Position numbers and translations under genes: made by a program
Part shown: in pieces, positions 1 to 64,000 of the stretch
How positions within the stretch are numbered: position 1 is the first letter of the stretch
Layout: each line of letters opens with the position of its first letter
Assembly: GCA_016234485.1 (NCBI GenBank)
Contig: JACRBL010000037.1
Coordinates: 41,597 to 105,596 of the forward strand
Origin: Chloroflexota bacterium
GTDB taxonomy: Bacteria > Chloroflexota > Anaerolineae > Anaerolineales > Villigracilaceae
Length of the DNA: 64,000 bases
Direction: 5' to 3'
The notes under the pieces: generated by a model
The model's input: the letters and a program-made list of their open reading frames with translations, nothing else
The model's database searches: none
Told to the model about the DNA's origin: nothing

Positions 1-1290
1 ATCTCCGGTGAGATACCAGCCATCGAGAAATGCTTTTTCAGTGACCTCCGGGCGGTTGTAATAGCCCGTGAGCATGCAATCGCTTTGAAGGGCGATCTCG
101 CCCACGGTTCGCTCCGCGACATCGTGGCCGCGCTCGTTCAAAATGCGGACTTTGACGCTCTCCAGCGGCTTACCCGAAGACATGAGGGTGATGGCGGGAC
201 GTCCGTCATAGGCCAGGCGGGCGACGCGCTCAAAGAAAAAGGATTCGCGATCCACCGCTTCGTGGACAGGTTCCGCGGCCAGGTCGCTTTGGGTGACGGC
301 AAACACATTTTCGGCCATGGCGTAACAGGTCTGCATGGCGGTCGGGCGCAGGCCAAAATTCTTGAAGCGTTCGTAAAACGCCTGGTGGCTATCCTTCTTT
401 ACCGGCTCGGAGCAGTTGATCACCGCGCGCCAGGAGGAGAGGTCTACATCGGCCAGGTGACGGTCGCGAATTTTTTGGGCGCAGAAATTGTAGGCAAAAT
501 TCGGAAGCCAGGTGAGCGTCCCTTTGTGGCGCGAAACGGCCTGCGGTAGGATGTACGGCGCGCCGATCCAATCAAAGGGAGATTGCAAGACCAGCGGAAC
601 GCCAAAGAGGATGGGCATCAAAAATCCCGCGATCAATCCCATGTCGTGATACAGCGGCAACCACGAGACGATGACGTCCTCGCGGTTCAAGCCGAGGCTC
701 CTGCCGTACGTTTCCAACTGGTTGATGACCGCGCGATGAGAAAGCGCCACGCCCTTCTGCAAGCCCGTGGATCCCGATGAATGTTGGAGCAAGGCCACAT
801 CGTCCGGCGAGCGGCGCAGGCCGGGCAGGGCGTCCCAGGCCGCGGCGGAGGTTGTCTCGATGGCATCGGAGCAGATCAGCGCGCGCACCGAATCGCCCTC
901 GCGCAGCGCGCCCCGCACGTTTGCCTCGAACTCGCGATAGGTGACGATCGCGGCGGGACGCGTGATGGAGATCAACGAGGCCAGGTCAGCCTGGTAACGC
1001 TCGGGTGAAAGTTTTTCGGTCAGGAATGGGAGAACGGAGGGAATCGCGCCGAGGAACACCGCGCCCCAATAGGAATGGATCAAGTCCCTGCCGTGTTGAA
1101 AGATCAACACGACCACGTCGCCCGGTTGAATGCCTTCGCGCTGATAGGTATTAAAGTAAGAAATCGCTCCTTCGTAAAGCGAGCGATAGGTGAGCGGCAG
1201 GTCGTCCGCGCCGCTTTGTTGCAGGGTGACGGAAATGCGTTCGGGATTTTCCGTCACCTGTCGTTGAAGCAGATGGGAAAAAGTAGTCAT
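1..1290 (-). CDS. fatty acyl-AMP ligase / AMP-dependent synthetase (partial; C-terminus lies beyond window start)
   Basis: Absent from the ORF track because there is no stop codon in the window. My reverse-strand reading from the ATG at 1290 stays open for 430 codons (MTTFSHLLQRQVTENPERISVTLQQSGADDLPLTYRSLYEG...). It contains the adenylation core LLQHSSGSTGLQKG (coded around 750-810) and WLPLYHDMGLI, both typical of FAAL-type adenylating enzymes. ATGA start/stop overlap with the carrier-protein gene at 1287-1290. Confidence 0.8.
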   Translation of the reverse strand, partial: MTTFSHLLQRQVTENPERISVTLQQSGADDLPLTYRSLYEGAISYFNTYQREGIQPGDVVVLIFQHGRDLIHSYWGAVFLGAIPSVLPFLTEKLSPERYQADLASLISITRPAAIVTYREFEANVRGALREGDSVRALICSDAIETTSAAAWDALPGLRRSPDDVALLQHSSGSTGLQKGVALSHRAVINQLETYGRSLGLNREDVIVSWLPLYHDMGLIAGFLMPILFGVPLVLQSPFDWIGAPYILPQAVSRHKGTLTWLPNFAYNFCAQKIRDRHLADVDLSSWRAVINCSEPVKKDSHQAFYERFKNFGLRPTAMQTCYAMAENVFAVTQSDLAAEPVHEAVDRESFFFERVARLAYDGRPAITLMSSGKPLESVKVRILNERGHDVAERTVGEIALQSDCMLTGYYNRPEVTEKAFLDGWYLTGD

Positions 1291-1535
1291 TTGCGGCGGG
1301 CGAGGATCAGGGCGATAAACTTCTCGAGCGTGTCAAGCGTTTCGGCTTTCAACTCTTTGTCGTCAATGACCACGCCAAAGTTGTCTTCGATAAAGAGCGA
1401 CAAGTCAATGCGGTTGAACGAGTCGATCAGGCCGCTGGAAATGAGAGGCTCGTCTTTCGCGATCACGCGATCAGGCTGTTTCAAGATGTCCACGGCGATG
1501 TATTTCGCAAGTTGTTGGTAGATTGTTTCATCCAT
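1287..1535 (-). CDS. acyl carrier protein (phosphopantetheine-binding, ACP/DltC-like)
   Basis: 82-aa acidic ORF. GLIDSFNRIDL matches the G-x-x-DS-x-x-x-x-x-L serine attachment motif of carrier proteins. Translationally coupled (ATGA) to the downstream adenylating enzyme. Confidence 0.75.
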   Translation of the reverse strand: MDETIYQQLAKYIAVDILKQPDRVIAKDEPLISSGLIDSFNRIDLSLFIEDNFGVVIDDKELKAETLDTLEKFIALILARRK

Positions 1536-1566
1536 GATGAGGCTCCTTCAAAAAAAATCCAATGAC

Positions 1567-4089
1567 CTAATACTTCAAAATCTTCAACCAATGCAGTTTA
1601 TGATAGATCACCGAGCGGTTGAGATAGGGCGAAATATTCTTCAAAATCTCCTGCCAGGACACGTCGCGTCCATGCACCTGCCTTCGCAGGCGGTTCATCT
1701 CTTTCATGCCGGAGCTTTCCATATGCGCGCTCGTTTTTTGCGCGGCCTGCACGCGGAACGCGCCGAGGAAACGCGGCGCACGCACGATCTTGGCGCCTGC
1801 CTCACGGAAGCGGATGAGTAAATCCCAATCAAGGGCGAATTGGAACGACTCGTCCATCTGGCCGCCCGATTTTTCCCAGATACTGCGCCGCCAGAACAGG
1901 GTCTCCTGTGGCACGTAATCGGCCCACAGGATCACATCGTTATCGTGCGGCGGAAGGATCCAGCGGCCGATCTCGCCGTCGTTCTCGTCAATGATGATGC
2001 GATGCCCATAAATCACGTCCACGTCGGGATGGCGCGTGAAGTAATCGGCTACGTAGTTGAGCGCCCCAGGCAGGAGAATATCGTCCGAATTCAGGTAGGC
2101 CATGATCTCGCCGCTGGTGTGGGCAAAGCCCATGTTGATGGCGTGCGCCTGTCCATCGTCCTTGCGCGATTCGAAATGCGTCAGCCGCGAAAGAAATGGC
2201 TTCATCACCTTCACGGTTGCATCGCGCGAGCCGCCATCTTGAATCACGTACTCCAGATTGGGATAGCCTTGATCCAACACACTGCGCGCCGTGCGCTCGA
2301 TGAACGCGGCCTGATTATAGGAGGGCGTGGTAATGGAAATGCGCGGCGCGTCCTCGGCTTTTATGGACGGGGCGTTGTAATACCGCTTCGGAATATCCAA
2401 AGGAATGGGGGCATGCTGATGCAAAACGCCCACCTTCGGCAGGAAAATACGCCGAATATCGCGCAGCCAGATCGCCGCCCACCGCAACAAGGGAAAAATG
2501 GAAAAACTACGTAACGGCCCGTTGTCCATGCGGTAGATGAACGAAGTCCTGAACTTTTGGATGATCTGTTCCTTCTCCGCCGTCTGGGCCATCAATTGTT
2601 GGTTTTCAGCCAGCAAACGTTCGTTATCCGACCTGGCATGTTCGATTTCCTTTTTGAACTGCTTGTTTTCCGCAACCAGGCGTTTTCGCTCATTTTGCAG
2701 ATCGGAATTTTTCTTTTTCCATTGAGCGACGCGATGAAGATGATCCGCCTGCAACTGTTCAATTTGTTGCAGGTGCGTCAAGTCCATCTGGTTGATCTGT
2801 TGTCGCAGTTGGTGGTTTTCGGCTTCGCTTTGTTGAAGCCTGCCCATGCCATCATTTAACATTTGAATTACCCTCTCTTTTTTCACGAGTTCATCCTGGT
2901 CGCTTTGATGCCGATTTGCCCACGTCTGCATCTCCTGGGCATACGGCAACGAAACAGGATTTTTTCGGAGTCTTGTGGATTTGAGGTGACGCGCCATCAA
3001 TTCACTCCACATGGAACGGGTTTTATCCCAGGAAAATTTTTTCGCCTGGCGGCGTCCTTTTCGGATCAACTCATCGCGCAGGTTCGGCAAATCTTTAATA
3101 AACGCGTTCGCCCAATCTTTCGGGTTGTGCGAATCCACATACAGCGCGGCGCTTCCCCCCACTTCGGGCATGGACGTTAACGGCGCGCAGATGACTGGGC
3201 AATCATTTTGCATGGCTTCCAAAATCGGCATCCCAAACCCCTCATATTCGGAAACAAATAAAAGCGCCTCGGCTCCGCGATAAAGGGACTCCATATCCGC
3301 ATTGGAGACATAGCCCAAATCCAACACGCTCTCGCGTGGAAGGTTGTGGCGCGCGATAAGCAGGTTCAAATAACCTTCATCGTGCCAACCAGTCAGGACA
3401 AGCTTGAGGTCGGAACGGGAGCGCAGGATCTCGCGGAAGGAGCGCAACAGCAATTCGTGACGCTTATGCGGCCAATTGCGGGCAGGATACAAAACATAAG
3501 GCGAGAGGCCGATCTTTCCAAGCGGCGATTGATAATCTCCCGCTTCCACGGGCGCGTCTTGAACGGGAAGGTCGCCCGCCAGCGGAATGACCAGCGTTTG
3601 GGCGCGCTTCAGTCCGATGTGCTTCACCAGGCGATTGCGTGCATCGTCCGAAATGGTGACGACAGTGGAGGCGTTCTTCAATTGCAGATAGATATCACGG
3701 CGTCTTTGCGCTTCGGCGGCTGGGAACAACGCGGGCATATCCAGCGCGAGCGCGTCGGGAATGGACGCGATGTGCGGCGTTTTTTGATACGCCACCCAAT
3801 CGGAAACGGGTTTCATGCCAAACAAGGGGCTGATGATGAGGTCGGGGCGCAAGGTCTCGAAAACTGGCGTCATCCCGGCGTCTGGTAAAACGGGAATTAG
3901 CTCGCCGCCCGAACGCCCCAGCCAGGCGCGGAACTGTCCGCTAAAGCGCCAGCCCACGGCAAAATACACAGTGACTTTTCCCTGCTCGGCCCACTCCGCT
4001 AATAAATTGCAGACAACGTACGCGATGCGGCTAAGACCGCCATTGCGAGGCGGGTCGAGATCCACAAGGTTTACAAGACAAACGCTCAT
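1567..4089 (-). CDS. bifunctional glycosyltransferase: N-terminal GT4 domain, ~130-aa central coiled coil, C-terminal GT2 domain
   Basis: 840-aa ORF. GT4 E-x7-E region is VSEYEGFGMPILEAM. The central heptad-rich Q/E/K/L stretch is QSDQDELVKKERVIQ...QQLMAQTAEKEQIIQKF. GT2 signature is ISITTPSYNQAAFIERTARSVLDQGYPNLEYVIQDGGS plus LNSDD. Confidence 0.85.
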   Translation of the reverse strand: MSVCLVNLVDLDPPRNGGLSRIAYVVCNLLAEWAEQGKVTVYFAVGWRFSGQFRAWLGRSGGELIPVLPDAGMTPVFETLRPDLIISPLFGMKPVSDWVAYQKTPHIASIPDALALDMPALFPAAEAQRRRDIYLQLKNASTVVTISDDARNRLVKHIGLKRAQTLVIPLAGDLPVQDAPVEAGDYQSPLGKIGLSPYVLYPARNWPHKRHELLLRSFREILRSRSDLKLVLTGWHDEGYLNLLIARHNLPRESVLDLGYVSNADMESLYRGAEALLFVSEYEGFGMPILEAMQNDCPVICAPLTSMPEVGGSAALYVDSHNPKDWANAFIKDLPNLRDELIRKGRRQAKKFSWDKTRSMWSELMARHLKSTRLRKNPVSLPYAQEMQTWANRHQSDQDELVKKERVIQMLNDGMGRLQQSEAENHQLRQQINQMDLTHLQQIEQLQADHLHRVAQWKKKNSDLQNERKRLVAENKQFKKEIEHARSDNERLLAENQQLMAQTAEKEQIIQKFRTSFIYRMDNGPLRSFSIFPLLRWAAIWLRDIRRIFLPKVGVLHQHAPIPLDIPKRYYNAPSIKAEDAPRISITTPSYNQAAFIERTARSVLDQGYPNLEYVIQDGGSRDATVKVMKPFLSRLTHFESRKDDGQAHAINMGFAHTSGEIMAYLNSDDILLPGALNYVADYFTRHPDVDVIYGHRIIIDENDGEIGRWILPPHDNDVILWADYVPQETLFWRRSIWEKSGGQMDESFQFALDWDLLIRFREAGAKIVRAPRFLGAFRVQAAQKTSAHMESSGMKEMNRLRRQVHGRDVSWQEILKNISPYLNRSVIYHKLHWLKILKY

Positions 4090-4099
4090 TGAGGGAATC

Positions 4100-5140
4100 C
4101 TATTTACGGGTTGCGTTTTTCAACGCTTCGTCCAGTTTTTGAATGAGTTCGAGTCGTTCCTGCGCGACCTTGCGGAGCATCTCCACTTCCGCGCCTTGGG
4201 CTTGAATGATATTTCGGAGATTTTCCAAACCTGCAGTTTGTTCGTGAATGGTCTTCTGGCGACCCTCCGCGTGGAATTGCATTTCATCTGCGGTTGCGCG
4301 GGCGTTGACCAGAGCCAGGGTTAGCAACCCGGAAAGAGAGGTCTCCAGAGTTTTTTCGCTCTCTTCCTGTGAGAGAATGCCCACCTCGCCCTGCGAAACG
4401 ACCGCGAACATGTTGTAATCGCCAAACGTCATAGGCGCTTCGCTGGAGACGTTCCAGCCGAGTTCGTGGAAGAATTTTTCCAAAGATTGCGTGGAGAAAA
4501 ATCGCATGCGCTGAGGCTCGTCGAAGTTGGGCAGAATCGGATGTTCGGCGAGGAGCAGTTCCTCGAAGGTTTTTTCGCTCTCGAAACAAGGCGTTTGCAG
4601 AAGCAGGATGCCGCCCGGCTTGAGGAGTTCGAGGGCGAGGCGCATCGTTTCGGCGGGATTTTCCATGCGTTCGAGGGAGTTCAGCGCCACGAGCGCGTCG
4701 AGGGAACCTTTTTCGATTTTTTGCGATTCGAACGCGCCTCCCAGAGATTGAACGTCAAATGTCTTTAAGGCAAATTCGGCCAGCGACGCGCCCGCTTCAA
4801 AGCCTGTGGCATTGTAGCCCGCGGCGCGCAGGACGGCCACAAATCCTCCGTGGGCGCTTCCCAGTTCGAAAACGGAGGCGGGAGGCAGGCAAAATTTGAG
4901 CAAGGCTCCCAAAGCGCGCGGGATAAACGTGGACATATCCTTTTGCAGGCGGGCGCGTAACTCGTCCTCTTTCAGGTCAGCGGGGATGCGGCCAAAATGA
5001 TCGGGCGCGGAGACGCGGGCGGGTTCCTCGTCGGGCCAGATTTTTCGGACGAGGCTGTTGCATTTATCGCAGAGCGCGTAATCGGGAGAGTAGTTGAGCA
5101 GGATGGTGTTTCCGCACCAACACGTAGTTTTGGTCGTCAT
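4100..5140 (-). CDS. class I SAM-dependent methyltransferase with N-terminal Cys4 zinc ribbon and C-terminal coiled coil
   Basis: 346 aa. CWCG...CDKC near the N-terminus, SAM motif I VFELGSAHGGF, and a C-terminal ~60-aa coiled coil (ENLRNIIQAQGAEVEMLRKVAQERLELIQKLDEALK). Paralogue of the next gene. Confidence 0.8.
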   Translation of the reverse strand: MTTKTTCWCGNTILLNYSPDYALCDKCNSLVRKIWPDEEPARVSAPDHFGRIPADLKEDELRARLQKDMSTFIPRALGALLKFCLPPASVFELGSAHGGFVAVLRAAGYNATGFEAGASLAEFALKTFDVQSLGGAFESQKIEKGSLDALVALNSLERMENPAETMRLALELLKPGGILLLQTPCFESEKTFEELLLAEHPILPNFDEPQRMRFFSTQSLEKFFHELGWNVSSEAPMTFGDYNMFAVVSQGEVGILSQEESEKTLETSLSGLLTLALVNARATADEMQFHAEGRQKTIHEQTAGLENLRNIIQAQGAEVEMLRKVAQERLELIQKLDEALKNATRK

Positions 5141-5168
5141 AAATGTCCTTTTCGTTCCAGGATTTAAC

Positions 5169-6185
5169 TCAAGGTTTATTCTTTAGGGCCGCGTCCAAAC
5201 GTTCGATCGCTTCGAGGCGTTCCTGCGCGGCGTTGCGAAGAATTTCGATTTCAGCGCTTTGCTGTTGCACGATCTTGAGACGCTCGTCGGCGTGGTGTTG
5301 CAGGTTTTCGGCGCGGTCGTACAGGTCGAGCAGGGCGAGCGCCAGCCGTCCCGAGGGAAGCGCTTGCAAGGCCGCGGCCCGCTCCTCGGTCGGGATGAGG
5401 CGAAGCGGTTCTTTCGTCACCACGGCGAACATGTCGTAATGCGAGAAGATCGCTCTTTCAAAGTGGACGTGTCCCCAGCCTTGGTCGTGGAAAAGTTTTG
5501 CGATGGAGCGCATGGAGAAGAGGTGCAGGTGTTCCTTTTCTTTATACTGAGCCAGGAATGGATGGTTTGTGCGGACGATTTCTTCATGGGATTTTTCGGG
5601 GTCGTAGCACGGCGTCTGGATGAGCATGAGGCCATCGGGTTTGAGGAGGTCGAGGGCGGCGCGCATTGTGCCGACGGGGTCGGGGAGGTGCTCCAATACA
5701 TCCATGTGCGCGATCACGTCGAGCGAGGCTTGGGGGATATTCTGCGCCTCGAGCGGGCCTAGCAATAATTGGGCGTTAAAGGTTTTTTGGGCAAATTCCA
5801 CCAGCCAGGGGCTAAGTTCGAGGCCGGCGGCCTGATAGCCAGCGGCTGTCAGAAAATTAACGAAGCCGCCATGCGCGCTTCCCAATTCCAAAACGGAGGC
5901 GGGAGGAAGGCGGTATTTCAGCAACGTGCGCGTCCAGTATGGTATGCGATCGGTTAAGTCTGCGCGCGTTCGAGCGTCGAGGGATGGATATCCAAAACTT
6001 TCAGGGAGATGTTTGAGGTAATAATCCTTGCTATACAGTTCGCCAGCATCGTCTACGCGGGTTGTGTCTTCCACAGGCCAGGTCTTTAATATCAAAGTAT
6101 CGCACGCCTGGCAATGCCAATAGGTGGGCGAATAGTCTTGCAGGGTGGGGTTTCCGCACCAACACTGGGTTGTTTGTTTCCTCAT
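5169..6185 (-). CDS. class I SAM-dependent methyltransferase with N-terminal zinc ribbon and C-terminal coiled coil (paralogue of 4100-5140)
   Basis: The track ORF 5169-6314 is trimmed to the internal ATG at 6185 (MRKQTTQCWCGN...), which gives an ATGA overlap with the upstream gene stop at 6182. Motif I is VLELGSAHGGF. C-terminal coiled coil is ERLKIVQQQSAEIEILRNAAQERLEAIERLDAALK. Confidence 0.8.
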   Translation of the reverse strand: MRKQTTQCWCGNPTLQDYSPTYWHCQACDTLILKTWPVEDTTRVDDAGELYSKDYYLKHLPESFGYPSLDARTRADLTDRIPYWTRTLLKYRLPPASVLELGSAHGGFVNFLTAAGYQAAGLELSPWLVEFAQKTFNAQLLLGPLEAQNIPQASLDVIAHMDVLEHLPDPVGTMRAALDLLKPDGLMLIQTPCYDPEKSHEEIVRTNHPFLAQYKEKEHLHLFSMRSIAKLFHDQGWGHVHFERAIFSHYDMFAVVTKEPLRLIPTEERAAALQALPSGRLALALLDLYDRAENLQHHADERLKIVQQQSAEIEILRNAAQERLEAIERLDAALKNKP

Positions 6186-7441
6186 TGTTGTCCAGGATTC
6201 TGACGCCGTTCCAGCGACCACGCGGCCGCGCGGTGGATATCGCCGGCCAGTTCGTCCACGAGTAACTCCGCGGAATTTAATCGAAGATGATGGGCATCGA
6301 AAAAGCCGTCCCACCGCATCTGGCTGATCGGTTCAAAATAAGTTAGATCTCGATAAAACACGTTGGGGTTTCTTTTTACCAGATTCGTCATGTAGGCGTC
6401 AAATATTTTTTCGCAGTGGATATAACGAGGGTTGTTTTTATCGCTGATATCAAGGTAATCTGCGTTGAGAGGGCTTCTATAAAAGAGGAGGGAAAAATTG
6501 TTTTCCTCGGCGAACTCTGCCATCTTTTCCAGTTGTCGCATTCCTTCTGAATCCAATCGGTTGCACGTTTTACTTTGGTCTATTGTCCCAGAAAACGCTC
6601 GCAGTGCGGTTGGGTACGTTGCTTTCGCCAAATCATCTCGGATGCCTGTGCCATCCGGTAGAAACGTCCATGCGGGCGGCCTGAGGTAGAGGCGCTCGTA
6701 GGCCAATTGATAAATCATATCTGAACCCGCTTGCATGCTGAGAGTATCCTGAAGGGTGAAGTCAGCGATGATTAATTGCTGATCCAGGTCCAGGTAGGGC
6801 ATGGCGGAAAGCGGCATCGGCCAACGCTGGATATTCGGTCCCAGCCCCAGGATTTCCACCATAAACACAAGAGGGGGATTCTCTGGCTGGGATGACGTTA
6901 TGAGGCGCTCAAATGCCAGAAAATCAAACGGGCCTCCGCCGCTCACGGCCATGTTGAATGCGTTGAATCCCGTTTTTTGGAGAACGTAGGATGAAGACAC
7001 GGAAAAGGTTCTGGAAGAGCCGAAAATAATCACTTCCGGCGGCGCGCTCAATTGCGAATATAAATCCAATTTTTGCTCGCGCACAGAAGCAGGGTTAAAC
7101 ATGCTGGAGGCGCCATAGCGGAAGAAATGCCAGGGAAAAATGCTATGCGGATTTTCATAGACGATCAGCGCGGTAAATGGCAGGACGATTGCCAGAAATG
7201 AAAAACCCCACCATCGAATGAGCGCCTTTGAACGGGCGACCTGTTGGGCGGTTCCGCTCGAAAACAAGAAAAAGATGAGCATGAATAACAGGAAAATGAT
7301 TCGGCTGATATTTTTGAATACCCGGTCGAATGTGCCATAGTAGACTCGTTCTGGATGCTCAAGGAGCGCCGACGGAGAGTGGTAATGCGCCAAATATATT
7401 ATTAATCCAATAAAGACAAGTAAAAAAAACAACTTTTTCAT
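6182..7441 (-). CDS. membrane-anchored DltD-like / SGNH-like protein (putative glycan O-acyltransferase partner)
   Basis: 419 aa with an N-terminal TM helix plus a second hydrophobic stretch. IIFGSSRTFS resembles the GSS(E) catalytic-serine motif of DltD-type proteins. Same operon as the FAAL and carrier protein. GC is clearly lower than the flanks (hand count 28-42% on sample lines). The functional call is tentative. Confidence 0.5.
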   Translation of the reverse strand: MKKLFFLLVFIGLIIYLAHYHSPSALLEHPERVYYGTFDRVFKNISRIIFLLFMLIFFLFSSGTAQQVARSKALIRWWGFSFLAIVLPFTALIVYENPHSIFPWHFFRYGASSMFNPASVREQKLDLYSQLSAPPEVIIFGSSRTFSVSSSYVLQKTGFNAFNMAVSGGGPFDFLAFERLITSSQPENPPLVFMVEILGLGPNIQRWPMPLSAMPYLDLDQQLIIADFTLQDTLSMQAGSDMIYQLAYERLYLRPPAWTFLPDGTGIRDDLAKATYPTALRAFSGTIDQSKTCNRLDSEGMRQLEKMAEFAEENNFSLLFYRSPLNADYLDISDKNNPRYIHCEKIFDAYMTNLVKRNPNVFYRDLTYFEPISQMRWDGFFDAHHLRLNSAELLVDELAGDIHRAAAWSLERRQNPGQQ

Positions 7442-7450
7442 TGTTGATTC

Positions 7451-8326
7451 TCACTTGGGTTTTTGCGCCACAAATACCGCGCCCGCGCCAACGGAGGGGT
7501 TGGGCGAAAGTTTAATGAGGCCGCGCAAGATATCCCCGATTCCATCCGAATAGTTTTGAAGTTGCATGAGGTAACCATGAAGCGGTTGCCCAAGTTCCGC
7601 GCCGCCCTCCAGTTGAAAGTGCCAGGCTTCATCAAAGAACATGAATATGCGGCCAAAGGGTTCGGGCGCGATGGGCGTATGCTCCAAAATTTGGAAGCCC
7701 GCGTTTTCCATGCGCTTCATCCACTCTTGCGACGGGAAGGGGTTGCGATAATGGTGGTAGTTTTCATAATCGCGCCAAATTTCCTGGCCGCGTTTTTCAG
7801 CCTGAAAAAGCCTGGAGAGCAGAGGCATCATGCCCCATTCCACAATTTTATCGGTGACGACGCTGGAGATGAAAAGGCCGCCAGGTTTGAGAACACGAAA
7901 GGCTTCGCGCAACACTTCGTCAATGTGATCCATGTGTTCGAGCGCGCAGTTGGAAAAAAGGCTGGCGAAGGAATGATCTTCAAACGGCAATTGATGCGCG
8001 GGGACTTGATGCACGTCCTTGTAAACGCCCGAGGCGCGCGCGTTTTCGCAGGCGGCCTGGTCATAGTCAATGCCCACCACGTCCGTCACCTGCGGCCACA
8101 AAAGGCGGAAGAAGCGTCCGTCGCCGCAAGCCAGATCGAGGACGGGTTCGGTCAACGCGTGGTTGCGATAGGCGGCCACTTCCCAGGCGCGCCAAAGGAC
8201 AATGGGGGCGACGCGCGGATAGATGGCGTCCATTTCGCGGGCGGCTTGCAGGATTTCCGACTCATTCAGGAATCGCGTCACAACAGTCATTCGGTTCTTT
8301 CCTCGACGGGATAGCGGGTTCACCAA
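7451..8326 (-). CDS. class I SAM-dependent methyltransferase (Methyltransf_11-like)
   Basis: 291 aa. Motif I is VLDLACGDGRF and the post-I region is VVGIDYD. The track start at 8326 is TTG and overlaps the upstream stop (TTGGTGA). An alternative start is the ATG at 8290, preceded by GAGGAAAG. Confidence 0.8.
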   Translation of the reverse strand: MVNPLSRRGKNRMTVVTRFLNESEILQAAREMDAIYPRVAPIVLWRAWEVAAYRNHALTEPVLDLACGDGRFFRLLWPQVTDVVGIDYDQAACENARASGVYKDVHQVPAHQLPFEDHSFASLFSNCALEHMDHIDEVLREAFRVLKPGGLFISSVVTDKIVEWGMMPLLSRLFQAEKRGQEIWRDYENYHHYRNPFPSQEWMKRMENAGFQILEHTPIAPEPFGRIFMFFDEAWHFQLEGGAELGQPLHGYLMQLQNYSDGIGDILRGLIKLSPNPSVGAGAVFVAQKPK

Positions 8327-9048
8327 CCCAGGCCTGATTCGTAGCCCGTGGCAATCAACAGCGGTCCGTACTTTTCCTTAAATTCCTTCTTCACCTTATC
8401 GGTAAAGTGATTTTTCCAATCGCCTGAAATGCCCTTGCGCTCATGCGATTGGACATCCTCCGCGCCGCGTTTTCGCCCTGCGCTCAATTTTTCAAACTGA
8501 TTGGCATTCACCACTTCGCGAAAGCGCTCGCGCGAGACAGCCAGTTGGCATTGCTCCAACAGGATTTGCTCAAAGATTGCATGGTCATTTTGCAGTAAAT
8601 CTTCGTATTTCCAGATTGTTTCTTCGCCATCCAGCCAAGAGGTTTGAATGGCGGCGCAACGAGGCAACCACTCATTGAGCATATAAAGGAGCCCATCTTC
8701 CTCGTTGACCGAGTCCAACACGGAGCGCCATTTTACGATTTCTTCGGCAATGGCCTGATGGCTGAACTTGACGCTAAAGTATACGGATACGAGCGTATCG
8801 CGCAAGTCACGGATGATGACAAAGCGTTTCCAGTTCTGTGGAAGGGGTACGCTATAAAATTGTTCTTTCGTCACATAGACGGTTGGATACACCCTGCCAG
8901 CCTGGAGCGGGTCTTTGAGGAATTGCGTTTCGTAAACCTGCGGGGTCACGATCAGGTCGGGAACGCAGGCTTCGAGAATCTTTCGCACCCATTGGGAGCC
9001 GGCTTTCCAATGCGTCACGTGAAATATGGTGGGGAGAGGCGTATTCAC
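8320..9048 (-). CDS. sulfotransferase family protein (paralogue 1 of 5, most divergent)
   Basis: 242 aa. 5'-PSB-like FHVTHWKAGSQWV, 3'-PB-like IIRDLRDTLVS, and C-terminal ERKGISGDWKNHFT, which matches the Sulfotransfer_1 hallmark RKGxxGDWKNxFT. GTG start overlaps the upstream stop (GTGA). Confidence 0.8.
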   Translation of the reverse strand: MNTPLPTIFHVTHWKAGSQWVRKILEACVPDLIVTPQVYETQFLKDPLQAGRVYPTVYVTKEQFYSVPLPQNWKRFVIIRDLRDTLVSVYFSVKFSHQAIAEEIVKWRSVLDSVNEEDGLLYMLNEWLPRCAAIQTSWLDGEETIWKYEDLLQNDHAIFEQILLEQCQLAVSRERFREVVNANQFEKLSAGRKRGAEDVQSHERKGISGDWKNHFTDKVKKEFKEKYGPLLIATGYESGLGW

Positions 9049-9845
9049 CAGTTCAAGTCCTTTTCGTAGCCCGTTTCGATCAAGACCTGGCCGAAGCGTT
9101 GTTTAAAGGCCTGCGTGATCTGGGGCGTGAAGTAATTGCGCCAGTCGCCAGAGATGCCTTTTCGGAAATGGGAGGAAACGTCTTCCTCGCCCGGCTGGCG
9201 TCCTGCACGGCTTACAAAGGAATTGCGGCTGATAATCTCGTGCAAGTGAGACGAGGGAACCTCAATCGCACAATGCGCGACAATCTTTTCAAACTGGCCG
9301 ATCTCGTCGGCGATGATGTCTTCATAGCGGACGAGCAGGGCTTCTCCGCGCTGGCAGATCGGCAACCAGGAGGTTTGTATCCTGGCCTGGTAGGGCATTT
9401 CTTTCGAGGCGCTGTTCGTGCACAAGTAGAGGAAGCCTTCCTCAAGTTCCATCTCGTTAAGCCGACGGTGGCCTTCTTCCACTGTTTTTGAAATAATGGC
9501 GTGGCTGACCTTCAAACTAAAATAGAGCGAAACCAGCGTATCGCGCAAGTCGCGGATCACGACGAAGGTTTTTACGGGATATTTTTGCTCCACGAAATTT
9601 TGCCAATTTTGCCCGGCGGGAGAATCGGCTGGGGGCTGGGAGTCCGGCCAAAGCGTGGATTCGAAGCGATCACGCGGCGCGTAAACCGTCGGGTAGATCA
9701 TCCCCGGCTGGATGGGGTCATCATAGAATTGCGCCACCTGCACACGCGGTTTAACGATGCGCTCGGGGGCGCATTCATTCAGTATCTGGTACACCCACTG
9801 TGAACCCGATTTGACGTGCGTAACGTGAAAGATAGTCGGTTCCAT
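9045..9845 (-). CDS. sulfotransferase family protein (paralogue 2)
   Basis: 266 aa. FHVTHVKSGSQWV, VIRDLRDTLVSLYFSLKVSH, FRKGISGDWRNYFT. One-nt TAATG overlap with the upstream gene. Confidence 0.85.
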   Translation of the reverse strand: MEPTIFHVTHVKSGSQWVYQILNECAPERIVKPRVQVAQFYDDPIQPGMIYPTVYAPRDRFESTLWPDSQPPADSPAGQNWQNFVEQKYPVKTFVVIRDLRDTLVSLYFSLKVSHAIISKTVEEGHRRLNEMELEEGFLYLCTNSASKEMPYQARIQTSWLPICQRGEALLVRYEDIIADEIGQFEKIVAHCAIEVPSSHLHEIISRNSFVSRAGRQPGEEDVSSHFRKGISGDWRNYFTPQITQAFKQRFGQVLIETGYEKDLNW

Positions 9846-10669
9846 TACCAGTCCAGGTCTTTTTCGTATCCTGTTTCGATCAGGAGTTGCCCGTAGGCCT
9901 GTTTGAATTTTTCCTTGAGACGGTCGGAAAAATGGTTGCGCCAGTCGCCAGAGATGCCTTTGCGATAATGGGAGGAGGCGTCCTCTTCGCCGCGTTTGCG
10001 TCCCGCCTTGTTGGAGAAGGAGTTTTTAGCGACGATCTCTTCCAGACGCGATTTTGAAATGTCCATTTCGCAATATTCGGCGATCTTCGCGAACCAGGCC
10101 TGTTCGTCGGCGATCAGGTCTTCGTAGCGGACGAGCAACGCGCCGCCCTGGTCGCACACGGGCAACCAGGAGCGTTGAATTTCGGCTTGAATGGGCATGG
10201 CCTGTTCGGAGCGGCTTCCTTGCACGTCGCCGCAGAGGTAAAGCAAACCTTGCTCGATGTCCAAGTCGTTGAGTTTCTGGCTTCCTTCGGTCATAATATC
10301 GGAGAGCATGACGTGGCTGACCTTGAGGCTGAAGTAGTAGGAAACCAGCGTGTCGCGCAAATCGCGCAGGACGACAAACGTTTTGATGGGGCGATCCTGC
10401 TGGACAAAATTGCGATAGTTCTGCGAGGCAGGCGCGTAGAACGATTCGGGCGGCGACGTGGGGCGGAGCGCGGCTTCAAATCGGCCGCGCGCGACGTAGA
10501 CGGTGGGGTAGATCATCCCCGGCAGGATCGAGTCGCCGAAGAAGTGCAACATCCTCATGCGCGGGCGAACAATGCGCCGCGGGGCGGCTTCCAGCAAAAC
10601 CTGGTAGACCCATTGCGAGCCGGATTTTACATGGGTGATGTGAAAGATGGTTGGAAGTTGGTTCACCAA
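9845..10669 (-). CDS. sulfotransferase family protein (paralogue 3)
   Basis: 274 aa. FHITHVKSGSQWV, VLRDLRDTLVSYYFSLKVSH, YRKGISGDWRNHFS. TTG start (or GTG at 10666) lies within the TTGGTGA overlap with the upstream stop. Confidence 0.85.
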   Translation of the reverse strand: MVNQLPTIFHITHVKSGSQWVYQVLLEAAPRRIVRPRMRMLHFFGDSILPGMIYPTVYVARGRFEAALRPTSPPESFYAPASQNYRNFVQQDRPIKTFVVLRDLRDTLVSYYFSLKVSHVMLSDIMTEGSQKLNDLDIEQGLLYLCGDVQGSRSEQAMPIQAEIQRSWLPVCDQGGALLVRYEDLIADEQAWFAKIAEYCEMDISKSRLEEIVAKNSFSNKAGRKRGEEDASSHYRKGISGDWRNHFSDRLKEKFKQAYGQLLIETGYEKDLDW

Positions 10670-11484
10670 TTGAGATCCTTTTCGTAACCGGTGTCAATCA
10701 AGACCTGCCCATAGCGCCGTTTAAAGAAGGCTTTGAGCGGCTCGGTGAAATGATTTTTCCAATCGCCGGAGATGCCTTTTCGATAATGCGAGGACACGTC
10801 TTCCTGGCCAGGCTTGCGGCCGGTGCGATTTGCAAAAGAGTTGCTCTTAATGATCTGATGCAATCGGAACCTGGAAATATTGATTTCGCAATGCTCCACG
10901 ATCTTTTCAAATTGACCGACCTCGTCAGCCAGCATGTCTTCATAACGCATCAGAATGGATTCGCCGCTCTGGCAGATAGGCAACCAGGAGGATTGAATCC
11001 TGGCCTGCACCGGGGTACGCTGTTTCAACACCCACAGGAAGCCATCTTCGAAACTCATCTCATTCAATTCCACGCGTCCCTTCGAGATTTGATCGGAGAG
11101 TTCAGCGTGGCTGACCTTGATGCTGAAATAAAGCGACACCAGCGTATCGCGCAGATCGCGAATCACCACAAAGGTTTTAAAGGGCGCTTTTTTGACGGTG
11201 AAGTTGTACCAGTTCTTTACGCTAGATTCATCCTTGTCCGAATATTGATAGGTCGCCGCGTCCAGGTCAACTTTCGGGAACATCGTATCCTGAAATTTTT
11301 GGTACGGCACATATACAGTGGGATACACGCCACCGGGGATGATGGGGTCGCGATAGAACTGTTCGAGGAGAACATGCGGTTGAACATATCGTTCCGGGGC
11401 GCACTCCTGCAAGACCTGCAAAATCCATTGCGAGCCGGCCTTATAGTGAGTGATGTGAAAAACAGTGGGAAGCGTCTCTACCAT
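10663..11484 (-). CDS. sulfotransferase family protein (paralogue 4)
   Basis: 273 aa. FHITHYKAGSQWI, VIRDLRDTLVSLYFSIKVSH, YRKGISGDWKNHFT. 7-nt ATGGTAG overlap with the upstream gene. Confidence 0.85.
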   Translation of the reverse strand: MVETLPTVFHITHYKAGSQWILQVLQECAPERYVQPHVLLEQFYRDPIIPGGVYPTVYVPYQKFQDTMFPKVDLDAATYQYSDKDESSVKNWYNFTVKKAPFKTFVVIRDLRDTLVSLYFSIKVSHAELSDQISKGRVELNEMSFEDGFLWVLKQRTPVQARIQSSWLPICQSGESILMRYEDMLADEVGQFEKIVEHCEINISRFRLHQIIKSNSFANRTGRKPGQEDVSSHYRKGISGDWKNHFTEPLKAFFKRRYGQVLIDTGYEKDLNW

Positions 11485-12266
11485 TCCAGATTCTCCTCAT
11501 AGCCCATGTCAATCAAAACCTGGCCAAATTGCTTCTTAAATTCGGTCGAGATCTTCTCGGTAAAGTGATTTTTCCAATCGCCCGAAATCCCCTTGCGAAA
11601 ATGGGAGGAAACGTCCTCCTGTCCGGGCTTGCGGCCAGTCTGCTTCGCAAAGGAACAGCGCGTAACGATCTCGTGCAGGCGGGCTCGGGGAATGTCCATT
11701 TCGCAGTAATCCATGATCTGTTCGTACTGCCCGATCTCGTCGGCGATCATGTCCTCGTAGCGGAACAGGCGCGCCTCGCCGCGTTTACTGGCCTCCAGCC
11801 AGGAAGTCTGGATGCGCGCGATCAATTTACCGTTCCCCGCGCCGAAGAGATGCAAAATGCCATCTTCAAAGCTCAATTCGCTCAAGACGCGATGCTCGTT
11901 GGCGACATTATTGGAAATAATCTCATGGCTGACCTTCAAACTAAAATACAGCGAGATCAAGGTATCGCGCAGGTCGCGTACCACCACAAAGGCCTTCCAG
12001 GGCGCTTTGCCTTCCACGAAATTCTGCCAGTTTTGAAAAGCGGACACGTGAGGAGCGGGCTTCACCTTGGGAATAAATGTGGGCGCGAAGCGATCATACG
12101 GCACATAGACGGTGGGGTACACCTTGCCCGGCAGGATGGGGTCTTCGTAAAACTGCGCCACCTTCACGCGCGGCTTCACAATCCGTGTTGGGGTACATTC
12201 CTCCAAAATTTGATACACCCACTGCGAACCTGATTTGACGTGCGTAATATGAAAGACGGTGTTCAT
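11478..12266 (-). CDS. sulfotransferase family protein (paralogue 5)
   Basis: 262 aa. FHITHVKSGSQWV, VVRDLRDTLISLYFSLKVSH, FRKGISGDWKNHFT. Confidence 0.85.
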   Translation of the reverse strand: MNTVFHITHVKSGSQWVYQILEECTPTRIVKPRVKVAQFYEDPILPGKVYPTVYVPYDRFAPTFIPKVKPAPHVSAFQNWQNFVEGKAPWKAFVVVRDLRDTLISLYFSLKVSHEIISNNVANEHRVLSELSFEDGILHLFGAGNGKLIARIQTSWLEASKRGEARLFRYEDMIADEIGQYEQIMDYCEMDIPRARLHEIVTRCSFAKQTGRKPGQEDVSSHFRKGISGDWKNHFTEKISTEFKKQFGQVLIDMGYEENLEW

Positions 12267-12363
12267 TTCACCAATTCATGCCTTTCTCGTAACTTGTGAA
12301 TAACTTCGATTTGGCAACACAACCATAATTTCAAACTCACCCTGCGGAGCAGCCGACAGTCCG

Positions 12364-13221
12364 CTAATGAGCGTTTTCAGCCAGTCCAAGATCATAATTC
12401 GGTTCCGGATATCCGTAATAATCCATCATTGGGCGATGGGTTTCCCAAAGCAGTCGCAATTGCTCCTTGGAATAATTCTCTTCCCATTCGCCAGTTTTGC
12501 CCTGGCGCGTCAGTTTCGGGCGCATCTCATGGTAATACTCGAACGAGCGCAACTCCCTGGAAAGAACCGGCATCCCCAGAAAAGCGGCCAACGTATCGCA
12601 AAAAGCCAACTCGCCCGCGGCAATGTCCTCATACTTTGCGAGGTAATAGCGTGGCCCGAGCGGAGGAACCACCTTCAACCACTTCTGGTGATACTCGTTC
12701 CAGTTATCGAACACGTCTTCTTTAATAACCGTTGTGAGCTCGGTACTTTTGCGATTCTTGATATCCTGCTTGAAATTGTAATAAGACCAGATCACCGCGC
12801 CCGGGTTGCGAACCAAATGGATCACATATTCACCAGGGAGATATTCCTGATATGGCCCAAAATGCGTCTTGAGAAAATAGACCTGGCTATCCTCCGCCAG
12901 CGCCTTGCGGACTTCCATTTCCTTCACCACGTTCCGGCAACCATGCGCCAGGAAATAACAATCGCCCGAAATTTCTGGGATGCGGTATCCCAGCATCCAG
13001 GGCTTCAACGCGGCGGGATAGGGTTTCAACTGCTCTTCGGTCAGGTCGAAAAGCGGAAGCGAAAACCACTTGCGGGCGGTCTGCGCGCTTTTTGTGCGGG
13101 CGATCTCGCTGGTTTTGTGCATCACGTGGATGTTCGTGGTGGGACGTTTAAATTGATTCCCCAACAGAGACTGTAGCCAAAAGTTGCCACTGCGAGGATA
13201 CGATGCCACATAAATAATCAT
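12364..13221 (-). CDS. sulfotransferase family protein (distinct subfamily)
   Basis: 285 aa. N-terminal SYPRSGNFWL resembles the PKSGTTW PAPS 5'-phosphosulfate loop. Also HLVRNPGAVIWSYY (3'-PB-like) and RQGKTGEWEENYS. AAGGAG lies 7 nt upstream of the ATG. Confidence 0.75.
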   Translation of the reverse strand: MIIYVASYPRSGNFWLQSLLGNQFKRPTTNIHVMHKTSEIARTKSAQTARKWFSLPLFDLTEEQLKPYPAALKPWMLGYRIPEISGDCYFLAHGCRNVVKEMEVRKALAEDSQVYFLKTHFGPYQEYLPGEYVIHLVRNPGAVIWSYYNFKQDIKNRKSTELTTVIKEDVFDNWNEYHQKWLKVVPPLGPRYYLAKYEDIAAGELAFCDTLAAFLGMPVLSRELRSFEYYHEMRPKLTRQGKTGEWEENYSKEQLRLLWETHRPMMDYYGYPEPNYDLGLAENAH

Positions 13222-13247
13222 GCCGGGCTCCTTATTTCGTCATTGTA

Positions 13248-14651
13248 CTATACCTGCTCATCACGGAGCGTTTGCATGTGGCTTTCCCCGGGCAGGTTGC
13301 TTACGCCGCTGTGCAAGAGTTCGAGTTCCTCGCCGTGCCGCGCCGTCACCGCCACGGCAAAGGCCCCCTCCAAACGCCAAATGCGCCGGACTGCGTCCTT
13401 CTCGCCCCGATGCCCAAACTTCTCCAAGCGCGAAGAAACGTCGCCCGTCAAGGTGGTGCATTCGAGATTGAAAACATAATTGCCGGGAGCCAGCCCAAGT
13501 GTGATGGTTTGTTGATAACGAACGGTCTCGCCGCGTGCGACAGACACCGGAGCGCTCATTCGATTTTGGACTGAATTTTTTCCATGCACCAGCAAATTCC
13601 GGGGGTCGCGGATTTCCACATTGACCACAGGCGTTCCAATATCCTCTTTCAATTGGAATTCGCAATAAAGATGCAAACGATCTCCCTGCTTGAACACTGA
13701 CTCGGGCTGACCCTCGTCATTCAACACCGCCATGCGGGTGATGACACTGCGAGACTTGCCGGTCGCTTTCGGGAAGGACGTGAAGCGAAACGCCTCCGCC
13801 CGCGGCCACGCCATGGACCCTTCGGCGGGCGCGACCAGCGCGGGCAGAGAGGCCGGCAATTGAGGCGCGGCTTCGTCGTCGTCCAATTCCATTCTTCGGA
13901 CAGCGTCGGCATTTTTTTCGCCGCGCACCTGCATATATAAACGAATCCCCTCCATGGGGTCGCCGTCGAACGCTTTTTCTCCCTGGTTGATAACGATCAC
14001 ACGATTGCAATAGCGCTGAACCACAGCCATGCTATGCGTAACCAGCAGGATGGAAGTTTTCTGTTCGATCAATTCAGCCAGGCGGGCAAAACACTTCACC
14101 TTGAAGAAGATATCCCCCACCGCCAAGACCTCGTCCAATATCAATATGTCGGTATCCATGAAGGCAAACATCGAGAACGAAAGGCGCGTCCTCATGCCTG
14201 TGGAATAGGTTCGCAATGGCTGTTCAAAGAAATCGCCTAATTCGGAAAATTCCCTGATGCGTTCCATGCGCTCCTGCACGTATCCATCGGGGAAGCCCAT
14301 CAGTTGCCCCGAGCGAATCACGTTTTCGCGCCCGGTCAGGTCCTGGTCGGTTCCGCCGGTCAATTCAAGGATGGACAGGACGCGGCCGCGCGACTCGTAC
14401 GAGCCTTCGGTGGGACGTAAAACGTCGGTGATCACCCGTAGCAGGGTGCTTTTCCCCGCGCCATTTGGGCCGACAATGCCAACAAACTCCCCTTTTTTCA
14501 CATCAAACGAGATGCCATTAAGAGCCCAGAAATCACGATGATAGGAGCGTTTGCCTAAAAAGAGCCACTCTTTCAGAATACCCATCGGGCTGGGATAAAT
14601 CTTGAAGCGCTTCTTAAGGTCACGCACCTCCAAAACATTGTTCTCGTTCAC
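13248..14651 (-). CDS. wzt: polysaccharide ABC transporter ATP-binding protein with C-terminal substrate-binding-like extension (Wzt/TagH type)
   Basis: 467 aa. Walker A GPNGAGKST, signature YSTGMRTRLSF, Walker B ILILDE. A ~200-aa C-terminal extension follows the NBD. GTG start in a GTGA overlap with the permease stop. Confidence 0.85.
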   Translation of the reverse strand: MNENNVLEVRDLKKRFKIYPSPMGILKEWLFLGKRSYHRDFWALNGISFDVKKGEFVGIVGPNGAGKSTLLRVITDVLRPTEGSYESRGRVLSILELTGGTDQDLTGRENVIRSGQLMGFPDGYVQERMERIREFSELGDFFEQPLRTYSTGMRTRLSFSMFAFMDTDILILDEVLAVGDIFFKVKCFARLAELIEQKTSILLVTHSMAVVQRYCNRVIVINQGEKAFDGDPMEGIRLYMQVRGEKNADAVRRMELDDDEAAPQLPASLPALVAPAEGSMAWPRAEAFRFTSFPKATGKSRSVITRMAVLNDEGQPESVFKQGDRLHLYCEFQLKEDIGTPVVNVEIRDPRNLLVHGKNSVQNRMSAPVSVARGETVRYQQTITLGLAPGNYVFNLECTTLTGDVSSRLEKFGHRGEKDAVRRIWRLEGAFAVAVTARHGEELELLHSGVSNLPGESHMQTLRDEQV

Positions 14652-15430
14652 ATCAAATCCTTTACTTCAGCGCCAAGTCGTTTCGACACCAGCGAACCGA
14701 GCAGTCCAAATACAAACGTCCAGGCGAGCATGTGAATCCATGCTTCGGGTGATGGAAGTTTTCCATTTAAGTACACATCGCGAATGGAGGAGAGAAAGTA
14801 GTAGGGCGGATTAAATTGCATGATCGGACGCGCCCATTCCGGCATCAGGTCGAGAGAATAATTAATGGGCAGAGTCCAACGCCAGAGCTGGACCAGCACG
14901 CCCAAGATCTCCCCCACATCGGGGAAAAAGACGCGCAGATGCGCTACGATCAACGAGACGCCAAATCCCAGCGCGACCAACAAAAACGCGAGGACCGGAA
15001 GGATCAACATGCTCCACGAGGGCGAATTGCCAAAAGCGATGTTCACGGGAATGAGGATGATCGTATAAATGACCAGGGTCATAAACGCAATCAACGACTC
15101 TTTGGCGATGAACACATCCGTGGAAACCGCCAGCCGCCGCAAATAAACAGCCGAGGTGTTGAGCGCGTTACTGCCGTGCATGATCAAACTGGAAAACGCC
15201 AGCCAGGGAAACAATCCGCACAGCAAAAAGATCGTGTAAGACCCGCTCCGTCCATCGCCCGCGCGCAGGCCGATCAGGTAGGAAAAAACAAACGAATAAA
15301 GGGCCGCCTCAAGGATCGGGTTAACGATGAACCAAAACACCCCCAGCACCGATCCCGCGTATCGGAACCGAAACTCGCTCCAGAAGGAACCGAATAAAAA
15401 ACGACGGTGGACAAACAGGTTTTTCAGCAT
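14648..15430 (-). CDS. wzm: ABC-2 type polysaccharide transporter permease (Wzm type)
   Basis: Six predicted TM segments and an N-terminus MLKNLFVHRRFLFGSFWSEFRFRY, typical of the ABC-2 family. The track ORF extends to a TTG at 15472. I prefer the ATG at 15430, which sits 7 nt after a TATACC -10-like box. Confidence 0.8.
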   Translation of the reverse strand: MLKNLFVHRRFLFGSFWSEFRFRYAGSVLGVFWFIVNPILEAALYSFVFSYLIGLRAGDGRSGSYTIFLLCGLFPWLAFSSLIMHGSNALNTSAVYLRRLAVSTDVFIAKESLIAFMTLVIYTIILIPVNIAFGNSPSWSMLILPVLAFLLVALGFGVSLIVAHLRVFFPDVGEILGVLVQLWRWTLPINYSLDLMPEWARPIMQFNPPYYFLSSIRDVYLNGKLPSPEAWIHMLAWTFVFGLLGSLVSKRLGAEVKDLM

Positions 15431-15508
15431 ATCCAGGGGTATACCCCAGCCTCCAAAAGATACAGAGCGCAACGGCTGAACCCCGTGCGCTTCTGCATGC
15501 TCCGAACG

Positions 15509-15541
15509 AAAACCCTAAAGGCTGGCCTTTAGGGTTTTTTC
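15509..15541 (-). terminator. rho-independent terminator downstream of rplS
   Basis: Hairpin AAAACCCTAAAGGC-TGGC-CTTTAGGGTTTT with flanking T/A runs, between the rplS stop (15545) and the wzm start. Confidence 0.6.
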
Positions 15542-15544
15542 AGG

Positions 15545-15895
15545 CTAATCGAATTTCTGTTTCAACCGTGCAGATTTGCCCGTGCGGCCGCGCATGAAAT
15601 ACAACTGGGCGCGTCGGACGACGTTGTGGCGTTCGACCACCACCTTATCAATACGCGGAGAACGGAGCAGGAAGGTACGCTCCACGCCCACACCGTTGCT
15701 CGCCACACGGCGGACGGTGAACGAGGACTCGTTGCCGCCCTTGCGGAGGCGAATGATCGTTCCCTTAAACTCCTGGATGCGCTCGCGCTCGCCTTCTTTG
15801 ATCTTAACATGCACGCTCACGGTATCGCCAGGCTTCAAGGCGGGGATTTTCTCATTGCTTGCAACTTCAAATGATTTCATGATCTGGTCAGACAT
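15545..15895 (-). CDS. rplS: 50S ribosomal protein L19
   Basis: 116 aa. [34 protein letters not shown]...FTVRRV...GVERTF is a characteristic L19 sequence. AAGGA RBS. Confidence 0.95.
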
Positions 15896-15984
15896 ATTCT
15901 TTCATCCTTACGTTGGGTTCTGTTTTAGCGACGGCGCATTATAGCACACAGATATGGAGGCGGCAAGGAAATGTCTGGCGACAA

Positions 15985-16016
15985 AAAACCTGGTTTCGGC
16001 TTGAAACCAGGTTTTC
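15985..16016 (-). terminator. rho-independent terminator downstream of 16023-16613
   Basis: On the minus strand: AAACCTGGTTTC-AAGCC-GAAACCAGGTTT followed by TTTTGT. Confidence 0.65.
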
Positions 16017-16022
16017 GGGGGG

Positions 16023-16613
16023 TTACATCGGGTCGCAGGTCGCTTCGTGGATGCCCGTCAGCGCATCCCACAGCGACGAGGCCATCTTCTCGCAGGCCGC
16101 GAGCGCGTCCGCCTGTTCGTCAGCGGGCAGGGACGCGATCTGACGCAGGATCTTTTCCGATTCGTGCCAGTTGGCAGAGTGGACCTCAAAATAAGGCTCC
16201 ACACCTTGCGGAAGCTTGTAGTGCGTCTTCAACCCGTCCAGTTTGGATTGGGCGGTGGCGGGTTGCTGGGCTTCGAAAGCGTACAACGCGCCCAGCGCGG
16301 AGGCTCGGGAGGCGAACAACGCGTCCGAAGCGCGGACCAGGCTGAGGGTCTGCGGAAGCGAAGCGGGAGCGGTGAACCCGCCCAAAGCCGCGGTGAAATC
16401 CGTCCACAGGTTGGCGTGGTCGCGTTCCTCGTCGGCAGTTTCGGCGTCGTTCAACGTCTCCCAGGCGCGAGGCAGTGTCGCGATAAAGTCGCCATATTCG
16501 CGGGCGTAAACTTGCAGGGCTTCCACGGGCAGGGTTCCCGCGCTCCAGGCCTGATAGAATGGGTGCTGAAGCAGGTTCCATTTTTCGAGAACGGCATCGA
16601 GTTTCTGTTTCAT
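16023..16613 (-). CDS. PqqC/TenA/CADD-like heme-oxygenase-fold iron-containing redox enzyme family protein
   Basis: Trimmed to the ATG at 16613 (MKQKLDAVLEKWNLLQHPFYQAWSAGTLPVEALQVYAREY...), preceded by AAAGGAG. HPFYxxWxxGxLxxxxLxxY is the family hallmark. Confidence 0.6.
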   Translation of the reverse strand: MKQKLDAVLEKWNLLQHPFYQAWSAGTLPVEALQVYAREYGDFIATLPRAWETLNDAETADEERDHANLWTDFTAALGGFTAPASLPQTLSLVRASDALFASRASALGALYAFEAQQPATAQSKLDGLKTHYKLPQGVEPYFEVHSANWHESEKILRQIASLPADEQADALAACEKMASSLWDALTGIHEATCDPM

Positions 16614-16660
16614 ATTGGTCTCCTTTTGAATTTGGATAATATTACTCCAATTTCTAAAAA

Positions 16661-17044
16661 ATGAACACACTAAAACGCTGGACTCCTTCTTTCGTGTTGA
16701 TGGCGATCATCTTCGCATTTTCCTCCACCCCATCGAAAGAAATGCCAAATTTTGGGCTGGTGGATTTTCTGGTAAAAAAAGGCGGACACATGCTCGGCTA
16801 TGCTTTGCTCGCGCTGGCCAACCTGCGCGGGCTAAACGGCAAACGTCCGTGGCTGGCATGGATGTTGACATTGACCTTCGCGGCCTCGGACGAATTTCAC
16901 CAATCCTTCGTTACAGGACGACACGCCGCGATCATGGACGTTTTGCTCTTCGACAATCTCGGCTCTCTTCTTGGACTTTTGGCCGCGCGCCTCTTTCAAA
17001 GGCGGAATCAAAAAGGCGACGCATCCGCGCCGCCCAAAAACTGA
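16661..17044 (+). CDS. VanZ family membrane protein
   Basis: 127 aa with four hydrophobic segments. KKGGHMLGYALLA and SDEFHQSFVTGR match VanZ-like conserved blocks. Confidence 0.7.
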   Translation: MNTLKRWTPSFVLMAIIFAFSSTPSKEMPNFGLVDFLVKKGGHMLGYALLALANLRGLNGKRPWLAWMLTLTFAASDEFHQSFVTGRHAAIMDVLLFDNLGSLLGLLAARLFQRRNQKGDASAPPKN

Positions 17045-17060
17045 TGACTGAATCTTGGCT

Positions 17061-17825
17061 CTACTCAAACTCCAGATCGAATTCTTCCCCTTCTCTAAAT
17101 TCTTCCAAGGGCTGAATGGCAATATCGCTGAACAAGGTTTCCTGTTGCGCCTGCACGCGATAACGCTTCACCAATTCCAACAATGCCAAAAATGTGACGA
17201 CGATCTCGAGCCGCGTCGGTTTTTCGCCCAGCAGGGTGCGGAAAGTCGCGCCATGCTCCACGCGCAATCGGGTGGAGATCAACTCGATCTTCTCGCGGAT
17301 CGTCACCTTCGGCGCGGAGATGACCGTGCCAAGCGCCTGCTTTTCTTTCTCCGCCGCGAGAGTCCGTTCGGCGGCATCGAGCAGGTCGGCTAGGGAGATG
17401 CCCGAAAGGTCGAGTTTGGCTTCCACTTTGGGCGGAGGCGCCACGCGCAGGAATGTCCGCAAGTTTTGATGCTGACGTTCCTCCAGCCACCCGCCGATCT
17501 CTTTGTAGCGTTTGTACAATCTTAGCTGACGCGCCAAATCCTCGGCGGGGTCGGCCTCACCCACCTCACGTACGGGCGGACGCGGCAGGAGCGCTTCCGA
17601 TTTGATCTGGATCAATTTCGACGCGATTACAAGGAACGAGGAGATTTCGTCGGGCGTCACCTTTTCCAGTGCGCGGACGTAGGTCAGATACTGGTCGGTC
17701 ACCTGCGCGAGGGAGATGACGGTGATGTCCAACTCGGCGCGTTCGATCAGGTCGAGCAAAAGCGCGAGCGGACCCTCGTAAACAGGGATGGCGACGTTGT
17801 AAGAAGTCTGAATGGTCGGAAGCAT
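17061..17825 (-). CDS. scpA: segregation and condensation protein A
   Basis: 254 aa. The N-terminus [32 protein letters not shown] is the ScpA kleisin signature. Confidence 0.9.
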
Positions 17826-17971
17826 GGCGGCGGGATTATATCATTGCCGCGTAGGTCGGACACTTGCTTGTTATTGCGGCAGTTCGATTTGCTTGGCAAA
17901 TCGTGCCGCATACAGCAGTCCAACTGCTGTGAAAACGAGTCGCGTAGGTCGGATTGGCAATCCGACCCGTG

Positions 17972-17984
17972 TATAATCCGCCTC
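17972..17984 (+). promoter_or_regulatory. -10 box (TATAAT) 7 nt upstream of the moaC ATG; probable leaderless transcript
   Basis: TATAAT at 17972-17977, then CCGCCTC, then the ATG at 17985. No Shine-Dalgarno. Confidence 0.45.
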
Positions 17985-18461
17985 ATGTCCAAACTCACAC
18001 ACGTTGACTCAACCGGCCGCGCCCGCATGGTGGACGTGGGCGACAAACCCGTCACAGAGCGGATCGCGGTGGCGAAGGGCGAAGTCCACATGACACGCGC
18101 CACGTTTGAATTGATCCGCGACGGGAATATTAAAAAAGGCGACGTGTTGACCGTGGCGCAGATCGCGGGCATCATGGCCGCCAAGAAAACGTCTGACCTG
18201 ATTCCGCTTTGCCATCCCCTGCCCCTCACAAAAGTGGACGTGGACATCGCGCTCGAAGAGTCCATCCCTGGCGTGGTCATCACCGCCACGGCCAAGACCT
18301 CCGGCAAAACGGGCGTGGAAATGGAAGCGCTCACCGCCGTCTCTGTCGCGGCGTTGACGATTTACGATATGGCCAAAGCCGCCGAAAAGACGATGCGGAT
18401 TCAGAATATCCGTCTCGTGGAAAAACACGGCGGAAGAAGCGGGGACGTGGTGAACGAGTGA
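17985..18461 (+). CDS. moaC: cyclic pyranopterin monophosphate synthase MoaC
   Basis: Track ORF trimmed to [30 protein letters not shown]...[10 protein letters not shown]...[19 protein letters not shown], a clear MoaC sequence. Confidence 0.9.
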
Positions 18462-18520
18462 CTGAATCAAAAACAGCGGCATCCAAATGGACGCCGCTGT
18501 TCTTTTCCAACAACCGAAGG

Positions 18521-19189
18521 TTACTTCTTCTTCGCGCCTTCTTCTTCCCCTTCTTCTTCCTTCTTGCCCTTCTCGATCACTTCGGGCTCTTCCACGCCAG
18601 CCACAGCCGCGACGGCTTCCACAGCCTCTTCCACCTTGGCGGCGGTCGCGATCACGATCATCTCAGTGGGAGCAGAAAGCACCTTCACCTTTTCCGAAAG
18701 GACCAGGTCGCCCACGTGGACAGAATCGCCCACTTTGGCGAGCGCGGCGATGTCCACCACGATCTTCTCGGGCAGGTCCATCGGCAAACATTCCACTTCG
18801 ACCTGGTCGAGGCCCGTCACCAGCACGGCGTTGAAATCCTTCACCGCCAGCGAAACGCCCGTCAACTCGATGCCCACATAAGCGGTCAACTTCTCGGTCA
18901 GCGAAACCACCAAAAAGTCAATGTGCAGGAGGCGGTTCTTGATAAAGTCGCGCTGTTTCTCGCGGATCAGCGCGGGAATTTCCTGTCCATCCAGGTCAAT
19001 CATCACCAAACTGGACGACGAAACCTTCGCCAGCGCGCGCGTGGTATCGCGCGTGTTCAACGTGATGGCGATCGGATTCTCGGTGTGACGGCCATACATC
19101 ACCGCGGGAAGCAGACCCTCACGGCGCATGGCTTTCACCTGCTTGCCGATCACATCACGCTTGCTGGCTTTTAAAACTACTTTCTCCAT
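18521..19189 (-). CDS. rplY: 50S ribosomal protein L25 / general stress protein Ctc
   Basis: Trimmed to the ATG at 19189 (MEKVVLKASKRDVIGKQVKAMRREGLLPAVMYG...), preceded by GAGGAG. Acidic/lysine-rich C-terminal tail. Confidence 0.85.
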   Translation of the reverse strand: MEKVVLKASKRDVIGKQVKAMRREGLLPAVMYGRHTENPIAITLNTRDTTRALAKVSSSSLVMIDLDGQEIPALIREKQRDFIKNRLLHIDFLVVSLTEKLTAYVGIELTGVSLAVKDFNAVLVTGLDQVEVECLPMDLPEKIVVDIAALAKVGDSVHVGDLVLSEKVKVLSAPTEMIVIATAAKVEEAVEAVAAVAGVEEPEVIEKGKKEEEGEEEGAKKK

Positions 19190-19298
19190 CTTAACTCCTC
19201 GAGCGCCTCTCACCCGCCGTGCGGGTTACCATCGCTCTATGAAAAAAATTTCTCCAGCGGAGCGCGGAATTCATTCCGCTCCTCGCGCCGGGGATTCA

Positions 19299-19826
19299 CT
19301 AATTTCTGCGGAACGCGATCCGCCCAACGAGGAAGATCATTCCCGCGATCAACCCGCCGACCAGTCCCGCGATGACCGCGCCGCGCGTATCCACCACAGT
19401 ATGGACTTCGCCCTCGACGCGACCCGCCAACAGGACGACCGACTCAATGCGCTCGCCTCGGACTTCCCGCGCGGCGGTCACGCCCACTCTGGCGCCCTCC
19501 ACGGTGACAGTTTGTCCCGCTACCGCGCCGATGGCGCCTTGCGCGTTGACGAGCGTCGCGTTCACCCCGCCGACCACGCTGTTGACAATCTCCGCGCTCT
19601 CGGCATTGACCCCGCCGATGATGCTCTGTTGCGCCGCGAACGAATCCGCCTCCACGCCGCCCGCCATGGACTTGTTCATCTCCACATCATCGCTGTGGAT
19701 CGTCTCCACGCTGGACTGGTGCATGCGAACCATTTCGGCGTTCACCGCGCCCGCGTCCACATGCGCGAGATTCACAACTTCGGGCTGATTGGCTGTCTGG
19801 TCAGATTCAAGAATGGGGTCAGGCAT
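19299..19826 (-). CDS. hypothetical protein, Gly/Val-rich beta-helix-like repeats with C-terminal TM anchor
   Basis: 175 aa. Repeated GGV(E/N)A...V motifs (bactofilin-like periodicity) and a C-terminal hydrophobic segment AVIAGLVGGLIAGMIFLVG. Confidence 0.5.
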   Translation of the reverse strand: MPDPILESDQTANQPEVVNLAHVDAGAVNAEMVRMHQSSVETIHSDDVEMNKSMAGGVEADSFAAQQSIIGGVNAESAEIVNSVVGGVNATLVNAQGAIGAVAGQTVTVEGARVGVTAAREVRGERIESVVLLAGRVEGEVHTVVDTRGAVIAGLVGGLIAGMIFLVGRIAFRRN

Positions 19827-20006
19827 GAAGCGTTCCTTTGTTGGTAGGTCAAAATTAATTTTTGACCAACAGGCAAAATAATCCGCCTCCGTTATGATTC
19901 AAGTGGAGGCGGTCTCACCTGCGAGCGTCATTTTAGTCGGGGCAAGGGGATTCGTCAAGAAAACTGACCGTACAGCCTCGCGGACTCCAACGTCTCCGAC
20001 GTTGGA

Positions 20007-20240
20007 TTACCTCCTCGCCCGCTTCGCCAAAATCTCCTGTCCAAAAGGCGTACGGTCGTTGCCGAGCGGCTCCATCTTCCATAGTTCATCCAGCGTGTAC
20101 TCGCCAATCAGCACGTCATTGATCTGCTCGTCAGAGTAGCCCGACATCCAGACTTCGCGCACATCAAAATTAAGACGGATGCTCACATCCCCAATCGAGC
20201 CGCCCAACGCCCAGCGTTTTGGTTTCTCTCTATCTGCCAT
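20007..20240 (-). CDS. hypothetical small protein
   Basis: 77-aa ORF. TATACT lies 6 nt upstream of the ATG (leaderless-type arrangement). A hairpin CCGCCTCC...GGAGGCGG lies downstream. No recognisable family. Confidence 0.45.
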   Translation of the reverse strand: MADREKPKRWALGGSIGDVSIRLNFDVREVWMSGYSDEQINDVLIGEYTLDELWKMEPLGNDRTPFGQEILAKRARR

Positions 20241-20264
20241 GCCAAAAGTATAACCGTAAACTGC

Positions 20265-20306
20265 TCTCTGTTCTCTATTCTCTATTCTCTGTTCTCTTCT
20301 CTCTTG
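20265..20306 (+). repeat. heptanucleotide tandem repeat (TCTCTNT)x6
   Basis: TCTCTGT TCTCTAT TCTCTAT TCTCTGT TCTCTTC TCTCTTG, immediately upstream of the TATAAT at 20312. Confidence 0.8.
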
Positions 20307-20324
20307 GCAGGTATAATCCCCCCC

Positions 20325-21875
20325 ATGCGCCGCTACCTCCTCTTCACTGTTTTCGCCTCTGGCATGACCACCCTCGCCGCCGAACTCGCCGCAGGACGTT
20401 TGATCGGCAACGTGTTCGGCACGAGCAACCTCGTCTGGGCCGCCATCATCGGACTCATCCTCATCTATTTAACGCTCGGCTACTGGCTCGGCGGCCGCGC
20501 CGCGGATAAAAACCCCACGCCCTTCGCCATGTACCGCGTCCTCGCCTGGGGCGCGTTCACCCTGGGAGTCGTCCCGTATATCGCCAGCCCCGTTTTACGC
20601 GCCGCCGCAGACGCCTTCGACGGTCTGCAATTCGCGGTGCTGGGCGGCGCGTTCGCGGCGGTGTTGGTTCTCTTCATTGTCCCCATCACATTGCTCGGCA
20701 CGATCTCGCCCTTCGCCATCCGCCTCAGCATCGAAGACCCCGCCCACGCGGGCGTCACATCGGGACGCATCTACGCCATCTCCACGCTCGGCTCGTTCAT
20801 CGGCACATTTCTGCCCGTGCTGATTCTCATCCCCACCATCGGCACCACGCGCACCTTCCTCGTCTTCAGCCTTTTCCTGCTCTTCGTCGCCATCGCGGGC
20901 ATGGCGCTGAACGGACAACGCAAGCAGGCCATCATCCACCTTTGGATGGTCGCCGCGCTCGCCCTCCTGGCCGCGCTCAACACGAATCAAAATCTCAAAA
21001 ATTCAACCGGGCAAATCTACGAGACCGAGTCCGCCTACAACTACATTCAGGTTCTCGAACGTGACGGCTACACCCTCCTGCGCCTCAACGATGGGCAGGG
21101 CGTCCACTCCATCTATCATCCCGACGTCCTCTTTTACGGCGGCCCGTGGGAACTCTTCCTCGTCGGCCCCTACTTCAACCCAAACACGCATCCCGCGGAC
21201 GTGGGGCGGATCGGCATCGTCGGCCTCGCCGCAGGGACAGCCGCGCGCCAAGCCACCGCCATCTACGGCGACATCCCGATTGACGGCTGGGAGATTGATC
21301 CAGAAATCGTTAAAGTGGGGCGGAAATATTTCGCGATGACCATGCCCAACCTGCACGTCCACGTGGCAGACGGACGTTACGGCCTCGAGCAAAGCCCCGA
21401 GAAATTCGACATCATCGCTGTGGACGCCTACCGCCCGCCGTACATCCCCCCGCATTTGACGACGCGCGAATTCTTCGAGATCACCGCCTCCCACCTGACC
21501 CCGCGCGGGGTCCTCGCCATCAACGTGGGTCGCGCCCCCGCCGACCGCTCACTCATCAACGGCCTTGCTACCACCCTCGCCACCATCTTCCCCTCCATCC
21601 ACGTGGTGGACATTCCCGGCACGCTCAACTCGATGGTCTACGCCACCGTCCAACCGACCACGCCCGAAGACCTTTTCGCAAACCTGACGCGTCTCTCCGC
21701 CGACCCGTCCACGCATCCCATACTGACGCAAACCATCTACTCTGCCTACGCGAATCTCCAACCTGGCTACGAAACCACCATGGTCTTCACCGATGACCGC
21801 GCCCCGATTGAATGGTTGACGAATAACCTCGTCATCAATTTCATTTTGTATGGGGATGTTGAGTCGTTGCAGTAA
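20325..21875 (+). CDS. fused polytopic membrane domain / spermidine synthase-like aminopropyltransferase family protein
   Basis: The N-terminal ~200 aa are multi-TM. The C-terminal part has ESAYNYIQVLERDG..LRLNDG, IGIVGLAAGTAARQ and DIIAVDAY, which are spermidine synthase fold motifs. Start chosen at the ATG at 20325, 7 nt after TATAAT (20312-20317). The track start at 20304 is TTG. Confidence 0.75.
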   Translation: MRRYLLFTVFASGMTTLAAELAAGRLIGNVFGTSNLVWAAIIGLILIYLTLGYWLGGRAADKNPTPFAMYRVLAWGAFTLGVVPYIASPVLRAAADAFDGLQFAVLGGAFAAVLVLFIVPITLLGTISPFAIRLSIEDPAHAGVTSGRIYAISTLGSFIGTFLPVLILIPTIGTTRTFLVFSLFLLFVAIAGMALNGQRKQAIIHLWMVAALALLAALNTNQNLKNSTGQIYETESAYNYIQVLERDGYTLLRLNDGQGVHSIYHPDVLFYGGPWELFLVGPYFNPNTHPADVGRIGIVGLAAGTAARQATAIYGDIPIDGWEIDPEIVKVGRKYFAMTMPNLHVHVADGRYGLEQSPEKFDIIAVDAYRPPYIPPHLTTREFFEITASHLTPRGVLAINVGRAPADRSLINGLATTLATIFPSIHVVDIPGTLNSMVYATVQPTTPEDLFANLTRLSADPSTHPILTQTIYSAYANLQPGYETTMVFTDDRAPIEWLTNNLVINFILYGDVESLQ

Positions 21876-21891
21876 TCAGGGAGCGTAATCA

Positions 21892-22040
21892 AACAACTTC
21901 CCGTCGTTTCGTTCACGAGCAGTTGCACTGCGAGCGGGATGCAGTCCAATTGCATCCTGAACAGAAAAACAACTTCCCGATTTCAAAGTTCGCGAGCAGT
22001 TGAACTGCGAGCCGTCAGCAGTCCAACTGCTGACGGAACA
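21892..22040. repeat. two tandem ~73-bp copies of a double-hairpin element
   Basis: AACAACTTCCCG..GAGCAGTTGCACTGCGAGC..GGATGCAGTCCAATTGCATCC (21892-21963) against AACAACTTCCCG..GAGCAGTTGAACTGCGAGC..CGTCAGCAGTCCAACTGCTGACG (21968-22040). The 17-mer CAGCAGTCCAACTGCTG recurs at 17913-17929. Confidence 0.75.
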
Positions 22041-22076
22041 CGGAACTTGTTTTTACACGAGGCTATCGTTGATCGC

Positions 22077-22481
22077 TTATCGGCAGGTAATGCTCAATAC
22101 ATCGCCATTTTCAACGGCTACCGCAACAGACATTTCGGTACAATGCACAACAGCGCCAAGCCGAACTCGATTCGGGGTGAAATTTCCACGCAAAGTAACG
22201 ATCCACATCTCTCCAGTCCCTGCAATGAAAACCTCTTCTCCTTGAGCCTTTAACTGATCAAGGGATTCGCCACGTGACAATTTTCTTCCTGTGAGCAATT
22301 GAGCATTTGGTTCATTCCAGGCTTGAGCCGCGCCTAATGCAATTTGAATGGCTCGCTCTTGATTAACAGGGCCGCGCGGTGTTGGCTGAATTTGAAGTGA
22401 AAGCGCTTTTATGCTCACCACAGAAATACCAAACAGCGCCAAGAGAATCAAAATTACAAGGGCTGACTTTTGCTTAAACAT
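22077..22481 (-). CDS. hypothetical secreted/membrane-anchored protein
   Basis: 134 aa. N-terminal signal/anchor ALVILILLALFGISVV. AAGGAG RBS. Confidence 0.55.
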   Translation of the reverse strand: MFKQKSALVILILLALFGISVVSIKALSLQIQPTPRGPVNQERAIQIALGAAQAWNEPNAQLLTGRKLSRGESLDQLKAQGEEVFIAGTGEMWIVTLRGNFTPNRVRLGAVVHCTEMSVAVAVENGDVLSITCR

Positions 22482-22639
22482 AACCTGTTCTCCTTTCTCA
22501 TCTTAAATCATACAACGAATCGCCATTTTTTTGCATAGGGCATTCACTCCGCGACAGAACCAATTTGCCTTACAATGCAGGAAACTTTGCAAGGTAAAAT
22601 TCGATGCATTCGAAAATCACCGATTTCCTCAATCTGACC

Positions 22640-22667
22640 ACTGATGACTGAAAACTGATAACTGATC
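22640..22667 (+). repeat. heptanucleotide tandem repeat (ACTGANN)x4
   Basis: ACTGATG ACTGAAA ACTGATA ACTGATC, followed by CCC and the ATG at 22671. Confidence 0.75.
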
Positions 22668-22670
22668 CCC

Positions 22671-23363
22671 ATGCACCCCAAACTCATCTCCCCCCTCACT
22701 GCTTTCCTCACCCCCATTGTCCTGCTGGGATTCGCCCTCCGCCTTTTGCTCTCGCCCCTCTTCATCCAAATCGAATACCACATGCCAGGTTTTCCCGATG
22801 ACCCGTACGGGCTGACGCGCGCAGACCGTCTGCGCTGGGCGCCGTTCGCGGTGGATTATCTCGTCAACCGCGAGGGCATTTCGTACCTCGGCGATCTGCG
22901 CTTCGATGATGGGACTCCGCTTTACAACGAGCGCGAACTGAGTCACATGGAAGATGTGAAAGGCGTGACGCAGGGCGCGTTGAACGTCTTCTACTTCGCG
23001 CTGGCGGGGATCGCGCTGCTCGGGCTGTGGTCAAAGCGCGGGGACCAGTGGGCCGCTTTCCGTTCAGGGTTGAAGCGAGGCGGGAGGATCATGGTCTGGC
23101 TGGCAGGAATCCTTGCGGCGGTAGTCGTCGTCGGCATGTTCATCCTCCCTGGGCTGTTTTGGGCATTCTTCGAGGGATTCCACGCCATCTTCTTCGAGGG
23201 CGATTCGTGGATGTTCGAGTATTCCGATACGCTCATCCGCCTCTTCCCCCTGCGCTTCTGGCAGGACGCGTTTTTGTTCGCGGCGCTGATCGCGGTGGGC
23301 GGCGGGTTGGGGCTGGCGTATGGGATAAAACGTACTGCGCCTCACAGGGATGCTTCGCGATAA
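22671..23363 (+). CDS. integral membrane protein, TIGR01906/DUF1461 (Lit-like) family
   Basis: 230 aa. An N-terminal TM, then YGLTRADRLRWAPFAVDYL...NERELSHMEDVKGV, then three C-terminal TMs. The architecture is recalled from the TIGR01906 family and not verified. Confidence 0.5.
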   Translation: MHPKLISPLTAFLTPIVLLGFALRLLLSPLFIQIEYHMPGFPDDPYGLTRADRLRWAPFAVDYLVNREGISYLGDLRFDDGTPLYNERELSHMEDVKGVTQGALNVFYFALAGIALLGLWSKRGDQWAAFRSGLKRGGRIMVWLAGILAAVVVVGMFILPGLFWAFFEGFHAIFFEGDSWMFEYSDTLIRLFPLRFWQDAFLFAALIAVGGGLGLAYGIKRTAPHRDASR

Positions 23364-23424
23364 TACGTACTGCGTATTTCGTACTACGCGATACGCAATA
23401 AGCAGTACCCCAATAGCAGCACGC
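23362..23424. repeat. degenerate heptanucleotide tandem repeat (~9 units, NNTACGY-like)
   Basis: AATACGT ACTGCGT ATTTCGT ACTACGC GATACGC AATAAGC AGTACCC CAATAGC AGCACGC. Positions 3, 5 and 6 of the unit are conserved. Confidence 0.7.
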
Positions 23425-23441
23425 GCCCTCAAACACTGTTG

Positions 23442-23458
23442 TATAATCTCGCCAGGAG
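23442..23458 (+). promoter_or_regulatory. -10 box TATAAT plus AGGAG RBS upstream of fabG
   Basis: GTTGTATAATCTCGCCAGGAGTTAACTCATG. TATAAT at 23442-23447, AGGAG at 23454-23458, ATG at 23466. Confidence 0.45.
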
Positions 23459-23465
23459 TTAACTC

Positions 23466-24221
23466 ATGACCGATTTAGCGCTAAAAGATAAAGTGGCTGT
23501 TGTGACAGGCGGATCGCGCGGCATTGGGCGCGCCATCGCGCTCGAGTTCGCGGCGCGCGGCGCGGCGGTGGTTGTCAACTTTAACCGCTCGCCCGAAGCC
23601 GCCAACGAAGTGGTGAAACAGATCGTGGATGCGGGCGGAAAGGCCGCCGCGTTCCAAGCGGATGTGTCGAATTTTAAGCAAGCCGAAGACTTGATCAAAT
23701 TCGCGGTCGAGACCTTCGGCGACCTGCACATTCTCGTCAACAACGCGGGCATCACCAAAGACACGTTGATTATGATGATGTCTGAAAACGATTGGGACAC
23801 GGTGATTGACACGAACTTGAAGAGTTCCTTCAATTGCTCGAAGGCCGCCATCAAACACATGATGCGAAAACGTTTTGGCCGCATTGTGAACATCGCCTCC
23901 GTCGCGGGGCAGATGGGCAACGCCGGCCAGGCCAACTACTCGGCCTCCAAAGGCGGACAGATCGCCCTCACCAAATCGCTGGCGCGCGAAGTGGCGGCGC
24001 GCAACATCACGGTCAACGCGCTCGCGCCTGGCTTTGTGGATACCGAAATTTTGGACGCGATGTCGCAAGAGACGCTCGAATCGGCGCTGAAACTCGTGCC
24101 GCTTGGGCGCAAAGGCAAACCCGAAGAGATCGCTTATGCCGCCGCTTTCCTCGTCTCAGACCAGGCCGCGTACATCACCGGCCAGGTGCTCGGCGTGGAT
24201 GGCGGAATGGCGATGATGTAG
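23466..24221 (+). CDS. fabG: 3-oxoacyl-[acyl-carrier-protein] reductase
   Basis: 251 aa SDR. VTGGSRGIGRAIA, NNAGIT, YSASKGG, and C-terminal ITGQVLGVDGGMAM. Confidence 0.9.
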   Translation: MTDLALKDKVAVVTGGSRGIGRAIALEFAARGAAVVVNFNRSPEAANEVVKQIVDAGGKAAAFQADVSNFKQAEDLIKFAVETFGDLHILVNNAGITKDTLIMMMSENDWDTVIDTNLKSSFNCSKAAIKHMMRKRFGRIVNIASVAGQMGNAGQANYSASKGGQIALTKSLAREVAARNITVNALAPGFVDTEILDAMSQETLESALKLVPLGRKGKPEEIAYAAAFLVSDQAAYITGQVLGVDGGMAMM

Positions 24222-24230
24222 AGGAGAAGA

Positions 24231-24584
24231 ATGACTAATAGCGACACCCCCGGCAAGACCACCGTCTCCCCCGATGTGCTGGTGACCATCGCGCGGCTTT
24301 CCACGCTGGCCGTGCCTGGCGTCAGCCAGATGGCCGCCATCCCTGGCGGAGTGAATCGCCTCTTCCGCCGCGGAAGCGGAGACGGAGTCCGCATCGAGAC
24401 GGAGGAGAATACCGTCTTCGCGGACTTGTACGTCACGCTGAAGCGCGATGTCAACATCCGCGAAGTCAGCCGCAACATTCAGAAACAAGTGGCGCGCGCC
24501 ATTCAAGAAATGGTGGGCATGGACATCGGCCACGTCAACATCCACATCGAAAATATTGATTTCGAGGATGAGAGCGAGGCCTGA
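24231..24584 (+). CDS. Asp23/Gls24 family envelope stress response protein
   Basis: 117 aa. TTVSPDVLVTIARLSTLAVPGV and the V.V.I..I.F pattern. Located directly upstream of nusB, as in many Gram-positive genomes. Confidence 0.75.
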   Translation: MTNSDTPGKTTVSPDVLVTIARLSTLAVPGVSQMAAIPGGVNRLFRRGSGDGVRIETEENTVFADLYVTLKRDVNIREVSRNIQKQVARAIQEMVGMDIGHVNIHIENIDFEDESEA

Positions 24585-24588
24585 AAGA

Positions 24589-25029
24589 ATGAAATCCCGA
24601 ACCAGGGCGCGCGGATTGGCCCTGCAAGTACTTTACGAAGTGGACATCGTGAATCATCCTCCAGTCGAGACGTTTCAACTTCGACTGGAGGACGCTTCGC
24701 TCACCGACGAACTGGCGGAATTTGCGCGCCAGATCGTCTTTGGCGTGCTTCCCATCACACAAGAACTCGATCTTCTCATCGCCCGTTACGCGCCCGAATG
24801 GCCGCTCGATCAGATGGCGGCGATTGATCGCAACATCCTGCGCATCGCCTTGTGGGAATTTGGGGTGCAACGCGATACGCCCGTGAAGGTGGCGATCAAC
24901 GAAGCGGTGGAACTGGCAAAACAATACGGCTCCGAGAGCGCCTCGCGCTTTGTCAACGGAGTGTTGGGGAGTTTGACCGAACACAAGGAAGAGATTCATC
25001 AGCGCGTCGGAAAACTGGAGAGCAAGTAA
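24589..25029 (+). CDS. nusB: transcription antitermination factor NusB
   Basis: Track ORF trimmed to the ATG at 24589: MKSRTRARGLALQVLYEVD...AAIDRNILRIALWEF...INEAVELAKQYG...FVNGVLG. Confidence 0.9.
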   Translation: MKSRTRARGLALQVLYEVDIVNHPPVETFQLRLEDASLTDELAEFARQIVFGVLPITQELDLLIARYAPEWPLDQMAAIDRNILRIALWEFGVQRDTPVKVAINEAVELAKQYGSESASRFVNGVLGSLTEHKEEIHQRVGKLESK

Positions 25030-25030
25030 T

Positions 25031-25519
25031 ATGGAATTTCTTGGCGTCGGGCCAACCGAGCTGTTATTCATCTTCGTCATCGCGATCATTGTTCTTGGCC
25101 CCAAAGACATGGCAAAAGCGGGAGGACAAATCGGCGCCTGGTTAAACAAATTCGTTCATTCGGAAATGTGGAAAAACGTCCGCAAAGTGTCCGACGACCT
25201 GAGCGCCCTGCCCACCCGCCTCATGCGCGAAGACAACCTGAAAAAATTCCTGGAAGGGGAGGAAGCCAAAGCCCAGACGACCGACCAGCCCAAACGCGAC
25301 GCATGGACCGGGCGCGTCCCGGTCAGCGCTGACCCTTCGGCGGGCCGCGCCGACTTGAACCGAATCCACGCCCCAGCGCCCGCGGAAGAGTCCCCCGTCC
25401 CCATGCCGCGGCCCGCCAAACAGAAGTCCGCCGCGCCGCGCCCGAAGGCGGCTACCGTCAAGAAGAAGAGCGTCGTCCCGGCCACCCAGCGCATCCCGAG
25501 GAAGAAGTCGGATGCGTAA
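25031..25519 (+). CDS. tatA: twin-arginine translocase TatA/TatB family protein
   Basis: 162 aa. The N-terminus MEFLGVGPTELLFIFVIAIIVLGPKDM is the Tat TM plus amphipathic helix signature. Long Pro/Lys-rich tail. Confidence 0.8.
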   Translation: MEFLGVGPTELLFIFVIAIIVLGPKDMAKAGGQIGAWLNKFVHSEMWKNVRKVSDDLSALPTRLMREDNLKKFLEGEEAKAQTTDQPKRDAWTGRVPVSADPSAGRADLNRIHAPAPAEESPVPMPRPAKQKSAAPRPKAATVKKKSVVPATQRIPRKKSDA

Positions 25520-26369
25520 ATTTTTCCGCGCCGTGTGGCTCGTCCTCACCTTCCCATTTCGCGCCGTCTGGTGGATTCTCACCCTGCCGTTTCGCGCCGT
25601 GCGCTCCTCGCATCATTTTCTAACCTTCGAGTTGCCCGAGGATGACGATTGGTCCAAACAAAGCCTTTGGGATCACATCGAAGTATTGCGCAAGCACCTG
25701 CTGCGAGCGCTGGTAGCGTTGCTCCTTGCCTCCATTGCGGGCTGGTTCATGGCGGAACCTGTCACCGCGTTGCTGGCTGTGCCAATGGGAGGGACTCAAA
25801 ACCTGCAAGTGATTGACCTGACCGAGTCGATTGGCGTCTATATGAAGATCGCGGTGATGCTTGGGCTGGGAATTTCCATTCCCTACATCGCCTTTGAACT
25901 CTGGTATTTTGCGGCACATGGCTTGCACCCGCGCGAACGCCAGACCGCGCTACTCGCCATTCCGCTCACCGCGCTCCTGTTTTACGCGGGCATCTACTTC
26001 ACCTATCGCTGGATGTTGCCGCCCGCCATTGAGTTTCTGGCAAACTTTGGCGATTTCACCACCGTCCCCACCGCCGAGCGTTATTACGGCCTGCTCACGC
26101 GTCTGCTGGTGTGGATCGGACTCTTCTTTGAATTTCCGCTGGTGGTCTATTTGCTGACCTCCATCGGCTTCGTGAAACCGAATCAACTCGCGCAACAATG
26201 GCGCGTGGCGGTGGTGGCGATCGCGGTGATCGCCGCGATGGTCACGCCGACCACCGACATGGGAAGCATGGCGCTGGTGATGGCGCCGATGATCGTCCTT
26301 TATCTTATTGGCATCCTTCTGAGTTATGTCGCCTACGCGGCGCGCATGAGGCGCATTGAGTCGTCTTAG
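25512..26369 (+). CDS. tatC: twin-arginine translocase subunit TatC
   Basis: 285 aa with six TM segments. LWDHIEVLRKHLLRALVALL and the FLANFG region are typical of TatC. 8-nt overlap with tatA. Confidence 0.85.
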   Translation: MRKFFRAVWLVLTFPFRAVWWILTLPFRAVRSSHHFLTFELPEDDDWSKQSLWDHIEVLRKHLLRALVALLLASIAGWFMAEPVTALLAVPMGGTQNLQVIDLTESIGVYMKIAVMLGLGISIPYIAFELWYFAAHGLHPRERQTALLAIPLTALLFYAGIYFTYRWMLPPAIEFLANFGDFTTVPTAERYYGLLTRLLVWIGLFFEFPLVVYLLTSIGFVKPNQLAQQWRVAVVAIAVIAAMVTPTTDMGSMALVMAPMIVLYLIGILLSYVAYAARMRRIESS

Positions 26370-26381
26370 GGAGTTTTTATC

Positions 26382-28904
26382 ATGTTCCCCAAATCAAATC
26401 TGTTCGCCCGAAAAGCCAGCCTGATTTTTTTGGCTCTTGTCGTCTTTTTTAGCGGCCCTGCCTGCGCGGTGTCGCTTTTCAAACTGCCTGAACTGCCTGG
26501 CTACACGCCCCCGCCTCCCACGCCTTCCATCGCGACCGCCACTCCCCTGCCCATGGCGCAGGTGACGTTCCGCGCCTCGCTCGTGATTCCGCTCGCGCCG
26601 AGCGAGCGACTGTCTCTGCGCGTCTTCGATCTCGCCACAGGACTCGGCTATAACTTTACCGACTACTCCATGCAACCGCGCGACGCGCTCAATTACTCGG
26701 TCACCGTCCCAATGGCGTTGAACTCGGTGGTCGCGTATCGCTATTTCCGCGAGGGAAACAACGCGCACGAAACCAACGCGTCGGGGCGTCCCGTCAATTA
26801 TCGCATGTACTTCGTGACAGGCGCCGCCGAAACCGTGGACCTGGTGGCGGCCTTCGCCGACCATCCCTACGGCGGCCAAACGGGAGGCATGCAAGGCACC
26901 GTCATCAACGCCGACACGGGCGCAGCCCTTCCGAATCTTTTGGTGACGGCGGGCGGAGTCCAATCCATCAGCGATTCCACGGGACGGTTCGTGTTGCAGG
27001 GCCTCCCGATCGGCACGCACACCGTCGTCGGCTACGCGATGGACGGCGGATTCGCCACCTTCCAACAAGGGGCCACGGTGGCCCAAGGTCTGGCAACCCC
27101 GGTCGAGGTCCGCGTGAGACCGCAACCGCTCGTGCCAGTCGCGCTCACGGTCCACGTCCCCACAAATACGCAGGAGGGCGCGCCGCTCCGCATTGCGGGC
27201 AACCTTCTGCAATTGGGAAACACGTTTGCGGATCTGCGCGGCGGCTCATCCACCGTGGCCGACCACATGACCTACCTGAGTTACGCGGGCAATAACATTT
27301 ATAGCGGCACGATCTACCTGCCCGCCGGCGCGGACGTGCATTACAAGTACACGCTCGGCGACGGTCTGTGGAACGCGGAACGCAATGGCGATGGTAATTT
27401 ATCCACGCGGCAGATGATCGTCCCTGCCAACGGCGCGACCGTGGAAGAGGCCGTTTATCAATGGCAAAGCGGACACTCCGCGCCCATCAGTTTCGAGGTC
27501 ACTGTGCCGCCCGAAACGCCCGCAGGCGAACACATTTACATTCAATTCAAAACATCCGATTGGACGGAACCCATCCCAATGTGGTCGGTGCGCGACAAGG
27601 TTTGGAAATACATCCTCTACGCGCCGCTGGATCGCTCGGTCTTCTATCGCTACTGCCGAAGCGGGCAATGCGGCGTAACCGACGATGAAGCGACCGCGGG
27701 CGATTCCGCTTTTGGACGGCAGATCGGCACGGCCATGTTGGGGCAGGATATCCGCGACAACGTCTCGCGCTGGATGTGGCTGCGCGACAACGGCCCCGCC
27801 GCGCTGGCCGGCAGTAGCGTGGTGCGCCGCCCCGACAACTTCATGGCGGGCGTGGAATTCTCACCTGTCTATCGTCCCAACATTTCCGCATCCATTCCGC
27901 AGGCGATTCAAAACGTGCAGGCGCTCGGTTCCAACTGGACGATTGTGACTCCCACCTGGACGATTCAATCCGTCAACCCGCTTCTCTTTGGACCTCAGCC
28001 GGGCGCGGACCCACTCTGGAACGAAACCACGCTGACGATTTCTCTCGCCCGCGCGCTGAACCTGAACGTGGGCGTTTTCCCACAACCGCGCTTCCCCGCC
28101 TCTTCCACCGACACTTCGACCTCGCTCAGTGCAAGCTATTGGATGGGCGCGACGCGCGACGCGGTTTGGTGGCAAATCTGGTTCGACAACTACCGCGCCT
28201 TCGCCCTTAATTACGCCGACCTGGCCCAGCAAGCCAACGCGCAGGGACTCGTGCTCGGCGGCGACTGGGTCGCGCCGGCCCTCCCGAATGGGACGCTCCC
28301 CGATGGCAAGCCCTCCGGCGTCCCGACCGACGCGGATACGCGCTGGCAGGTCATCATCAACGAGGTGCGCGCCCACTTCCGCGGGCAAATCCTGTGGGCC
28401 ATGCCCTACTCCCCCGCTGGCATGTCCACACCCGCTTTCATCTCCCAAACCGACGGCGTGTATTTGCTGATCGCGGGCAACCTGAGCGAGAACCCTTCTC
28501 CATCCAAGCAGGAGATGGAAACCGCGGCCGCCGCGCTTTTAGATAACGGCGTCGCGCCCCTGCAATCCATGTTGAACAAACCGATCTACCTCGCGTTTGG
28601 CTACCCATCTGCAAACGGCTCCACGGCCAACTGCCTGCCCGCCAACAGCGCCACCTGCCTCAGATGGGACGCGCTCAACCAGCCCGCCGCCGACCGCGCC
28701 GAACTCAGCCTCAACCTGCAATTGCAAGCCGATATCTACGAAGTGTTGCTGGCCGCCGTGAACCTGCGCCCGTGGGTGAGCGGAGTGGTGAGCCGCGGCT
28801 ACTACCCGCCCGCGCTGTTGCAGGATAAATCCGCATCCATCCACGGCAAGCCCGCGGGCGATGTGATTTGGTATTGGTATCGGAGATTTTTGGGGTTGCA
28901 GTAA
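26382..28904 (+). CDS. secreted multidomain protein: CarboxypepD_reg-like and CBM20/starch-binding-like beta-sandwich modules plus a C-terminal putative glycoside-hydrolase-like domain
   Basis: 840 aa. Signal peptide ASLIFLALVVFFSGPACA. GTVINADTGAALPNLLVTAGG..TDSTGRFVLQGLP (carboxypeptidase regulatory-like). Repeated ...YKYTLGDGLWNAE / YRYCRSG modules. Function uncertain. Confidence 0.45.
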   Translation: MFPKSNLFARKASLIFLALVVFFSGPACAVSLFKLPELPGYTPPPPTPSIATATPLPMAQVTFRASLVIPLAPSERLSLRVFDLATGLGYNFTDYSMQPRDALNYSVTVPMALNSVVAYRYFREGNNAHETNASGRPVNYRMYFVTGAAETVDLVAAFADHPYGGQTGGMQGTVINADTGAALPNLLVTAGGVQSISDSTGRFVLQGLPIGTHTVVGYAMDGGFATFQQGATVAQGLATPVEVRVRPQPLVPVALTVHVPTNTQEGAPLRIAGNLLQLGNTFADLRGGSSTVADHMTYLSYAGNNIYSGTIYLPAGADVHYKYTLGDGLWNAERNGDGNLSTRQMIVPANGATVEEAVYQWQSGHSAPISFEVTVPPETPAGEHIYIQFKTSDWTEPIPMWSVRDKVWKYILYAPLDRSVFYRYCRSGQCGVTDDEATAGDSAFGRQIGTAMLGQDIRDNVSRWMWLRDNGPAALAGSSVVRRPDNFMAGVEFSPVYRPNISASIPQAIQNVQALGSNWTIVTPTWTIQSVNPLLFGPQPGADPLWNETTLTISLARALNLNVGVFPQPRFPASSTDTSTSLSASYWMGATRDAVWWQIWFDNYRAFALNYADLAQQANAQGLVLGGDWVAPALPNGTLPDGKPSGVPTDADTRWQVIINEVRAHFRGQILWAMPYSPAGMSTPAFISQTDGVYLLIAGNLSENPSPSKQEMETAAAALLDNGVAPLQSMLNKPIYLAFGYPSANGSTANCLPANSATCLRWDALNQPAADRAELSLNLQLQADIYEVLLAAVNLRPWVSGVVSRGYYPPALLQDKSASIHGKPAGDVIWYWYRRFLGLQ

Positions 28905-28932
28905 CGTATTGCGTATTGCGTATTGCGTAACG
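28905..28932. repeat. heptanucleotide tandem repeat (CGTATTG)x3 plus CGTAACG
   Basis: CGTATTG CGTATTG CGTATTG CGTAACG, immediately after the stop codon of 26382-28904. Confidence 0.8.
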
Positions 28933-28966
28933 AGCGTGAGACTTTTTGTCTCGCGCTCGTTTTTTT
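28929..28966 (+). terminator. rho-independent terminator between convergent genes
   Basis: AACGAGCGTGAGAC-TTTTT-GTCTCGCGCTCGTT, followed by TTTTT. Confidence 0.7.
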
Positions 28967-29053
28967 CACAGGTGGTTTTCCTTCGTGTACTCACCTGCAC
29001 TGCACCAAACGCAGTGCGGTGCAAGTGTCGTGTCCTTTGTGGTTAAGGCTCTT

Positions 29054-30097
29054 TCACACAAAATATTTCTTTCGCAATGCGAACGCCACGTTGATCAGCC
29101 CAATCATCACAGGCACTTCAATCAGCGGGCCGATGACGGCCGCGAAGGCCGCGCCGCTTTCGATGCCGAAGACCGCCACCGCGACGGCGATTGCCAACTC
29201 GAAATTATTGCTGGCCGCGGTGAACGAGAGAGTGGCCGTCTTTGAATAGTCCGCGCCGACGGCTTTTCCCATCCAGAACGAGACGAGGAACATCACCACG
29301 AAATAGATCAGCAACGGGATGGCGATCCGCACCACGTCCATCGGCAGTTGCACGATCACGTCCCCCTTCAGCGAGAACATGACCACGATGGTGAATAGCA
29401 AGGCAATCAACGTCAACGGGCTGATTTTGGGGACGAAGACTTTGTGATACCAGTCTTTGCCTTTGGCGCGGACGAGGATGAGTCGCGTGAAAAATCCCGC
29501 CAGGAAGGGGATGCCCAAATAAATGAACACGCTCTTGGCAATCTCTCCAATGGTGATGTGGACGATGTTGCCCGTCAGCCCGAACCAGGTGGGCAGGACG
29601 GTAATGAAAACGTAGGCATACACGCTGTAAAACAAAACCTGAAAGATGCTGTTGAACGCGACCAGTCCCGCCGCGTATTCGGTGTCGCCCTTCGCCAGCT
29701 CATTCCAGACAATGACCATCGCTATGCAACGCGCCAGGCCGATGAGAATCAATCCCGTCATGTAATCGGGGTAGCCGCGCAAAAAGACGATGGCGAGCGC
29801 GAACATCAACACGGGGCCGATCACCCAGTTTTGCGCGAGCGAGAGACCGAGAATCTTCCAGTTACGAAACACGTCGCCCAAGTCTTCGTAATGTACCTTC
29901 GCCAGCGGCGGATACATCATCAGGATCAAGCCGATCGCAATCGGAATGTTCGTCGTGCCGACCGAGACGGCCTTGTTGAAGACGGCCACGGTCACGGGCA
30001 TCAAATAGCCAATGCCCACGCCGATTGCCATCGCGAGAAAAATCCACAAGGTCAGGTAGCGGTCGAGAAAGGAAAGTTGTTTGCGGGGTTCGGTCAT
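29054..30097 (-). CDS. acr3: arsenite efflux transporter, ACR3 family
   Basis: 347 aa. [24 protein letters not shown] at the N-terminus and ten TM segments, typical of Acr3. Sits in the ars operon context. Confidence 0.85.
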
Positions 30098-30105
30098 GTT
30101 GTCTC

Positions 30106-30495
30106 CTATTTGAGCAGGTCGCGCATCACGCGTTCGATGTCGTCACGCACCTCGCGAAAATCATCCATGTCATCGGTCAACGCGGGGTCGGGAAAACTAT
30201 GGTGGACTCGTCTCCCCTTCCCCAGCCAGACGGGACATTCCTCCGCCGCCGAATCGCAAACTGTGACGACAAGATCGAACTCCACCTCGCGGAACTCGTC
30301 CGCCCGCTTCGACCGGCCCTCGTGCTGGATCCCGATTTCCGCGAGCGCTTCCAAAGCCTTCGGGTGGATGTAGCCCGCAGGCTTTGTCCCCGCGCTGACG
30401 GCTGTCCACGCCTCGCCCATGCGCGCATTAACAATCGCCTCCGCCATCTGCGAACGACAGGAATTTCCCGTGCAAAGAAACAGAACTTTTTTCAT
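30106..30495 (-). CDS. arsC: arsenate reductase, LMW-PTP/thioredoxin-coupled type
   Basis: 129 aa. [20 protein letters not shown] is the CX5R P-loop, and downstream Cys residues ([11 protein letters not shown]) are present. Confidence 0.85.
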
Positions 30496-30562
30496 CTAAA
30501 TTTCTCCTCGAATTGGTCACCCGCTTTTACCATATCAGAAGAGGAATTGCGTTATCGCCGTG

Positions 30563-30820
30563 TTAAGAACTTGCCGTCTCCAGCGCGCTGGTCAGGAAGA
30601 TGGTGATCTCGGCTTCGCTGGGGATGCGTCCCGCCGAGACAACCTTCTCATTGATGACCAGCCCCGGCGTGGACATGACGTTGTACTTCATGATGTCGGG
30701 ATATTCGGTCACTTTGACAATCTGCGCTTCGATGCCCAGATGTTGGGCTGTCCGCTCCGCAAGCCAGGCGAGGCACTTGCAATTTTCGCAACCAGAACCG
30801 AGGACTTTGATGGTAAGCAT
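30563..30820 (-). CDS. thioredoxin-fold protein (redox-active disulfide protein 2-like)
   Basis: Trimmed to the ATG at 30820: MLTIKVLGSGCENCKCL...STPGLVINEKVVSAGRIPS. The CxxC motif and ~85-aa size are typical of the small thioredoxin-like protein paired with the neighbouring permease family. Confidence 0.7.
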   Translation of the reverse strand: MLTIKVLGSGCENCKCLAWLAERTAQHLGIEAQIVKVTEYPDIMKYNVMSTPGLVINEKVVSAGRIPSEAEITIFLTSALETASS

Positions 30821-30843
30821 GGGGAACTCCTGAGGGGGAAGGG

Positions 30844-30875
30844 GAAGAGAGTAGAGAACAGAGAACAGAGAGCAG
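30844..30875 (-). repeat. heptanucleotide tandem repeat (TCTCTNN)x4, read on the minus strand
   Basis: Minus strand: CTGC TCTCTGT TCTCTGT TCTCTAC TCTCTTC. It ends ~23 nt upstream of the ATG at 30820. Confidence 0.75.
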
Positions 30876-30896
30876 TGATTGGTGGTTGGGGAGGGG

Positions 30897-31943
30897 TTAG
30901 AGAATCCAGTTGAAGAGGTAGCCTGTGAGGATGATGGCGATGGCGATGACGGCAAAGAACGTGAGTAGTAATGGCATTTTGAGGACGCGTTTGAGAATGA
31001 CCGCCTCGGGCAAGCTCAGGCCGATGACCGACATCATAAAAGCCAGCGCGGTTCCAATGGACGCGCCTTTCTCGATCAACACCCCCACCACAGGGACGAT
31101 GCCCGCCGCGTTGGAATACAGCGGGATGCCGATCAACACCGCGGCAGGTACGGACCACCAGGCCTGCTTGCCCAAAATGGACGCCAACGCGTCTTCGGGA
31201 ACGTAGCCATGAATCCCCGCACCGACGGCGATGCCGATGACCACGTACAGCCACACTTTGCCGACAATCTCTTTTACAGACAGCCAGGCGCGCTCGATGC
31301 GATCTGCCCAGGTCATTTTTTCCTCAAAGGCTTGCCCGCCGCCCTTAACCTGCCAGACGAAATCTTCCACATACCTTTCCATTTTTAACCGCCCGATGAT
31401 GAAGCCCGCCAGGATGGCGACGGTCAGGCCTGAGGCAACGTACAGTCCCGCCACCTTCCAGCCGAAGAGACCGAACAGCAGGATGACCGCTACCTCGTTG
31501 ATGGTCGGCGCGGCGATCAGGAAGGAGAAGGTCACGCCGAGCGGAATCCCCGATTCCACGAAGCCGATGAAGAGCGGAACGGCGGAACACGAGCAAAACG
31601 GCGTGACGATTCCAAGCATTGCCGCGAAGGCATTGCCCACGCCCTCGCGTTTTCCTCCCAATAAAGAGCGCGTCCGCTCGGGGCTGAAGAAGGTGCGGAC
31701 GATCGAGATGAGGAAGACCATCCCCGAAAGCAGGAGCAGGATCTTCGGCACATCGTAGAGGAAGAACGCCACCGATTCGCCGAGATGGGAATCGCGCGCA
31801 AGCCCCAACGCGGAGTAGGCGATCCAGTCCGCGAGGGGTTGGATGAGGTTGTAGGCAAGAAGCCACGCGAAGATGGCAACCGCCAAGGTGACATAGATTC
31901 GTTTATTTGAAGGGTGAATTGAAGGGGAGGTGAGTGTGGTCAT
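30897..31943 (-). CDS. permease (DUF318/ArsP-like, putative organoarsenical or metalloid efflux permease)
   Basis: 348 aa, multi-TM. The conserved Cys pair TPFCSCSAVPLFIGF is characteristic of the ArsP_1-type permease family. ars operon context. Confidence 0.65.
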   Translation of the reverse strand: MTTLTSPSIHPSNKRIYVTLAVAIFAWLLAYNLIQPLADWIAYSALGLARDSHLGESVAFFLYDVPKILLLLSGMVFLISIVRTFFSPERTRSLLGGKREGVGNAFAAMLGIVTPFCSCSAVPLFIGFVESGIPLGVTFSFLIAAPTINEVAVILLFGLFGWKVAGLYVASGLTVAILAGFIIGRLKMERYVEDFVWQVKGGGQAFEEKMTWADRIERAWLSVKEIVGKVWLYVVIGIAVGAGIHGYVPEDALASILGKQAWWSVPAAVLIGIPLYSNAAGIVPVVGVLIEKGASIGTALAFMMSVIGLSLPEAVILKRVLKMPLLLTFFAVIAIAIILTGYLFNWIL

Positions 31944-32062
31944 ACTTTATTCAAAACCCCGAAGGGGTGACAGGATATTGAGGTTCATGTCATCACTTCG
32001 AGATTACGTCGCGGGGATGTCGGTGGTTACAATCATTTCATCCCTTCAGGATGATTCGACGC

Positions 32063-32431
32063 CTACGTGGGCGCGCAGTGTGGACATTCGCACGCGGGAT
32101 AGACGCGCGTGTTGATGAGCGCAGAAACGGCTTCGGCGGAGAGTCCGCTCAAGGTGGCCGCGCCCGTTAGCAAGTCGAGGATGGAGGCGTTGGTCAGTCG
32201 GTAGTAAACGTAGCGGCCTGCGCGTCGGTCGGTGAGGATGTCCGCTTTACGGAGGGACATCAGGTGTTGGGAGATGTAGGCCTGCCGCCAGCCGAGCGCG
32301 GTTTCGAGATGGCAGACGCAGGCTTCGCCGCGTCCGATGGCAAGCAAAATGGCGACGCGTTGCGGCGAGGCGATGGCTTGAAGCGGCGTTGCAATTTGTT
32401 CGGAAAGACGGGGGATGGATGGCTTTTTCAT
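32063..32431 (-). CDS. arsR: ArsR/SmtB family metalloregulatory transcriptional repressor
   Basis: 122 aa. Winged HTH with ACVCHLETALGWRQAYISQHLMSLRKADIL..RRAGRYVYYRL. The CVC metalloid-binding motif lies in helix 3. Confidence 0.85.
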   Translation of the reverse strand: MKKPSIPRLSEQIATPLQAIASPQRVAILLAIGRGEACVCHLETALGWRQAYISQHLMSLRKADILTDRRAGRYVYYRLTNASILDLLTGAATLSGLSAEAVSALINTRVYPACECPHCAPT

Positions 32432-32707
32432 ACGCTACCAATGTTTCGTCTTTGCGAGGAGGGCGGTTTTCCGACGAAGCAATCTCCTGGCAGTGCGTGG
32501 GGATTGCTTCGCACACTTGCCCTGGCGGGCAGCGCCAGGGACAAACGCTCGCAATGACAGTGAACTGAATTTATTGTACGACTCATTCGGAATTTTGAAT
32601 GTGTTTTTTGTCATGGATTGGCGCGCTGAACTTCCTGCTTTGCGTGGGAAGGGTTGGTAAAATAGCAGACAATTCGACTCTCTTTTTCCGCCTGTTGGCG
32701 GAGGCTG

Positions 32708-33454
32708 ATGATGAACTCCCTTCTTTATTTACTGGTTCCCATGATCGCTTTTCTCTACGCCAGCGTCGGCTTCGGCGGCGCGACGGGCTACCTGGCGGTG
32801 ATGAGTTTCTTCGAAATCCCGTCGCAAGAGATGGCCACCGCCGCGCTGGTTTTGAACATCCTCGTTGCGGGCATTTCGTTTTCATCGTTTTATCGCGCCG
32901 GACACCTGCGCCGCGACCTGCTCTTGCCCTTTGTGGCCGCGTCGGTTCCCGCCGCGTTCATCGGTGGGTATTTCAAAATCACAGACGAGATCTATTCCAT
33001 CCTGCTCTACGCCGTGCTGACCTTCGTCGCGATCCGCCTGATGTTCTTCGGCAGTCCACAGGACGACAGCCAGCCCCTCCGCCGCGTTCCTTTTGCGTGG
33101 GCGTTCCTCATCGGCCTTGGGATCGGAGCGCTTTCGGGCATGATCGGCATCGGCGGCGGAATTTTCCTCTCCCCCGTCATCCTCTTCGCGCACTGGGGCA
33201 ATGCCAAACAAGCCTCCGCCGTGGCCGCGGCCTTCATCGCTCTTAATTCGATTAGCGGACTCGTAGGGCGCGTTGCCGGCGGGACATTTGAACTCACCTC
33301 GTTTGGGCTGTCGCTTCTCCCCTTCGGGTTGGTGGGCGCGCTGATGGGAAGCTATTGGGGAGCAGTGCGTTTGAACAGCCTCAACCTGCGCCGCGCCCTG
33401 GGGGTTGTCATGACGTTTGCAGTATCCAATTTCTGGTGGATGTTGTGGAGATAG
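32708..33454 (+). CDS. sulfite exporter TauE/SafE family membrane protein
   Basis: 248 aa. LVPMIAFLYASVGFGGATGY and the internal repeat GIGALSGMIGIGGGIF are typical of DUF81/TauE. Confidence 0.8.
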   Translation: MMNSLLYLLVPMIAFLYASVGFGGATGYLAVMSFFEIPSQEMATAALVLNILVAGISFSSFYRAGHLRRDLLLPFVAASVPAAFIGGYFKITDEIYSILLYAVLTFVAIRLMFFGSPQDDSQPLRRVPFAWAFLIGLGIGALSGMIGIGGGIFLSPVILFAHWGNAKQASAVAAAFIALNSISGLVGRVAGGTFELTSFGLSLLPFGLVGALMGSYWGAVRLNSLNLRRALGVVMTFAVSNFWWMLWR

Positions 33455-33565
33455 CAAATCAGGTTCATCGCGTCTGACGTCTCACAAAATGGGGTTATAC
33501 TCGCCGCGACTCTGCGATGAGGCGCGGGGTTATAGTTTTCGTTCAAAAATCGCCCTGGAGGAACA

Positions 33566-36172
33566 ATGAAAAAAGTTTGGAAGTTCATCAGCCGATTACT
33601 GATCGGCATCGTCATCCTCGCGCTCATCGCGGGCGCGGGGGGAATGTTTTATTTCAAGTCTTATCTGCCCAACACGGTTGCGGAAAAATCCTTCCCGCAA
33701 ATTGACGGGGAGATCAAGATCGAGGGACTCAACGGCCCCGTGGACGTGTATCGCGACGCGATGGGCATCCCACACATTTACGCGTCCACCGCGCACGATC
33801 TGTTCTTCGCGCAGGGATACGTCCACGCGCAGGATCGCTTCTGGCAGATGGACTTTTGGAGGCACGTGGGTTCGGGTCGCCTCTCCGAAATGTTCGGCGA
33901 GGGACAGGTGAACACCGACAAATTCCTGCGTACGCTCGGCTGGAGGCAAGTGGCCGAACAGGAATATGCCGCGCTCGGCGCGGATTCCAAAGCCATCATT
34001 GACGCTTACACCGCGGGCGTGAACGCTTATATCGCGAACCGTTCGCCGATCGAACTCAGCCTGGAGTATTCCATCCTGACAGGCGTTTTGAATCCCGATT
34101 ACAAAATCGAGACGTGGACACCGATCCACTCACTGACGTGGGGCAAGGCCATGGCTTGGGATTTGGGCGGCAACATGGGCACAGAGATCAACCGCGCCAT
34201 CCTGCTCAAGACACTCACCCCCGAACAACTGGCCGAACTCTTTCCGCCCTACCCGGAGGATTATCCCGTCATTGTTCCAAAGATCGGCGAGAATGCATCC
34301 ACTGTCGAAAGGCAAACGCCTGCCGTGAGCAATGTCGAAGGGTCGAAAGTCGCGTCCGACCTGCAACTTTCGACTTTAGATATTCAACCCCTTGCTGATA
34401 ACCTCGCCTTGATGGAGACCGTTCTCGGCCGTATCGGACCTGGGATCGGCTCGAACAGTTGGGCAGTCTCTGGGGCGCTGACGACAACCGGCAAACCCCT
34501 GCTCGCCAACGATATGCACCTCGGCATCCAAATGCCGTCCATCTGGTACCAGAATTCCCTGCACTGCCTGCCCGTTTCCGAGGCTTGCGCCATCGAAGTA
34601 ACCGGCTTCTCGTTCCCAGGCGTGCCAGGCGTGGTCGCGGGACACAACGCCCACATTGCCTGGGCATTCACCAACCTCGGCCCCGATGTGCAAGACCTCT
34701 TCATTGAGAAAGTCAACCCCGACAATCCGAACCAATATGAAGTGGATGGAAAATGGGTGGACTTTGAAACCCGCCAGGAAACCATCACCGTTGGCGGCGG
34801 CGACCCCGTGGAGATGACCGTCCGCATTTCGCGGCACGGCCCAATCATCTCTGAAACGTATGGCGCGCTCAAAGATGAATTGAATCCCGATAACCCCGAT
34901 GACAAAGCCTTCAAAGACCAGTCTGGGGTTGAACTGCCCGAACACTACGCTATCGCCCTCGCCTGGACAGCGCTCACGCCATCCACGCCCTTCGAGGCCA
35001 TCTGGGGCTTCAATCAGGCTCAAAACTGGGAAGAATTCCGCGCAGCCGCGCGCGGCTTCCACGTCCCAGCGCAGAACCTGCTTTATGCAGATATCGATGG
35101 AAACATCGGCTACCAGACGCCCGGCGACATCCCCATCCGCAAAAAAGGCGACGGCTCCCTGCCCGTGCCAGGTTGGACGGGCGAATACGACTGGGTGGGC
35201 ATGATCCCCTTCGATGAATTGCCCTACGCGTTCAACCCACAAAGCGGCTATATCGTCACCGCCAACAACCAGGCCAACCCGCGCGACTACCCCCATCTGA
35301 TTTCCATGTACTGGTCATACGGGGAACGCGCCGCCCGCATCGCGGACATGATCGAGAACGCGCCCGGCAAGATCGACGCGGCTTACATCCAATCTATTCA
35401 CGGCGACTCAAAAAGCCTGAACGCCGAGGATCTTGTCCCGGTATTACTCTCGGTCAATCTGGACCCTGCGCTGGCTTCTGTCCGTGATCGTTATCTTGGC
35501 TCATGGGATTACCAGGAAACCGCCGACTCATCCTCTGCCGTCCTCTTCGAAGCCTTCTGGTGGAACCTGTTGATGAACACCTTCTCCGATGATCTGCCCG
35601 AGGAATACCTTCCAGAAGGCGGCTCACGCTGGTACATCGTGATGCGCAACCTCATCGCGGACCCCCAAAGCCCCTGGTGGGACGACCAGGCCACCGCCGA
35701 CAAAGTGGAGACGCGCGACGACATCTTCGCCAAATCCTTCGCGTCCGCGGTGGAATGCGAGGTCTGCATTGATAAATTCGGCAAAGATATCAGCCAATGG
35801 AAATGGGGCGAACTGCACTCCGCCACCTTCCGCAACCAGACGCTGGGCAAATCGGGGATCGGCCTCGTCGAAACGCTCTTCAACCGCGGGCCGTTCGTCA
35901 CAGGCGGCGGCGAAGCCATCGTCAACGCCACAGGCTGGACGGTGGGCGTCTCCTTCGAGGTGGACTGGCTTCCCTCCGAACGCGAGATCGTGGATTTAAG
36001 CGACCTCGATAACTCGCTCGCTTTGCATACCACCGGCCAATCAGGTCACGCTTATCACCCTCATTACATTGACATGGCGCCGCTCTGGGCGACGGTAAAG
36101 TATTACCCAATGTGGTGGGAACAAGAGTCGGTAGTCGCGGACGCCGAAGGGCATTTGAGACTCGTGCCGTAA
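33566..36172 (+). CDS. penicillin acylase family protein (Ntn-hydrolase S45; possible acyl-homoserine-lactone/beta-lactam acylase)
   Basis: 868 aa. N-terminal anchor. RDAMGIPHIYASTAHDLFFAQGYVHAQDRFWQMDFWRH. The autoproteolytic nucleophile context is GIGSNSWAVSG. Confidence 0.85.
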   Translation: MKKVWKFISRLLIGIVILALIAGAGGMFYFKSYLPNTVAEKSFPQIDGEIKIEGLNGPVDVYRDAMGIPHIYASTAHDLFFAQGYVHAQDRFWQMDFWRHVGSGRLSEMFGEGQVNTDKFLRTLGWRQVAEQEYAALGADSKAIIDAYTAGVNAYIANRSPIELSLEYSILTGVLNPDYKIETWTPIHSLTWGKAMAWDLGGNMGTEINRAILLKTLTPEQLAELFPPYPEDYPVIVPKIGENASTVERQTPAVSNVEGSKVASDLQLSTLDIQPLADNLALMETVLGRIGPGIGSNSWAVSGALTTTGKPLLANDMHLGIQMPSIWYQNSLHCLPVSEACAIEVTGFSFPGVPGVVAGHNAHIAWAFTNLGPDVQDLFIEKVNPDNPNQYEVDGKWVDFETRQETITVGGGDPVEMTVRISRHGPIISETYGALKDELNPDNPDDKAFKDQSGVELPEHYAIALAWTALTPSTPFEAIWGFNQAQNWEEFRAAARGFHVPAQNLLYADIDGNIGYQTPGDIPIRKKGDGSLPVPGWTGEYDWVGMIPFDELPYAFNPQSGYIVTANNQANPRDYPHLISMYWSYGERAARIADMIENAPGKIDAAYIQSIHGDSKSLNAEDLVPVLLSVNLDPALASVRDRYLGSWDYQETADSSSAVLFEAFWWNLLMNTFSDDLPEEYLPEGGSRWYIVMRNLIADPQSPWWDDQATADKVETRDDIFAKSFASAVECEVCIDKFGKDISQWKWGELHSATFRNQTLGKSGIGLVETLFNRGPFVTGGGEAIVNATGWTVGVSFEVDWLPSEREIVDLSDLDNSLALHTTGQSGHAYHPHYIDMAPLWATVKYYPMWWEQESVVADAEGHLRLVP

Positions 36173-36207
36173 CGCAAGTCTGAGATTTGCGCTACAACAA
36201 AAAATGA

Positions 36208-36251
36208 TCCCGCCCCAATCGCTTCGCAAGCGAAAGGGGCGGGACTTTTTG
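36208..36251 (+). terminator. rho-independent terminator after the acylase gene
   Basis: TCCCGCCCC...(inner hairpin CGCTTCGCAAGCG)...GGGGCGGGA, followed by CTTTTTGT. Confidence 0.7.
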
Positions 36252-36435
36252 TATTCGTCTGCCTCATCAACAGGATGCTCATTGTGACAAAATCCGTTTA
36301 AGCAAGGCTTAAACAAAGTTGCACAAAAGTTAAACGCTACGTTGAAGCGTTAAACAGGGTTTTTTGATATGCTGTCACACGGCGGCGTCATCCATGCCGT
36401 TGATGGTTCCAATCAATTCTTACCAAGGAGAAAAT

Positions 36436-37695
36436 ATGAATAAGATTCGTTCGACCTTGTACAAGTCCATGCTGCTGGCACTGTGCGTGGCGCTCGCGAC
36501 CGTGACGATTGCGTGGGCCGCGTCGGGAGACTTGGATCCCACCTTTAGCGGAGACGGAAAGATCACCCAGGCATTGGGAGGCACGGGAAGCAGGGCCTGG
36601 GATGTCGCCGTTCAAGCGGATGGCAAGGTGGTGACAGTCGGCAACAAATATCTTTCGGGCGGCGCGGCCGATTTTGCCATTGTCCGCTACAACACGGACG
36701 GCAGTCTTGACACTACCTTCAGCGGCGATGGAAAACAATTCATCAGTTTCGGCCTGTCGGACGACGGCCTGGCGGTTGTCATCCAAACCGACGGCAAGAT
36801 CGTGGTTGGCGGCCAGACTTGCAACGCCGGCGGCGTCTGCGATGTGGCGCTCGCGCGTCTGAATACCAACGGTTCGCTGGATACCAGTTTCAGCGGAGAC
36901 GGAAAAGTTATCCAGGATTTTGGAGGCGACGATAACGGCGGAAGTGACATTGCCCTGAACGGCGCCAAAATCGTGGTGGCCGGTTATGAGATGCGCGGCG
37001 GAGATTACGACGGCGCAATTTATCAGTTCACCGCCTCGGGCGCCGTGGACACATCCTTCGCGGGCGGCGACGGCGCCGCGTATGTTGCCAGTTCCGATTA
37101 CGAATTTCTGCGCTCCATTGCTGTGAGCGGCGGGAAGATTTATGCCGTCGGGGAAGTAACCCCTCCAGATGACAGTACCGCTGATTTCCTGTCGGTCAGC
37201 CTCAACTCCAACGGCAGTCCCAACACTGCATTCGGCGGGACAGGCGTCGTGACCACAGACCTGGGTGGCTATGACTGGGGACGCGGCATTATCGTCTCTG
37301 GCGGGAAACCGGTGGTTGTGGGCGCATCCGATTCGAGCTTTGTCATTATGCGCTACGCGGCCAATGGCAACCTGGATACCACCTTCAGCGGTGACGGGGT
37401 GATCATGGAAGCGCTGGGCTACGCCGCTCCCAATTTTCGGAGCGTGACGTTCCAGGGTACGAAGATCGTTGTAGGTGGCACGACCGACTACTTTGGCGTT
37501 GGCGATACACTGATGTTGCGCTATACCGCCGCTGGAAACCTGGACACCACGTTTGGCATCGGTGGGAAGGTTAAAACTAACTGGGGCGGAAGCGACGCGC
37601 TCACATCCGTCCTGTTCAAGAACAATCGCATCTACGCGGTGGGCGGTTCCAAGACGACAGCGCATCGCTTCATCGTCGCGGCCTACCAACCATAA
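36436..37695 (+). CDS. secreted delta-60 repeat domain protein (beta-propeller-like)
   Basis: Trimmed to the ATG at 36436, after AAGGAG. Signal peptide MLLALCVALATVTIAWA. Seven repeats of G(S/N/D)LD(T/P)(T/S)FSGDGK, which is the TIGR02608-type delta-60 motif. Confidence 0.8.
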   Translation: MNKIRSTLYKSMLLALCVALATVTIAWAASGDLDPTFSGDGKITQALGGTGSRAWDVAVQADGKVVTVGNKYLSGGAADFAIVRYNTDGSLDTTFSGDGKQFISFGLSDDGLAVVIQTDGKIVVGGQTCNAGGVCDVALARLNTNGSLDTSFSGDGKVIQDFGGDDNGGSDIALNGAKIVVAGYEMRGGDYDGAIYQFTASGAVDTSFAGGDGAAYVASSDYEFLRSIAVSGGKIYAVGEVTPPDDSTADFLSVSLNSNGSPNTAFGGTGVVTTDLGGYDWGRGIIVSGGKPVVVGASDSSFVIMRYAANGNLDTTFSGDGVIMEALGYAAPNFRSVTFQGTKIVVGGTTDYFGVGDTLMLRYTAAGNLDTTFGIGGKVKTNWGGSDALTSVLFKNNRIYAVGGSKTTAHRFIVAAYQP

Positions 37696-37750
37696 CAGGC
37701 AAATTGACAATCCAACCGATTCGAACCTTACAGCAAACGGGACGAATCGT

Positions 37751-37852
37751 CTCCTCCAGATAAAGAAGAGAGGCGACTTCCGTCGCCTCTCTTCTTTTTA
37801 CTTCTTCCTCTTCCCCACCTGGCTCGGCCACGAACTCTGCCAGATCGGGGCG
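37751..37852. repeat. direct-repeat copy 1: duplicate of the terminator and 3' end of the MerR/TipA-like gene (gene-end remnant)
   Basis: 37751-37818 matches 42404-42473 with a few mismatches and one small indel (CTCCTCCAGATAAAGAAGAGAGGCGACTTCCGTCGCCTCTCTTCTTTT..CTTCTTCCTCTTCCCCAC). The match resumes at GAACTCTGCCA (37842-37852 against 42497-42507). Confidence 0.8.
37762..37800 (+). terminator. rho-independent terminator after the delta-60 gene (part of repeat copy 1)
   Basis: AAAGAAGAGAGGCGAC-TTCC-GTCGCCTCTCTTCTTT, followed by TT. Confidence 0.7.
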
Positions 37853-37971
37853 CCCTATGTCAAAGTCCACTTTGAAACACAGGTCGCGCTAAATCGGTCT
37901 TTGTCTAAAGACACAGACATTTTTCTCAATCATTGCAACGGTGAATGACCGTAAAGCAAAGGAGATTCAAA

Positions 37972-40900
37972 ATGAATAAAAGAAAAGGTGCGTTTTTTTC
38001 ACGGTTGTCGCTGATCATAATCATTTTGTTGTTTATGAACGCGAGCGGGGTTAACGCGACATCCGCACCCAGCCCGAGTCTGATTTCAACTGGCACAATC
38101 ACCAACCTGGTGGTCTTTGTTCGATTCAGCGGCGAAGCTGAATTTACCGACAACGTATCCACATACACGGATAAATTCACCAACGCCACACTCGGCGCAG
38201 ACTCGATGAAGAACTACTTCCTGGAGACATCCTACAATCAATTGACCGTCAACTCCAATTTTTACCCCACGCCTCCCGGTTCCACGGTCATTTCCTATCA
38301 GGATAGCCATACCCGCGATTACTTCAGGCCATACCACGTTAGTACCAATCCAATTGGCTACAACGGCTCGACAGAAAGATTTGACAGGGAATACGCCCTG
38401 ATGCGAGATGCCGTCGCCTATGTGGACGGGCTGGGGCAATTCCCTGGCGCGGGGGTCATCGACGCGAACAACGATGGCCTTGTGGACAGCATTACCTTTA
38501 TTGTTTCAGGATCAATGGAGGCTTCAAGCCCAATATTGTGGCCCCACAAATGGTCTGTCCTCTCGCTCAACTTTAGCATTGCCGGCAAGCAAGTCTTTGA
38601 CTATATCATCCAGATGCAAACGGGACTCCATACTGGGCTACTTTCCCACGAAATGTTCCATCTGTTAACCAATGCCCCCGACCTCTATAACTACACATAT
38701 ATCGGTTTTCAACCGGTCGGTACCTGGGATCTGATGGAAGGAGGGAGTTTCGACCCGCCCCAACACATGAATTGTTACATGAAGTACAGGTATGGGCATT
38801 GGATCGCCAGTATTCCAGAGATTTCCGCACCCGGCACGTACACCCTGAATCCAATCACTTCATCCACCAATAACTGCTACAAAATCGAATCGCCCAATTC
38901 GACCACAGAGTTTTTTATTCTGGAATATCGCCGCAATACGGGCAGTGGTTTTGAATCCACCCTGCCAGGCTCTGGTTTGCTCGTGTATCGCATCAATGCC
39001 AACCAGGATGGCCTGGGAAATGCGGGCGGCCCTCCCGATGAAGTTTATCTCTACCGACCCGGCGGAACCACTTCTGCGGATGGCAATCCGAATAACGCGC
39101 ATTTCAGCAGTGACGTGGGGCGAACCGCGATCAACGACGCGACCAATCCTTCGAGCTTCCTCTCGAATGGCAGCGCGGGTGGATTGAATATTTGTAACAT
39201 CGGCGCGGCAGGCGCGACCATTTCGTTCGATATTTGTTCCGCGGCGGCGCCTGAGATAAAAATAACGGGGAACGGCGTAGATATCACCGACGGCGATACC
39301 ACCCCATCCCTTGCCGACCACACCAATTTCGGCTCTGTGGTTGTAAATGGTGGAAGCGTGGATCGTACCTTCACCATCCAAAACATCAACTCCAGCGCTT
39401 TGAATTTAACTGGCAGTCCCGACCTCGTCAGCATCTCTGGCGCGAACGCCGCGGATTTCAGCGTTACGGAGAACCCTTCCACTCCGCTTGGGTATAACGA
39501 TTCCACAACCTTCACCGTTCGTTTCGACCCGCAGGCCGTGGGAGGGAGTACGCGCACCGCCACCATCTCCATTGCCAACAACGACGGCAACGAAAATCCC
39601 TACAATTTCACGATTCAAGGAACTGCATCCGATTGCGGCGCCCTAGTGACCAATTCCAACGACAGCGGCGCTGGTTCCCTGCAACAGGCGCTTCTGGACG
39701 TTTGCACGAACGGAACCATCACCTTCGACAACGACTACACCATCCTACTTTCCACAACCCTTGAAATAAACAAAAACCTGACCATTGACGGCACAGGCCA
39801 TACGGTCATTCTGGACGGTCAAAATACTGCGCGAGTATTGATTAACTGGGACCCGTCTGTTGTTACTGTCAAACACCTTACGATCCGCAACGGCAACGGC
39901 AATACCGCGGTCGGCATCGGCACGAAAGCCGGCGGAGGCATCTTGAATTTTGGAACGTTGACCGTTGATGACAGTATATTTACCGGAAACAACGCGACAG
40001 ACGTGGGCGGCGCAATGTACAACTGGAGCGGCGCCATGACAGTAACGAATAGCGCTTTCTCCTCCAACGGCGCGTCCACTCCACATGGCGGCGGCATCTT
40101 CAATGAAGGCTCCCTAACCGTAACCGGAAGCGTTTTTTCGTCTAATTCCGCCTCCACTTACGGCGGCGGCATCTTCAGTAACAACGCCCTGACGGTGGCA
40201 AATAGCGCTTTCTCCCAAAACAGCGCTTCCTACGGCGGCGGCTTCTTTATTAATGGCGGCGCGTTCTCGTCCATCAATAACACGCTCAGCGCCAACCAGG
40301 CCTCCTCGTCTGGAGGCGGTATTTTCAACAATACCGGCGTTTTGAATATTAGTAATACCATCGTCGCCAACTCCACAGGAGGCGATTGTACAGTTGGCGC
40401 AGGTACGCTTGGCACGAACAATAACAACTTGATCGAAGGCGCGGCCTGCGGCATGACGAATGGAGCGAATGGCAACATCGTCGGTTTGGATCCGAATCTG
40501 GGCGCGCTTGCCAGCAATGGCGGCCCCACGCAAACCTTCAAACTGCTGGCGGGTTCTCCCGCTTTCAACGCAGGCGACGATGCAACCTGCGCGGCCAGCC
40601 TGGTCAATGGCAAAGACCAACGCGGCATCTCTCGCCCTCAGGGCGCGCACTGCGACATTGGCTCCTACGAAGCCGAGATTTTGACAGTCACCGCCAACAG
40701 CAAAACCATCACCTACGGCGGCTCCGAACCGACCTTCGACTTCGCCAAAGATCCTTCAGGCGCGACCTTCTCCGTCGAACCCACTTGTTCGGTGTCTGGC
40801 GCGCATGTCAACGCGGGAACCTACGCCATCGCCTGCTCGGGCGGAGTCCCAACCGATGGCAAATATCTGGTGGTGTACGTCAATGGCTCTCTGACAATCA

Positions 40901-42354
40901 ACAAAGCGAACGCGACCATCAACGTCACAGGATACAGCGTCATTTATGATGGAGCGCAACACACCGCCAGCGGCTCTGCCACAGGGGTTAACAGCGAAGA
41001 TTTGAGCGCTGGTCTTGATCTCAGCGGCACCGCGCACACCAACGTTGGCGCCTACCTGGCCGATCCCTGGACATTCACCGACACCAGCGGAAACTACAAC
41101 AACCAAAACGGGACCGTTGACAATGCGATCCTCTCGCAACCTGAAATGAACGTAACTGGCAATAGCGTGTCCATTGCGGATGGAGATGCCGCGCCCAGCC
41201 TAACCGACTTTACGGATTTCGGCAGCGCCAATGTGACCGGCGCAACGGTAACTCGCACATTCGCCATCCAGAACCTCGGCGGCTCAAACCTGACCTTGAG
41301 CGGCGCGCCCAAGGTCAGCGTTACTGGCCCGCAGGCCGCCAACTTCACCGTCACGATACAGCCGTCCAGCCCGGTGACCGCCAGCGGTTCAACCACGTTC
41401 ACGGTCAGATTCGATCCGTCCGTTAGCGGGCTTCACGCGGCGATCATCAGCATTGCCAACAATGATGCCAATGAAAACCCGTACAATTTCAGTATTCAAG
41501 GCATAGGCACAGCGCCAGAGATGAACGTGCTGGGAAATGGCGTCTCCATCGTTGACGGCGACGCCACGCCCTCCACAGCCGACTTCACCAACTTTGGCAG
41601 CGCCAACATCGCTGGCGTGACGGTAACTCGCATCTTCACCATTCAGAACCTCGGCACGGCCAGCCTGACCTTGAGCGGCGCGCCAAAGGTCAGCGTCAGC
41701 GGCGCGCACGCAAGCGACTTCGTCGTCACCGCCCTGCCCGTCAGCCCGGTGACCGCCGCCGGCTCCACCACATTCTCCGTGCGCTTCGACCCGTCCGCGA
41801 GCGGAATCCGCACCGCGATCATCAGCATCGCCAACGATGACGCAAACGAGAATCCGTACAACTTTACCATCCAGGGATTGGGTACGCAGGAACGCGCCAT
41901 AAACGGCGGTTTCAACCTTTACAGCGGAACGTCCAAAATCCCCACGAACTGGGTCAAGAGCGCCACCTTCGCGACGACCGACGGGAAAGACACTTCGTTT
42001 AAAAAAGAAGGGTCCGCTTCAGTGAAGATCGGCGGCCAAACAGGGAAGACCAAGACCCTGACGCAAACCCTCAACCTGAGCGGAAACAGCGGCGACCAAT
42101 TCATCTTCTCGTTCTGGGAGAGAGGCTCTTCCATCCCATCCGCAGGGTTGTGCAAAGCGGAAGTGTTACTCTATCAAGGAACCGCCCTGAAACTAACCAA
42201 GACCATCAACTGCCGCACCGGAACCTACGCGGCATTTGAACAGAAGATGCTCACGTTCAATGCAACTTCGGCTTACACCAAAGTGGAGATCAAGTTCACC
42301 TACAGCAAGAGTAGCGGCTCCATCTGGTTCGATCTGGTCAGTTTGATCAAATAA
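37972..42354 (+). CDS. large secreted M6-family (InhA-like) metalloprotease fused to choice-of-anchor D repeats, a choice-of-anchor Q beta-helix, an MBG domain and a C-terminal CBM-like domain
   Basis: ATG at 37972 after AAGGAG. Signal peptide. SHEMFHLLTNAPDLYNY (HExxH plus PDLY, as in M6 peptidases). Four ~125-aa repeats ending ISIANNDxNENPYNFxIQG. Gly/Asn-rich beta-helix with DPNLGALASNGGPTQTFKLLAGSPAFNAG...DQRGISRPQGAHCDIGSYE. TVTANSKTITYGGSEPTF (MBG-like). Confidence 0.8.
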   Translation: MNKRKGAFFSRLSLIIIILLFMNASGVNATSAPSPSLISTGTITNLVVFVRFSGEAEFTDNVSTYTDKFTNATLGADSMKNYFLETSYNQLTVNSNFYPTPPGSTVISYQDSHTRDYFRPYHVSTNPIGYNGSTERFDREYALMRDAVAYVDGLGQFPGAGVIDANNDGLVDSITFIVSGSMEASSPILWPHKWSVLSLNFSIAGKQVFDYIIQMQTGLHTGLLSHEMFHLLTNAPDLYNYTYIGFQPVGTWDLMEGGSFDPPQHMNCYMKYRYGHWIASIPEISAPGTYTLNPITSSTNNCYKIESPNSTTEFFILEYRRNTGSGFESTLPGSGLLVYRINANQDGLGNAGGPPDEVYLYRPGGTTSADGNPNNAHFSSDVGRTAINDATNPSSFLSNGSAGGLNICNIGAAGATISFDICSAAAPEIKITGNGVDITDGDTTPSLADHTNFGSVVVNGGSVDRTFTIQNINSSALNLTGSPDLVSISGANAADFSVTENPSTPLGYNDSTTFTVRFDPQAVGGSTRTATISIANNDGNENPYNFTIQGTASDCGALVTNSNDSGAGSLQQALLDVCTNGTITFDNDYTILLSTTLEINKNLTIDGTGHTVILDGQNTARVLINWDPSVVTVKHLTIRNGNGNTAVGIGTKAGGGILNFGTLTVDDSIFTGNNATDVGGAMYNWSGAMTVTNSAFSSNGASTPHGGGIFNEGSLTVTGSVFSSNSASTYGGGIFSNNALTVANSAFSQNSASYGGGFFINGGAFSSINNTLSANQASSSGGGIFNNTGVLNISNTIVANSTGGDCTVGAGTLGTNNNNLIEGAACGMTNGANGNIVGLDPNLGALASNGGPTQTFKLLAGSPAFNAGDDATCAASLVNGKDQRGISRPQGAHCDIGSYEAEILTVTANSKTITYGGSEPTFDFAKDPSGATFSVEPTCSVSGAHVNAGTYAIACSGGVPTDGKYLVVYVNGSLTINKANATINVTGYSVIYDGAQHTASGSATGVNSEDLSAGLDLSGTAHTNVGAYLADPWTFTDTSGNYNNQNGTVDNAILSQPEMNVTGNSVSIADGDAAPSLTDFTDFGSANVTGATVTRTFAIQNLGGSNLTLSGAPKVSVTGPQAANFTVTIQPSSPVTASGSTTFTVRFDPSVSGLHAAIISIANNDANENPYNFSIQGIGTAPEMNVLGNGVSIVDGDATPSTADFTNFGSANIAGVTVTRIFTIQNLGTASLTLSGAPKVSVSGAHASDFVVTALPVSPVTAAGSTTFSVRFDPSASGIRTAIISIANDDANENPYNFTIQGLGTQERAINGGFNLYSGTSKIPTNWVKSATFATTDGKDTSFKKEGSASVKIGGQTGKTKTLTQTLNLSGNSGDQFIFSFWERGSSIPSAGLCKAEVLLYQGTALKLTKTINCRTGTYAAFEQKMLTFNATSAYTKVEIKFTYSKSSGSIWFDLVSLIK

Positions 42355-42403
42355 CGCTTCCTCATCTTCGATCGGCCTTCGTAAAATTCCCAGGCCGAAG
42401 CGA

Positions 42404-42518
42404 CTCCTCCAGATAAAGAAGAGAGGCGACTTTCGTCGCCTCTCTTCTTTTATTACTTCTTTCTCTTCCCCACATACACGCCCACCGCCTCGCGCATGAA
42501 CTCTGCCAACTGCGGGTT
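42404..42518. repeat. direct-repeat copy 2 (the functional terminator and 3' end of the MerR/TipA-like gene)
   Basis: See copy 1 at 37751-37852. Confidence 0.8.
42415..42451. terminator. bidirectional rho-independent terminator between convergent genes
   Basis: AAAGAAGAGAGGCGAC-TTTC-GTCGCCTCTCTTCTTT, flanked by A/T runs on both sides. Confidence 0.7.
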
Positions 42519-43199
42519 CATCGCGTCGAAGTTGGCTTTGAAGCGCGGATCGTTGACGTAGCCTTCCGCGATGGCGGCCAGCTGGTCGAGGTTCGGCGTC
42601 CAGAAGTAGTCCATGTGGTCGCGCCAGCGTTGGATGAGGGCCTGCGTCTCGGATGAGTCCGCGCCTGCGGGAATGGCTGCGATCAGGTCGAGATAGATCG
42701 CCTTCCCCTCGGCCATGATGGATTCCTTCTTCGCGGCGGAATACGAATTCCACTTGCGGTTCGATGCGCGCACCGTTTCGGGGTCGTTCATCTGCTCGGC
42801 TTCCTGTGCGTACTTCTCTTGTTCTTCCTCGCTAAACCCTTCAAAGAGACCTTTTTCGCTCATGGGTTTTTCTCCTTTCAAATGTTGGATGGTGTTGTCC
42901 ACCGTGACAAGCAGACGGTTGAGACGCGCCGCCTGTTTCTGCAACGCGTCCTTGTGACTTTGCAACGCGCCCAACACGTCGAAATCGCGGCGCGCCACGA
43001 TCTTCTTGATGTCATCGAGCGGCAAATCCAGCTCGCGGTAGAGCAGGATCTGTTGCAAACGAAGAAGGGCCTCCTCCCCGTAGTAGCGATAGCCGTTCTC
43101 GCCAATACGGGTCGGCTTAAGGAGGCCGATCTGATCGTAGTGATGGAGCGTGCGCGGCGTCACGCCTGCCAGTTGGGATAAATGCTTCACAGTGAACAT
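42453..43199 (-). CDS. MerR family transcriptional regulator with TipAS-like C-terminal antibiotic-recognition domain
   Basis: 248 aa. N-terminal HTH FTVKHLSQLAGVTPRTLHHYDQIGLLKP, a coiled-coil linker, and a C-terminal TipAS-like region (WNSYSAAKKESIMAEGKAIYLDL...). Confidence 0.8.
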   Translation of the reverse strand: MFTVKHLSQLAGVTPRTLHHYDQIGLLKPTRIGENGYRYYGEEALLRLQQILLYRELDLPLDDIKKIVARRDFDVLGALQSHKDALQKQAARLNRLLVTVDNTIQHLKGEKPMSEKGLFEGFSEEEQEKYAQEAEQMNDPETVRASNRKWNSYSAAKKESIMAEGKAIYLDLIAAIPAGADSSETQALIQRWRDHMDYFWTPNLDQLAAIAEGYVNDPRFKANFDAMNPQLAEFMREAVGVYVGKRKK

Positions 43200-43236
43200 G
43201 GCAACATTCTAAACTATGACGTTACGTTAATGTCAA
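43200..43236 (-). promoter_or_regulatory. MerR-type promoter: TTGACA, 19-nt spacer, TAGAAT, 6 nt, ATG (leaderless)
   Basis: Minus strand: TTGACA-TTAACGTAACGTCATAGTT-TAGAAT-GTTGCC-ATG. The 19-nt spacer and the imperfect dyad TGAC-N11-GTCA are hallmarks of MerR-family-controlled promoters. Confidence 0.55.
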
Positions 43237-43408
43237 GGGTTGGATGGGGATTTAGTTTTTCAGTACCGCGCGCTGGCTCTGGCGCTGTCCGCAGAGTAAG
43301 TGTGAGGTATTGTGTAAGGTGAGTTACCCAAAAAAACAGCCAAAATCTTCATACCTCATTCCCTTGCTGAGTGTTGTTTAAGATAAGTTTTTTGAACAGG
43401 AGAACGCG

Positions 43409-45130
43409 ATGCTTTTCACTCTGACGTCGGTCACGGACTACCTCGGTTTTAGCATCTCGCTTTGGCTGGCCTTCTATCTTTTTGCGCGCGGCTTTCCCAG
43501 CCGCATCACCATGCGGACGGTGGTCGTTTTGCTGGCGCTGGCCGTGTTCTTCCTCAGCGCGTCCATCAATTTGCATTTGCGCGTCCCTGGCGCAACCGCC
43601 ATCCGCTCCAGTATGCTCGTCATTGCGCTCGCCACCTGGCACGATCTTTCCAACAGGCTTCTCCCGCAGGAAGCGCAAAAAAGGACGCGCTGGCTCGTCC
43701 AACTCTTCTACCTGGTCGGCCTCATCGTTGTCCTGCTCCTGTTTTGGACTCATTCCTTTGTCGGCGAAAATGAAAATATCCTCTACGTCGGGCGGATGAA
43801 TCTCGGGCCTATCTACGCGTTGTTTGGCGTTTACCAAATCCTGGTCAGCCTGGCGATCATCCGTGGGTTTCGGCTGGGCGTGAAGTTTGGCGTGGGTGAA
43901 CAAAATCGCCTGTTCTTCATCGCGTCCATTCTGGCCATCAGCACGGTGGCATACGGCATCTTCGCGCTCGCCCTGGCTCCTCCCATGCCCCGCATCGTGC
44001 AAGACCTGCTTATCCTTTCGAGCGTCATCCTGATGGGCATCGCCGTGGCGCGCTACCAGGTCTTCATCGAACGCCGCACCACCATCGAAGATTTTCCCGT
44101 CTCCATTTTGGCGGTGTTCAGCCTTTCGGCGGTCTTCGCCTTCCTCGCGTGGATCTGGAGCCGCTCGGCTGTCATCGTCAATCTCATCACCGCGCTCGCC
44201 ATTTTGACCCACGCCATCTACGACCTGGCGCGCGAATTTGTGGACAGAAAGCGTTACCAAAGCGAAACCGATATTCGTCACCAATTACGCAAATTGAAAG
44301 ACCACGACGAGGAAGATACCTTTCAGGAACGACTCACAACGGGGCTGGCCCTGCTCTGCAAAGTGATTAACGCCAGCGGAGGCTTTATCGCCATCAAGAC
44401 GGACAACCGCTTCATCGTCCTGACTTCGAACCGGTCTCTGCCTGCGGGAAGCGAGATCCCCGCCGACGCGGTCGGCGCTGAGATTCAACAGCCCGCGGGA
44501 ACTCTGCGAAACGAAATAGACTGGCTCGCCCCCGCGCTGGAAAATGAGACTCCCATGGCCGTGATCGGCATCGGCCCGTCCAAATCGAACAATGAATATT
44601 CCAACGAGGATATAGACATGCTGGCCGAGGTGGCCGACCGCGTGGGGTCCATCGTCCACTTGCACAATGACAGGGTGGCGCGCCCGTCTCAAGTCACGGA
44701 TGGAGCGAGGGCGTTGGACGCTGAGTCGGACCAGTTGCTTTCGGCGCTGATCTCCAGTCCCGATCCCGAATTTGTGAAGACGGTGGAGGAGGCGCTGAGG
44801 AGCCTGTCCGATATCATCAAGCTGGGCGATTCGCCGCTGGCAAACTATTTGCGCATCAGCGAAGGGACGCAGATCGAGCGCGGCCGCGCCATGCGCGACC
44901 AACTCATCCGCGCCATCGAAATGCTCAAACCCGACGCGCCGCGTCCGCCCGAACCCCTGCCGCGCGAGTGGTACAACTACGTGGTGTTGTACGATGCCTA
45001 CGTGAAGGACGTGCCAAATCGCGAGATCATGGCGCGCATGTACGTCTCCGAGGGGACATTTAATCGCAGTCGGCGAAACGCCCTGCGAGGGGTCGCGAAG
45101 TACTTGCTCGAGCAGAGTAAGAGAAAATAA
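43409..45130 (+). CDS. polytopic membrane protein with cytoplasmic GAF-like region and C-terminal sigma-70 region-4/LuxR-like HTH
   Basis: 573 aa. ~8 N-terminal TM segments. The C-terminus is EWYNYVVLYDAYVKDVPNREIMARMYVSEGTFNRSRRNALRGVAKYL (region 4.2-like HTH). RBS CAGGAG. Confidence 0.55.
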   Translation: MLFTLTSVTDYLGFSISLWLAFYLFARGFPSRITMRTVVVLLALAVFFLSASINLHLRVPGATAIRSSMLVIALATWHDLSNRLLPQEAQKRTRWLVQLFYLVGLIVVLLLFWTHSFVGENENILYVGRMNLGPIYALFGVYQILVSLAIIRGFRLGVKFGVGEQNRLFFIASILAISTVAYGIFALALAPPMPRIVQDLLILSSVILMGIAVARYQVFIERRTTIEDFPVSILAVFSLSAVFAFLAWIWSRSAVIVNLITALAILTHAIYDLAREFVDRKRYQSETDIRHQLRKLKDHDEEDTFQERLTTGLALLCKVINASGGFIAIKTDNRFIVLTSNRSLPAGSEIPADAVGAEIQQPAGTLRNEIDWLAPALENETPMAVIGIGPSKSNNEYSNEDIDMLAEVADRVGSIVHLHNDRVARPSQVTDGARALDAESDQLLSALISSPDPEFVKTVEEALRSLSDIIKLGDSPLANYLRISEGTQIERGRAMRDQLIRAIEMLKPDAPRPPEPLPREWYNYVVLYDAYVKDVPNREIMARMYVSEGTFNRSRRNALRGVAKYLLEQSKRK

Positions 45131-45200
45131 GTTCGCACGGAGTCGAACGTCTCTGACGTTCGTTATCCAAAGTCAGAGACTTTGGAGTCCGTTTTCATTC

Positions 45201-45237
45201 AAAACCCGCCCAGGCCAATCGCCTGGGCGGGTTTTTT
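45201..45237 (+). terminator. rho-independent terminator
   Basis: AAAACCCGCCCAGGC-CAATC-GCCTGGGCGGGTTTTTT. Confidence 0.8.
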
Positions 45238-45315
45238 AAGTTGGCGTCTTTTGGCAGTTTCTTCTCTGGTATTGGCAGTTCAAAAGTGGGAAATTGAGCA
45301 TGAAAGGAACCTGCC

Positions 45316-46011
45316 ATGAAAAACTCCAAATCACCCCTGCTTTTGATCGCCCTGATCGCTTTCATTCTAATCTTCACCTTCCGCCAACCCCTCGCGATCT
45401 TGTGGAATTGGATGGGCAACCGCGAGGCCGTGATCGCCTACGTGCAGGAACTCGGCGTGTGGGGACCGGCGCTTTTATTCGTCCTGCTGGTCGTGCAGGT
45501 TTTTCTGGCGATCATCCCTGGGCAAACTTTGATGGTGGCCTGCGGTTATCTCTACGGCTTTTGGGGCGGACTGTTCATCACCTGGACGAGCCTGGTGGGC
45601 GGCGGGTACGCGGCCTTCGCGCTCGCTCGCCGCTACGGACGTCCCTTCGCGGAGCGTTGGGTTACGCCCGAAACCCTCTCCCGTTGGGACAAGGCCGCCC
45701 ACGGGCAGGGAATTTTCTTCTTCGCCATGTCGCTCGTCCTGCCCGTTTTCCCCAACGACGCGATGTGCTACGTGGCTGGGCTGGGAAAAATCTCGCCGCC
45801 GCGCTTTTTGGTCGCGAACATGATCGGACGCGGGATGGCCTGCCTGCTGGCGAGCGTGGTTGGCGCGTTCGGGTCGCAGATTCCCCTGTGGGGTTGGGCC
45901 TGCGGAATCGGGCTGATCCTGACGGGTTGCGTCGGCTGGTGGCTGAAAAAATATTTCACATCGAACAACATATCCGCCTTGAAAGGAGATAGCCATGTCT
46001 GCATCGGATAA
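45316..46011 (+). CDS. TVP38/TMEM64 (DedA/SNARE-associated) family membrane protein
   Basis: 231 aa. GVWGPALLFVLLVVQVFLAIIPGQTLMVACGYLYG matches the family core. Confidence 0.75.
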   Translation: MKNSKSPLLLIALIAFILIFTFRQPLAILWNWMGNREAVIAYVQELGVWGPALLFVLLVVQVFLAIIPGQTLMVACGYLYGFWGGLFITWTSLVGGGYAAFALARRYGRPFAERWVTPETLSRWDKAAHGQGIFFFAMSLVLPVFPNDAMCYVAGLGKISPPRFLVANMIGRGMACLLASVVGAFGSQIPLWGWACGIGLILTGCVGWWLKKYFTSNNISALKGDSHVCIG

Positions 46012-46711
46012 CAACGCCCGCAAAGTTTTGAGCGCCTATTTCAAGATTTTGAATCGCACCTGCGAAGTGAGCGGCCACACCTCCCTGCCGCGCGGCGCGA
46101 AGATCATCGCCATGAATCACACCGACGGCTACGACCCTCTTTATCTCCCGTTGGCGATCGAAGACAAGCCACACTTCCTCCTGCAAGATGGTCTCTTCAA
46201 AATTCCCGTGATCGGAAAACTGTTCAAAGACTCGGGACAGATCATCGTCTACCGCGGAACCGAGCGGGCGCGTGAGGCCTACGAACAGGCCTGTCGATAT
46301 CTGCGCGAAGGTAAGACGGTCGCGCTCTTCCCCGAAGGGAAGCAGGCGCCCGCGGGCGTGCGTATCCCCGCCAAGACGGGCGCGATCCGCATGGCGCTGG
46401 AGACGGGCGCGCCAATCGTCCCGCTGGGACTGTACACGCCGCCGCAGAATCTGACGCGGCTCTCCATCCGCATTCAGGGCGAGTCGCGTTGCGGCTTGTG
46501 GCAGTTTCGGGGCAAGAGTTACTTGCGTTTCGGCGAAGCTTGGAAGGTGAGTCAAAGCGCCGCGCTGGACGACCCCGCTCACACGAAAGCATTGACCGAA
46601 GAATTGATGAATCGAATCTACCGCCTCGTGGCGGATGTCGAAAAGGAGATCCCATGCGAATCGCATTTCTCACCCCAGTTTATCCGCCCATGGTTAGCGG
46701 AGCGTCTTTAG
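45995..46711 (+). CDS. lysophospholipid (1-acyl-sn-glycerol-3-phosphate-type) acyltransferase
   Basis: 238 aa. HX4D motif NHTDGYD, FPEGK and PIVPLG blocks of the PlsC family. AAAGGAG RBS. Confidence 0.8.
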   Translation: MSASDNNARKVLSAYFKILNRTCEVSGHTSLPRGAKIIAMNHTDGYDPLYLPLAIEDKPHFLLQDGLFKIPVIGKLFKDSGQIIVYRGTERAREAYEQACRYLREGKTVALFPEGKQAPAGVRIPAKTGAIRMALETGAPIVPLGLYTPPQNLTRLSIRIQGESRCGLWQFRGKSYLRFGEAWKVSQSAALDDPAHTKALTEELMNRIYRLVADVEKEIPCESHFSPQFIRPWLAERL

Positions 46712-47871
46712 TCATCGGCCATCTTTCCAAAGAGATGGCGGCGCGCGGGCATGAAGTTTTGGTGATCACTGCCAGCGACCGCGCCGAGCCATACGCCACG
46801 CGTGACGGAAATTTATCCACGGCTCGATTGGCTTCGTTTCGCAACCCGCTGCGTGTTGGACAACGCTTGGCGCGCTGGCCTCGCCGCGCAACCCTGCGCG
46901 CCCTCGCAGAATTCTCGCCCGACCTGTTGCACGTTTCGGACCCCGCCCAGTTTGCCCTGCCCGCGCTGGCGTATGCCCGCCGTCGAAACATTCCCGCGGT
47001 GTATTCCATCCATCAGTTGCCGTGGTTCATCGCCCCGTACCTTCCCAACATTTCGTGGATGCGCCGCGCGCTCGAATCTCTGCTGTGGATGTACGGCGGC
47101 TGGCTCATCCGCCAGTTCGACGCGGTGACGACTCCCACCAGTTGCATCTCTCGCATCGTGGAAGCCCGCGCCCGCGTCGCTTCCTACCCGATCAGCGGCG
47201 GCGTCGCGCTGGACCTGTTCCGGCCGCGCCCACCCTCGAGCCGCGACGACACCTTTCGCGAAAGACTCGGCCTCCCGCCCAGCGCGCCGATCCTGCTCCA
47301 TGTGGGGCGTCTGGATGCCGACAAGCAGGTGGACGTTGTCATCCGCGCCTGCGTTCCCGTGTTGAAGCAAACCGACGCGCATCTGCTCATCGTCGGCGAT
47401 GGACGGAAGCGCGGCCAGTTGACAGAATTCTGCGCGCAACATGGCATCGAAGCAAAATGTCATTTCACGGGCTTCGTCTCCGCGGCGGACGGCCTCGCGG
47501 ACTTGTACCGACTGGCGACGGTTTTCGTGATGGCATCGCAGATCGAAACGCAGGGCATCGTCCTGCTGGAGGCCGCCGCCAGCGGACTCCCGATCGTGGC
47601 GCTGGACGCGGTCTGCATCCCCGAAATTGTTTTGCACAACGTAAACGGATTCCTTGTACCGCCCGATAACCTGGCGCAAATGTCCACGCGGCTGATGCAA
47701 CTGATCCACGACCCCGCCACCGCGCGCGAAATGGGACGCGCGGGCCGCATCATCGCACAGAAACACTCTATCCAAAAATCCATGAACGCATACGAGAACC
47801 TTTTCATCAAGAGTCTCGCGTGCGGGGAACGATGGGAACAAAAGGAGGGCGTGGTCAACTCAGCGCGCTGA
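46654..47871 (+). CDS. glycosyltransferase family 4
   Basis: Trimmed to the ATG at 46654, after AAAGGAG: MRIAFLTPVYPPMVSGAS.... E-x7-E region is ASQIETQGIVLLEAAASGLPIVA. Confidence 0.85.
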   Translation: MRIAFLTPVYPPMVSGASLVIGHLSKEMAARGHEVLVITASDRAEPYATRDGNLSTARLASFRNPLRVGQRLARWPRRATLRALAEFSPDLLHVSDPAQFALPALAYARRRNIPAVYSIHQLPWFIAPYLPNISWMRRALESLLWMYGGWLIRQFDAVTTPTSCISRIVEARARVASYPISGGVALDLFRPRPPSSRDDTFRERLGLPPSAPILLHVGRLDADKQVDVVIRACVPVLKQTDAHLLIVGDGRKRGQLTEFCAQHGIEAKCHFTGFVSAADGLADLYRLATVFVMASQIETQGIVLLEAAASGLPIVALDAVCIPEIVLHNVNGFLVPPDNLAQMSTRLMQLIHDPATAREMGRAGRIIAQKHSIQKSMNAYENLFIKSLACGERWEQKEGVVNSAR

Positions 47872-47891
47872 GAACCGATTACAATATCGGC

Positions 47892-48638
47892 GTGAACACA
47901 ATCTTCATTGACGAACACATCCTCGTCCTCGACAAACCCGCTGGCTTACCCGTCCTCCCCGATGGCTGGGACAAAAACGCGCCCTACCTCGTGAAAATGC
48001 TCGAAGCCGAATACGGGCGCATTTGGATCGTGCATCGGCTGGACAAATCCACCAGCGGCGTTATCGTCTTTGCGCGCAATGCGGAAGCGCATCGCTCGCT
48101 CAATATTCAATTTGAAAAACATGAAGTGAAAAAGGTTTACCACGCGCTCGTGGAGGGAAGCCCCAAATGGAACGAGCATACCGCCCGTCACCCCCTGCGC
48201 GCCAACGTGGGACACAAACATCGCACCGTGGTGGATAATCGAACCGGGAAACCATCCGCAACAAACTTCCGCGTGATGAAGCGCTTCGACGGATTTTCCC
48301 TGCTCGAAGCCATCCCCGAAACGGGGCGGACGCATCAAGTCCGCGTCCACGCCGCGGAGTTGGGGCATCCATTGTTGGGAGATGCGTTGTATGGGACGCA
48401 TCCCCCAGAGTCGGATCTCAATAAAACGGTTTCGGTCGAGTTACCAGACGGAGGGATCAACATCCGCGATCTTTCCCTCGATAAAATCTTCTCGTCGCTC
48501 GACCCTCGTCCCCAACGCATTTCCCGCCCCGCGCTCCACGCGCGCGCGTTGACGTTCGCGCATCCCGTCAGCGGCGAAACGCTCACGTTCCGCGCCGAGT
48601 ATCCCGAAGACTTCGCGTCGGCCCTCGCGCAAACATAA
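47892..48638 (+). CDS. RluA family pseudouridine synthase (no S4 domain)
   Basis: EHILVLDKPAGLPVLP and the catalytic HRLDKSTSGVIVFA are present. Start set at the GTG at 47892, 6 nt after TACAAT. The track ORF allows upstream in-frame starts at 47820/47832 that overlap the GT4 gene. Confidence 0.8.
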   Translation: MNTIFIDEHILVLDKPAGLPVLPDGWDKNAPYLVKMLEAEYGRIWIVHRLDKSTSGVIVFARNAEAHRSLNIQFEKHEVKKVYHALVEGSPKWNEHTARHPLRANVGHKHRTVVDNRTGKPSATNFRVMKRFDGFSLLEAIPETGRTHQVRVHAAELGHPLLGDALYGTHPPESDLNKTVSVELPDGGINIRDLSLDKIFSSLDPRPQRISRPALHARALTFAHPVSGETLTFRAEYPEDFASALAQT

Positions 48639-49274
48639 TCACCCTCGCACAAACGGATTGAATTTTTTCTCATCCCCCACCGTAGTCTCAGGGCCGTGAC
48701 CGGAAAGCAGGCGCGTTTCATCGGGCAGGGTGTAAATTTGCTCGCGGACGCTTTGTTCGAGCGTGTCCCAATTTCCCCCAGGCAAATCCGTTCGGCCAAC
48801 CGAGCCAGCAAAGATCAAGTCGCCGCAGAAGCAGACCTTCGCTTCGGCGCAATACAACACGCAATGACCCAATGTGTGTCCAGGCGTGAAGCGGACTTCC
48901 AATTGCGCGCTTCCCAGTTTCAGGATCTGTCCGTGCGTGAAGTCAATGGTCGGTTCGGGGCCGGGGTCAATTTTGAAGCCGAAGAGCGCGCCGCCTCCGC
49001 CCGCCCGCCAGAGGACGTGATCGTTGGGATGGAGCGCCACGAGAGGAAGCGGATTCAACGCGTCCGCGATCTCCGCCGCGCCGCCGATGTGATCGAAGTG
49101 CGCGTGCGTGTACCATAGGTGGGCGATCCGCCAGCCGCGCGTCTGCGCTTCGGACAGGATCCGCTTCCCGTCCCAGGAAGGATCGATGACAGCCGCGTCC
49201 CGCGTATCGGGGTCGGCGATCAAGTAGGCATTCGTCTGGGCGGGTCCGAGGGTGAAGGGGATGATTTGTAGCAT
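48639..49274 (-). CDS. MBL-fold metallo-hydrolase (hydroxyacylglutathione hydrolase-like)
   Basis: 211 aa. THAHFDHIGG metal-binding motif, TPGHTLGH, GDLIFAGSVGRTD. Confidence 0.85.
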   Translation of the reverse strand: MLQIIPFTLGPAQTNAYLIADPDTRDAAVIDPSWDGKRILSEAQTRGWRIAHLWYTHAHFDHIGGAAEIADALNPLPLVALHPNDHVLWRAGGGGALFGFKIDPGPEPTIDFTHGQILKLGSAQLEVRFTPGHTLGHCVLYCAEAKVCFCGDLIFAGSVGRTDLPGGNWDTLEQSVREQIYTLPDETRLLSGHGPETTVGDEKKFNPFVRG

Positions 49275-49283
49275 GGGGAGTTC

Positions 49284-49314
49284 CAGAGAGTAGAGATTAG
49301 AGAACAGAGAGTAG
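49284..49314 (-). repeat. heptanucleotide tandem repeat (TCTCTNN)x4, read on the minus strand
   Basis: Minus strand: CTAC TCTCTGT TCTCTAA TCTCTAC TCTCTGG. It ends 9 nt upstream of the ATG at 49274. Confidence 0.75.
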
Positions 49315-50454
49315 TTAGGTAGTGGGATGACGCGGGGCGAAGAGGATGCTGACGATGACGGAGAGTCCGATCAAGCCTATCGCGAGGGGATAGACAACGT
49401 AGGGATCGCGCTCGAAGAGAAAGCCCGCCAGCGGAGGCGTGAGGATGAAGATGATCGAGCTGACCGTCTCCATCACGCCGTAGGTGACGCCCATCTGCGA
49501 GCCATGGACAAGTTCGCGCGCCTGCGCCAACGCCAGCGGACGCGCGGCGCGGAATCCGCCCAGCAAAAAATATCCCAGCGCGAAGAGCGGCAGACCCGCA
49601 CCCCGCCACATGAGCAGGGCGAACAATCCAACCAGCGCCTGTGAAATGGGATAGCTAACGCGCGGCGGAAGTTGTCCCATCAAAACGCTGATGACCACAT
49701 TGCCAAACGCGCCCGCAGTGAACACCCAGCCAATTTCGCTGAGCGACAAATTTTTCACGCCTTCCAGAAAATTGGGGGTGAGCGGTTGCGCGAGATACAT
49801 GGCAAAGACCGCCAGTCCTGCCACCCCTAAAAAATTCAGTAAGCGTGTGTTCGAGAGCAGGCGCGCGGGCGGCGCGTCGGGGTCGTGATGGTCAACGGGT
49901 TGATTCGCGATGAACGCAATGGCGATGTTCGATACGGCGAAGATTCCCGCGGTCACCGCGTACACTGTCCGCAGGCCGTAATGGTCGCCGATCCAGCCGC
50001 CGAGGGCGGGGCCGAAGGTCATGCCAAAACTGAAAGTGGCGGTCGTCAACGTGAGGGCGCGGCCCACCGTCCACGAGCCGCGCGCCGCGGTGACGTAACT
50101 CGAAAGCGACGAGGAGACGAAAGCCGTCAGCCCGTAGACGAGCAGTCCCGCCACGAACACGGTCAGGTCGGTCGCGAGCGCCATGATGACGGCCGAGAGC
50201 ATCCCCAAAAACCAGGCCGCGATCAGCATGGGTCGGCGCCCGATGCGGTCGGCCAGGCGCCCCGCGGGGATGTGCGTGATCGCCATCGCCGCGCCGAACG
50301 CGCCCAGGATCACGCCGATCTGTTGCGGGTCGCTTCCCAATTGTTGCATGTAGATGGGCGAAAAATTGAAGAACATGCCCTCGCCAATGCCCCAAGTGAA
50401 AAGCGCGAGTGCGATGAAAATGAGATTGCGATTCAAATTAAATCTCCACCACAA
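49315..50454 (-). CDS. MFS transporter
   Basis: 379 aa with 12 TM-like segments. The loop 2-3 motif is GRLADRIGRRP. The track start is TTG. Confidence 0.8.
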   Translation of the reverse strand: MWWRFNLNRNLIFIALALFTWGIGEGMFFNFSPIYMQQLGSDPQQIGVILGAFGAAMAITHIPAGRLADRIGRRPMLIAAWFLGMLSAVIMALATDLTVFVAGLLVYGLTAFVSSSLSSYVTAARGSWTVGRALTLTTATFSFGMTFGPALGGWIGDHYGLRTVYAVTAGIFAVSNIAIAFIANQPVDHHDPDAPPARLLSNTRLLNFLGVAGLAVFAMYLAQPLTPNFLEGVKNLSLSEIGWVFTAGAFGNVVISVLMGQLPPRVSYPISQALVGLFALLMWRGAGLPLFALGYFLLGGFRAARPLALAQARELVHGSQMGVTYGVMETVSSIIFILTPPLAGFLFERDPYVVYPLAIGLIGLSVIVSILFAPRHPTT

Positions 50455-50498
50455 AGTTCACAAAGGAAATTCTTCGCGAGCCTTCGCGGGTTTTGCGG

Positions 50499-51302
50499 TT
50501 AGTTGGATTTGCTTTCGACTTTTTGGATGAACGCGGCCGCGGCCTCGAAGACCTGCTGACGCGCCGCGTCGCGCGTGACGACGTGGCCGCTTCCCGTCAC
50601 CCAGAGCATTTCCCTCAGGGACGGGTTGAGGCGCTCGTAGATGTTTGGCATACTATCGGGTGGCACGTACGGATCGTCCTTCGAGTGGATCAGCAACACG
50701 GGGACTTGAATCTTCGGCAAGACGAGACGCATCCGCCCGAACATGGTCTGCAACTCCGCGGCGGAACGGATGGGATTGAGCGGATACGAGACGTGCCCCT
50801 GGAACGCGTCTTTGTCGAACCAGCCCTCGCCTGGCGCGCCCTTCGATTTTTTGCGATAGGTTTGGAAGAAACTGAACAGACGGATTCCCCAGGCGGGATA
50901 ATTGGCGGGCAACGTAAACGGCGTGGACATGGCGACGACGCCTTTCACGTTTACTCGCGTGGACATGAGCAGACTCAACACGCCACCCATCGAAAGCCCG
51001 ACGAGGAAGATGTTATCCGTGACGCCGCGTTTCGACAAGCTCAACGCACCGCGCAAGATGTTGTAGCCATCTTCGACGGAGGCCGTCCAATCCGTCCACT
51101 GCGAGCGGATCATGTCTTTAGGACGCGTGGCGTGCCCCGCGAGGCGGACGCCGAGGCAGGTGTGTCCCTGCGCGTGGAGGTAGTCGCCCATCCAACGCAT
51201 TTCTTTGGGCGTGCCAGTGAATCCGTGGACGAGGAGGCAGGCGGGCTTGGACGCGTCGCCTGGGAGGAAGAACGGTTCGGCGGTGGGGATGGTTTGTGGC
51301 AT
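50499..51302 (-). CDS. alpha/beta hydrolase (carboxylesterase / monoacylglycerol lipase-like)
   Basis: Trimmed to the ATG at 51302 (MPQTIPTAEPFFLPGD...). Oxyanion region LLVHGFTGTP and nucleophile elbow GLSMGG. The upstream part of the track ORF runs through a heptamer-repeat intergenic region. Confidence 0.8.
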   Translation of the reverse strand: MPQTIPTAEPFFLPGDASKPACLLVHGFTGTPKEMRWMGDYLHAQGHTCLGVRLAGHATRPKDMIRSQWTDWTASVEDGYNILRGALSLSKRGVTDNIFLVGLSMGGVLSLLMSTRVNVKGVVAMSTPFTLPANYPAWGIRLFSFFQTYRKKSKGAPGEGWFDKDAFQGHVSYPLNPIRSAAELQTMFGRMRLVLPKIQVPVLLIHSKDDPYVPPDSMPNIYERLNPSLREMLWVTGSGHVVTRDAARQQVFEAAAAFIQKVESKSN

Positions 51303-51346
51303 AGGGGGGGTGGGGAGAGGAGGAGGTGGGGTTATTGTACCGCGAG

Positions 51347-51395
51347 GGTGTTGCGTGGTGCGTGTTCCGTACTGCGTATTGCGTGTTGTGTAGTA
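51347..51395. repeat. degenerate heptanucleotide tandem repeat (CGTNNTG-like, ~7 units)
   Basis: GGTGTTG CGTGGTG CGTGTTC CGTACTG CGTATTG CGTGTTG TGTAGTA. Confidence 0.7.
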
Positions 51396-51443
51396 GTGGA
51401 GAAGGATATCGCGGAAAGGTTGCGTCACTTTGATCTTTGTCAT

Positions 51444-52124
51444 TCAATGTATCAAACAGATTTCAATTGGATTGGATGTAATCATTCCCTTCCATAAGTT
51501 TGGAAATCTGGCTGCAGAATATTCGCTCAAATAGCTATAAAAAACAAATTTGACAATATACGTTCCTGAGATGTGATCGGGAAATGGGATGTTAATGGTT
51601 GTTTCATAATATTCTCCTCCCGCGATTTTCACAGAAGAGTTGTAAGGTTCTGTGGGAATATCGTCCCAGTAAAATATCGATGCACGAATATGTGAACCAT
51701 CTTGTTCGTACCATAATGGATTGATATCGCTCTGTATTGTCCCACTTATTGTCACTTCAAAACGAGTAGGGATTTCCAATGGTTTAGTCGTGGTATTCAA
51801 GAAAACAAAATCAACATCTGTATTCCAAGTTGAGTATCTTTTGAATTCATGACACTTCGGGTCATTTTCCTTTACAAATAGAATCAGCTCGCCATCTGTT
51901 GTTTGTTTTGTGGTGTTTTTGAGAATTTCAAAAAAATCAGGAAACGAAATCGGGGTTGGATTCGGGGGAGGATTCAAATATGGAGGCAAAGGCACAGGTG
52001 TAGACGATATTATTTCGAACCATCTCGGGGTACTAGTGACGATAATTGTTGTAGGTTGTGTTGATGAACAACTGACCAACGCAAGAGTCATCAAAACCAA
52101 CAAAATGGATTTTTGTATTTTCAT
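51444..52124 (-). CDS. hypothetical lipoprotein (low-GC insert)
   Basis: Trimmed to MKIQKSILLVLMTLALVSCSS (lipobox LVSC). The DNA is markedly AT-rich relative to its neighbours. Confidence 0.6.
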   Translation of the reverse strand: MKIQKSILLVLMTLALVSCSSTQPTTIIVTSTPRWFEIISSTPVPLPPYLNPPPNPTPISFPDFFEILKNTTKQTTDGELILFVKENDPKCHEFKRYSTWNTDVDFVFLNTTTKPLEIPTRFEVTISGTIQSDINPLWYEQDGSHIRASIFYWDDIPTEPYNSSVKIAGGEYYETTINIPFPDHISGTYIVKFVFYSYLSEYSAARFPNLWKGMITSNPIEICLIH

Positions 52125-52161
52125 CACTCCTCCTGCATCAAAGACAAAACTACAACGGAAA

Positions 52162-52232
52162 CTCCAGCGCCGACGCCAATCCATCCACCGTCATCGGGAC
52201 AGGCCAAAGGACGCGGTGGATTTTTTCGATGC
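52162..52232. repeat. 71-bp direct repeat copy 1 (duplicated 3' end of gene 52664-53383)
   Basis: CTCCAGCGCCGACGCCAATCCATCCACCGTCATCGGGACAGGCCAAAGGACGCGGTGGATTTTTTCGATGC. About 6 mismatches against 52676-52746. Confidence 0.85.
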
Positions 52233-52270
52233 ACAAAGAAGATTCTGTACGGATTCAAAATGTCCTGCGC

Positions 52271-52648
52271 CTAACTCCACCAGAGAAATTCTTTCAATGC
52301 CTCAGAGCCAAATTTGTTCGCAATAACTGCAACCAATGAAATACCGACAAAAGCCATCAGAATAAATATCCCCAAGTGCATTTCTTCCATGATTGGATAC
52401 AGACAAAATACTAATAAGACGATTGTACCAACCACAAAAATCAGTTTATCGCCAAGAGTAAGAAAATCCCAAGCGCTCTCCTCTCCTTTCCATTTCTTTT
52501 TTACTTCTTTGACGAAGTTGAGAGCCAACACTAAAAGCAGAACGGTTCCCCACCTTCCATTTTGTACCTGAGAAAAATCCATCCGAAAGGTTATTGCGGA
52601 AAGGAATACTATCAACCCAATCAATACGATGAATTTTACTGCTTTCAT
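52271..52648 (-). CDS. hypothetical small membrane protein (4 TM, low-GC insert)
   Basis: 125 aa with four hydrophobic segments. AT-rich. Lies between the two 71-bp repeat copies. Confidence 0.55.
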   Translation of the reverse strand: MKAVKFIVLIGLIVFLSAITFRMDFSQVQNGRWGTVLLLVLALNFVKEVKKKWKGEESAWDFLTLGDKLIFVVGTIVLLVFCLYPIMEEMHLGIFILMAFVGISLVAVIANKFGSEALKEFLWWS

Positions 52649-52663
52649 ACATCCTCCATGAAT

Positions 52664-53383
52664 TTATATCGTAATCTCCAGCGCCGAAGCCATCCCATCC
52701 ACCGCCATCGGGACAGGCCAGAGGGCGCGGTGGATTTTTTCGATGCGCTCGGTGGCTTTGTGGATGAACGCGTCCATTTCGGATTTGGGGAGGTAGATCA
52801 TCGGGCGGGCGCACATGGCGTCTATTTTTTCGTCGCGGCGTTGGTAGAAGGATTTGATGTAGCCGAGTTGATGGCGCAGGGCTTGGTTGGGAAGGAAATC
52901 CAGATCGGCGGAGGCTGGCTCCGCGGGCAGAAAAATTTTCCAGAAGATGCCATCGGGATTCTCGCGGGCGTGGATCTGGTCGAGGCCGTACCAATCCTGT
53001 TTCACTTCCCAGATGAAATTCTTGTCCGCGGCGAACTGTTCGGGGAAACGCTCCTGCGTGGGCTTGCCGATGCGGATCGTCCACAGGTTGTCTGTGATGA
53101 GGTGGAAGAAGTAGCCGAGGCGGAAGGAGAAGCGTCCCGCGTCGTGGGGAGAAACGTCCACGAGGTAGCGGCGATAGAAATCGAGGTCCGCGCAATCTTT
53201 GTGGACGCCTTCGTTGCGTTTGAAATGCGTGATGTGCGGAGGCGGGTCGAACTTCTCCCACTTTTCGTCGGGGACGCCTGAATCGGGCGCAACGTTGCCG
53301 ATGGCAAATTGCCCCGCGTCGAGGTCGGGGATGCGGGCGAGCAGGTTTTCCGCGATGCGGAGGTGGGCGATCCAGGTGGCCAT
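52664..53383 (-). CDS. hypothetical protein (possible zinc-dependent phospholipase C-like fold)
   Basis: Trimmed to the ATG at 53383 (MATWIAHLRIAENLL...GNVAPDSG...HITHF). TAATG one-nt overlap with the tag stop. The family assignment is weak. Confidence 0.45.
   Translation of the reverse strand: MATWIAHLRIAENLLARIPDLDAGQFAIGNVAPDSGVPDEKWEKFDPPPHITHFKRNEGVHKDCADLDFYRRYLVDVSPHDAGRFSFRLGYFFHLITDNLWTIRIGKPTQERFPEQFAADKNFIWEVKQDWYGLDQIHARENPDGIFWKIFLPAEPASADLDFLPNQALRHQLGYIKSFYQRRDEKIDAMCARPMIYLPKSEMDAFIHKATERIEKIHRALWPVPMAVDGMASALEITI
52676..52746. repeat. 71-bp direct repeat copy 2 (authentic 3' end of gene 52664-53383)
   Basis: CTCCAGCGCCGAAGCCATCCCATCCACCGCCATCGGGACAGGCCAGAGGGCGCGGTGGATTTTTTCGATGC. 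Confidence 0.85.
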
Positions 53384-53931
53384 TATTTGATTATAGCCCA
53401 GGGCGGATTTTGCTTCTTGATAATTTTGTAGATGGGGCAGGTCTCTTCGTGCGCGCCTTTGAGATAACCCGTGGACATGAGGAACTCGTTCACGATCTCG
53501 CCGCCCGTGAAGACGAAGGTCTGCTTGAAGAGTTTCACCCACTCGTCTTTGGGACGCGGGTGATGAGTGTCCAACCACGCTTTGAACGAACCGAATTCCT
53601 TTTGCAGTTCGAGAATCTTGCGCGCGTTGACGATCGCCGCGTTGACCTTGAGGCGGTTGCGGATGATGCCCGCGTCGGAGAGCAGGCGGGCGCGGTCGGC
53701 TTCATCGTAGGCCGCGACCCGCGCGAGGTCAAATTGATCGTAGGCGCGGCGGAAGTCCTCCGCTTTTTTGAGGATGGTGATCCACGAGAGTCCCGCCTGG
53801 TTGATTTCCAGGACGAGTCGCTCGAAGAGCAGGTTGTCGTCTGTAAGGGGGAATCCGTATTGGGTGTCGTGGTAGGTTGTGTTGAAGAGGTCTTCGGGAT
53901 GAGAAATGCAATAGTCACAATAGGTTGTCAT
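53383..53931 (-). CDS. tag: DNA-3-methyladenine glycosylase I
   Basis: 182 aa. YHDTQYGFP, FERLVLEINQAGLSWITILKK, AGIIRNRLKVNAAIVNA, and the C-terminal Cys/His zinc site context. Confidence 0.9.
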   Translation of the reverse strand: MTTYCDYCISHPEDLFNTTYHDTQYGFPLTDDNLLFERLVLEINQAGLSWITILKKAEDFRRAYDQFDLARVAAYDEADRARLLSDAGIIRNRLKVNAAIVNARKILELQKEFGSFKAWLDTHHPRPKDEWVKLFKQTFVFTGGEIVNEFLMSTGYLKGAHEETCPIYKIIKKQNPPWAIIK

Positions 53932-54233
53932 GTGGATATTTTACTATCCCCATCAGAATAATGTGGTTGCAGGGTTCAGGCTCTCTGGGATATCCGTGAA
54001 CCGAATCTCGGCGATTCCAGAGAGCCGACTATGATTTGCCTGGATGAAAATGGGATATACTGTTAAGTAGTGAGATGGGAAATTGTAAATTTTCTATGCC
54101 GCCCAATCAGGCCCGCATCGCTGACCTTTGGATCAATAGACGGTTTCAGGAAACATGGTCCCACTCGTGGATGAAGGTCAACTCCACCAAGTGCGGATTG
54201 TGATGCGATGAATTCGCGTATATTCGCCGTACC

Positions 54234-55808
54234 ATGAAATTAGAGTTCAAGATGAAAACTGCCATTTCGTTCAATGAAAACCTTTATTCGAGAATCTTTG
54301 AATCGGCCGCGGAGGGGGTAATTCTTAGCGATTTGGAATCCAACCTGGTTGTCGAGGCAAATCCTGCGGCATGTAAAATGCACGGCTATAGTTGTGAAGA
54401 ATTCATCGGGTTGAACGCGACGGCCTTCATTCACCCAAAAAGTTGGCAGGCGTTTCACGAATACATGCTATCGTTTCGATCGGGGAATGTGTTCGATGTA
54501 CGGTTACTACACCTGCGTCAGGATGGCTCGTCGTTCCATGCTGAATGGAGCGGGACAAAGTTCGACTATGAGGGTCGGCCGTGCTTACTGGGTGTGGTAC
54601 GGGATGTTACCAGGGGGGTTCAGGCGGAACAAAATCTTCATCAGCGCGTCGAAATCCGAAACCGAGAACAGGTCAAATTGCTCGAGATCTCGCACACCCT
54701 CGCGTCTACGATGGAATTTCAACCGGGGTTGATTCTGGATCAACTGCGCGAAATCGTTGAATATACAAACGGCGGATTATTCACACTGGAAGCCTCCACG
54801 CTTGTCACCCTGGCGATGCGCGGCGCCCCGGAATTGGAGCGATCATCGCCGTTCCGCATTCAACTGCGTGGGACGGATGCCCTGGCGACGCTGTTCAACG
54901 GGCACCGTCCGATCCGGATCGCGGATGTGGGGAGCGACAACCCGCAGGCAAACTTTCTGCGTTCACTCCTGGACGATGGAGCGGCTCAGTTGCTCGCAGG
55001 CATGCAGTCCTGGATGTGGGTTCCGCTTGCGGTGAAGAATCGGGTCATCGGCGGGCTGGGTGTTGCGCATGAGAATCGGAACTTTTTCACCCCCCATCAT
55101 TCCGACCTGGCCCTGAGTGTGGCCAACCAGGCCGCCATCACCATGATCAATGCGGAACTCTATGGACATGCGCAGGCCCTGGCAGTGTTGGAGGAGCGAC
55201 AACGTCTGGCGCGTAACCTGCATGATGCGGTCAACCAATCGCTTTTCTCCGCCGGGCTGATCGCCGAAGTCCTGCCGCGCCTGTGGGACCGGGACCAGGC
55301 TGAGGCGCGGCGATCCCTCGATGACTTGCGCAGGTTGACGCGAGGCGCCATGGCCGAGATGCGCGCCCTGCTCGCGGAATTGCGTCCGGACACCCTGATC
55401 GATACCGAATTGGGCGAACTCTTGATCTTGCTGGGCAATGCCTTCACCGGTCGAACCAATATCCCGGTGAAAGTGACCGTCACGGGCGAAGGCATCCTCC
55501 TGCCCGGTGAAACACAGGTATCCCTTTACCGCATCTGTCAGGAAGCGTTGACCAATATTGCCAAACACGCCCAAGCCAGCCGGGTGGAAGTTGAGATACA
55601 TTATATAAAGCCACCCGCGGAATTGGAACTGCACATCCGCGACAATGGCCATGGGTTTGTCACATCTGAGTTGTCTCCTTCCGGCCACTATGGATTAAAA
55701 ATGATGCGTGAACGCGCCGAAGCGGTGGGAGCCAATTTTTCAGTGATCAGCCATTCAGGCCGGGGTACGGAAATAACCGTTCGCCTGGCAAGACAGGAGA
55801 GCTTATGA
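54234..55808 (+). CDS. PAS-GAF sensor histidine kinase (HisKA_3 / NarL-partner class)
   Basis: 524 aa. PAS (SRIFESAAEGVILSD..), GAF-like middle region, H-box LARNLHDAVNQSLFSA, and an ATPase N/G boxes region (EALTNIAKHA, IRDNGHGF). Confidence 0.85.
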   Translation: MKLEFKMKTAISFNENLYSRIFESAAEGVILSDLESNLVVEANPAACKMHGYSCEEFIGLNATAFIHPKSWQAFHEYMLSFRSGNVFDVRLLHLRQDGSSFHAEWSGTKFDYEGRPCLLGVVRDVTRGVQAEQNLHQRVEIRNREQVKLLEISHTLASTMEFQPGLILDQLREIVEYTNGGLFTLEASTLVTLAMRGAPELERSSPFRIQLRGTDALATLFNGHRPIRIADVGSDNPQANFLRSLLDDGAAQLLAGMQSWMWVPLAVKNRVIGGLGVAHENRNFFTPHHSDLALSVANQAAITMINAELYGHAQALAVLEERQRLARNLHDAVNQSLFSAGLIAEVLPRLWDRDQAEARRSLDDLRRLTRGAMAEMRALLAELRPDTLIDTELGELLILLGNAFTGRTNIPVKVTVTGEGILLPGETQVSLYRICQEALTNIAKHAQASRVEVEIHYIKPPAELELHIRDNGHGFVTSELSPSGHYGLKMMRERAEAVGANFSVISHSGRGTEITVRLARQESL

Positions 55809-56452
55809 ATAAAGATTCCCCTCAACCCATTCGCGTGATGGTGGCTGACGACCATACGATGGTACGCCGCGGATTGGCAACTTTCCTGATGATTTTCGAT
55901 GATATGACCCTGGTTGGCGAGGCCGCAAACGGCGCCGAGGCCATCCAACTTTGTGCAGAAGTCCACCCAGATGTGATCCTGATGGATATGATCATGCCGG
56001 ATATGGACGGGATCGCCGCCACACGCGCCATCCGCCGGCAGTTTCCACAAGTGCAGATCATCGCGCTAACCAGTTTCAAAGAAGGGAATCTCGTCAAGAA
56101 GGCCCTGGAGGCGGGTGCGATCGGTTATCTGCTCAAGGACGTCATGGCGGATGAACTGGCCGCGGCAATTCGCGGGGCACACTCCGGCCGAGCGACACTC
56201 TCTCCCGATGTTGTGCAGGAGATGGTCCAGATCGCCAATCAACCGCAAATTCCCGGCCTTGATTTGACCGAGCGCGAGCGCGACGTGCTGGCCTTGATGG
56301 TGGAAGGCCTGAACAATACGCAGATCGCGGGAAGGTTGACCATCAGCCCAGCCACCGTAAAATCCCATGTCAGCAGCATTCTTTCCAAATTGATGGTGAC
56401 CAGTCGCACCGAAGCCGTGACCCTTGCATTGCGTCGCGGTCTCGTTGCCTAA
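55805..56452 (+). CDS. NarL/LuxR family response regulator
   Basis: 215 aa. Receiver IRVMVADDHTMVRRGL...ILMDMIMPDMDG. HTH is LTERERDVLALMVEGLNNTQIAGRLTISPATVKSHVSSILSKL. ATGA overlap with the kinase gene. Confidence 0.9.
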   Translation: MNKDSPQPIRVMVADDHTMVRRGLATFLMIFDDMTLVGEAANGAEAIQLCAEVHPDVILMDMIMPDMDGIAATRAIRRQFPQVQIIALTSFKEGNLVKKALEAGAIGYLLKDVMADELAAAIRGAHSGRATLSPDVVQEMVQIANQPQIPGLDLTERERDVLALMVEGLNNTQIAGRLTISPATVKSHVSSILSKLMVTSRTEAVTLALRRGLVA

Positions 56453-56565
56453 TAGCAACACAGGAAGATACCCGAGACGCTCTTTGGATAAATGTTCGGA
56501 GGCATTTTGGTCTCTTTTGCATTTGGATGAAAAAAGTCTGATTACTGGATATTTCTTTGCTTCCA

Positions 56566-56943
56566 GTCGTTCAAAGCCTGCTACGTGTTGACCAAAGGTT
56601 CCTTCGAGTTGACCAAAGGTTCCTTCGTGTCGCTCAAAGGTTCCTTCGTGTTGACCAAAGGTTCCTTCGAGTTGACCAAAGGTTCCTTCGAGTTGACCAA
56701 AGGTTCCTTCGTGTCGCTCAAAGTTTCCTTCGAGTTGACCAAAGGTTCCTTCGTGTCGCTCAAAGGTTCCTTCGAGTTGACCAAAGGTTCCTTCGTGTCG
56801 CTCAAAGGTTCCTTCGTGTTGACCAAAGGTTCCTTCGTGTTGACCAAAGGTTCCTTCGTGTCGCTCAAAGGTTCCTTGGCGTTGACCAATGGTTCCTTGG
56901 TGTTGACCAAAGCCTCCTTGATGTCCTCAAAGGCTGCTCCATT
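56566..56943. repeat. tandem array of ~18 x 21-bp units (two alternating variants)
   Basis: The A unit is GTTGACCAAAGGTTCCTTCG(A/T) and the B unit is GTCGCTCAAAGGTTCCTTCG(A/T). Order from 56587 is A A B A A A B A B A B A A B, with degenerate copies at both ends. There are no spacers. The array ends 39 bp before the ATG at 56982. Confidence 0.9.
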
Positions 56944-56969
56944 TGGGGAATGTACGGGGGCGCTTGAGG

Positions 56970-56981
56970 TAAAATCTGAAC
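56970..56981 (+). promoter_or_regulatory. -10-like TAAAAT 6 nt upstream of the ATG of the MmeI-family gene (leaderless-type)
   Basis: GAGGTAAAATCTGAACATG. No Shine-Dalgarno. Confidence 0.4.
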
Positions 56982-59792
56982 ATGACACTAACACCGCAGG
57001 AATTTGTCAGCAAGTGGAAGCGCGTAACTTCGCGCGAGAAGCAATCGTATCAGGAACATTTCATTGACGTCTGTCATCTGGCGGGACATCAGACGCCGAA
57101 CGATTACGACCCCACTGGCACGCGCTTTGCCTTTGAGATGGGCGCGGCCAAGACCAGCGGCGGACAGGGTTGGGCGGATGTCGCCAAACTGGGTTTCTTT
57201 GGCTGGGAATATAAAGCCAAAGATGCCGACCTCGATAAAGCCTACGAACAACTTTTACGCTATCGGGATGCGCTTCAAAACCCGCCCATCCTGATCGTTT
57301 CGGATATCAACAAGATCGTCATCCGCACAAATTATACAAACCTGCCCACACGGACCTTTGTCCTGAAGCTCGACGACTTGTTGAAGCCTGAGAGCATCAA
57401 ACTCCTGAAGACCGTTTTCAACAACCCTGAGCGCCTCAAACCGCAAGAGACGGTCGAGAGCGTGACGAGAGAAGCGGCGGCGCATTTCTCCAGGTTGGCC
57501 GACAACCTCCGCAGGTACGGAAATGAGCCGCAGGAGAGCGCGCATTTTCTCATCCGCCTGTTGTTCTGCCTGTTCGCGGAAGACATCGGTTTACTGCCTG
57601 AAAATCTATTCCCGCAATTGCTGGAGCAAACGCGGCGCAACTCGAAGGATTTTTCGGAGGTCCTGCGGCAACTCTTCCGCGCCATGAATACGGGCGGATT
57701 TTTCGGCAGGGACAAGATTCTGCATTTCAACGGCGGACTCTTTGACAGCGATTACGTTCTGCAACTCGACAGCGCAGATATGGACATCATCGCGGGCATC
57801 GACGCGCTGGATTGGTCGGCCATCGAACCTTCGATCTTCGGCACGCTCTTCGAGCGCGGGCTGGACCCCGCCAAGCGTTCGCAACTCGGCGCGCATTATA
57901 CGAGCCGCGATGACATTCTTCTGATCGTCGAGCCTGTGTTGATGAAGCCGTTGCGGGATGAATTCGAAGCGTTGAAAGTTGAAGGTCAAAGGTTGAAGGC
58001 CGAAGGGAAGAAGAGCGCGCGCAAGACGATCAGCGATATGCTGCGCGGTTTTGCGGATAAGATCGCGGCGGTGAAAGTGTTAGACCCTGCCTGTGGGAGC
58101 GGGAACTTTTTGTATGTGGCTTTGCGTTTGCTGTTGGATTTGCAGAATGAAGTGATTGCTTTTGCAGATGAGATGGGCGTGGGGCGTTTCTTCCCCAGCG
58201 TGACGCCGCAACAGGTATTGGGCATCGAGACGAACGAGTATGCCCACGAACTGGCGCAGATCACGATCTATATTGGTTATATTCAATGGCTGGTGAATAA
58301 CGGCTATGGCTTTCCCAGTGAGCCGATCTTGAAGCCGATGAAGAACATTGTGCGGATGGATGCGGTGCTGGCGTATGACGAGAACGGTAAGCCCAAAGAA
58401 CCTGAGTGGATGAATGCCGATGTGATTGTCGGTAATCCGCCGTTTTTGGGTGGCAAACGAATACGCTCCGAATTGGGAGATGAATATGTAAACAAACTCT
58501 TTGAACTTTACGATGGGCGTGTGCCACGTGAAGCGGATTTGGTTTGTTATTGGTTTGAAAAAGCACGTTCAATGATTGAACAAGGCAAAGTAAAACGTGC
58601 TGGTTTACTTGCCACAAATTCAATTCGTGGTGGGGCGAACAGAAAAGTTTTGGAAAAAATCAAAGGTACTGGTGATATTTTTTGGGCGCAGTCTGACCAT
58701 GAGTGGATTTTAGATGGCGCAGCAGTAAATGTTTCAATGATTGGATTTGATAATGGACAAGAAAAGACTCGAGATTTGGATAATAACCATGTAAATGCAA
58801 TTCATTCTGATCTAACTTCAGAAACGAACATAACTATAGCATCAAGACTTATTGAGAATGCAAATATCTCTTTTATGGCAGATACTAAAGGTGGGTCTTT
58901 TGATATTACAAACGAACAAGCACAGGAAATATTAAAGTCTACTTCTAATCCAAACGGAAAGCCCAATAGTGATGTCATAAAAAAATGGGTTAATGGCTCT
59001 GATATAGTGCAGAACTCTCGTAACATGTGGATTATTGACTTTGGTGTCGATATGCCAATTGAACAGGCATCTCAATATGAAGCTCCTTTTGAATACGTAA
59101 AAAAACATGTTTTTCCAGAACGGAAAAATAACAAGCGGCAGTCTTATCGTGAAAAATGGTGGATACATGCTGAGCCACGCCCTGAAATGCGGAGGCAGTT
59201 TATTGGAAAGAAAAGATTTATCGCGACCGTATCAGTCGCTAAGCATAGAATATTTACTTGGTTGGGCACAGAAACTATTCCAGATCATGCACTAATTATT
59301 TTTACGCGCGAAGATGATTATTTCTTCGGAATTTTACATTCAAGGCCACATGAAGTATGGGCATTGAAACAAGGTACATCCCTTGAAGATCGCCCACGCT
59401 ACACACCTACCACCACCTTTGAAACCTTTCCCTTCCCGTGGGCGCCAGGGAAAGAGCCGAAGGGTGATCCAAGAGTAAAAGCCATCGGTCAAGCCGCGCA
59501 GGAACTGGTCGAGCAACGTGACCGTTGGCTCAACGCAACCCCCACCGCCCTATCGGGCGCCTCCCCCAAATCCGACGAACCCCAGTCGGATTTGGGGGAG
59601 GCTGGGAGGGGGGCAAAACGAACGCTGACGAACCTGTATAACCAACGTCCCACCTGGCTGGATCTCGCCCATAAGCGGTTGGATGAGGCTGTCTTCACAG
59701 CGTACGGCTGGCAGAGCGACCTGTCTGACGAGGAGATTTTGGAGCGGTTGTTGAAGTTGAACTTGGAGAGAGGCAGGCAGGATGGGGGATGA
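56982..59792 (+). CDS. MmeI-family Type IIL-like restriction-modification enzyme (N-terminal PD-ExK-like nuclease domain fused to an N6-adenine DNA methyltransferase and TRD)
   Basis: 936 aa. The N-terminus QEFVSKWKRVTSREKQSYQEHFID...GWADVAKLGFFGWEYKAKD gives D66...E76-Y-K78. Motif I is VLDPACGSGNFL and motif IV is VGNPPFLGG. The C-terminal TLTNLYNQRPTWLDLAHKRLDEAVFTAYGW is typical of this family. Confidence 0.8.
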   Translation: MTLTPQEFVSKWKRVTSREKQSYQEHFIDVCHLAGHQTPNDYDPTGTRFAFEMGAAKTSGGQGWADVAKLGFFGWEYKAKDADLDKAYEQLLRYRDALQNPPILIVSDINKIVIRTNYTNLPTRTFVLKLDDLLKPESIKLLKTVFNNPERLKPQETVESVTREAAAHFSRLADNLRRYGNEPQESAHFLIRLLFCLFAEDIGLLPENLFPQLLEQTRRNSKDFSEVLRQLFRAMNTGGFFGRDKILHFNGGLFDSDYVLQLDSADMDIIAGIDALDWSAIEPSIFGTLFERGLDPAKRSQLGAHYTSRDDILLIVEPVLMKPLRDEFEALKVEGQRLKAEGKKSARKTISDMLRGFADKIAAVKVLDPACGSGNFLYVALRLLLDLQNEVIAFADEMGVGRFFPSVTPQQVLGIETNEYAHELAQITIYIGYIQWLVNNGYGFPSEPILKPMKNIVRMDAVLAYDENGKPKEPEWMNADVIVGNPPFLGGKRIRSELGDEYVNKLFELYDGRVPREADLVCYWFEKARSMIEQGKVKRAGLLATNSIRGGANRKVLEKIKGTGDIFWAQSDHEWILDGAAVNVSMIGFDNGQEKTRDLDNNHVNAIHSDLTSETNITIASRLIENANISFMADTKGGSFDITNEQAQEILKSTSNPNGKPNSDVIKKWVNGSDIVQNSRNMWIIDFGVDMPIEQASQYEAPFEYVKKHVFPERKNNKRQSYREKWWIHAEPRPEMRRQFIGKKRFIATVSVAKHRIFTWLGTETIPDHALIIFTREDDYFFGILHSRPHEVWALKQGTSLEDRPRYTPTTTFETFPFPWAPGKEPKGDPRVKAIGQAAQELVEQRDRWLNATPTALSGASPKSDEPQSDLGEAGRGAKRTLTNLYNQRPTWLDLAHKRLDEAVFTAYGWQSDLSDEEILERLLKLNLERGRQDGG

Positions 59793-59886
59793 GTCCACGT
59801 TCCAAGCCAGGTTTGCCAAACTGCTGGGCGGGCTGGATTTGTTTTATATGAAAACTGAATAACGACCTATGCGCGTGGCACAACCC

Positions 59887-59949
59887 GTCTCCCCCAAGCG
59901 GCGGAGACAAACACTCCCCGGCCGATGGATGCGGCTGGGGAGTGTTTAG
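59887..59949 (+). repeat. ~60-bp double-hairpin element, copy A (terminator-like)
   Basis: GTCTCCCCCAAGCGGCGGAGAC AAACACTCCCCGGCCGATGGATGCGGCTGGGGAGTGTTT. Related copies are at 61224-61286 and 62758-62822. Confidence 0.75.
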
Positions 59950-60083
59950 TTTACGATTAATGTTGGGCGCGCCCATCCGCGTCGATCGTGGACGCATTCA
60001 TGAAGATTGCCAATTCGATCTGAGACTACGCCTACCCAGGCAACAGAAGCAAGCGCTCCTCAACTTCACAACAGGAGAACATT

Positions 60084-60443
60084 ATGCAAATCCAAATTCA
60101 TACCGATCACAACATTGAAGGTCACGAAGCGCTGATCGCCCAGGTCACTGACGTAGTGGAGAGCGTTCTAAGCCGATGGAGCGAACATATCGCCCATGTG
60201 GAAGTCCACCTGAGCGATGAAAACAGCGATAAGAAGGGCGGGCATGATGCCATGCGCTGTTTGATGGAAGCCCGTCTCGAAGGCCGCCACGCCATCGCGG
60301 TCACACATCAGTCAACAAACCTGGATCAAGCGGTTGAAGAAGCAGCAGATAAGTTGGCCAATTTGATCGAGAGCTCCCTTGACCGGCAACATGATCTGAA
60401 TCTTCGCAGGACAGACCCACCTCTGCCTGAAAAGTTGAAATAG
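60084..60443 (+). CDS. hpf: HPF/RaiA family ribosome-associated (hibernation) protein, short form
   Basis: 119 aa. MQIQIHTDHNIEGHEALIAQVTDVVESVLSRW...VEVHLSDEN...A.DKL has S30EA-like topology. RBS CAGGAG. Confidence 0.65.
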   Translation: MQIQIHTDHNIEGHEALIAQVTDVVESVLSRWSEHIAHVEVHLSDENSDKKGGHDAMRCLMEARLEGRHAIAVTHQSTNLDQAVEEAADKLANLIESSLDRQHDLNLRRTDPPLPEKLK

Positions 60444-60567
60444 TCGCCAATGGGATTTTTCTGGCTCAAAATGGGAATCGCAAATAATCCCGTTGTGGGT
60501 TGTCTTATCAATACCTGTTCGCCTTTGACGGATCTCTCGCAGATAGCCTCAGAAAAAAGGATATAAA

Positions 60568-61206
60568 ATGAAACTTGAACAAAAACATGCAAAAACGTTT
60601 GGTGTAATTTCCGTGATGGTACTGTTAACACTTACCGTTGCGGCTTGTGGCGGCGCCGCATTTGTGGCCCCGGTAAACGATGGGATGATTTCCATCTGTC
60701 ACGCCACCGGCGACCCGGCCAACCCGTACAATGCGATCGCGCTTGACTTTAATGAATTGGCCGCGCACGCCAACCACGTGGACGATCTCGTCCCGGCCCC
60801 GGCAAACGGCTGTCCCCAGGTGGTAGCAGAAACGGGCTCCAATAATGGGAGGATCACCATCTGTCATGCAACGGGTAGTTTAACCAACCCCTACAACGAG
60901 ATCACGATCGCTTTCAACGGGCTGAACGGGCACAGCAATCATGAGGGCGACGTCATCCCGGCTCCCGAGGGCGGCTGTCCTTCTGTGACCGCGACTCCGG
61001 CAATCACTGCAACTCATACCATGACTGCAACGCCTACGCCGACAGTAACGCCAGGAGGAACTGGCATGATCACCATCTGCCACGCCACTGGCAGCGCCAA
61101 AAATCCCTATGTCCTGATCACGGTCAGTGTTAATGGTTTAAATGGCCATGGCGATCACGCGGGCGATATCATTCCGGTTCCGGATGACGGTTGTCCTACA
61201 CAGTAA
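60568..61206 (+). CDS. lipoprotein with three ~44-aa Cys/His-rich repeats (unassigned family)
   Basis: Signal plus lipobox LTLTVAAC. The repeat motif I(S/T)ICHATG..(A/T/K)NPY..I......L..H..H..D.(V/I)P.P..GCP occurs three times (aa 40-83, 96-138, 167-210; nt 60685-60816, 60853-60981, 61066-61197). A Thr/Pro linker precedes repeat 3. Confidence 0.7.
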   Translation: MKLEQKHAKTFGVISVMVLLTLTVAACGGAAFVAPVNDGMISICHATGDPANPYNAIALDFNELAAHANHVDDLVPAPANGCPQVVAETGSNNGRITICHATGSLTNPYNEITIAFNGLNGHSNHEGDVIPAPEGGCPSVTATPAITATHTMTATPTPTVTPGGTGMITICHATGSAKNPYVLITVSVNGLNGHGDHAGDIIPVPDDGCPTQ

Positions 61207-61223
61207 TTGCCTTGCTCATCCGA

Positions 61224-61286
61224 ATCCCCCCCAAGTGGCGGAGACAAATACTCCCCAGCCGATGGATGCGGTTGGGGAGTATTTTT
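61224..61286 (+). repeat. ~60-bp hairpin element, copy B (terminator-like)
   Basis: ATCCCCCCCAAGTGGCGGAGAC AAATACTCCCCAGCCGATGGATGCGGTTGGGGAGTATTTTTT. Confidence 0.75.
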
Positions 61287-61481
61287 TATAAAATCAAGGG
61301 GAGATATCTTTTGAGCGTTTCCCCTGTGTTACATAAAAACAAGAAGCCGACACTTGCAGTTCTGCGAGAGCTGCAATTAAGGAAAAACACGTTTCATAAA
61401 AGGAAAGAAGGATACGCAACGGCGAAAAAAGATGATCCTTGCACTTTTTTTTTTGATTACTGCAAACCGGAAGGCATATGG

Positions 61482-62474
61482 ATGATGAAAAAAAACATAA
61501 AAACCTCAGAACTTCGTTACCGCCGTTTATTCGAAGCCGCGCAGGATGGGATTTTATTGTTGGATGCTGAAACGGGAATGATCACCGACGTCAATCCATT
61601 CCTGATCAAGTTATTGGGATATTCGCGCGAGGAATTTGTAAAAAGGAAGCTCTGGGAAGTTGGCGCGTTCAAAGATATAGAAGCCAGCCAGAAAGCTTTT
61701 GAGGCTTTGCAGAAGAACGAATATGTTCGTTATGAAGACTTGCCCCTTCGGGCAAAGGACGGCCGTCTGGTCCAGGTGGAATTCGTCAGTAATGTATACC
61801 TGGTGGAAGGCGAAAAGGTCATCCAATGCAATATCCGCGACATCACCGAACGACAACAAGCGCAGGATGCCCTGCGTAAAAGCGAAGCGCTCCTGCGCGA
61901 ACTGTCGGTTCGTGATCACCTGACCGGTTTATTCAATCGTCGTTATATGGAAGAAACCCTGGAGCGCGAATTACTACGGGCTTCTCGTAAACAACTTTCC
62001 CTCGGCGTCATTATGATTGACTTGGATAATTTCAAGCGCGTGAACGATGTTCACGGCCACGCCGCCGGCGATGACGTTTTGCGTGAATTGGGCGCTTTGC
62101 TACTTGGACATTTCCGCGGCGAGGATGTTGCCTGCCGTTATGGCGGTGACGAATTTGTTATCGTTCTGCCGGATGTCTCGAAGATTGTGACACAGGCACG
62201 CGCCGAACGTTTGTGTGAGTATACCCGGCACGTCAACGTTCAGTTCGAGGGGCATATCATTGTCCCGGTGGCGCTTTCCGTTGGCATTGCCACTTTTCCT
62301 GAGAACGGCTCCACGAGCGCCGAAATCTTGAAAGCGGCGGACGTGGCGCTATATCGCGCCAAACAGGCAGGGCGCGGCCGAGTAGTCCTGGCAGAAAACT
62401 GGTCCCCTGGGGATGGGTGTTCCGCCCTGGATTACGGCGTATCAGTAAATTCTGTTTTCGAGAAGGATTCATAA
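61482..62474 (+). CDS. PAS domain-containing diguanylate cyclase (GGDEF)
   Basis: Trimmed to the ATG at 61482 (MMKKNIKTSELRYRRLFEAAQDGILLLD...). Active site is RYGGDEF, with an RxxD I-site (RGED) five residues upstream. Confidence 0.85.
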   Translation: MMKKNIKTSELRYRRLFEAAQDGILLLDAETGMITDVNPFLIKLLGYSREEFVKRKLWEVGAFKDIEASQKAFEALQKNEYVRYEDLPLRAKDGRLVQVEFVSNVYLVEGEKVIQCNIRDITERQQAQDALRKSEALLRELSVRDHLTGLFNRRYMEETLERELLRASRKQLSLGVIMIDLDNFKRVNDVHGHAAGDDVLRELGALLLGHFRGEDVACRYGGDEFVIVLPDVSKIVTQARAERLCEYTRHVNVQFEGHIIVPVALSVGIATFPENGSTSAEILKAADVALYRAKQAGRGRVVLAENWSPGDGCSALDYGVSVNSVFEKDS

Positions 62475-62728
62475 TGACTGAAAACACCAAAGTTGTTACG
62501 GTTCATGGTTGTATCGCATGCGCCAGGTTATTCGATATCCTGGCAGTCTATGCCCCGAATGGCAGTCTGGTGGGTTGTAAGGTAACGAACAGCCCCGACG
62601 GCCACATCGTTCCCGATCAACGAACCCCGCTGGTTGCATGTAATACCCACACAGCGGCAGAAGTCGAGGCCGCGTATAAACGATGGCGGTCCAGGAATGG
62701 CAAAGAAGCGCACCATCAAGAAGAATAA
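62474..62728 (+). CDS. hypothetical small Cys-containing protein, translationally coupled to the GGDEF gene
   Basis: 84 aa (MTENTKVVTVHGCIACARLFDILAVYAPNGSLVGCKVTN...LVACNTHTAAEVEAAYKRW). TAATG overlap with the upstream stop. No family recognised. Confidence 0.5.
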   Translation: MTENTKVVTVHGCIACARLFDILAVYAPNGSLVGCKVTNSPDGHIVPDQRTPLVACNTHTAAEVEAAYKRWRSRNGKEAHHQEE

Positions 62729-62757
62729 ACAAGAAAGTCGAAGAGAAATTCAAGCGC

Positions 62758-62822
62758 TTTCTCCCCCAACTGACGGAGAAAAACACTCCCCAACCGATGG
62801 ATGCTGCCCGTGAGCGTTTGCT
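62758..62822 (+). repeat. ~60-bp hairpin element, copy C (degenerate)
   Basis: TTTCTCCCCCAACTGACGGAGAA AAACACTCCCCAACCGATGGATGCTGCCCGTGAGCGTTT. The right arm has diverged. Confidence 0.6.
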
Positions 62823-62875
62823 TTAATATGTATTTATTGAAATTCACATCAAATATCCAAAGGTGTAAATTTGCC

Positions 62876-63754
62876 ATGTCTATTTACGAAGAACACGTGT
62901 CTTTTTTGGAATTTCTCTACCCAAAGCCGAACTCTACCAGGTCAGAGTTAACTGAATCCTTAGGGAATCTTGCAGGGCTATTCGTGGAAGTTTTCAATGA
63001 TCTTCAAAGATCGAGGGCGGGGTTGCATGAGCAAATAGCCTCCTTGCAGGCCAGGAATAAGGAACTGGAAGCATATGCACACATGGTTGCCCACGATCTC
63101 AAGGATCCGTTGACGGCCATCATCGTAACTTCCAACCTGATCGCCAAAATTCCCAACATGACCCACAAGGAAATGAAGGAGTATTTACAGCAAATTGGCA
63201 TCACCGCCCTGGAAATGAACAAGACCATCAACAGCTTATTGCTCTTTGCCGAAGTGGGCAAGGCGGATGCGCCAGTGGGAACTGTGCACATGGCCGGAGT
63301 GGTCGCGAATGTCCTCAATCGTCTGAAACATTTGATCCAGCAACAACAGACCCAGATCATACTCCCGGATGTCTGGCCGGATTGCGTTGGTTACGGACCC
63401 TGGATCGAAGAGGTGTGGGCCAATTATCTCAGCAATGCCTTCAAGCACGGTGGACGCCCACCGCTCGCAGAATTGGGCGTGTCAACCCAGTCGGATGGCA
63501 TGCTTCGTTTTTGGATACGTGACAACGGCCCCGGTATCTCGCCTGTGGATCGCGCACAACTGTTCACACCGTTCAACCAGAACGGTCGCGCCCATTTTCC
63601 AGGGCATGGAATGGGCTTGCCCATGACGCTTTGCATCGTTGAGAAAATGGGTGGTCGGGTGGGAGTCGAAAGTGAAGTAGGCCAAGGCAGTCTTTTTTAC
63701 TTTACCCTACCGCCTGCCCAACATCCCATCCGCAAGGCTTTCTCTCCACGCTAG
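62876..63754 (+). CDS. histidine kinase (HisKA plus HATPase_c, short N-terminal region)
   Basis: Start taken at MSIYEEHV. Coiled-coil LQARNKELEAYAHMVAHDLKDPLTAI (H-box), N-box NYLSNAFKHG, G boxes IRDNGPGI and GHGMGL. Confidence 0.8.
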   Translation: MSIYEEHVSFLEFLYPKPNSTRSELTESLGNLAGLFVEVFNDLQRSRAGLHEQIASLQARNKELEAYAHMVAHDLKDPLTAIIVTSNLIAKIPNMTHKEMKEYLQQIGITALEMNKTINSLLLFAEVGKADAPVGTVHMAGVVANVLNRLKHLIQQQQTQIILPDVWPDCVGYGPWIEEVWANYLSNAFKHGGRPPLAELGVSTQSDGMLRFWIRDNGPGISPVDRAQLFTPFNQNGRAHFPGHGMGLPMTLCIVEKMGGRVGVESEVGQGSLFYFTLPPAQHPIRKAFSPR

Positions 63755-63778
63755 AAAATAGCACATTAAACACACCTC

Positions 63779-63808
63779 AATTGAATTGAATTGAATTGAA
63801 TTGAATTG
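63779..63808. repeat. pentanucleotide microsatellite (AATTG)x6
   Basis: Perfect AATTG x6 between the kinase stop (63754) and the RBS/TTG start of the next gene (63826). Confidence 0.9.
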
Positions 63809-63825
63809 AGTGGAAGGAGAATAAG

Positions 63826-64000
63826 TTGAAAGACCGATCTTCCAATGAAACTAGAATACCCCCAAGCGGTTTTGTCGACCATGAGCATAAATTGATCGTA
63901 TTACAGGAGTCGGAGGTTCGCTATCGGCGCCTCTTCGAGACAGCCAAAGATGGGATTTTGATCCTGGATGGGGACTCGGGTCGGATCACCGATGTTAACC
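63826..64000 (+). CDS. PAS domain signalling protein (partial, N-terminal 58 codons)
   Basis: Not in the ORF track. TTG at 63826, 9 nt after GGAAGGAG. The translation ...[33 protein letters not shown] parallels the PAS N-terminus of 61482-62474. It runs off the window. Confidence 0.6.

Follow-up and report, generated by a model that had tools for sequence, protein, structure and literature searches.

What does a bacterium do with six sulfotransferase genes in a row, five of them from one family, and on what do the encoded enzymes act? These questions are raised by a locus in an uncultured Chloroflexota bacterium, probably one of the Anaerolineae, within a stretch of 64,000 nucleotides that was analyzed as a whole and is here called the window. 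The six open reading frames lie at 8320-13221 on the minus strand, just where a first-pass annotation of the bare sequence had put them, and 6/6 pass the Pfam model PF00685 (Sulfotransfer_1), with 47.9-78.6 bits against a gathering score of 22. They are ST1 (8320..9048, 242 aa, 47.9 bits), ST2 (9045..9845, 266 aa, 62.8 bits), ST3 (9845..10669, 72.6 bits), ST4 (10663..11484, 273 aa, 64.8 bits), ST5 (11478..12266, 262 aa, 78.6 bits), and ST6 (12364..13221, 285 aa, 51.4 bits, with a further 28.4 bits for PF13469). ST3 has 273-274 aa, its start being TTG at 10669 or GTG at 10666; a separate gene caller, given the same DNA, chose the GTG and hence 273 aa.

ST1 to ST5 carry the shared motifs that the annotation had listed, FH(V/I)TH.K(S/A)GSQW, YPTVY, RDLRDTL(V/I)S.YFS.K.SH, RYED, and SH.RKGISGDW(K/R)N(H/Y)F. 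Among them, ST1 is of a short, widespread “THWKAGSQW” type, without the 20-40 aa insertion. ST6, correctly assigned to another subfamily, is 14-22% identical to ST1-5 in protein sequence and has motifs of its own (PSB loop YPRSGNFW, canonical catalytic LKTH, 3'-PB VRNPGAVIWS, and RQGKTGEW).

The genes around the array suggest what the acceptor might be. From their spacing, the genes at positions 1-15472 appear to form one operon for a glycan handled by a Wzm/Wzt ABC transporter. All are on the minus strand, tightly packed and often overlapping, in the order wzm, wzt (with Wzt_C), ST6, ST5 to ST1, methyltransferase, a 419-aa protein, two further methyltransferases, a GT4/coiled-coil/GT2 glycosyltransferase, carrier protein, and AMP-ligase. 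The wzm gene (14648..15472; start at 15430 according to the gene caller) encodes the ABC-2 type permease of the exporter (Pfam ABC2_membrane, 38.2 bits against a cut-off of 26.9). It overlaps, at their shared end, the ABC ATPase gene wzt (13248..14651; Pfam ABC_tran). The C-terminal part of Wzt (about aa 282-454, roughly nt 13290-13808) is a carbohydrate-binding domain (Wzt_C, 55.3 bits against 30.4), and its best solved relatives are chains of Wzt O-antigen ABC transporters (8dku/7k2t/6amx, E=1e-62).

On the other side of the array lie three SAM-dependent methyltransferase genes, MTa (7451..8290, 279 aa by gene call; Pfam Methyltransf_11/25/23), MTb (5169..6185, 338 aa by gene call; Methyltransf_23), and MTc (4100..5140; Methyltransf_23). 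Between the first two sits the gene for the 419-aa protein (6182..7441), which has a hydrophobic N-terminus and no match in Pfam, NCBIfam or PDB, and so no assigned family; the related loci L010 (three matches) and L106 have weak homologues (26-29% identity) on the downstream side of the glycosyltransferase, and none is in the L083 cluster. The putative polymerase, an 840-aa glycosyltransferase (1567..4089; Pfam Glycos_transf_1 and Glycos_transf_2), combines a GT4-type (about aa 73-347) with a GT2 (about aa 582-774) domain, separated by a coiled-coil-like spacer (about aa 417-523); the spacer is a 107-residue stretch without Pro or Gly, 77% of it E/K/Q/R/L/A/M/D/N. Then follow an 82-aa carrier protein with the phosphopantetheine site GLIDS (1287..1535; PP-binding, 24.2 bits against 20.8) and, truncated at the edge of the window, an AMP-binding (adenylating) enzyme whose first 430 aa are present (1..1290; E=9e-48). 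In the related loci L083 and L085, an MBOAT acyltransferase comes next, while the carrier slot is filled by an unannotated 87-aa ORF in L083 and by a weak PP-binding match in L085.

This placement, absent from the first-pass annotation, makes a glycan the likely substrate of the sulfotransferases. PAPS-synthesis genes were not seen among the scanned ORFs of the window, nor an initiating polyprenol-phosphate glycosyltransferase in the cluster, nor Wzx, Wzy, PCP or OPX genes at positions 1-15472.

The arrangement is, of course, not peculiar to the window. The gene order wzm-wzt-ST-MT-MT-GT forms a cassette that turns up again in Chloroflexi, in Methylocaldum and deltaproteobacterial MAGs, and on many metagenome contigs. 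Its minimal conserved form has, after wzt, one ST1-type gene and then methyltransferase and glycosyltransferase genes. MTa directly follows the ST1-type gene in L004, L124, and L134, and a more distant sulfotransferase in L005/6. Relatives of ST6 adjoin wzt in L083, L086, and L154, and are found also on two contigs without a visible wzt (L098 and L106). The sulfotransferase copies per related locus are mostly one or two; the five plus one of the window, found again in L083, is the extreme. The expectation that such expansion is unusual for bacteria thus held when the relatives were counted. When the synechan (xss) cluster of Synechocystis was described, its possession of as few as two sulfotransferase genes was called unprecedented for a bacterial polysaccharide cluster (PMC8205485). 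The synechan cluster likewise joins sulfotransferases from distinct subfamilies with glycosyltransferases, but it is cyanobacterial, uses the Wzx/Wzy pathway, and has two such genes, where the window has Wzm/Wzt and five tandem paralogues with a sixth.

The best explanation, to which we would give a probability of roughly 60%, is that the array serves an operon for a Wzm/Wzt cell-surface glycan as its sulfation module, and that every paralogue has an acceptor specificity of its own. Here, the GT4/coiled-coil/GT2 enzyme would assemble the glycan, linked to a polyprenol carrier, on the cytoplasmic side of the membrane. The six sulfotransferases and three methyltransferases would decorate it while still in the cytoplasm, with its supply of PAPS and SAM, so that PAPS-dependent sulfation of the lipid-linked glycan would precede export. 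Wzm/Wzt would then export the glycan after the C-terminal binding domain of Wzt had checked the finished chain, and the carrier-protein/AMP-ligase/MBOAT module downstream would probably acylate it. This would be a more comfortable hypothesis if the repeat made by a two-domain polymerase offered more than a few free hydroxyls; six enzymes for sulfation and three for methylation, with acylation on top, seem excessive for a simple repeat.

The closest characterized systems hint at a further possible role for sulfate. The O-antigen systems of E. coli O9a and K. pneumoniae O3, O7, and O12 (WbdA/WbdD or WbbB) share with the window Wzm, a Wzt that ends in a carbohydrate-binding domain, a glycosyltransferase of several domains that includes a coiled-coil spacer, and cytoplasmic group-transfer enzymes encoded beside the transporter, methyltransferases among those of the window. 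In the characterized systems, the Wzt_C domain binds a terminal cap, and the terminator is placed distally on a coiled-coil protein (PMC11231755). By analogy with the methyl-phosphate cap made by WbdD in O9a, sulfate, alone or with methyl, might be a chain-terminating cap that licenses export. The ST1-type enzyme, the ST6-type enzyme or both would then act at the non-reducing terminus only, and the C-terminal domain of Wzt would read the sulfated end.

The idea of such a cap is raised by fusions, met repeatedly elsewhere, that join these enzymes to methyltransferases, to binding domains of the Wzt type, and to GT2 polymerases with a coiled coil. Members of the ST1-5 family occur as Wzt_C-ST, GT2-Wzt_C-ST, ST-MT, ST-MT-CC-GT2, and ST-CC-GT2 proteins. 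The ST1 type, the only sulfotransferase of the minimal cassette, is the one joined to Wzt_C elsewhere; in many cases such a domain, 31% identical to that of the window, is part of the same protein or comes directly before it. The GT2 half of the 840-aa enzyme (494-840) shares 51% identity with the GT2 of two proteins in which the module distal to the coiled coil is a sulfotransferase (P0133, ST-CC-GT2) or a sulfotransferase and a methyltransferase (P0193, ST-MT-CC-GT2). In Ornatilinea (L010), that distal module is an ST6-type domain, at the N-terminus, plus a Sulfotransfer_3 domain, in a ST/ST/coiled-coil/GT2 protein.

Thus, in its homologues, the window's system resembles the O9a type even in having the modifying enzyme distal to the coiled coil. 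The window itself, however, has a GT4 domain there and no sulfotransferase. Further, its anionic group transferase is of the PAPS type rather than a kinase, and six are present, which is superfluous for one cap. Nor does variation in the Wzt binding domain track that in the ST6 slot above the background level; dividing binding-domain identity by ATPase-domain identity gives 0.70 both for L083, whose ST6 is 41% identical, and for L086, whose ST6 is 66% identical. A sulfated terminator was not reported in the literature searched. A sulfate cap is therefore a tentative idea, possible but doubtful, and it overlaps with the sulfation module preferred here, as the remaining paralogues could still decorate the backbone.

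Chloroflexi are not generally regarded as LPS makers, and the product of the window is therefore probably not an O antigen. In gene order and domain description, the window resembles the O-antigen cluster of Aeromonas salmonicida A450, where a single 216-aa gene with a sulfotransferase domain (“Hyp”), of no assigned role, directly follows wzt and precedes the gene for a large glycosyltransferase of the multi-domain WbbB type; the O antigen itself was found to have no sulfate (PMC4483657).

Either role requires, of course, that the proteins be enzymes. ST5 has the fold of the cytosolic SULTs (PF00685; SULT1D1, SULT2A1, SULT1E1). Its AF2 model (pLDDT 94, pTM 0.90) matches their structures at E about 1e-9 and TM 0.53-0.65 (Foldseek), even though the sequence identity is just 15-22%. 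Shared with them are the 5'-PSB loop with its Lys, the 3'-PB Arg/Ser, and the RKGxxGDWKNxFT loop. The PAPS-binding residues K11/G13/S14/W16 (5'-PSB), R97/D98/R100/D101/S105 (3'-PB), and R224/K225/G229/D230/W231 are invariant in 41 diverse family members, ST1-5 included.

Loss of catalytic or PAPS-binding residues had been named as the mark of pseudo-enzymes. The PAPS motifs are intact, but the canonical catalytic His is a Tyr in 5/5 copies. By hmmalign, His99 of human SULT2A1 falls on the second Tyr of YPTVY, invariant in the family; in the ST5 model, the predicted strand 49-53 followed by Tyr54 corresponds by topology to the K-x-H strand. The K[ST]H motif is not conserved, its three residues occurring anywhere in the protein in just 43/233 members. 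Some or all of ST1-5 might then be PAPS- or glycan-binding scaffolds, regulators or lectin-like subunits of an assembly complex. This is unlikely. The Tyr belongs to the whole family, of at least 635 clusters at E<=1e-30 (a clade for which NCBIfam has no model), and so reflects a stable design rather than the decay of single copies, which weakens the case for pseudo-enzymes. Invariance extends to the 5'-PSB catalytic Lys and the 3'-PB Ser, and every copy is under strong purifying selection. Further, His6, His114, His222, Tyr50, and Tyr54 are invariant, with His9 in at least 90% of members, and several of these could act as the base. Nor is the canonical His obligatory; mouse SULT2A8, solved and active, has Leu there and uses another His (PMC8134075). 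Its solution is not the one reused, since that His48 (KSGTHW) corresponds to Gln15 in ST1-5 (KSGSQW).

The kinship with SULTs that act on steroids and phenols, small molecules both, together with the genes for a carrier protein and an adenylating enzyme, might suggest a non-glycan acceptor (lipid, small molecule or peptide) that merely shares the operon. This is very unlikely, as synteny with wzm/wzt, methyltransferases, and glycosyltransferase recurs across phyla, covalent fusions to Wzt_C and GT2 domains are known in the family, and the neighbouring genes include no core for polyketide, NRPS or lipid biosynthesis. A glycan remains the predicted acceptor.

Why, then, five? The first-pass annotation held the paralogues to be old, diverged, and retained, and offered either different specificities or dosage. 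The copies are far from near-identical. They share 49-63% of their amino acids pairwise, dS between them is saturated (about 2-3.8 or undefined), and the DNA repeat families within the array are just 60-78% identical, with no long near-identical tracts, which makes ST1-5 old rather than assembly-derived. Neither identity comparison, dN/dS nor DNA repeats gave a trace of gene conversion. The recurring junctions that had been described are real: 5/5 proteins end in Trp-stop, with ATGGTAG at ST5/ST4 (the ST4 start sitting within the ST5 stop), TTGGTGA at ST4/ST3, TAATG at ST3/ST2, and GTGA at ST2/ST1. TTGGTGA appears again between ST1 and MTa, where the gene caller puts the MTa start 12 codons downstream. 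A further ST1-5-type paralogue has left a relic of its 3' end (12267..12298, minus strand; ...TSYEKGMNW-stop), which overlaps with the start of ST5 (GTGAAATG). This relic brings a 32-nt junction repeat family (D6) to five members, being in register at 75% identity, and matches the C-termini of ST2 and ST4 at E=0.003-0.004 (tblastn).

The same array, with its genes in identical order, is found on an independent metagenome contig, L083, and this excludes an assembly artefact or recent duplication. The L083 spacer holds the same relic (ESCYEKGMDW-stop) and more colinear fragments. Orthologues of ST1-5 in L083/L084 are one-to-one and colinear, at 82-93% identity, against 48-65% between paralogues. 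Each copy is under purifying selection, with dN/dS against its orthologue of 0.055-0.116 at dS 0.57-0.88; against L083, the values are 0.055 for ST5 (93% identical) and ST4 (91%), 0.096 for ST3 (90%), and 0.116 for ST2 (82%). Positions fixed within each orthologue group and differing between groups concentrate outside the PAPS-binding segments, 24/36 in ST5 residues 31-90 and 121-150, and 0/36 in the 5'-PSB loop, 3'-PB helix or RKG loop.

Dosage arrays are usually young, homogeneous, and variable in copy number, and the idea that five copies simply supply more of the same reaction, however well it suits tandem, same-strand, translationally coupled genes with conserved junctions in a family duplicated in tandem independently in L010, L011, L132, and L151, is least credible for copies so diverged, free of conversion tracts, and paired with orthologues that keep paralogue-specific residues in another lineage. 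Specificity is thus favoured over dosage on these sequence comparisons. ST2-ST5 would have arisen by tandem duplication within Chloroflexi, before the lineages of the window and L083 split, whereas ST1 belongs to a clade of its own within the family, a widespread one that also includes homologues from Methylocaldum, deltaproteobacteria, and Chloroflexia. Purifying selection has kept the copies since, most simply because each would sulfate another hydroxyl or residue, by sub- or neo-functionalization. If this is true, the bacterium would carry a heavily sulfated surface glycan, of a kind rarely documented in bacteria outside the cyanobacteria.

The first-pass annotation placed six genes between 8320 and 13221, five of them same-strand genes for paralogous sulfotransferases (ST1 to ST5) and the sixth (ST6) of a different subfamily. 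Six open reading frames are indeed found there, all on the minus strand: ST1 at 8320-9048 (242 aa), ST2 at 9045-9845 (266 aa), ST3 at 9845-10669 (274 aa; a second, independent gene call for this DNA uses a GTG start at 10666, giving 273 aa), ST4 at 10663-11484 (273 aa), ST5 at 11478-12266 (262 aa), and ST6 at 12364-13221 (285 aa). The proteins ST1 to ST5 are 49-63% identical to each other, and the motif blocks quoted for them are recovered in their alignment. ST6 is 14-22% identical to these five, which bears out its separate assignment.

The five paralogues were also said to end in a tryptophan codon followed directly by a stop. This holds for all five, with junctions reading ATGGTAG, TTGGTGA, TAATG, and GTGA. 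Here, the conserved C-terminal codons (encoding GYEKDLNW) are purine-rich and lie where the ribosome-binding site of the next gene is expected, implying that the junction is part of the duplicated unit. The arrangement would fit translational coupling. A scan for promoters and terminators gave counts no higher than those in shuffled controls; only one site, at 15966-15938 and upstream of rplS, strongly resembles a promoter.

Open reading frames of 130-283 aa on the plus strand (8644-12233) shadow each sulfotransferase gene; since those genes are paralogues, their shadows recur too. In the independent gene call (Logan contig L001), this strand has no gene there (for example, at 10651-11502 or 11529-12233). 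The plus-strand frames look like antisense shadows, by-products of codon usage, and are not counted as genes.

All six proteins match the Pfam family Sulfotransfer_1 (PF00685), with scores of 47.9-78.6 bits against a gathering cut-off of 22. In ST1 to ST5, the 5'-phosphosulfate loop reads TH.K(S/A)GSQW, and K11, G13, S14, and W16 (ST5 numbering, as for the family residues below) are invariant in 41 family members that are 42-66% identical to ST5. In the same 41 sequences, R97, D98, R100, D101, and S105 of the 3'-phosphate motif, RDLRDTL(V/I)S, are invariant, as is the RKGxxGDW loop, which reads RKGISGDW in all of ST1 to ST5. The ST6 counterparts are YPRSGNFW, with arginine replacing lysine, VRNPGAVIWS, and RQGKTGEW. 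An AlphaFold2 model of ST5, built from the 41-sequence alignment, has a pLDDT of 94.1 and a pTM of 0.90. When it is compared with the PDB by Foldseek, all of the top 50 matches are sulfotransferases, nearly all of them cytosolic SULTs (probability 1.00, E of about 1e-9, TM 0.53-0.65). ST1 to ST6 are predicted to be PAPS-dependent sulfotransferases. By profile search, the ST1-5 family comprises 635 clusters (50% identity) at E<=1e-30, and 3413 at E<=1e-10.

The canonical catalytic histidine is not conserved in ST1 to ST5. A fragment of human SULT2A1, aligned to a hidden Markov model of short ST1-type sequences, places His99 opposite the invariant second tyrosine of YPTVY. The ST5 model agrees with this mapping, since its strand at 49-53, with Tyr54 next, corresponds in topology to the K-x-H strand. 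With hhalign, a profile-profile alignment to the ST6 type covered the C-terminal half alone, and phmmer and hmmsearch alignments to SULTs in the PDB placed K-T-H in a variable insertion, with low confidence. ST6 keeps the canonical catalytic LKTH.

A SULT can, of course, work with another base. Mouse SULT2A8, which is active, has leucine at the canonical position and uses His48 of its PSB loop, which follows the lysine (KSGTHW; PMC8134075). This solution is excluded for the ST1-5 family, where the equivalent of His48 is glutamine; the catalytic base must therefore be another residue. Candidates are the invariant His6, His114, His222, Tyr50, and Tyr54, together with His9, which is found in at least 90% of members. 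As SULT2A8 makes clear that the canonical histidine is not universal in the superfamily, its loss lowers confidence in the mechanism without excluding membership. The missing histidine is, as far as the alignments reach, a property of the family, not the decay of single copies.

The array lies in a tightly packed string of genes on one strand. This runs rplS, wzm, wzt, ST6, ST5 to ST1, a methyltransferase, a 419-aa protein, two more methyltransferases, an 840-aa glycosyltransferase (GT840; 1567-4089, minus strand), an 82-aa phosphopantetheine carrier protein, and an AMP-binding enzyme that is truncated at the edge of the window. The overlapping wzm and wzt genes together encode a transporter pair (Pfam ABC2_membrane and ABC_tran), and Wzt ends in a Wzt_C carbohydrate-binding domain (residues 298-399; 55.3 bits against 30.4). 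The closest solved relatives of Wzt (8dku, 7k2t, and 6amx; E=1e-62) are deposited as "ABC transporter"; we take them to be the O-antigen WzmWzt exporter. GT840 consists of a GT4-type domain, a 107-residue charged spacer that is free of proline and glycine and rich in E, K, Q, and L, and a GT2 domain. The spacer looks like a coiled coil.

Unlike an xss-like Wzx/Wzy cluster for a sulfated exopolysaccharide, this cluster has among its genes no Wzx flippase, no Wzy polymerase, and no PCP/OPX pair. No initiating polyprenol-phosphate glycosyltransferase was seen by Pfam in window positions 1-17000, and no PAPS-synthesis genes among the window ORFs scanned. The genes elsewhere in the scanned window are unrelated to the array. 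One of these, at 56982-59792 on the plus strand, encodes a 936-aa restriction-modification enzyme of type IIG/IIL that belongs to the MmeI family (MmeI_N, helicase spacer, MTase, TRD).

The carrier protein and AMP-binding enzyme downstream of the glycosyltransferase form a Dlt-like module, at 1-1535 (minus strand) in the window, at 13659-17017 in L083 (another metagenome contig with the same 5+1 array), and at 14834-18791 in L085 (a further metagenome contig). An MBOAT acyltransferase comes next in L083 and L085, and L085 also has a weak DUF1574 protein. This suggests that the exported glycan is also acylated or aminoacylated outside the membrane. The 419-aa protein (6182-7441, minus strand), which has a hydrophobic N-terminus and sits between methyltransferases, has no match in Pfam, NCBIfam, or the PDB, and is missing at the equivalent position in L083. 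Weak homologues (26-29% identity) follow the glycosyltransferase in L106 and in L010, an Ornatilinea locus with three tblastn matches. A DltD/DUF1574-like role for this protein is only a guess from context.

The best-supported reading of the locus is that the six enzymes would sulfate a lipid-linked glycan at the cytoplasmic face, ahead of export by Wzm/Wzt, and that the five paralogues would differ in acceptor specificity. Here, it is the substrate, the timing, and the regiospecificity that we infer.

How usual is such an array? The check on copies in related genomes covered 80 loci of species-representative genomes and 80 of metagenomes, and found that the ST1-5 family usually has a single copy. 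Of the metagenome contigs that reach 5 kb, 22 carry a single sulfotransferase and 9 carry two; the maximum among genome loci is 3-4 copies, in a Chloroflexia MAG. L085 and L086, both Logan/JGI contigs, have 3-4 sulfotransferase genes. The 5+1 arrangement is found only in the window and in L083/L084 among the loci surveyed. What recurs is a cassette of wzm, wzt, an ST1-type gene, two methyltransferases, and a glycosyltransferase, seen in Chloroflexi, in several metagenome contigs, and in Methylocaldum sp. GT1BB, whose ST1-type protein is 60% identical. Methylocaldum sp. GT1BB and Leptolyngbya sp. PCC 7375 are candidates for cultured strains with this minimal cassette. The deltaproteobacterial MAGs have a more distant relative in its sulfotransferase slot.

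In some family members the connection to export is covalent. A Wzt_C-type domain, 31% identical over 177 residues to the C-terminal domain of the window's Wzt, is often fused to, or found directly before, an ST1-type domain. Further architectures are GT2-Wzt_C-ST, MT-ST, ST-MT, and ST-ST (where ST is a sulfotransferase and MT a methyltransferase domain). Two proteins have a coiled coil, one as ST-coiled coil-GT2 (P0133) and the other as ST-MT-coiled coil-GT2 (P0193), with GT2 halves that are 51% identical to residues 494-840 of GT840. In the Ornatilinea sp. MAG locus L010, one ORF of 1108 aa (5027-8353) begins with a sulfotransferase of the ST6 type, followed in order by Sulfotransfer_3, a long stretch that resembles a coiled coil, and a GT2 homologous to the C-terminus of GT840. 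This resembles the architecture of WbdD and WbbB, with the place of the terminator taken by sulfotransferases. Through such fusions, both types of sulfotransferase are physically linked to the polymerase and to the module with which the export pathway recognises its glycan.

They also invite a second reading, in which the sulfate ends the chain. In the characterised Wzm/Wzt systems whose Wzt has a binding module, that module reads a chain-terminating cap, and a coiled-coil ruler has the terminating enzyme at its distal end (PMC11231755; PMC3482155). In homologues with the same GT2, the module distal to the coiled coil is ST, ST-MT, or ST-ST. Given this position and the fusions to Wzt-type modules, sulfate, alone or with methyl, may be a terminator. 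The window itself argues otherwise. The distal module of GT840 is a GT4 domain, and six enzymes are more than one cap needs.

A third point comes from testing whether ST6 would make the cap: the ST6 slot does not co-vary with the binding domain of Wzt beyond background. Between the window (13248-14651) and L083 (1352-2755), the ATPase domain of Wzt is 91% identical and its C-terminal binding domain 64%; the proteins in the adjacent ST6 slot are 41% identical, against 82-93% for ST1 to ST5. The recognition domain and the ST6 slot are, judged from this pair, the fast-evolving parts of the locus. No report of a sulfated terminator was found in the literature searched, where the sole co-occurrence was an unexplained sulfotransferase-domain gene beside wzt in Aeromonas salmonicida (PMC4483657).

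A wider version would have a large SULT-fold clade, with tyrosine for histidine, install sulfate (with or without methyl) as a terminating, export-licensing Wzm/Wzt cap in many phyla, to be read by Wzt-type modules that in some cases share a polypeptide with the sulfotransferase. Within this lineage of Chloroflexi, the clade would have expanded to five or six specialised copies making a polysulfated, glycosaminoglycan-like surface polymer. As a whole, we hold this to be tentative and rather unlikely.

The annotation took the duplications to be old and retained, and the saturated dS between paralogues agrees, as do the DNA repeat families of the array, which are just 60-78% identical. Together with the 49-63% protein identity, these exclude a recent or assembly-derived duplication. 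Independent assemblies from Logan runs (L001 and L002) also contain the DNA of the window, at 100% identity.

The suggested phylogeny, built with related homologues by neighbour-joining, pairs each window paralogue with its L083 orthologue, with bootstraps of 100 for each of ST2 to ST5 and 92 for ST1. A lineage-specific burst is rejected on these trees, where ST1 falls in a separate, widespread clade. ST2 to ST5 fall in a mostly Chloroflexi clade, and other genomes have independent tandem duplications. Deeper nodes, including the order of duplication, are poorly supported.

L083 comes from another sample (with a fragment in L084) and has the window's order: rplS, wzm, wzt, its own ST6-slot gene, ST5, ST4, ST3, ST2, ST1, three methyltransferases, and the glycosyltransferase. 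Each of its paralogues matches a single window paralogue at 82-93% identity and the rest at 47-65%. For the five orthologous pairs, dN/dS is 0.055-0.116 and dS 0.57-0.88, matching the neighbouring wzm, wzt, methyltransferase, and glycosyltransferase genes. Shared order, one-to-one orthology, and low dN/dS imply that all five copies predate the split of the lineages, and that each has been kept by purifying selection.

At least one further copy was lost. The 97-nt spacer between ST6 and ST5 (12267-12363) holds the relic of a 3' end (12267-12298, minus strand), reading TSYEKGMNW-stop and overlapping the ST5 start as real junctions do. The 235-nt spacer in L083 (3704-3938) keeps the same relic (ESCYEKGMDW-stop), with colinear decayed fragments matching about residues 194-228 of ST4. 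The relic implies that the array evolved by birth and death.

That the copies merely supply dosage is made unlikely by their age, their one-to-one orthology, the purifying selection on each, and the lack of conversion tracts. Acceptor specificity, as proposed in the best-supported reading, is where the paralogues may differ. There are 36 alignment columns fixed within each orthologue group and differing among at least three groups; 24 of these lie in ST5 residues 31-90 and 121-150, which by topology would border the acceptor site of SULTs. The 5'-PSB loop, the 3'-PB helix, and the RKG loop contain none of the 36.

Bacterial polysaccharide clusters with sulfotransferases have been described before. 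The synechan cluster, of the Wzx/Wzy type, has two sulfotransferases, and the same study noted such genes in cyanobacterial ABC-type clusters too (PMC8205485). Recent papers, this one included, describe bacterial sulfated polysaccharides as reported exclusively in cyanobacteria. Three features go further than these precedents: the 5+1 array is conserved in a Wzm/Wzt operon of Chloroflexi, the active site of the family is non-canonical, and family members are recurrently fused to export machinery.

Sulfated polysaccharides are usually seen as a speciality of animals, algae, and cyanobacteria. The locus predicts, in silico and from uncultured organisms, a Chloroflexi surface glycan with strong sulfation and methylation. 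Its sulfotransferases belong to a widespread clade, with at least 635 clusters (50% identity, E<=1e-30), that is integrated with Wzm/Wzt export systems in different phyla. Should the enzymes be active, they would be a naturally diversified set of glycan sulfotransferases with an unusual active site, of possible use for making glycosaminoglycan-like polymers. If sulfate is a terminator, the polymerase-terminator model of ABC-transporter-dependent glycan assembly would gain a chemical class that is new to it.

What the first reader, a model, noticed from the sequence alone, without database searches (positions are those of the whole stretch)
56566..56943. Array of 18 tandem 21-bp units abutting the promoter of the restriction-modification gene
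There are fourteen near-perfect and about four degenerate 21-bp units with no spacers. Two variants, GTTGACCAAAGGTTCCTTCGW and GTCGCTCAAAGGTTCCTTCGW, are interleaved as A A B A A A B A B A B A A B. A 21-bp period equals two helical turns, so every unit presents the same DNA face, and A units contain a TTGACC -35-like hexamer. The array ends 39 bp before the ATG and 27 bp before a TAAAAT box of the MmeI-family gene, and it begins ~110 bp after a NarL-type response-regulator gene. Because the period is a multiple of 3 and has no stop codons, three overlapping ORFs appear in the track (VDQRFLR, LTKGSFE and, on the minus strand, KEPLVN(S/T)/KEPLSDT). Hypotheses: an iteron- or centromere-like protein-binding array; a copy-number-variable (phase-variable) control region for the R-M gene; or, less likely, a heptad-repeat protein. 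It is not a CRISPR.
Basis: seen in the sequence. Interest (0 to 1): 0.65.

Follow-up and report, generated by a model that had tools for sequence, protein, structure and literature searches.

The report
Minisatellite upstream of inserted restriction gene
A real, head-to-tail array of eighteen 21-bp units sits in front of a restriction-modification gene that was inserted as one block into an uncultured Anaerolineales genome; it is most likely a non-coding, length-variable minisatellite that may tune that gene's promoter, not a protein, a CRISPR or a plasmid origin.

Summary
K-mer depths in two public groundwater runs match the assembled structure, so it is not an assembly artefact.

The array does not belong to the neighbouring NarL-type regulator. 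It lies at the 5' end of a ~3.36-kb block (leader, array, MmeI-family gene, tail) inserted between the regulator's stop codon and that operon's own terminator. Close relatives show the empty site, or a deletion that removed the array and gene together.

The closest MmeI homologue (74% identity) has three 22-bp units of weakly similar sequence upstream and the same TAAAAT-6 nt-ATG start. A period of 22 and a core present in both orientations argue against coding. No protein family matches the heptad ORFs.

Strains differ only by reshuffling of existing unit types. The best-matching reads imply one 42-bp A-B module fewer than the window.

Best reading: a recombinationally active, non-coding VNTR in the control region of a mobile Type IIL gene, possibly a same-face binding array. 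The binding protein and any effect on expression are unproven. Iteron or centromere membership is not supported. Interest is moderate to low.

The parts
56491..56565 (+). Left end ('leader') of the inserted block, between the regulator's stop region and the first repeat unit. It contains a weak hairpin plus T-run at 56498-56515.
   Evidence: The empty-site relative L091 follows the window up to about 56490 and then continues with window sequence from about 59850.
56566..56586 (.). Degenerate first unit (GTCGTTCAAAGCCTGCTACGT, 13/21). It shares the CTGCT variant with the last unit. It carries the TAG that ends the minus-strand open frame.
56587..56880 (.). Fourteen near-perfect 21-bp units, order AABAAABABABAAB. 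A is GTTGACC+CAAAGGTTCCTTCG-type and B is GTCGCTC-type. The constant 14-nt core CAAAGGTTCCTTCG has short dyad symmetry (AAGG-TT-CCTT). The variable part is the 7-nt W-GTYGMY segment.
   Evidence: k-mer depth support
56881..56943 (.). Three decaying units. The last one has a 1-bp deletion.
56944..56981 (+). Unique spacer holding the -10-like box GGTAAAAT (TAAAAT at 56970-56975), 6 nt before the ATG. This is a leaderless-type promoter layout. No -35 match is present.
   Evidence: Read directly from the sequence. The same 'GGTAAAAT + 6 nt + ATG' is found in the closest homologue L094, and 'TATAAT + 7 nt + ATG' in L014, L015, L018 and L035. The consensus promoter scan finds nothing here.
56982..59792 (+). 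MmeI-family (Type IIL) restriction-modification gene, 936 aa.
   Evidence: Pfam MmeI_N, MmeI_hel, MmeI_Mtase and MmeI_TRD above the curated cut-off; MmeI_C at 21.8 bits, below its cut-off of 27. PDB 5HR4 MmeI E=1e-51. Best homologues are 74% identical or less, all Anaerolineales/Chloroflexota MAGs.
59793..59849 (+). 3' tail of the inserted block.
   Evidence: Alignment with L091 and L090
59908..59947 (+). Strong terminator hairpin of the kinase-regulator operon, now displaced to the far side of the inserted block.
   Evidence: MFE -43.5 kcal/mol for the 81-nt stretch 59880-59960 that holds this hairpin, z -6.1. The same hairpin directly follows the regulator gene in L091, L092 and L093.
56581..56994 (-). 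Open frame (S/T)KEPL(VN/SD)x16, 137 codons. Probably not a gene.
   Evidence: Its GTG start lies inside the MmeI coding region. A word-indexed search gave no homologue. An exhaustive HMMER search returned only heterogeneous repeat ORFs. The sequence is not in the protein collection.

Best explanation
The array is a non-coding minisatellite (VNTR) at the 5' end of a ~3.36-kb MmeI-family restriction-modification block. That block was inserted between the NarL-type regulator gene and its terminator.

The array grew in place by slippage or unequal recombination of a 21-22-bp upstream element. The interior units are kept alike by continuing gain and loss, while the edge units decay. The same process reshuffles A and B units and changes unit number between strains.

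Inferred, not shown: the units act at the DNA level on the MmeI promoter that starts 27 bp downstream. Because the period is two helical turns, every constant 14-bp core faces the same side. The array could therefore load a still unidentified dimeric DNA-binding or nucleoid protein cooperatively, or form a bent upstream region. Unit number would then tune expression of the restriction enzyme rather than switch it. Read-through from the kinase-regulator operon would also have to cross the array.
For: Shown:
- The array is real and its structure fits the reads.
- It is part of the MmeI indel block. L091 shows the empty site. L090 has a deletion from about 56527 to about 59637 that removed the array and 885 codons together. 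L092 and L093 also have the regulator directly followed by the terminator.
- Related strains carry the same layout, with the regulator's 3' end running into the array start (X6/X7, 96.5% identity) and the array end running into the MmeI start (X21/X22).
- The array differences that the read tables list between metagenomes are swaps of existing unit types: W at 56691 and 56775, and B to A at 56862/64/65.
- In run X1 the variant unit 6 is absent and the path A-t-B-a-A has multiplicity 0.97 instead of 2. This implies one 42-bp module fewer than in the window.
- The edge units (-1 and 16) share the CTGCT variant and similarity falls off towards the right end, as expected for in-place expansion.

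Against coding, for a DNA-level role:
- The closest homologue L094 has three 22-bp units at the same relative place. Period 22 is not a multiple of 3, and the 14-nt core of unit 1 is the exact reverse complement of that of unit 2. The units are weakly similar to the window's (CCAAA..TTCCTT.GAG; 54 of 2000 shuffles score as well). L094 also has the same GGTAAAAT-6 nt-ATG start.
- Another homologue, L100, has 21 bp x 5.9 containing GTCAACC, 220-340 bp upstream.
- The part that is constant between A and B units is the 14-nt core with dyad symmetry.
Against: - No binding protein is identified, and the block encodes only the enzyme.
- The core motif occurs nowhere else in the 64-kb window, so there is no sign of a regulon.
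- The sequence similarity to the L094 units is statistically weak.
- Other homologues with 22-bp arrays (L017, L021, L095) turn out to have them next to an HU-HIG gene rather than next to MmeI. Normalised to intergenic DNA, arrays are not clearly enriched upstream of MmeI genes.
- The promoter-proximal units are the decayed ones, so a change in the number of interior units would not alter the sequence from -40 to -80.
- No transcript data cover the array.
- A neutral minisatellite explains all the structural facts equally well.
Confidence: 0.5

Rival explanations
1. Neutral minisatellite. The array is a by-product of slippage in the non-essential upstream DNA of a horizontally acquired gene. 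It has no effect on expression and will eventually be lost.
For: All structural facts fit this reading: homogeneous interior, decayed edges, reshuffled unit types and a probable 42-bp length difference. The array strand is strongly self-complementary between units (MFE -151 against -119 +/- 5.7 kcal/mol, z -5.7), which favours slippage. No binding protein and no other copy of the motif was found. The array was lost together with the gene in L090.
Against: Long perfect tandem arrays are deletion-prone, yet the same unit types are found in more than 20 runs, spread over more than 15 studies and several habitats. This is biased, because the search needs identical 31-mers. A tandem 21-22-bp element also stands upstream of the closest homologue and of L100.
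Confidence: 0.3
2. Self-site array. The A units (GTTGAC, which reads GTYRAC on both strands) carry the recognition sequence of the adjacent MmeI-family enzyme. Methylation or binding by the enzyme would then feed back on its own promoter or buffer its activity.
For: Aligned to MmeI (5HR4), the window enzyme keeps E806, R808 and R810, and has A at 774, H at 773 and probably V at 751. By the rules of Morgan & Luyten 2009 (PMC2731914) this predicts NN(Y/C)RAC. GTTGAC fits on both strands and B units do not. TGAC-containing repeats recur upstream of many homologues (TGACAG is 5.6-fold enriched).
Against: The predicted pattern carries little information: about 0.7 matches per 21-bp unit are expected by chance. 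The alignment in the recognition domain is only about 25% identical. GTTGAC is not avoided elsewhere in the window (47 observed, 37 expected). The L094 units lack YRAC, and that enzyme differs at the R808 position. The TGACAG palindromes are better explained as REP-like elements of an adjacent Y1 transposase.
Confidence: 0.08
3. Binding array for the adjacent NarL/GerE-type response regulator, placing the restriction gene under the two-component system.
For: The two are close (113 nt). GerE-type dimers bind short inverted repeats (own knowledge), and each unit has AAGG-TT-CCTT. Read-through from the regulator operon into the block is possible because the operon's terminator now lies behind the MmeI gene.
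Against: The regulator and kinase are conserved core genes at 75-93% identity in many Anaerolineales that have no array. The array arrived with the MmeI block. L094 and L100 have their arrays without such a regulator next door.
Confidence: 0.06
4. A real gene for a heptad-repeat protein, (S/T)KEPL(VN/SD)x16, on the minus strand.
For: The frame is open for 137 codons. In the decaying units 13-15 the three third-position changes are synonymous in this frame (my reading). KEPL-type heptads are encoded by similar DNA in unrelated contigs L002 and L006.
Against: - The start codon lies inside the MmeI coding region and no promoter-like site is found on that strand.
- The last unit's 1-bp deletion puts the N-terminal part out of the unit frame.
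- There is no homologous family: the 1257 HMMER hits are unrelated repeat ORFs.
- The corresponding units in L094 have period 22 and occur in both orientations.
- Three synonymous changes are too few to be significant.
Confidence: 0.04
5. Iteron origin or partition centromere of an integrated plasmid remnant.
For: Contiguous 21-bp direct repeats on one helical face resemble R6K-type iterons and pSK41-type parC (own knowledge).
Against: There is no rep, par or conjugation gene in the block or among the ORFs scanned next to it. There is no similarity to 72,556 plasmids or 50,697 phages. The flanks are conserved chromosomal genes present in related MAGs.
Confidence: 0.02

Closest known systems
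Bacterial VNTR/minisatellite loci (e.g. MLVA markers, MIRU-type intergenic repeats; own knowledge)
   Same: Head-to-tail units of 10-100 bp without spacers. The interior is homogeneous and the edges are decayed. The location is intergenic. Strains differ by whole units.
   Different: This array sits in the upstream region of a horizontally inserted Type IIL restriction-modification gene. Its period equals two helical turns. Copy-number variation is inferred only from k-mer depth, not from spanning reads.
Promoter-associated repeat tracts of contingency genes (H. influenzae hmw 7-bp repeats, N. meningitidis nadA TAAA tract; own knowledge)
   Same: A repeat tract upstream of the core promoter whose unit number can grade expression.
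   Different: The unit here is 21 bp rather than 1-7 bp. No effect on expression has been shown. The tract is not between -35 and -10 or inside the ORF, so no on/off switching is expected.
Iterons of theta-replicating plasmids (R6K gamma origin 7 x 22 bp, pSC101, F, P1; own knowledge)
   Same: Contiguous direct repeats of 21-22 bp that present one face of the helix.
   Different: There is no initiator gene, no AT-rich unwinding element was identified, there is no plasmid context, and there are many more copies.
Type II partition centromere parC (pSK41 20-bp repeats, R1 11-bp repeats; own knowledge)
   Same: A dense array of tandem repeats immediately upstream of a promoter, which in those systems also serves as the operator.
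   Different: There is no parM or parR. The downstream gene is a restriction-modification enzyme.
Restriction-modification genes controlled through sites in their own promoter (C-protein operators; methylation-sensitive promoters such as CfrBI; own knowledge)
   Same: Cis elements in front of a restriction gene that could delay or limit its expression.
   Different: There is no C gene and no C-box. Whether the unit holds the enzyme's target is unknown.

Membership tests
VNTR / minisatellite | Head-to-tail units of at least 10 bp without spacers | tested here: met
   Period 21, 18 units, every start-to-start spacing is 21
VNTR / minisatellite | Interior units homogenised, terminal units decayed | tested here: met
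   14 interior units score 16-21/21 with only one private substitution. The edge units score 13/21, 18/21, 16/21 and 8/21 in register, the last because of a 1-bp deletion
VNTR / minisatellite | Unit number or unit order differs between strains | tested here: inconclusive
   Unit order differs: B to A at unit 13 in X21/X22, and W swaps in X5, X24 and X25. Depth in X1 implies one 42-bp module fewer than the window. No read spans the array and no long-read run was found
Iteron replication origin | Adjacent gene for an initiator (Rep) that binds the repeats | tested here: not met
   The scanned neighbours are a kinase, a regulator, MmeI, an S30AE-like protein and a GGDEF protein; the 212-aa ORF at 60568-61206 has no Pfam match. 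There is no plasmid match
Iteron replication origin | Direct repeats of 17-22 bp in helical phase | tested here: met
   Period 21
Partition centromere (parC/parS) | Located next to a parA/parM-parB/parR operon | tested here: not met
   The ORFs scanned next to the array are not par genes
Phase-variable simple-sequence contingency locus | Repeat tract within the ORF or between -35 and -10, so that unit number changes frame or spacer | tested here: not met
   The array ends 27 bp before the -10-like box and 39 bp before the ATG. The MmeI frame has a TGA in every A unit
CRISPR array | Repeats separated by unique spacers of similar length | tested here: not met
   The units abut one another and there are no spacers
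Heptad-repeat protein gene | Homologues, or a coding-type constraint (period a multiple of 3 and fixed orientation) in related arrays | tested here: not met
   No family was found. The units in L094 have period 22 and their core occurs in both orientations
Heptad-repeat protein gene | Evidence of translation | not testable with these tools
   No proteome or ribosome profiling is available. The metatranscriptome contigs do not cover the array
C-protein controlled restriction-modification unit | Small HTH controller gene and C-box palindromes before the restriction gene | tested here: not met
   The block holds only MmeI and there is no palindrome in 56944-56981
REP/REPIN elements | Short hairpin-forming palindrome, dispersed, with a Y1 (RAYT) transposase | tested here: not met
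   The window array has no inverted repeats. REP-like palindromes plus a Y1_Tnp gene are found around other MmeI homologues but not here

The most novel reading that the evidence does not exclude
The upstream repeat arrays of this Anaerolineales MmeI clade (window 21 bp x 18, L094 22 bp x 3, L100 21 bp x 6) would be a so far undescribed control device for single-chain Type IIL restriction-modification enzymes. It would be a same-face array of sites bound or methylated by the enzyme itself or by a host nucleoid protein. Its readily changing unit number would set how much restriction activity a cell makes, working as a copy-number rheostat rather than an on/off phase switch.
Probability: 0.12. 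Interest if true: 0.65.

Novelty: new member of a known kind. Interest (0 to 1): 0.33.

Why it matters
If the array only reflects slippage, it is a useful strain marker for an uncultured groundwater and activated-sludge Anaerolineales lineage, and a warning that its three long open frames should not be annotated as genes.

If unit number tunes the promoter, it would be a new way to set the level of a single-chain restriction-modification enzyme. Such an enzyme has no separate methylase or controller protein to protect a new host, and its regulation is essentially unstudied.

The comparison also dates the event. The restriction gene and the array arrived as one insertion between a conserved regulator gene and its terminator, and in one relative they were lost again together.

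Tried and rejected
- Exact scans for a pair of units found nothing in genome contigs or viral contigs. The metagenome scan returned only unrelated hits.
- Rfam and tRNA scans of the window found nothing.
- Pfam on the three repeat ORFs gave only sub-threshold noise.
- The word-indexed homology search with the minus ORF found nothing.
- The exhaustive HMMER search gave 1257 hits, but the eight inspected are unrelated tandem-repeat ORFs such as REPLVHA, KQPLVDF and TEEPMVA.
- An exact look-up of the three ORFs showed they are not in the collection.
- Plasmid and phage BLAST gave no match.
- Two literature searches found nothing on tandem repeats upstream of MmeI genes.
- A search for Nanopore runs found none. 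The metatranscriptome runs hold near-identical MmeI fragments but nothing over the array.
- Hexamer avoidance, used as a proxy for the enzyme's target, showed none for any unit-derived hexamer.
- I first read the 22-bp arrays of L017 and L021 as MmeI-linked footprints. I then found that they follow an HU-HIG gene also in L095, where MmeI is 2.3 kb away, so I dropped them as support.
- I first read the GTGACAGTCAC palindromes as operators. They are REP-like elements next to a Y1 transposase.
- The TTGACC hexamers do not work as -35 boxes because no -10 lies at the right spacing.
- A DNA curvature calculation was not attempted, because I could not reproduce the wedge parameters reliably.

Full report
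**Observation.** The array is exactly as described. In 21-bp register from 56566 there is:
- one degenerate unit;
- fourteen near-perfect units (56587-56880) in the order AABAAABABABAAB;
- two mildly decayed units;
- a last unit with a 1-bp deletion, ending at 56943.

Tandem Repeats Finder gives period 21, 16 copies and score 483, far above anything else in the window. The unit occurs nowhere else in the 64 kb and never in shuffles. There are no inverted repeats and no spacers. The flanking genes are a PAS-GAF-HisKA_3 kinase, a Response_reg+GerE regulator (55805-56452) and a 936-aa protein with four MmeI Pfam domains above the curated cut-off, the C-terminal one scoring below it (56982-59792). 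That protein matches the solved MmeI structure at E=1e-51.

**Is it an assembly artefact?** Public groundwater metagenome runs X1-X4 hold the locus. Their 31-mer unitigs break in the array, as expected, but every unitig fits the window without mismatch. I compared unitig depth divided by flank depth with the k-mer multiplicity predicted from the window. The pairs are 2.32/2.67, 0.83/1, 0.97/1, 3.54/4.04, 1.92/2.0 and 1.07/1.19 in X1. In X2 they are 3.97/3.45, 2.24/2.11, 0.84/1, 1.03/1, 4.05/4.05 and 1.52/1.19. The assembled structure is therefore essentially right.

There is one exception. The only private substitution in the interior (G>T at 56724, unit 6) is carried by no contig of X1, X3, X4 or X34. 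In X1 the path A-t-B-a-A has multiplicity about 1, whereas it would be 2 if unit 6 were an ordinary B. The simplest reading is that the X1 population has one A-B module (42 bp) fewer than the window. The alternative is that the window assembly carries an extra module with an error in it.

**Where the array belongs.** Orthologues of the regulator were found at 93%, 93% and 85% identity and their contigs were read.
- In L091 the sequence follows the window to about 56490 and then continues with window sequence from about 59850. This is an empty site.
- In L090 it follows the window to about 56526 and jumps to about 59638, inside the 3' end of the MmeI gene. The remnant has an in-frame TAG. This is a deletion that removed the array and 885 codons together.
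- In L092 and L093 the regulator is directly followed by a strong terminator hairpin.

That same hairpin follows the regulator in L091. In the window it lies behind the MmeI gene (59908-59947; -43.5 kcal/mol for the 81-nt stretch that holds it). So a block of about 3.36 kb (75-nt leader, array, 38-nt spacer, MmeI gene, 57-nt tail) was inserted between the regulator's stop codon and the operon's terminator. I saw no target duplication or terminal inverted repeats.

The array is thus part of the restriction-gene block, not of the regulator locus. Strains about 96% identical, from activated sludge and wastewater, keep the same layout. One contig runs from the regulator's 3' end to the first unit (X6/X7). 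Another runs from unit 11 through the array end into the MmeI start (X21/X22).

**Variation.** The differences inside the array that the read tables list between metagenomes are swaps between existing unit types. The W position changes at 56691 and 56775. Three simultaneous changes (56862, 56864, 56865) turn B unit 13 into an A unit. Four further differences in the X21 contig lie near its ends and their positions are not given. Together with the probable 42-bp difference above, the near-identity of the interior units and the decayed edge units, this is the signature of ongoing unit turnover. Units -1 and 16 share a CTGCT variant, which also fits in-place expansion. Identical 31-mers of the array occur in more than 20 runs from groundwater, activated sludge, wastewater, soil, sediment, wetland and root samples. 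That search can only find identical words, so it says little about constraint.

**Coding or not.** Three frames are open. The MmeI frame has a TGA in each A unit, so the array is not an N-terminal extension of the enzyme.

The minus frame (S/T)KEPL(VN/SD) looked the best candidate, because three third-position changes in units 13-15 are synonymous in it. Several facts argue against it:
- Three changes are too few to be significant.
- The ORF's start lies inside the MmeI coding region.
- No promoter-like site is found on that strand.
- The 1-bp deletion in the last unit shifts its N-terminal part out of the unit frame.
- The word-indexed search found nothing.
- The exhaustive search returned only heterogeneous repeat ORFs.
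- None of the ORFs is in the protein collection.

The strongest argument comes from L094, the locus of the closest MmeI homologue (74% identity). At 130-190 bp upstream it has three tandem 22-bp units: CAAA-CCTCTCAAGGAAGG-ATTC, CAAA-CCTTCCTTGAGAGG-ATTC and CAAA-CCTTCCAAGGGAGG-ATTT. A period of 22 cannot be coding, and the 14-nt core of unit 1 is the exact reverse complement of the core of unit 2. These units resemble the window's (CCAAA GG TTCCTT CGAG against CCAAA CC TTCCTT GAG). The similarity is only weakly significant, with 54 of 2000 shuffles scoring as well. L094 also shares the start layout GGTAAAAT + 6 nt + ATG. A further homologue, L100 (70%), has 21 bp x 5.9 (GAAAAGTCAACCGGGGAATTT) 220-340 bp upstream.

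**Promoter.** TAAAAT (56970-56975) lies 6 nt before the ATG. Homologues show TATAAT + 7 nt + ATG (L014, L015, L018, L035) or GGTAAAAT + 6 nt + ATG (L094), so a leaderless-type promoter is likely. There is no -35 match. None of the TTGACC hexamers is 16-18 bp from a -10-like box, and the consensus scan finds no promoter in the array. The array ends at about -39, so it occupies the place where upstream activator, repressor or UP-type contacts would be made. The nearest units, however, are the decayed ones. Because the operon's terminator now lies behind the block, transcripts from the kinase-regulator operon may also run through the array. As a single strand the array is markedly self-complementary between units (z -5.7). 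This could matter for RNA structure or simply promote slippage.

**Leads that did not hold.**
- The 22-bp arrays upstream of MmeI in L017 and L021 are conserved islands in otherwise unalignable DNA. The same unit occurs in L095 next to an HU-HIG gene 2.3 kb away from MmeI, and in L017 and L021 it directly follows the HU-HIG gene. These arrays are therefore linked to HU-HIG.
- The 30-35-bp palindromes GTGACAGTCAC..GTGACTGTCAC, found upstream of, inside and behind many homologues, are REP-like elements associated with a Y1 (IS200-like) transposase gene just downstream.
- Using the specificity rules of Morgan & Luyten 2009 (PMC2731914) on the alignment to MmeI, the enzyme is predicted to read NN(Y/C)RAC. 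GTTGAC in the A unit fits on both strands. The pattern is too loose to mean much, and GTTGAC is not avoided in the window.
- There is no plasmid or phage similarity, no Rfam hit, and no literature on such arrays before MmeI genes.

**Verdict.** What is shown: the array is a real, non-coding-type tandem array that belongs to an inserted MmeI block and is being reshuffled between strains. What is inferred: it acts on the MmeI promoter as a same-face binding or bending array whose unit number tunes expression. That remains unproven, and a neutral minisatellite is nearly as likely. Membership in the iteron, centromere, CRISPR or classical phase-variation classes fails on defining features. The finding is a new member of the VNTR kind in an unusual place, of moderate to low interest unless the functional tests come out positive.

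Noticed in passing
L014, L015, L018, L022, L023, L025, L031, L035 (e.g. L035:5931, 7384, 8575, 8786, 9442; transposase gene L035:8838-9434): A 30-35-bp perfect palindrome (AAGTGACAGTCAC-N7-GTGACTGTCACTT) occurs 4-6 times in and around MmeI homologues. It is found over the TATAAT box, in frame in two variable loops of the enzyme (reading VTVTSEVTVTS), at the stop codon, and behind the next gene. That next gene is a Y1_Tnp (IS200/RAYT-like) transposase. This looks like a REP/REPIN system with copies embedded in frame in a restriction gene. The window's MmeI gene has none.
   Followed up: partly
L017:5220-5854, L021:5284-5868, L095:160-682, L019:5258-5836: An HU-HIG family DNA-binding gene sits next to several MmeI homologues. 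Tandem 21-22-bp units (GAAAACATTTAGAAGTTTTCG type) stand at its 3' end, with 5, 3 and 2.2 copies. In L019 a different 21-bp array x 4.6 precedes a weak HU-HIG-like gene. Between L017 and L021 the units are conserved while the surrounding DNA is not.
   Followed up: partly
L100:1160-1282: A 21-bp x 5.9 array (GAAAAGTCAACCGGGGAATTT) lies 220-340 bp upstream of a 70%-identical MmeI homologue. It is flanked by two copies of the palindrome GACCTGACAGGTTT..AAACCTGTCAGGTC.
   Followed up: partly
300 bp upstream of 30 MmeI homologue loci (L010-L100): TGACAG and its complement are 5.6-fold enriched upstream of the genes (3.2 per kb against 0.58 per kb). TGACAGGTTT recurs in L017, L094 and L100. Neither is present upstream of the window's gene.
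   Followed up: partly
window 56491-62470: Compared with L092 and L093, where the regulator is followed at once by the small gene homologous to window 62474-62728 and a DnaJ gene, the whole stretch looks like a variable island. It holds the MmeI block, an S30AE-like gene (60084-60443), a 212-aa repeat protein and a PAS-GGDEF gene. GC content drops to 0.44 at 58-59 kb.
   Followed up: partly
L090:2395-2560: A relative carries only the last ~50 codons of the MmeI gene, with an in-frame TAG. This is a decayed remnant left after a ~3.1-kb deletion.
   Followed up: yes
window 56724: The G>T substitution that makes unit 6 unique is not supported by any contig of four public runs from the matching study. 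It is either a strain difference or an assembly error.
   Followed up: yes
window 20265-20304, 30853-30875, 49285-49314; also 22640, 28905, 63779-63809: Short tandem heptamer runs of one family (AGAGAAC / AGAGAAT / AGAGAGT, 3-5 copies) occur at three separate places. There are also other 7-bp runs and AATTG x 6. This is reminiscent of dispersed short tandem heptamers known from cyanobacteria (own knowledge).
   Followed up: no
window 60568-61206: A 212-aa predicted lipoprotein-like ORF has three internal repeats (ITICHATGx..NPY..I....NGLxGHxxHxxD.IP.P..GCP) and no Pfam match.
   Followed up: no
L092:2392-2583 vs L093:1113-1367: The same small gene differs by an in-frame 63-bp (21-codon) indel between two metagenomes (63 aa against 84 aa).
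   Followed up: no
L002:5565-6065, L006 (minus strand 1735-1776): Unrelated contigs encode KEPL-type heptad or dodecad repeats using the same AAGGAACCTTT words. These were picked up only because of the search pattern.
   Followed up: partly
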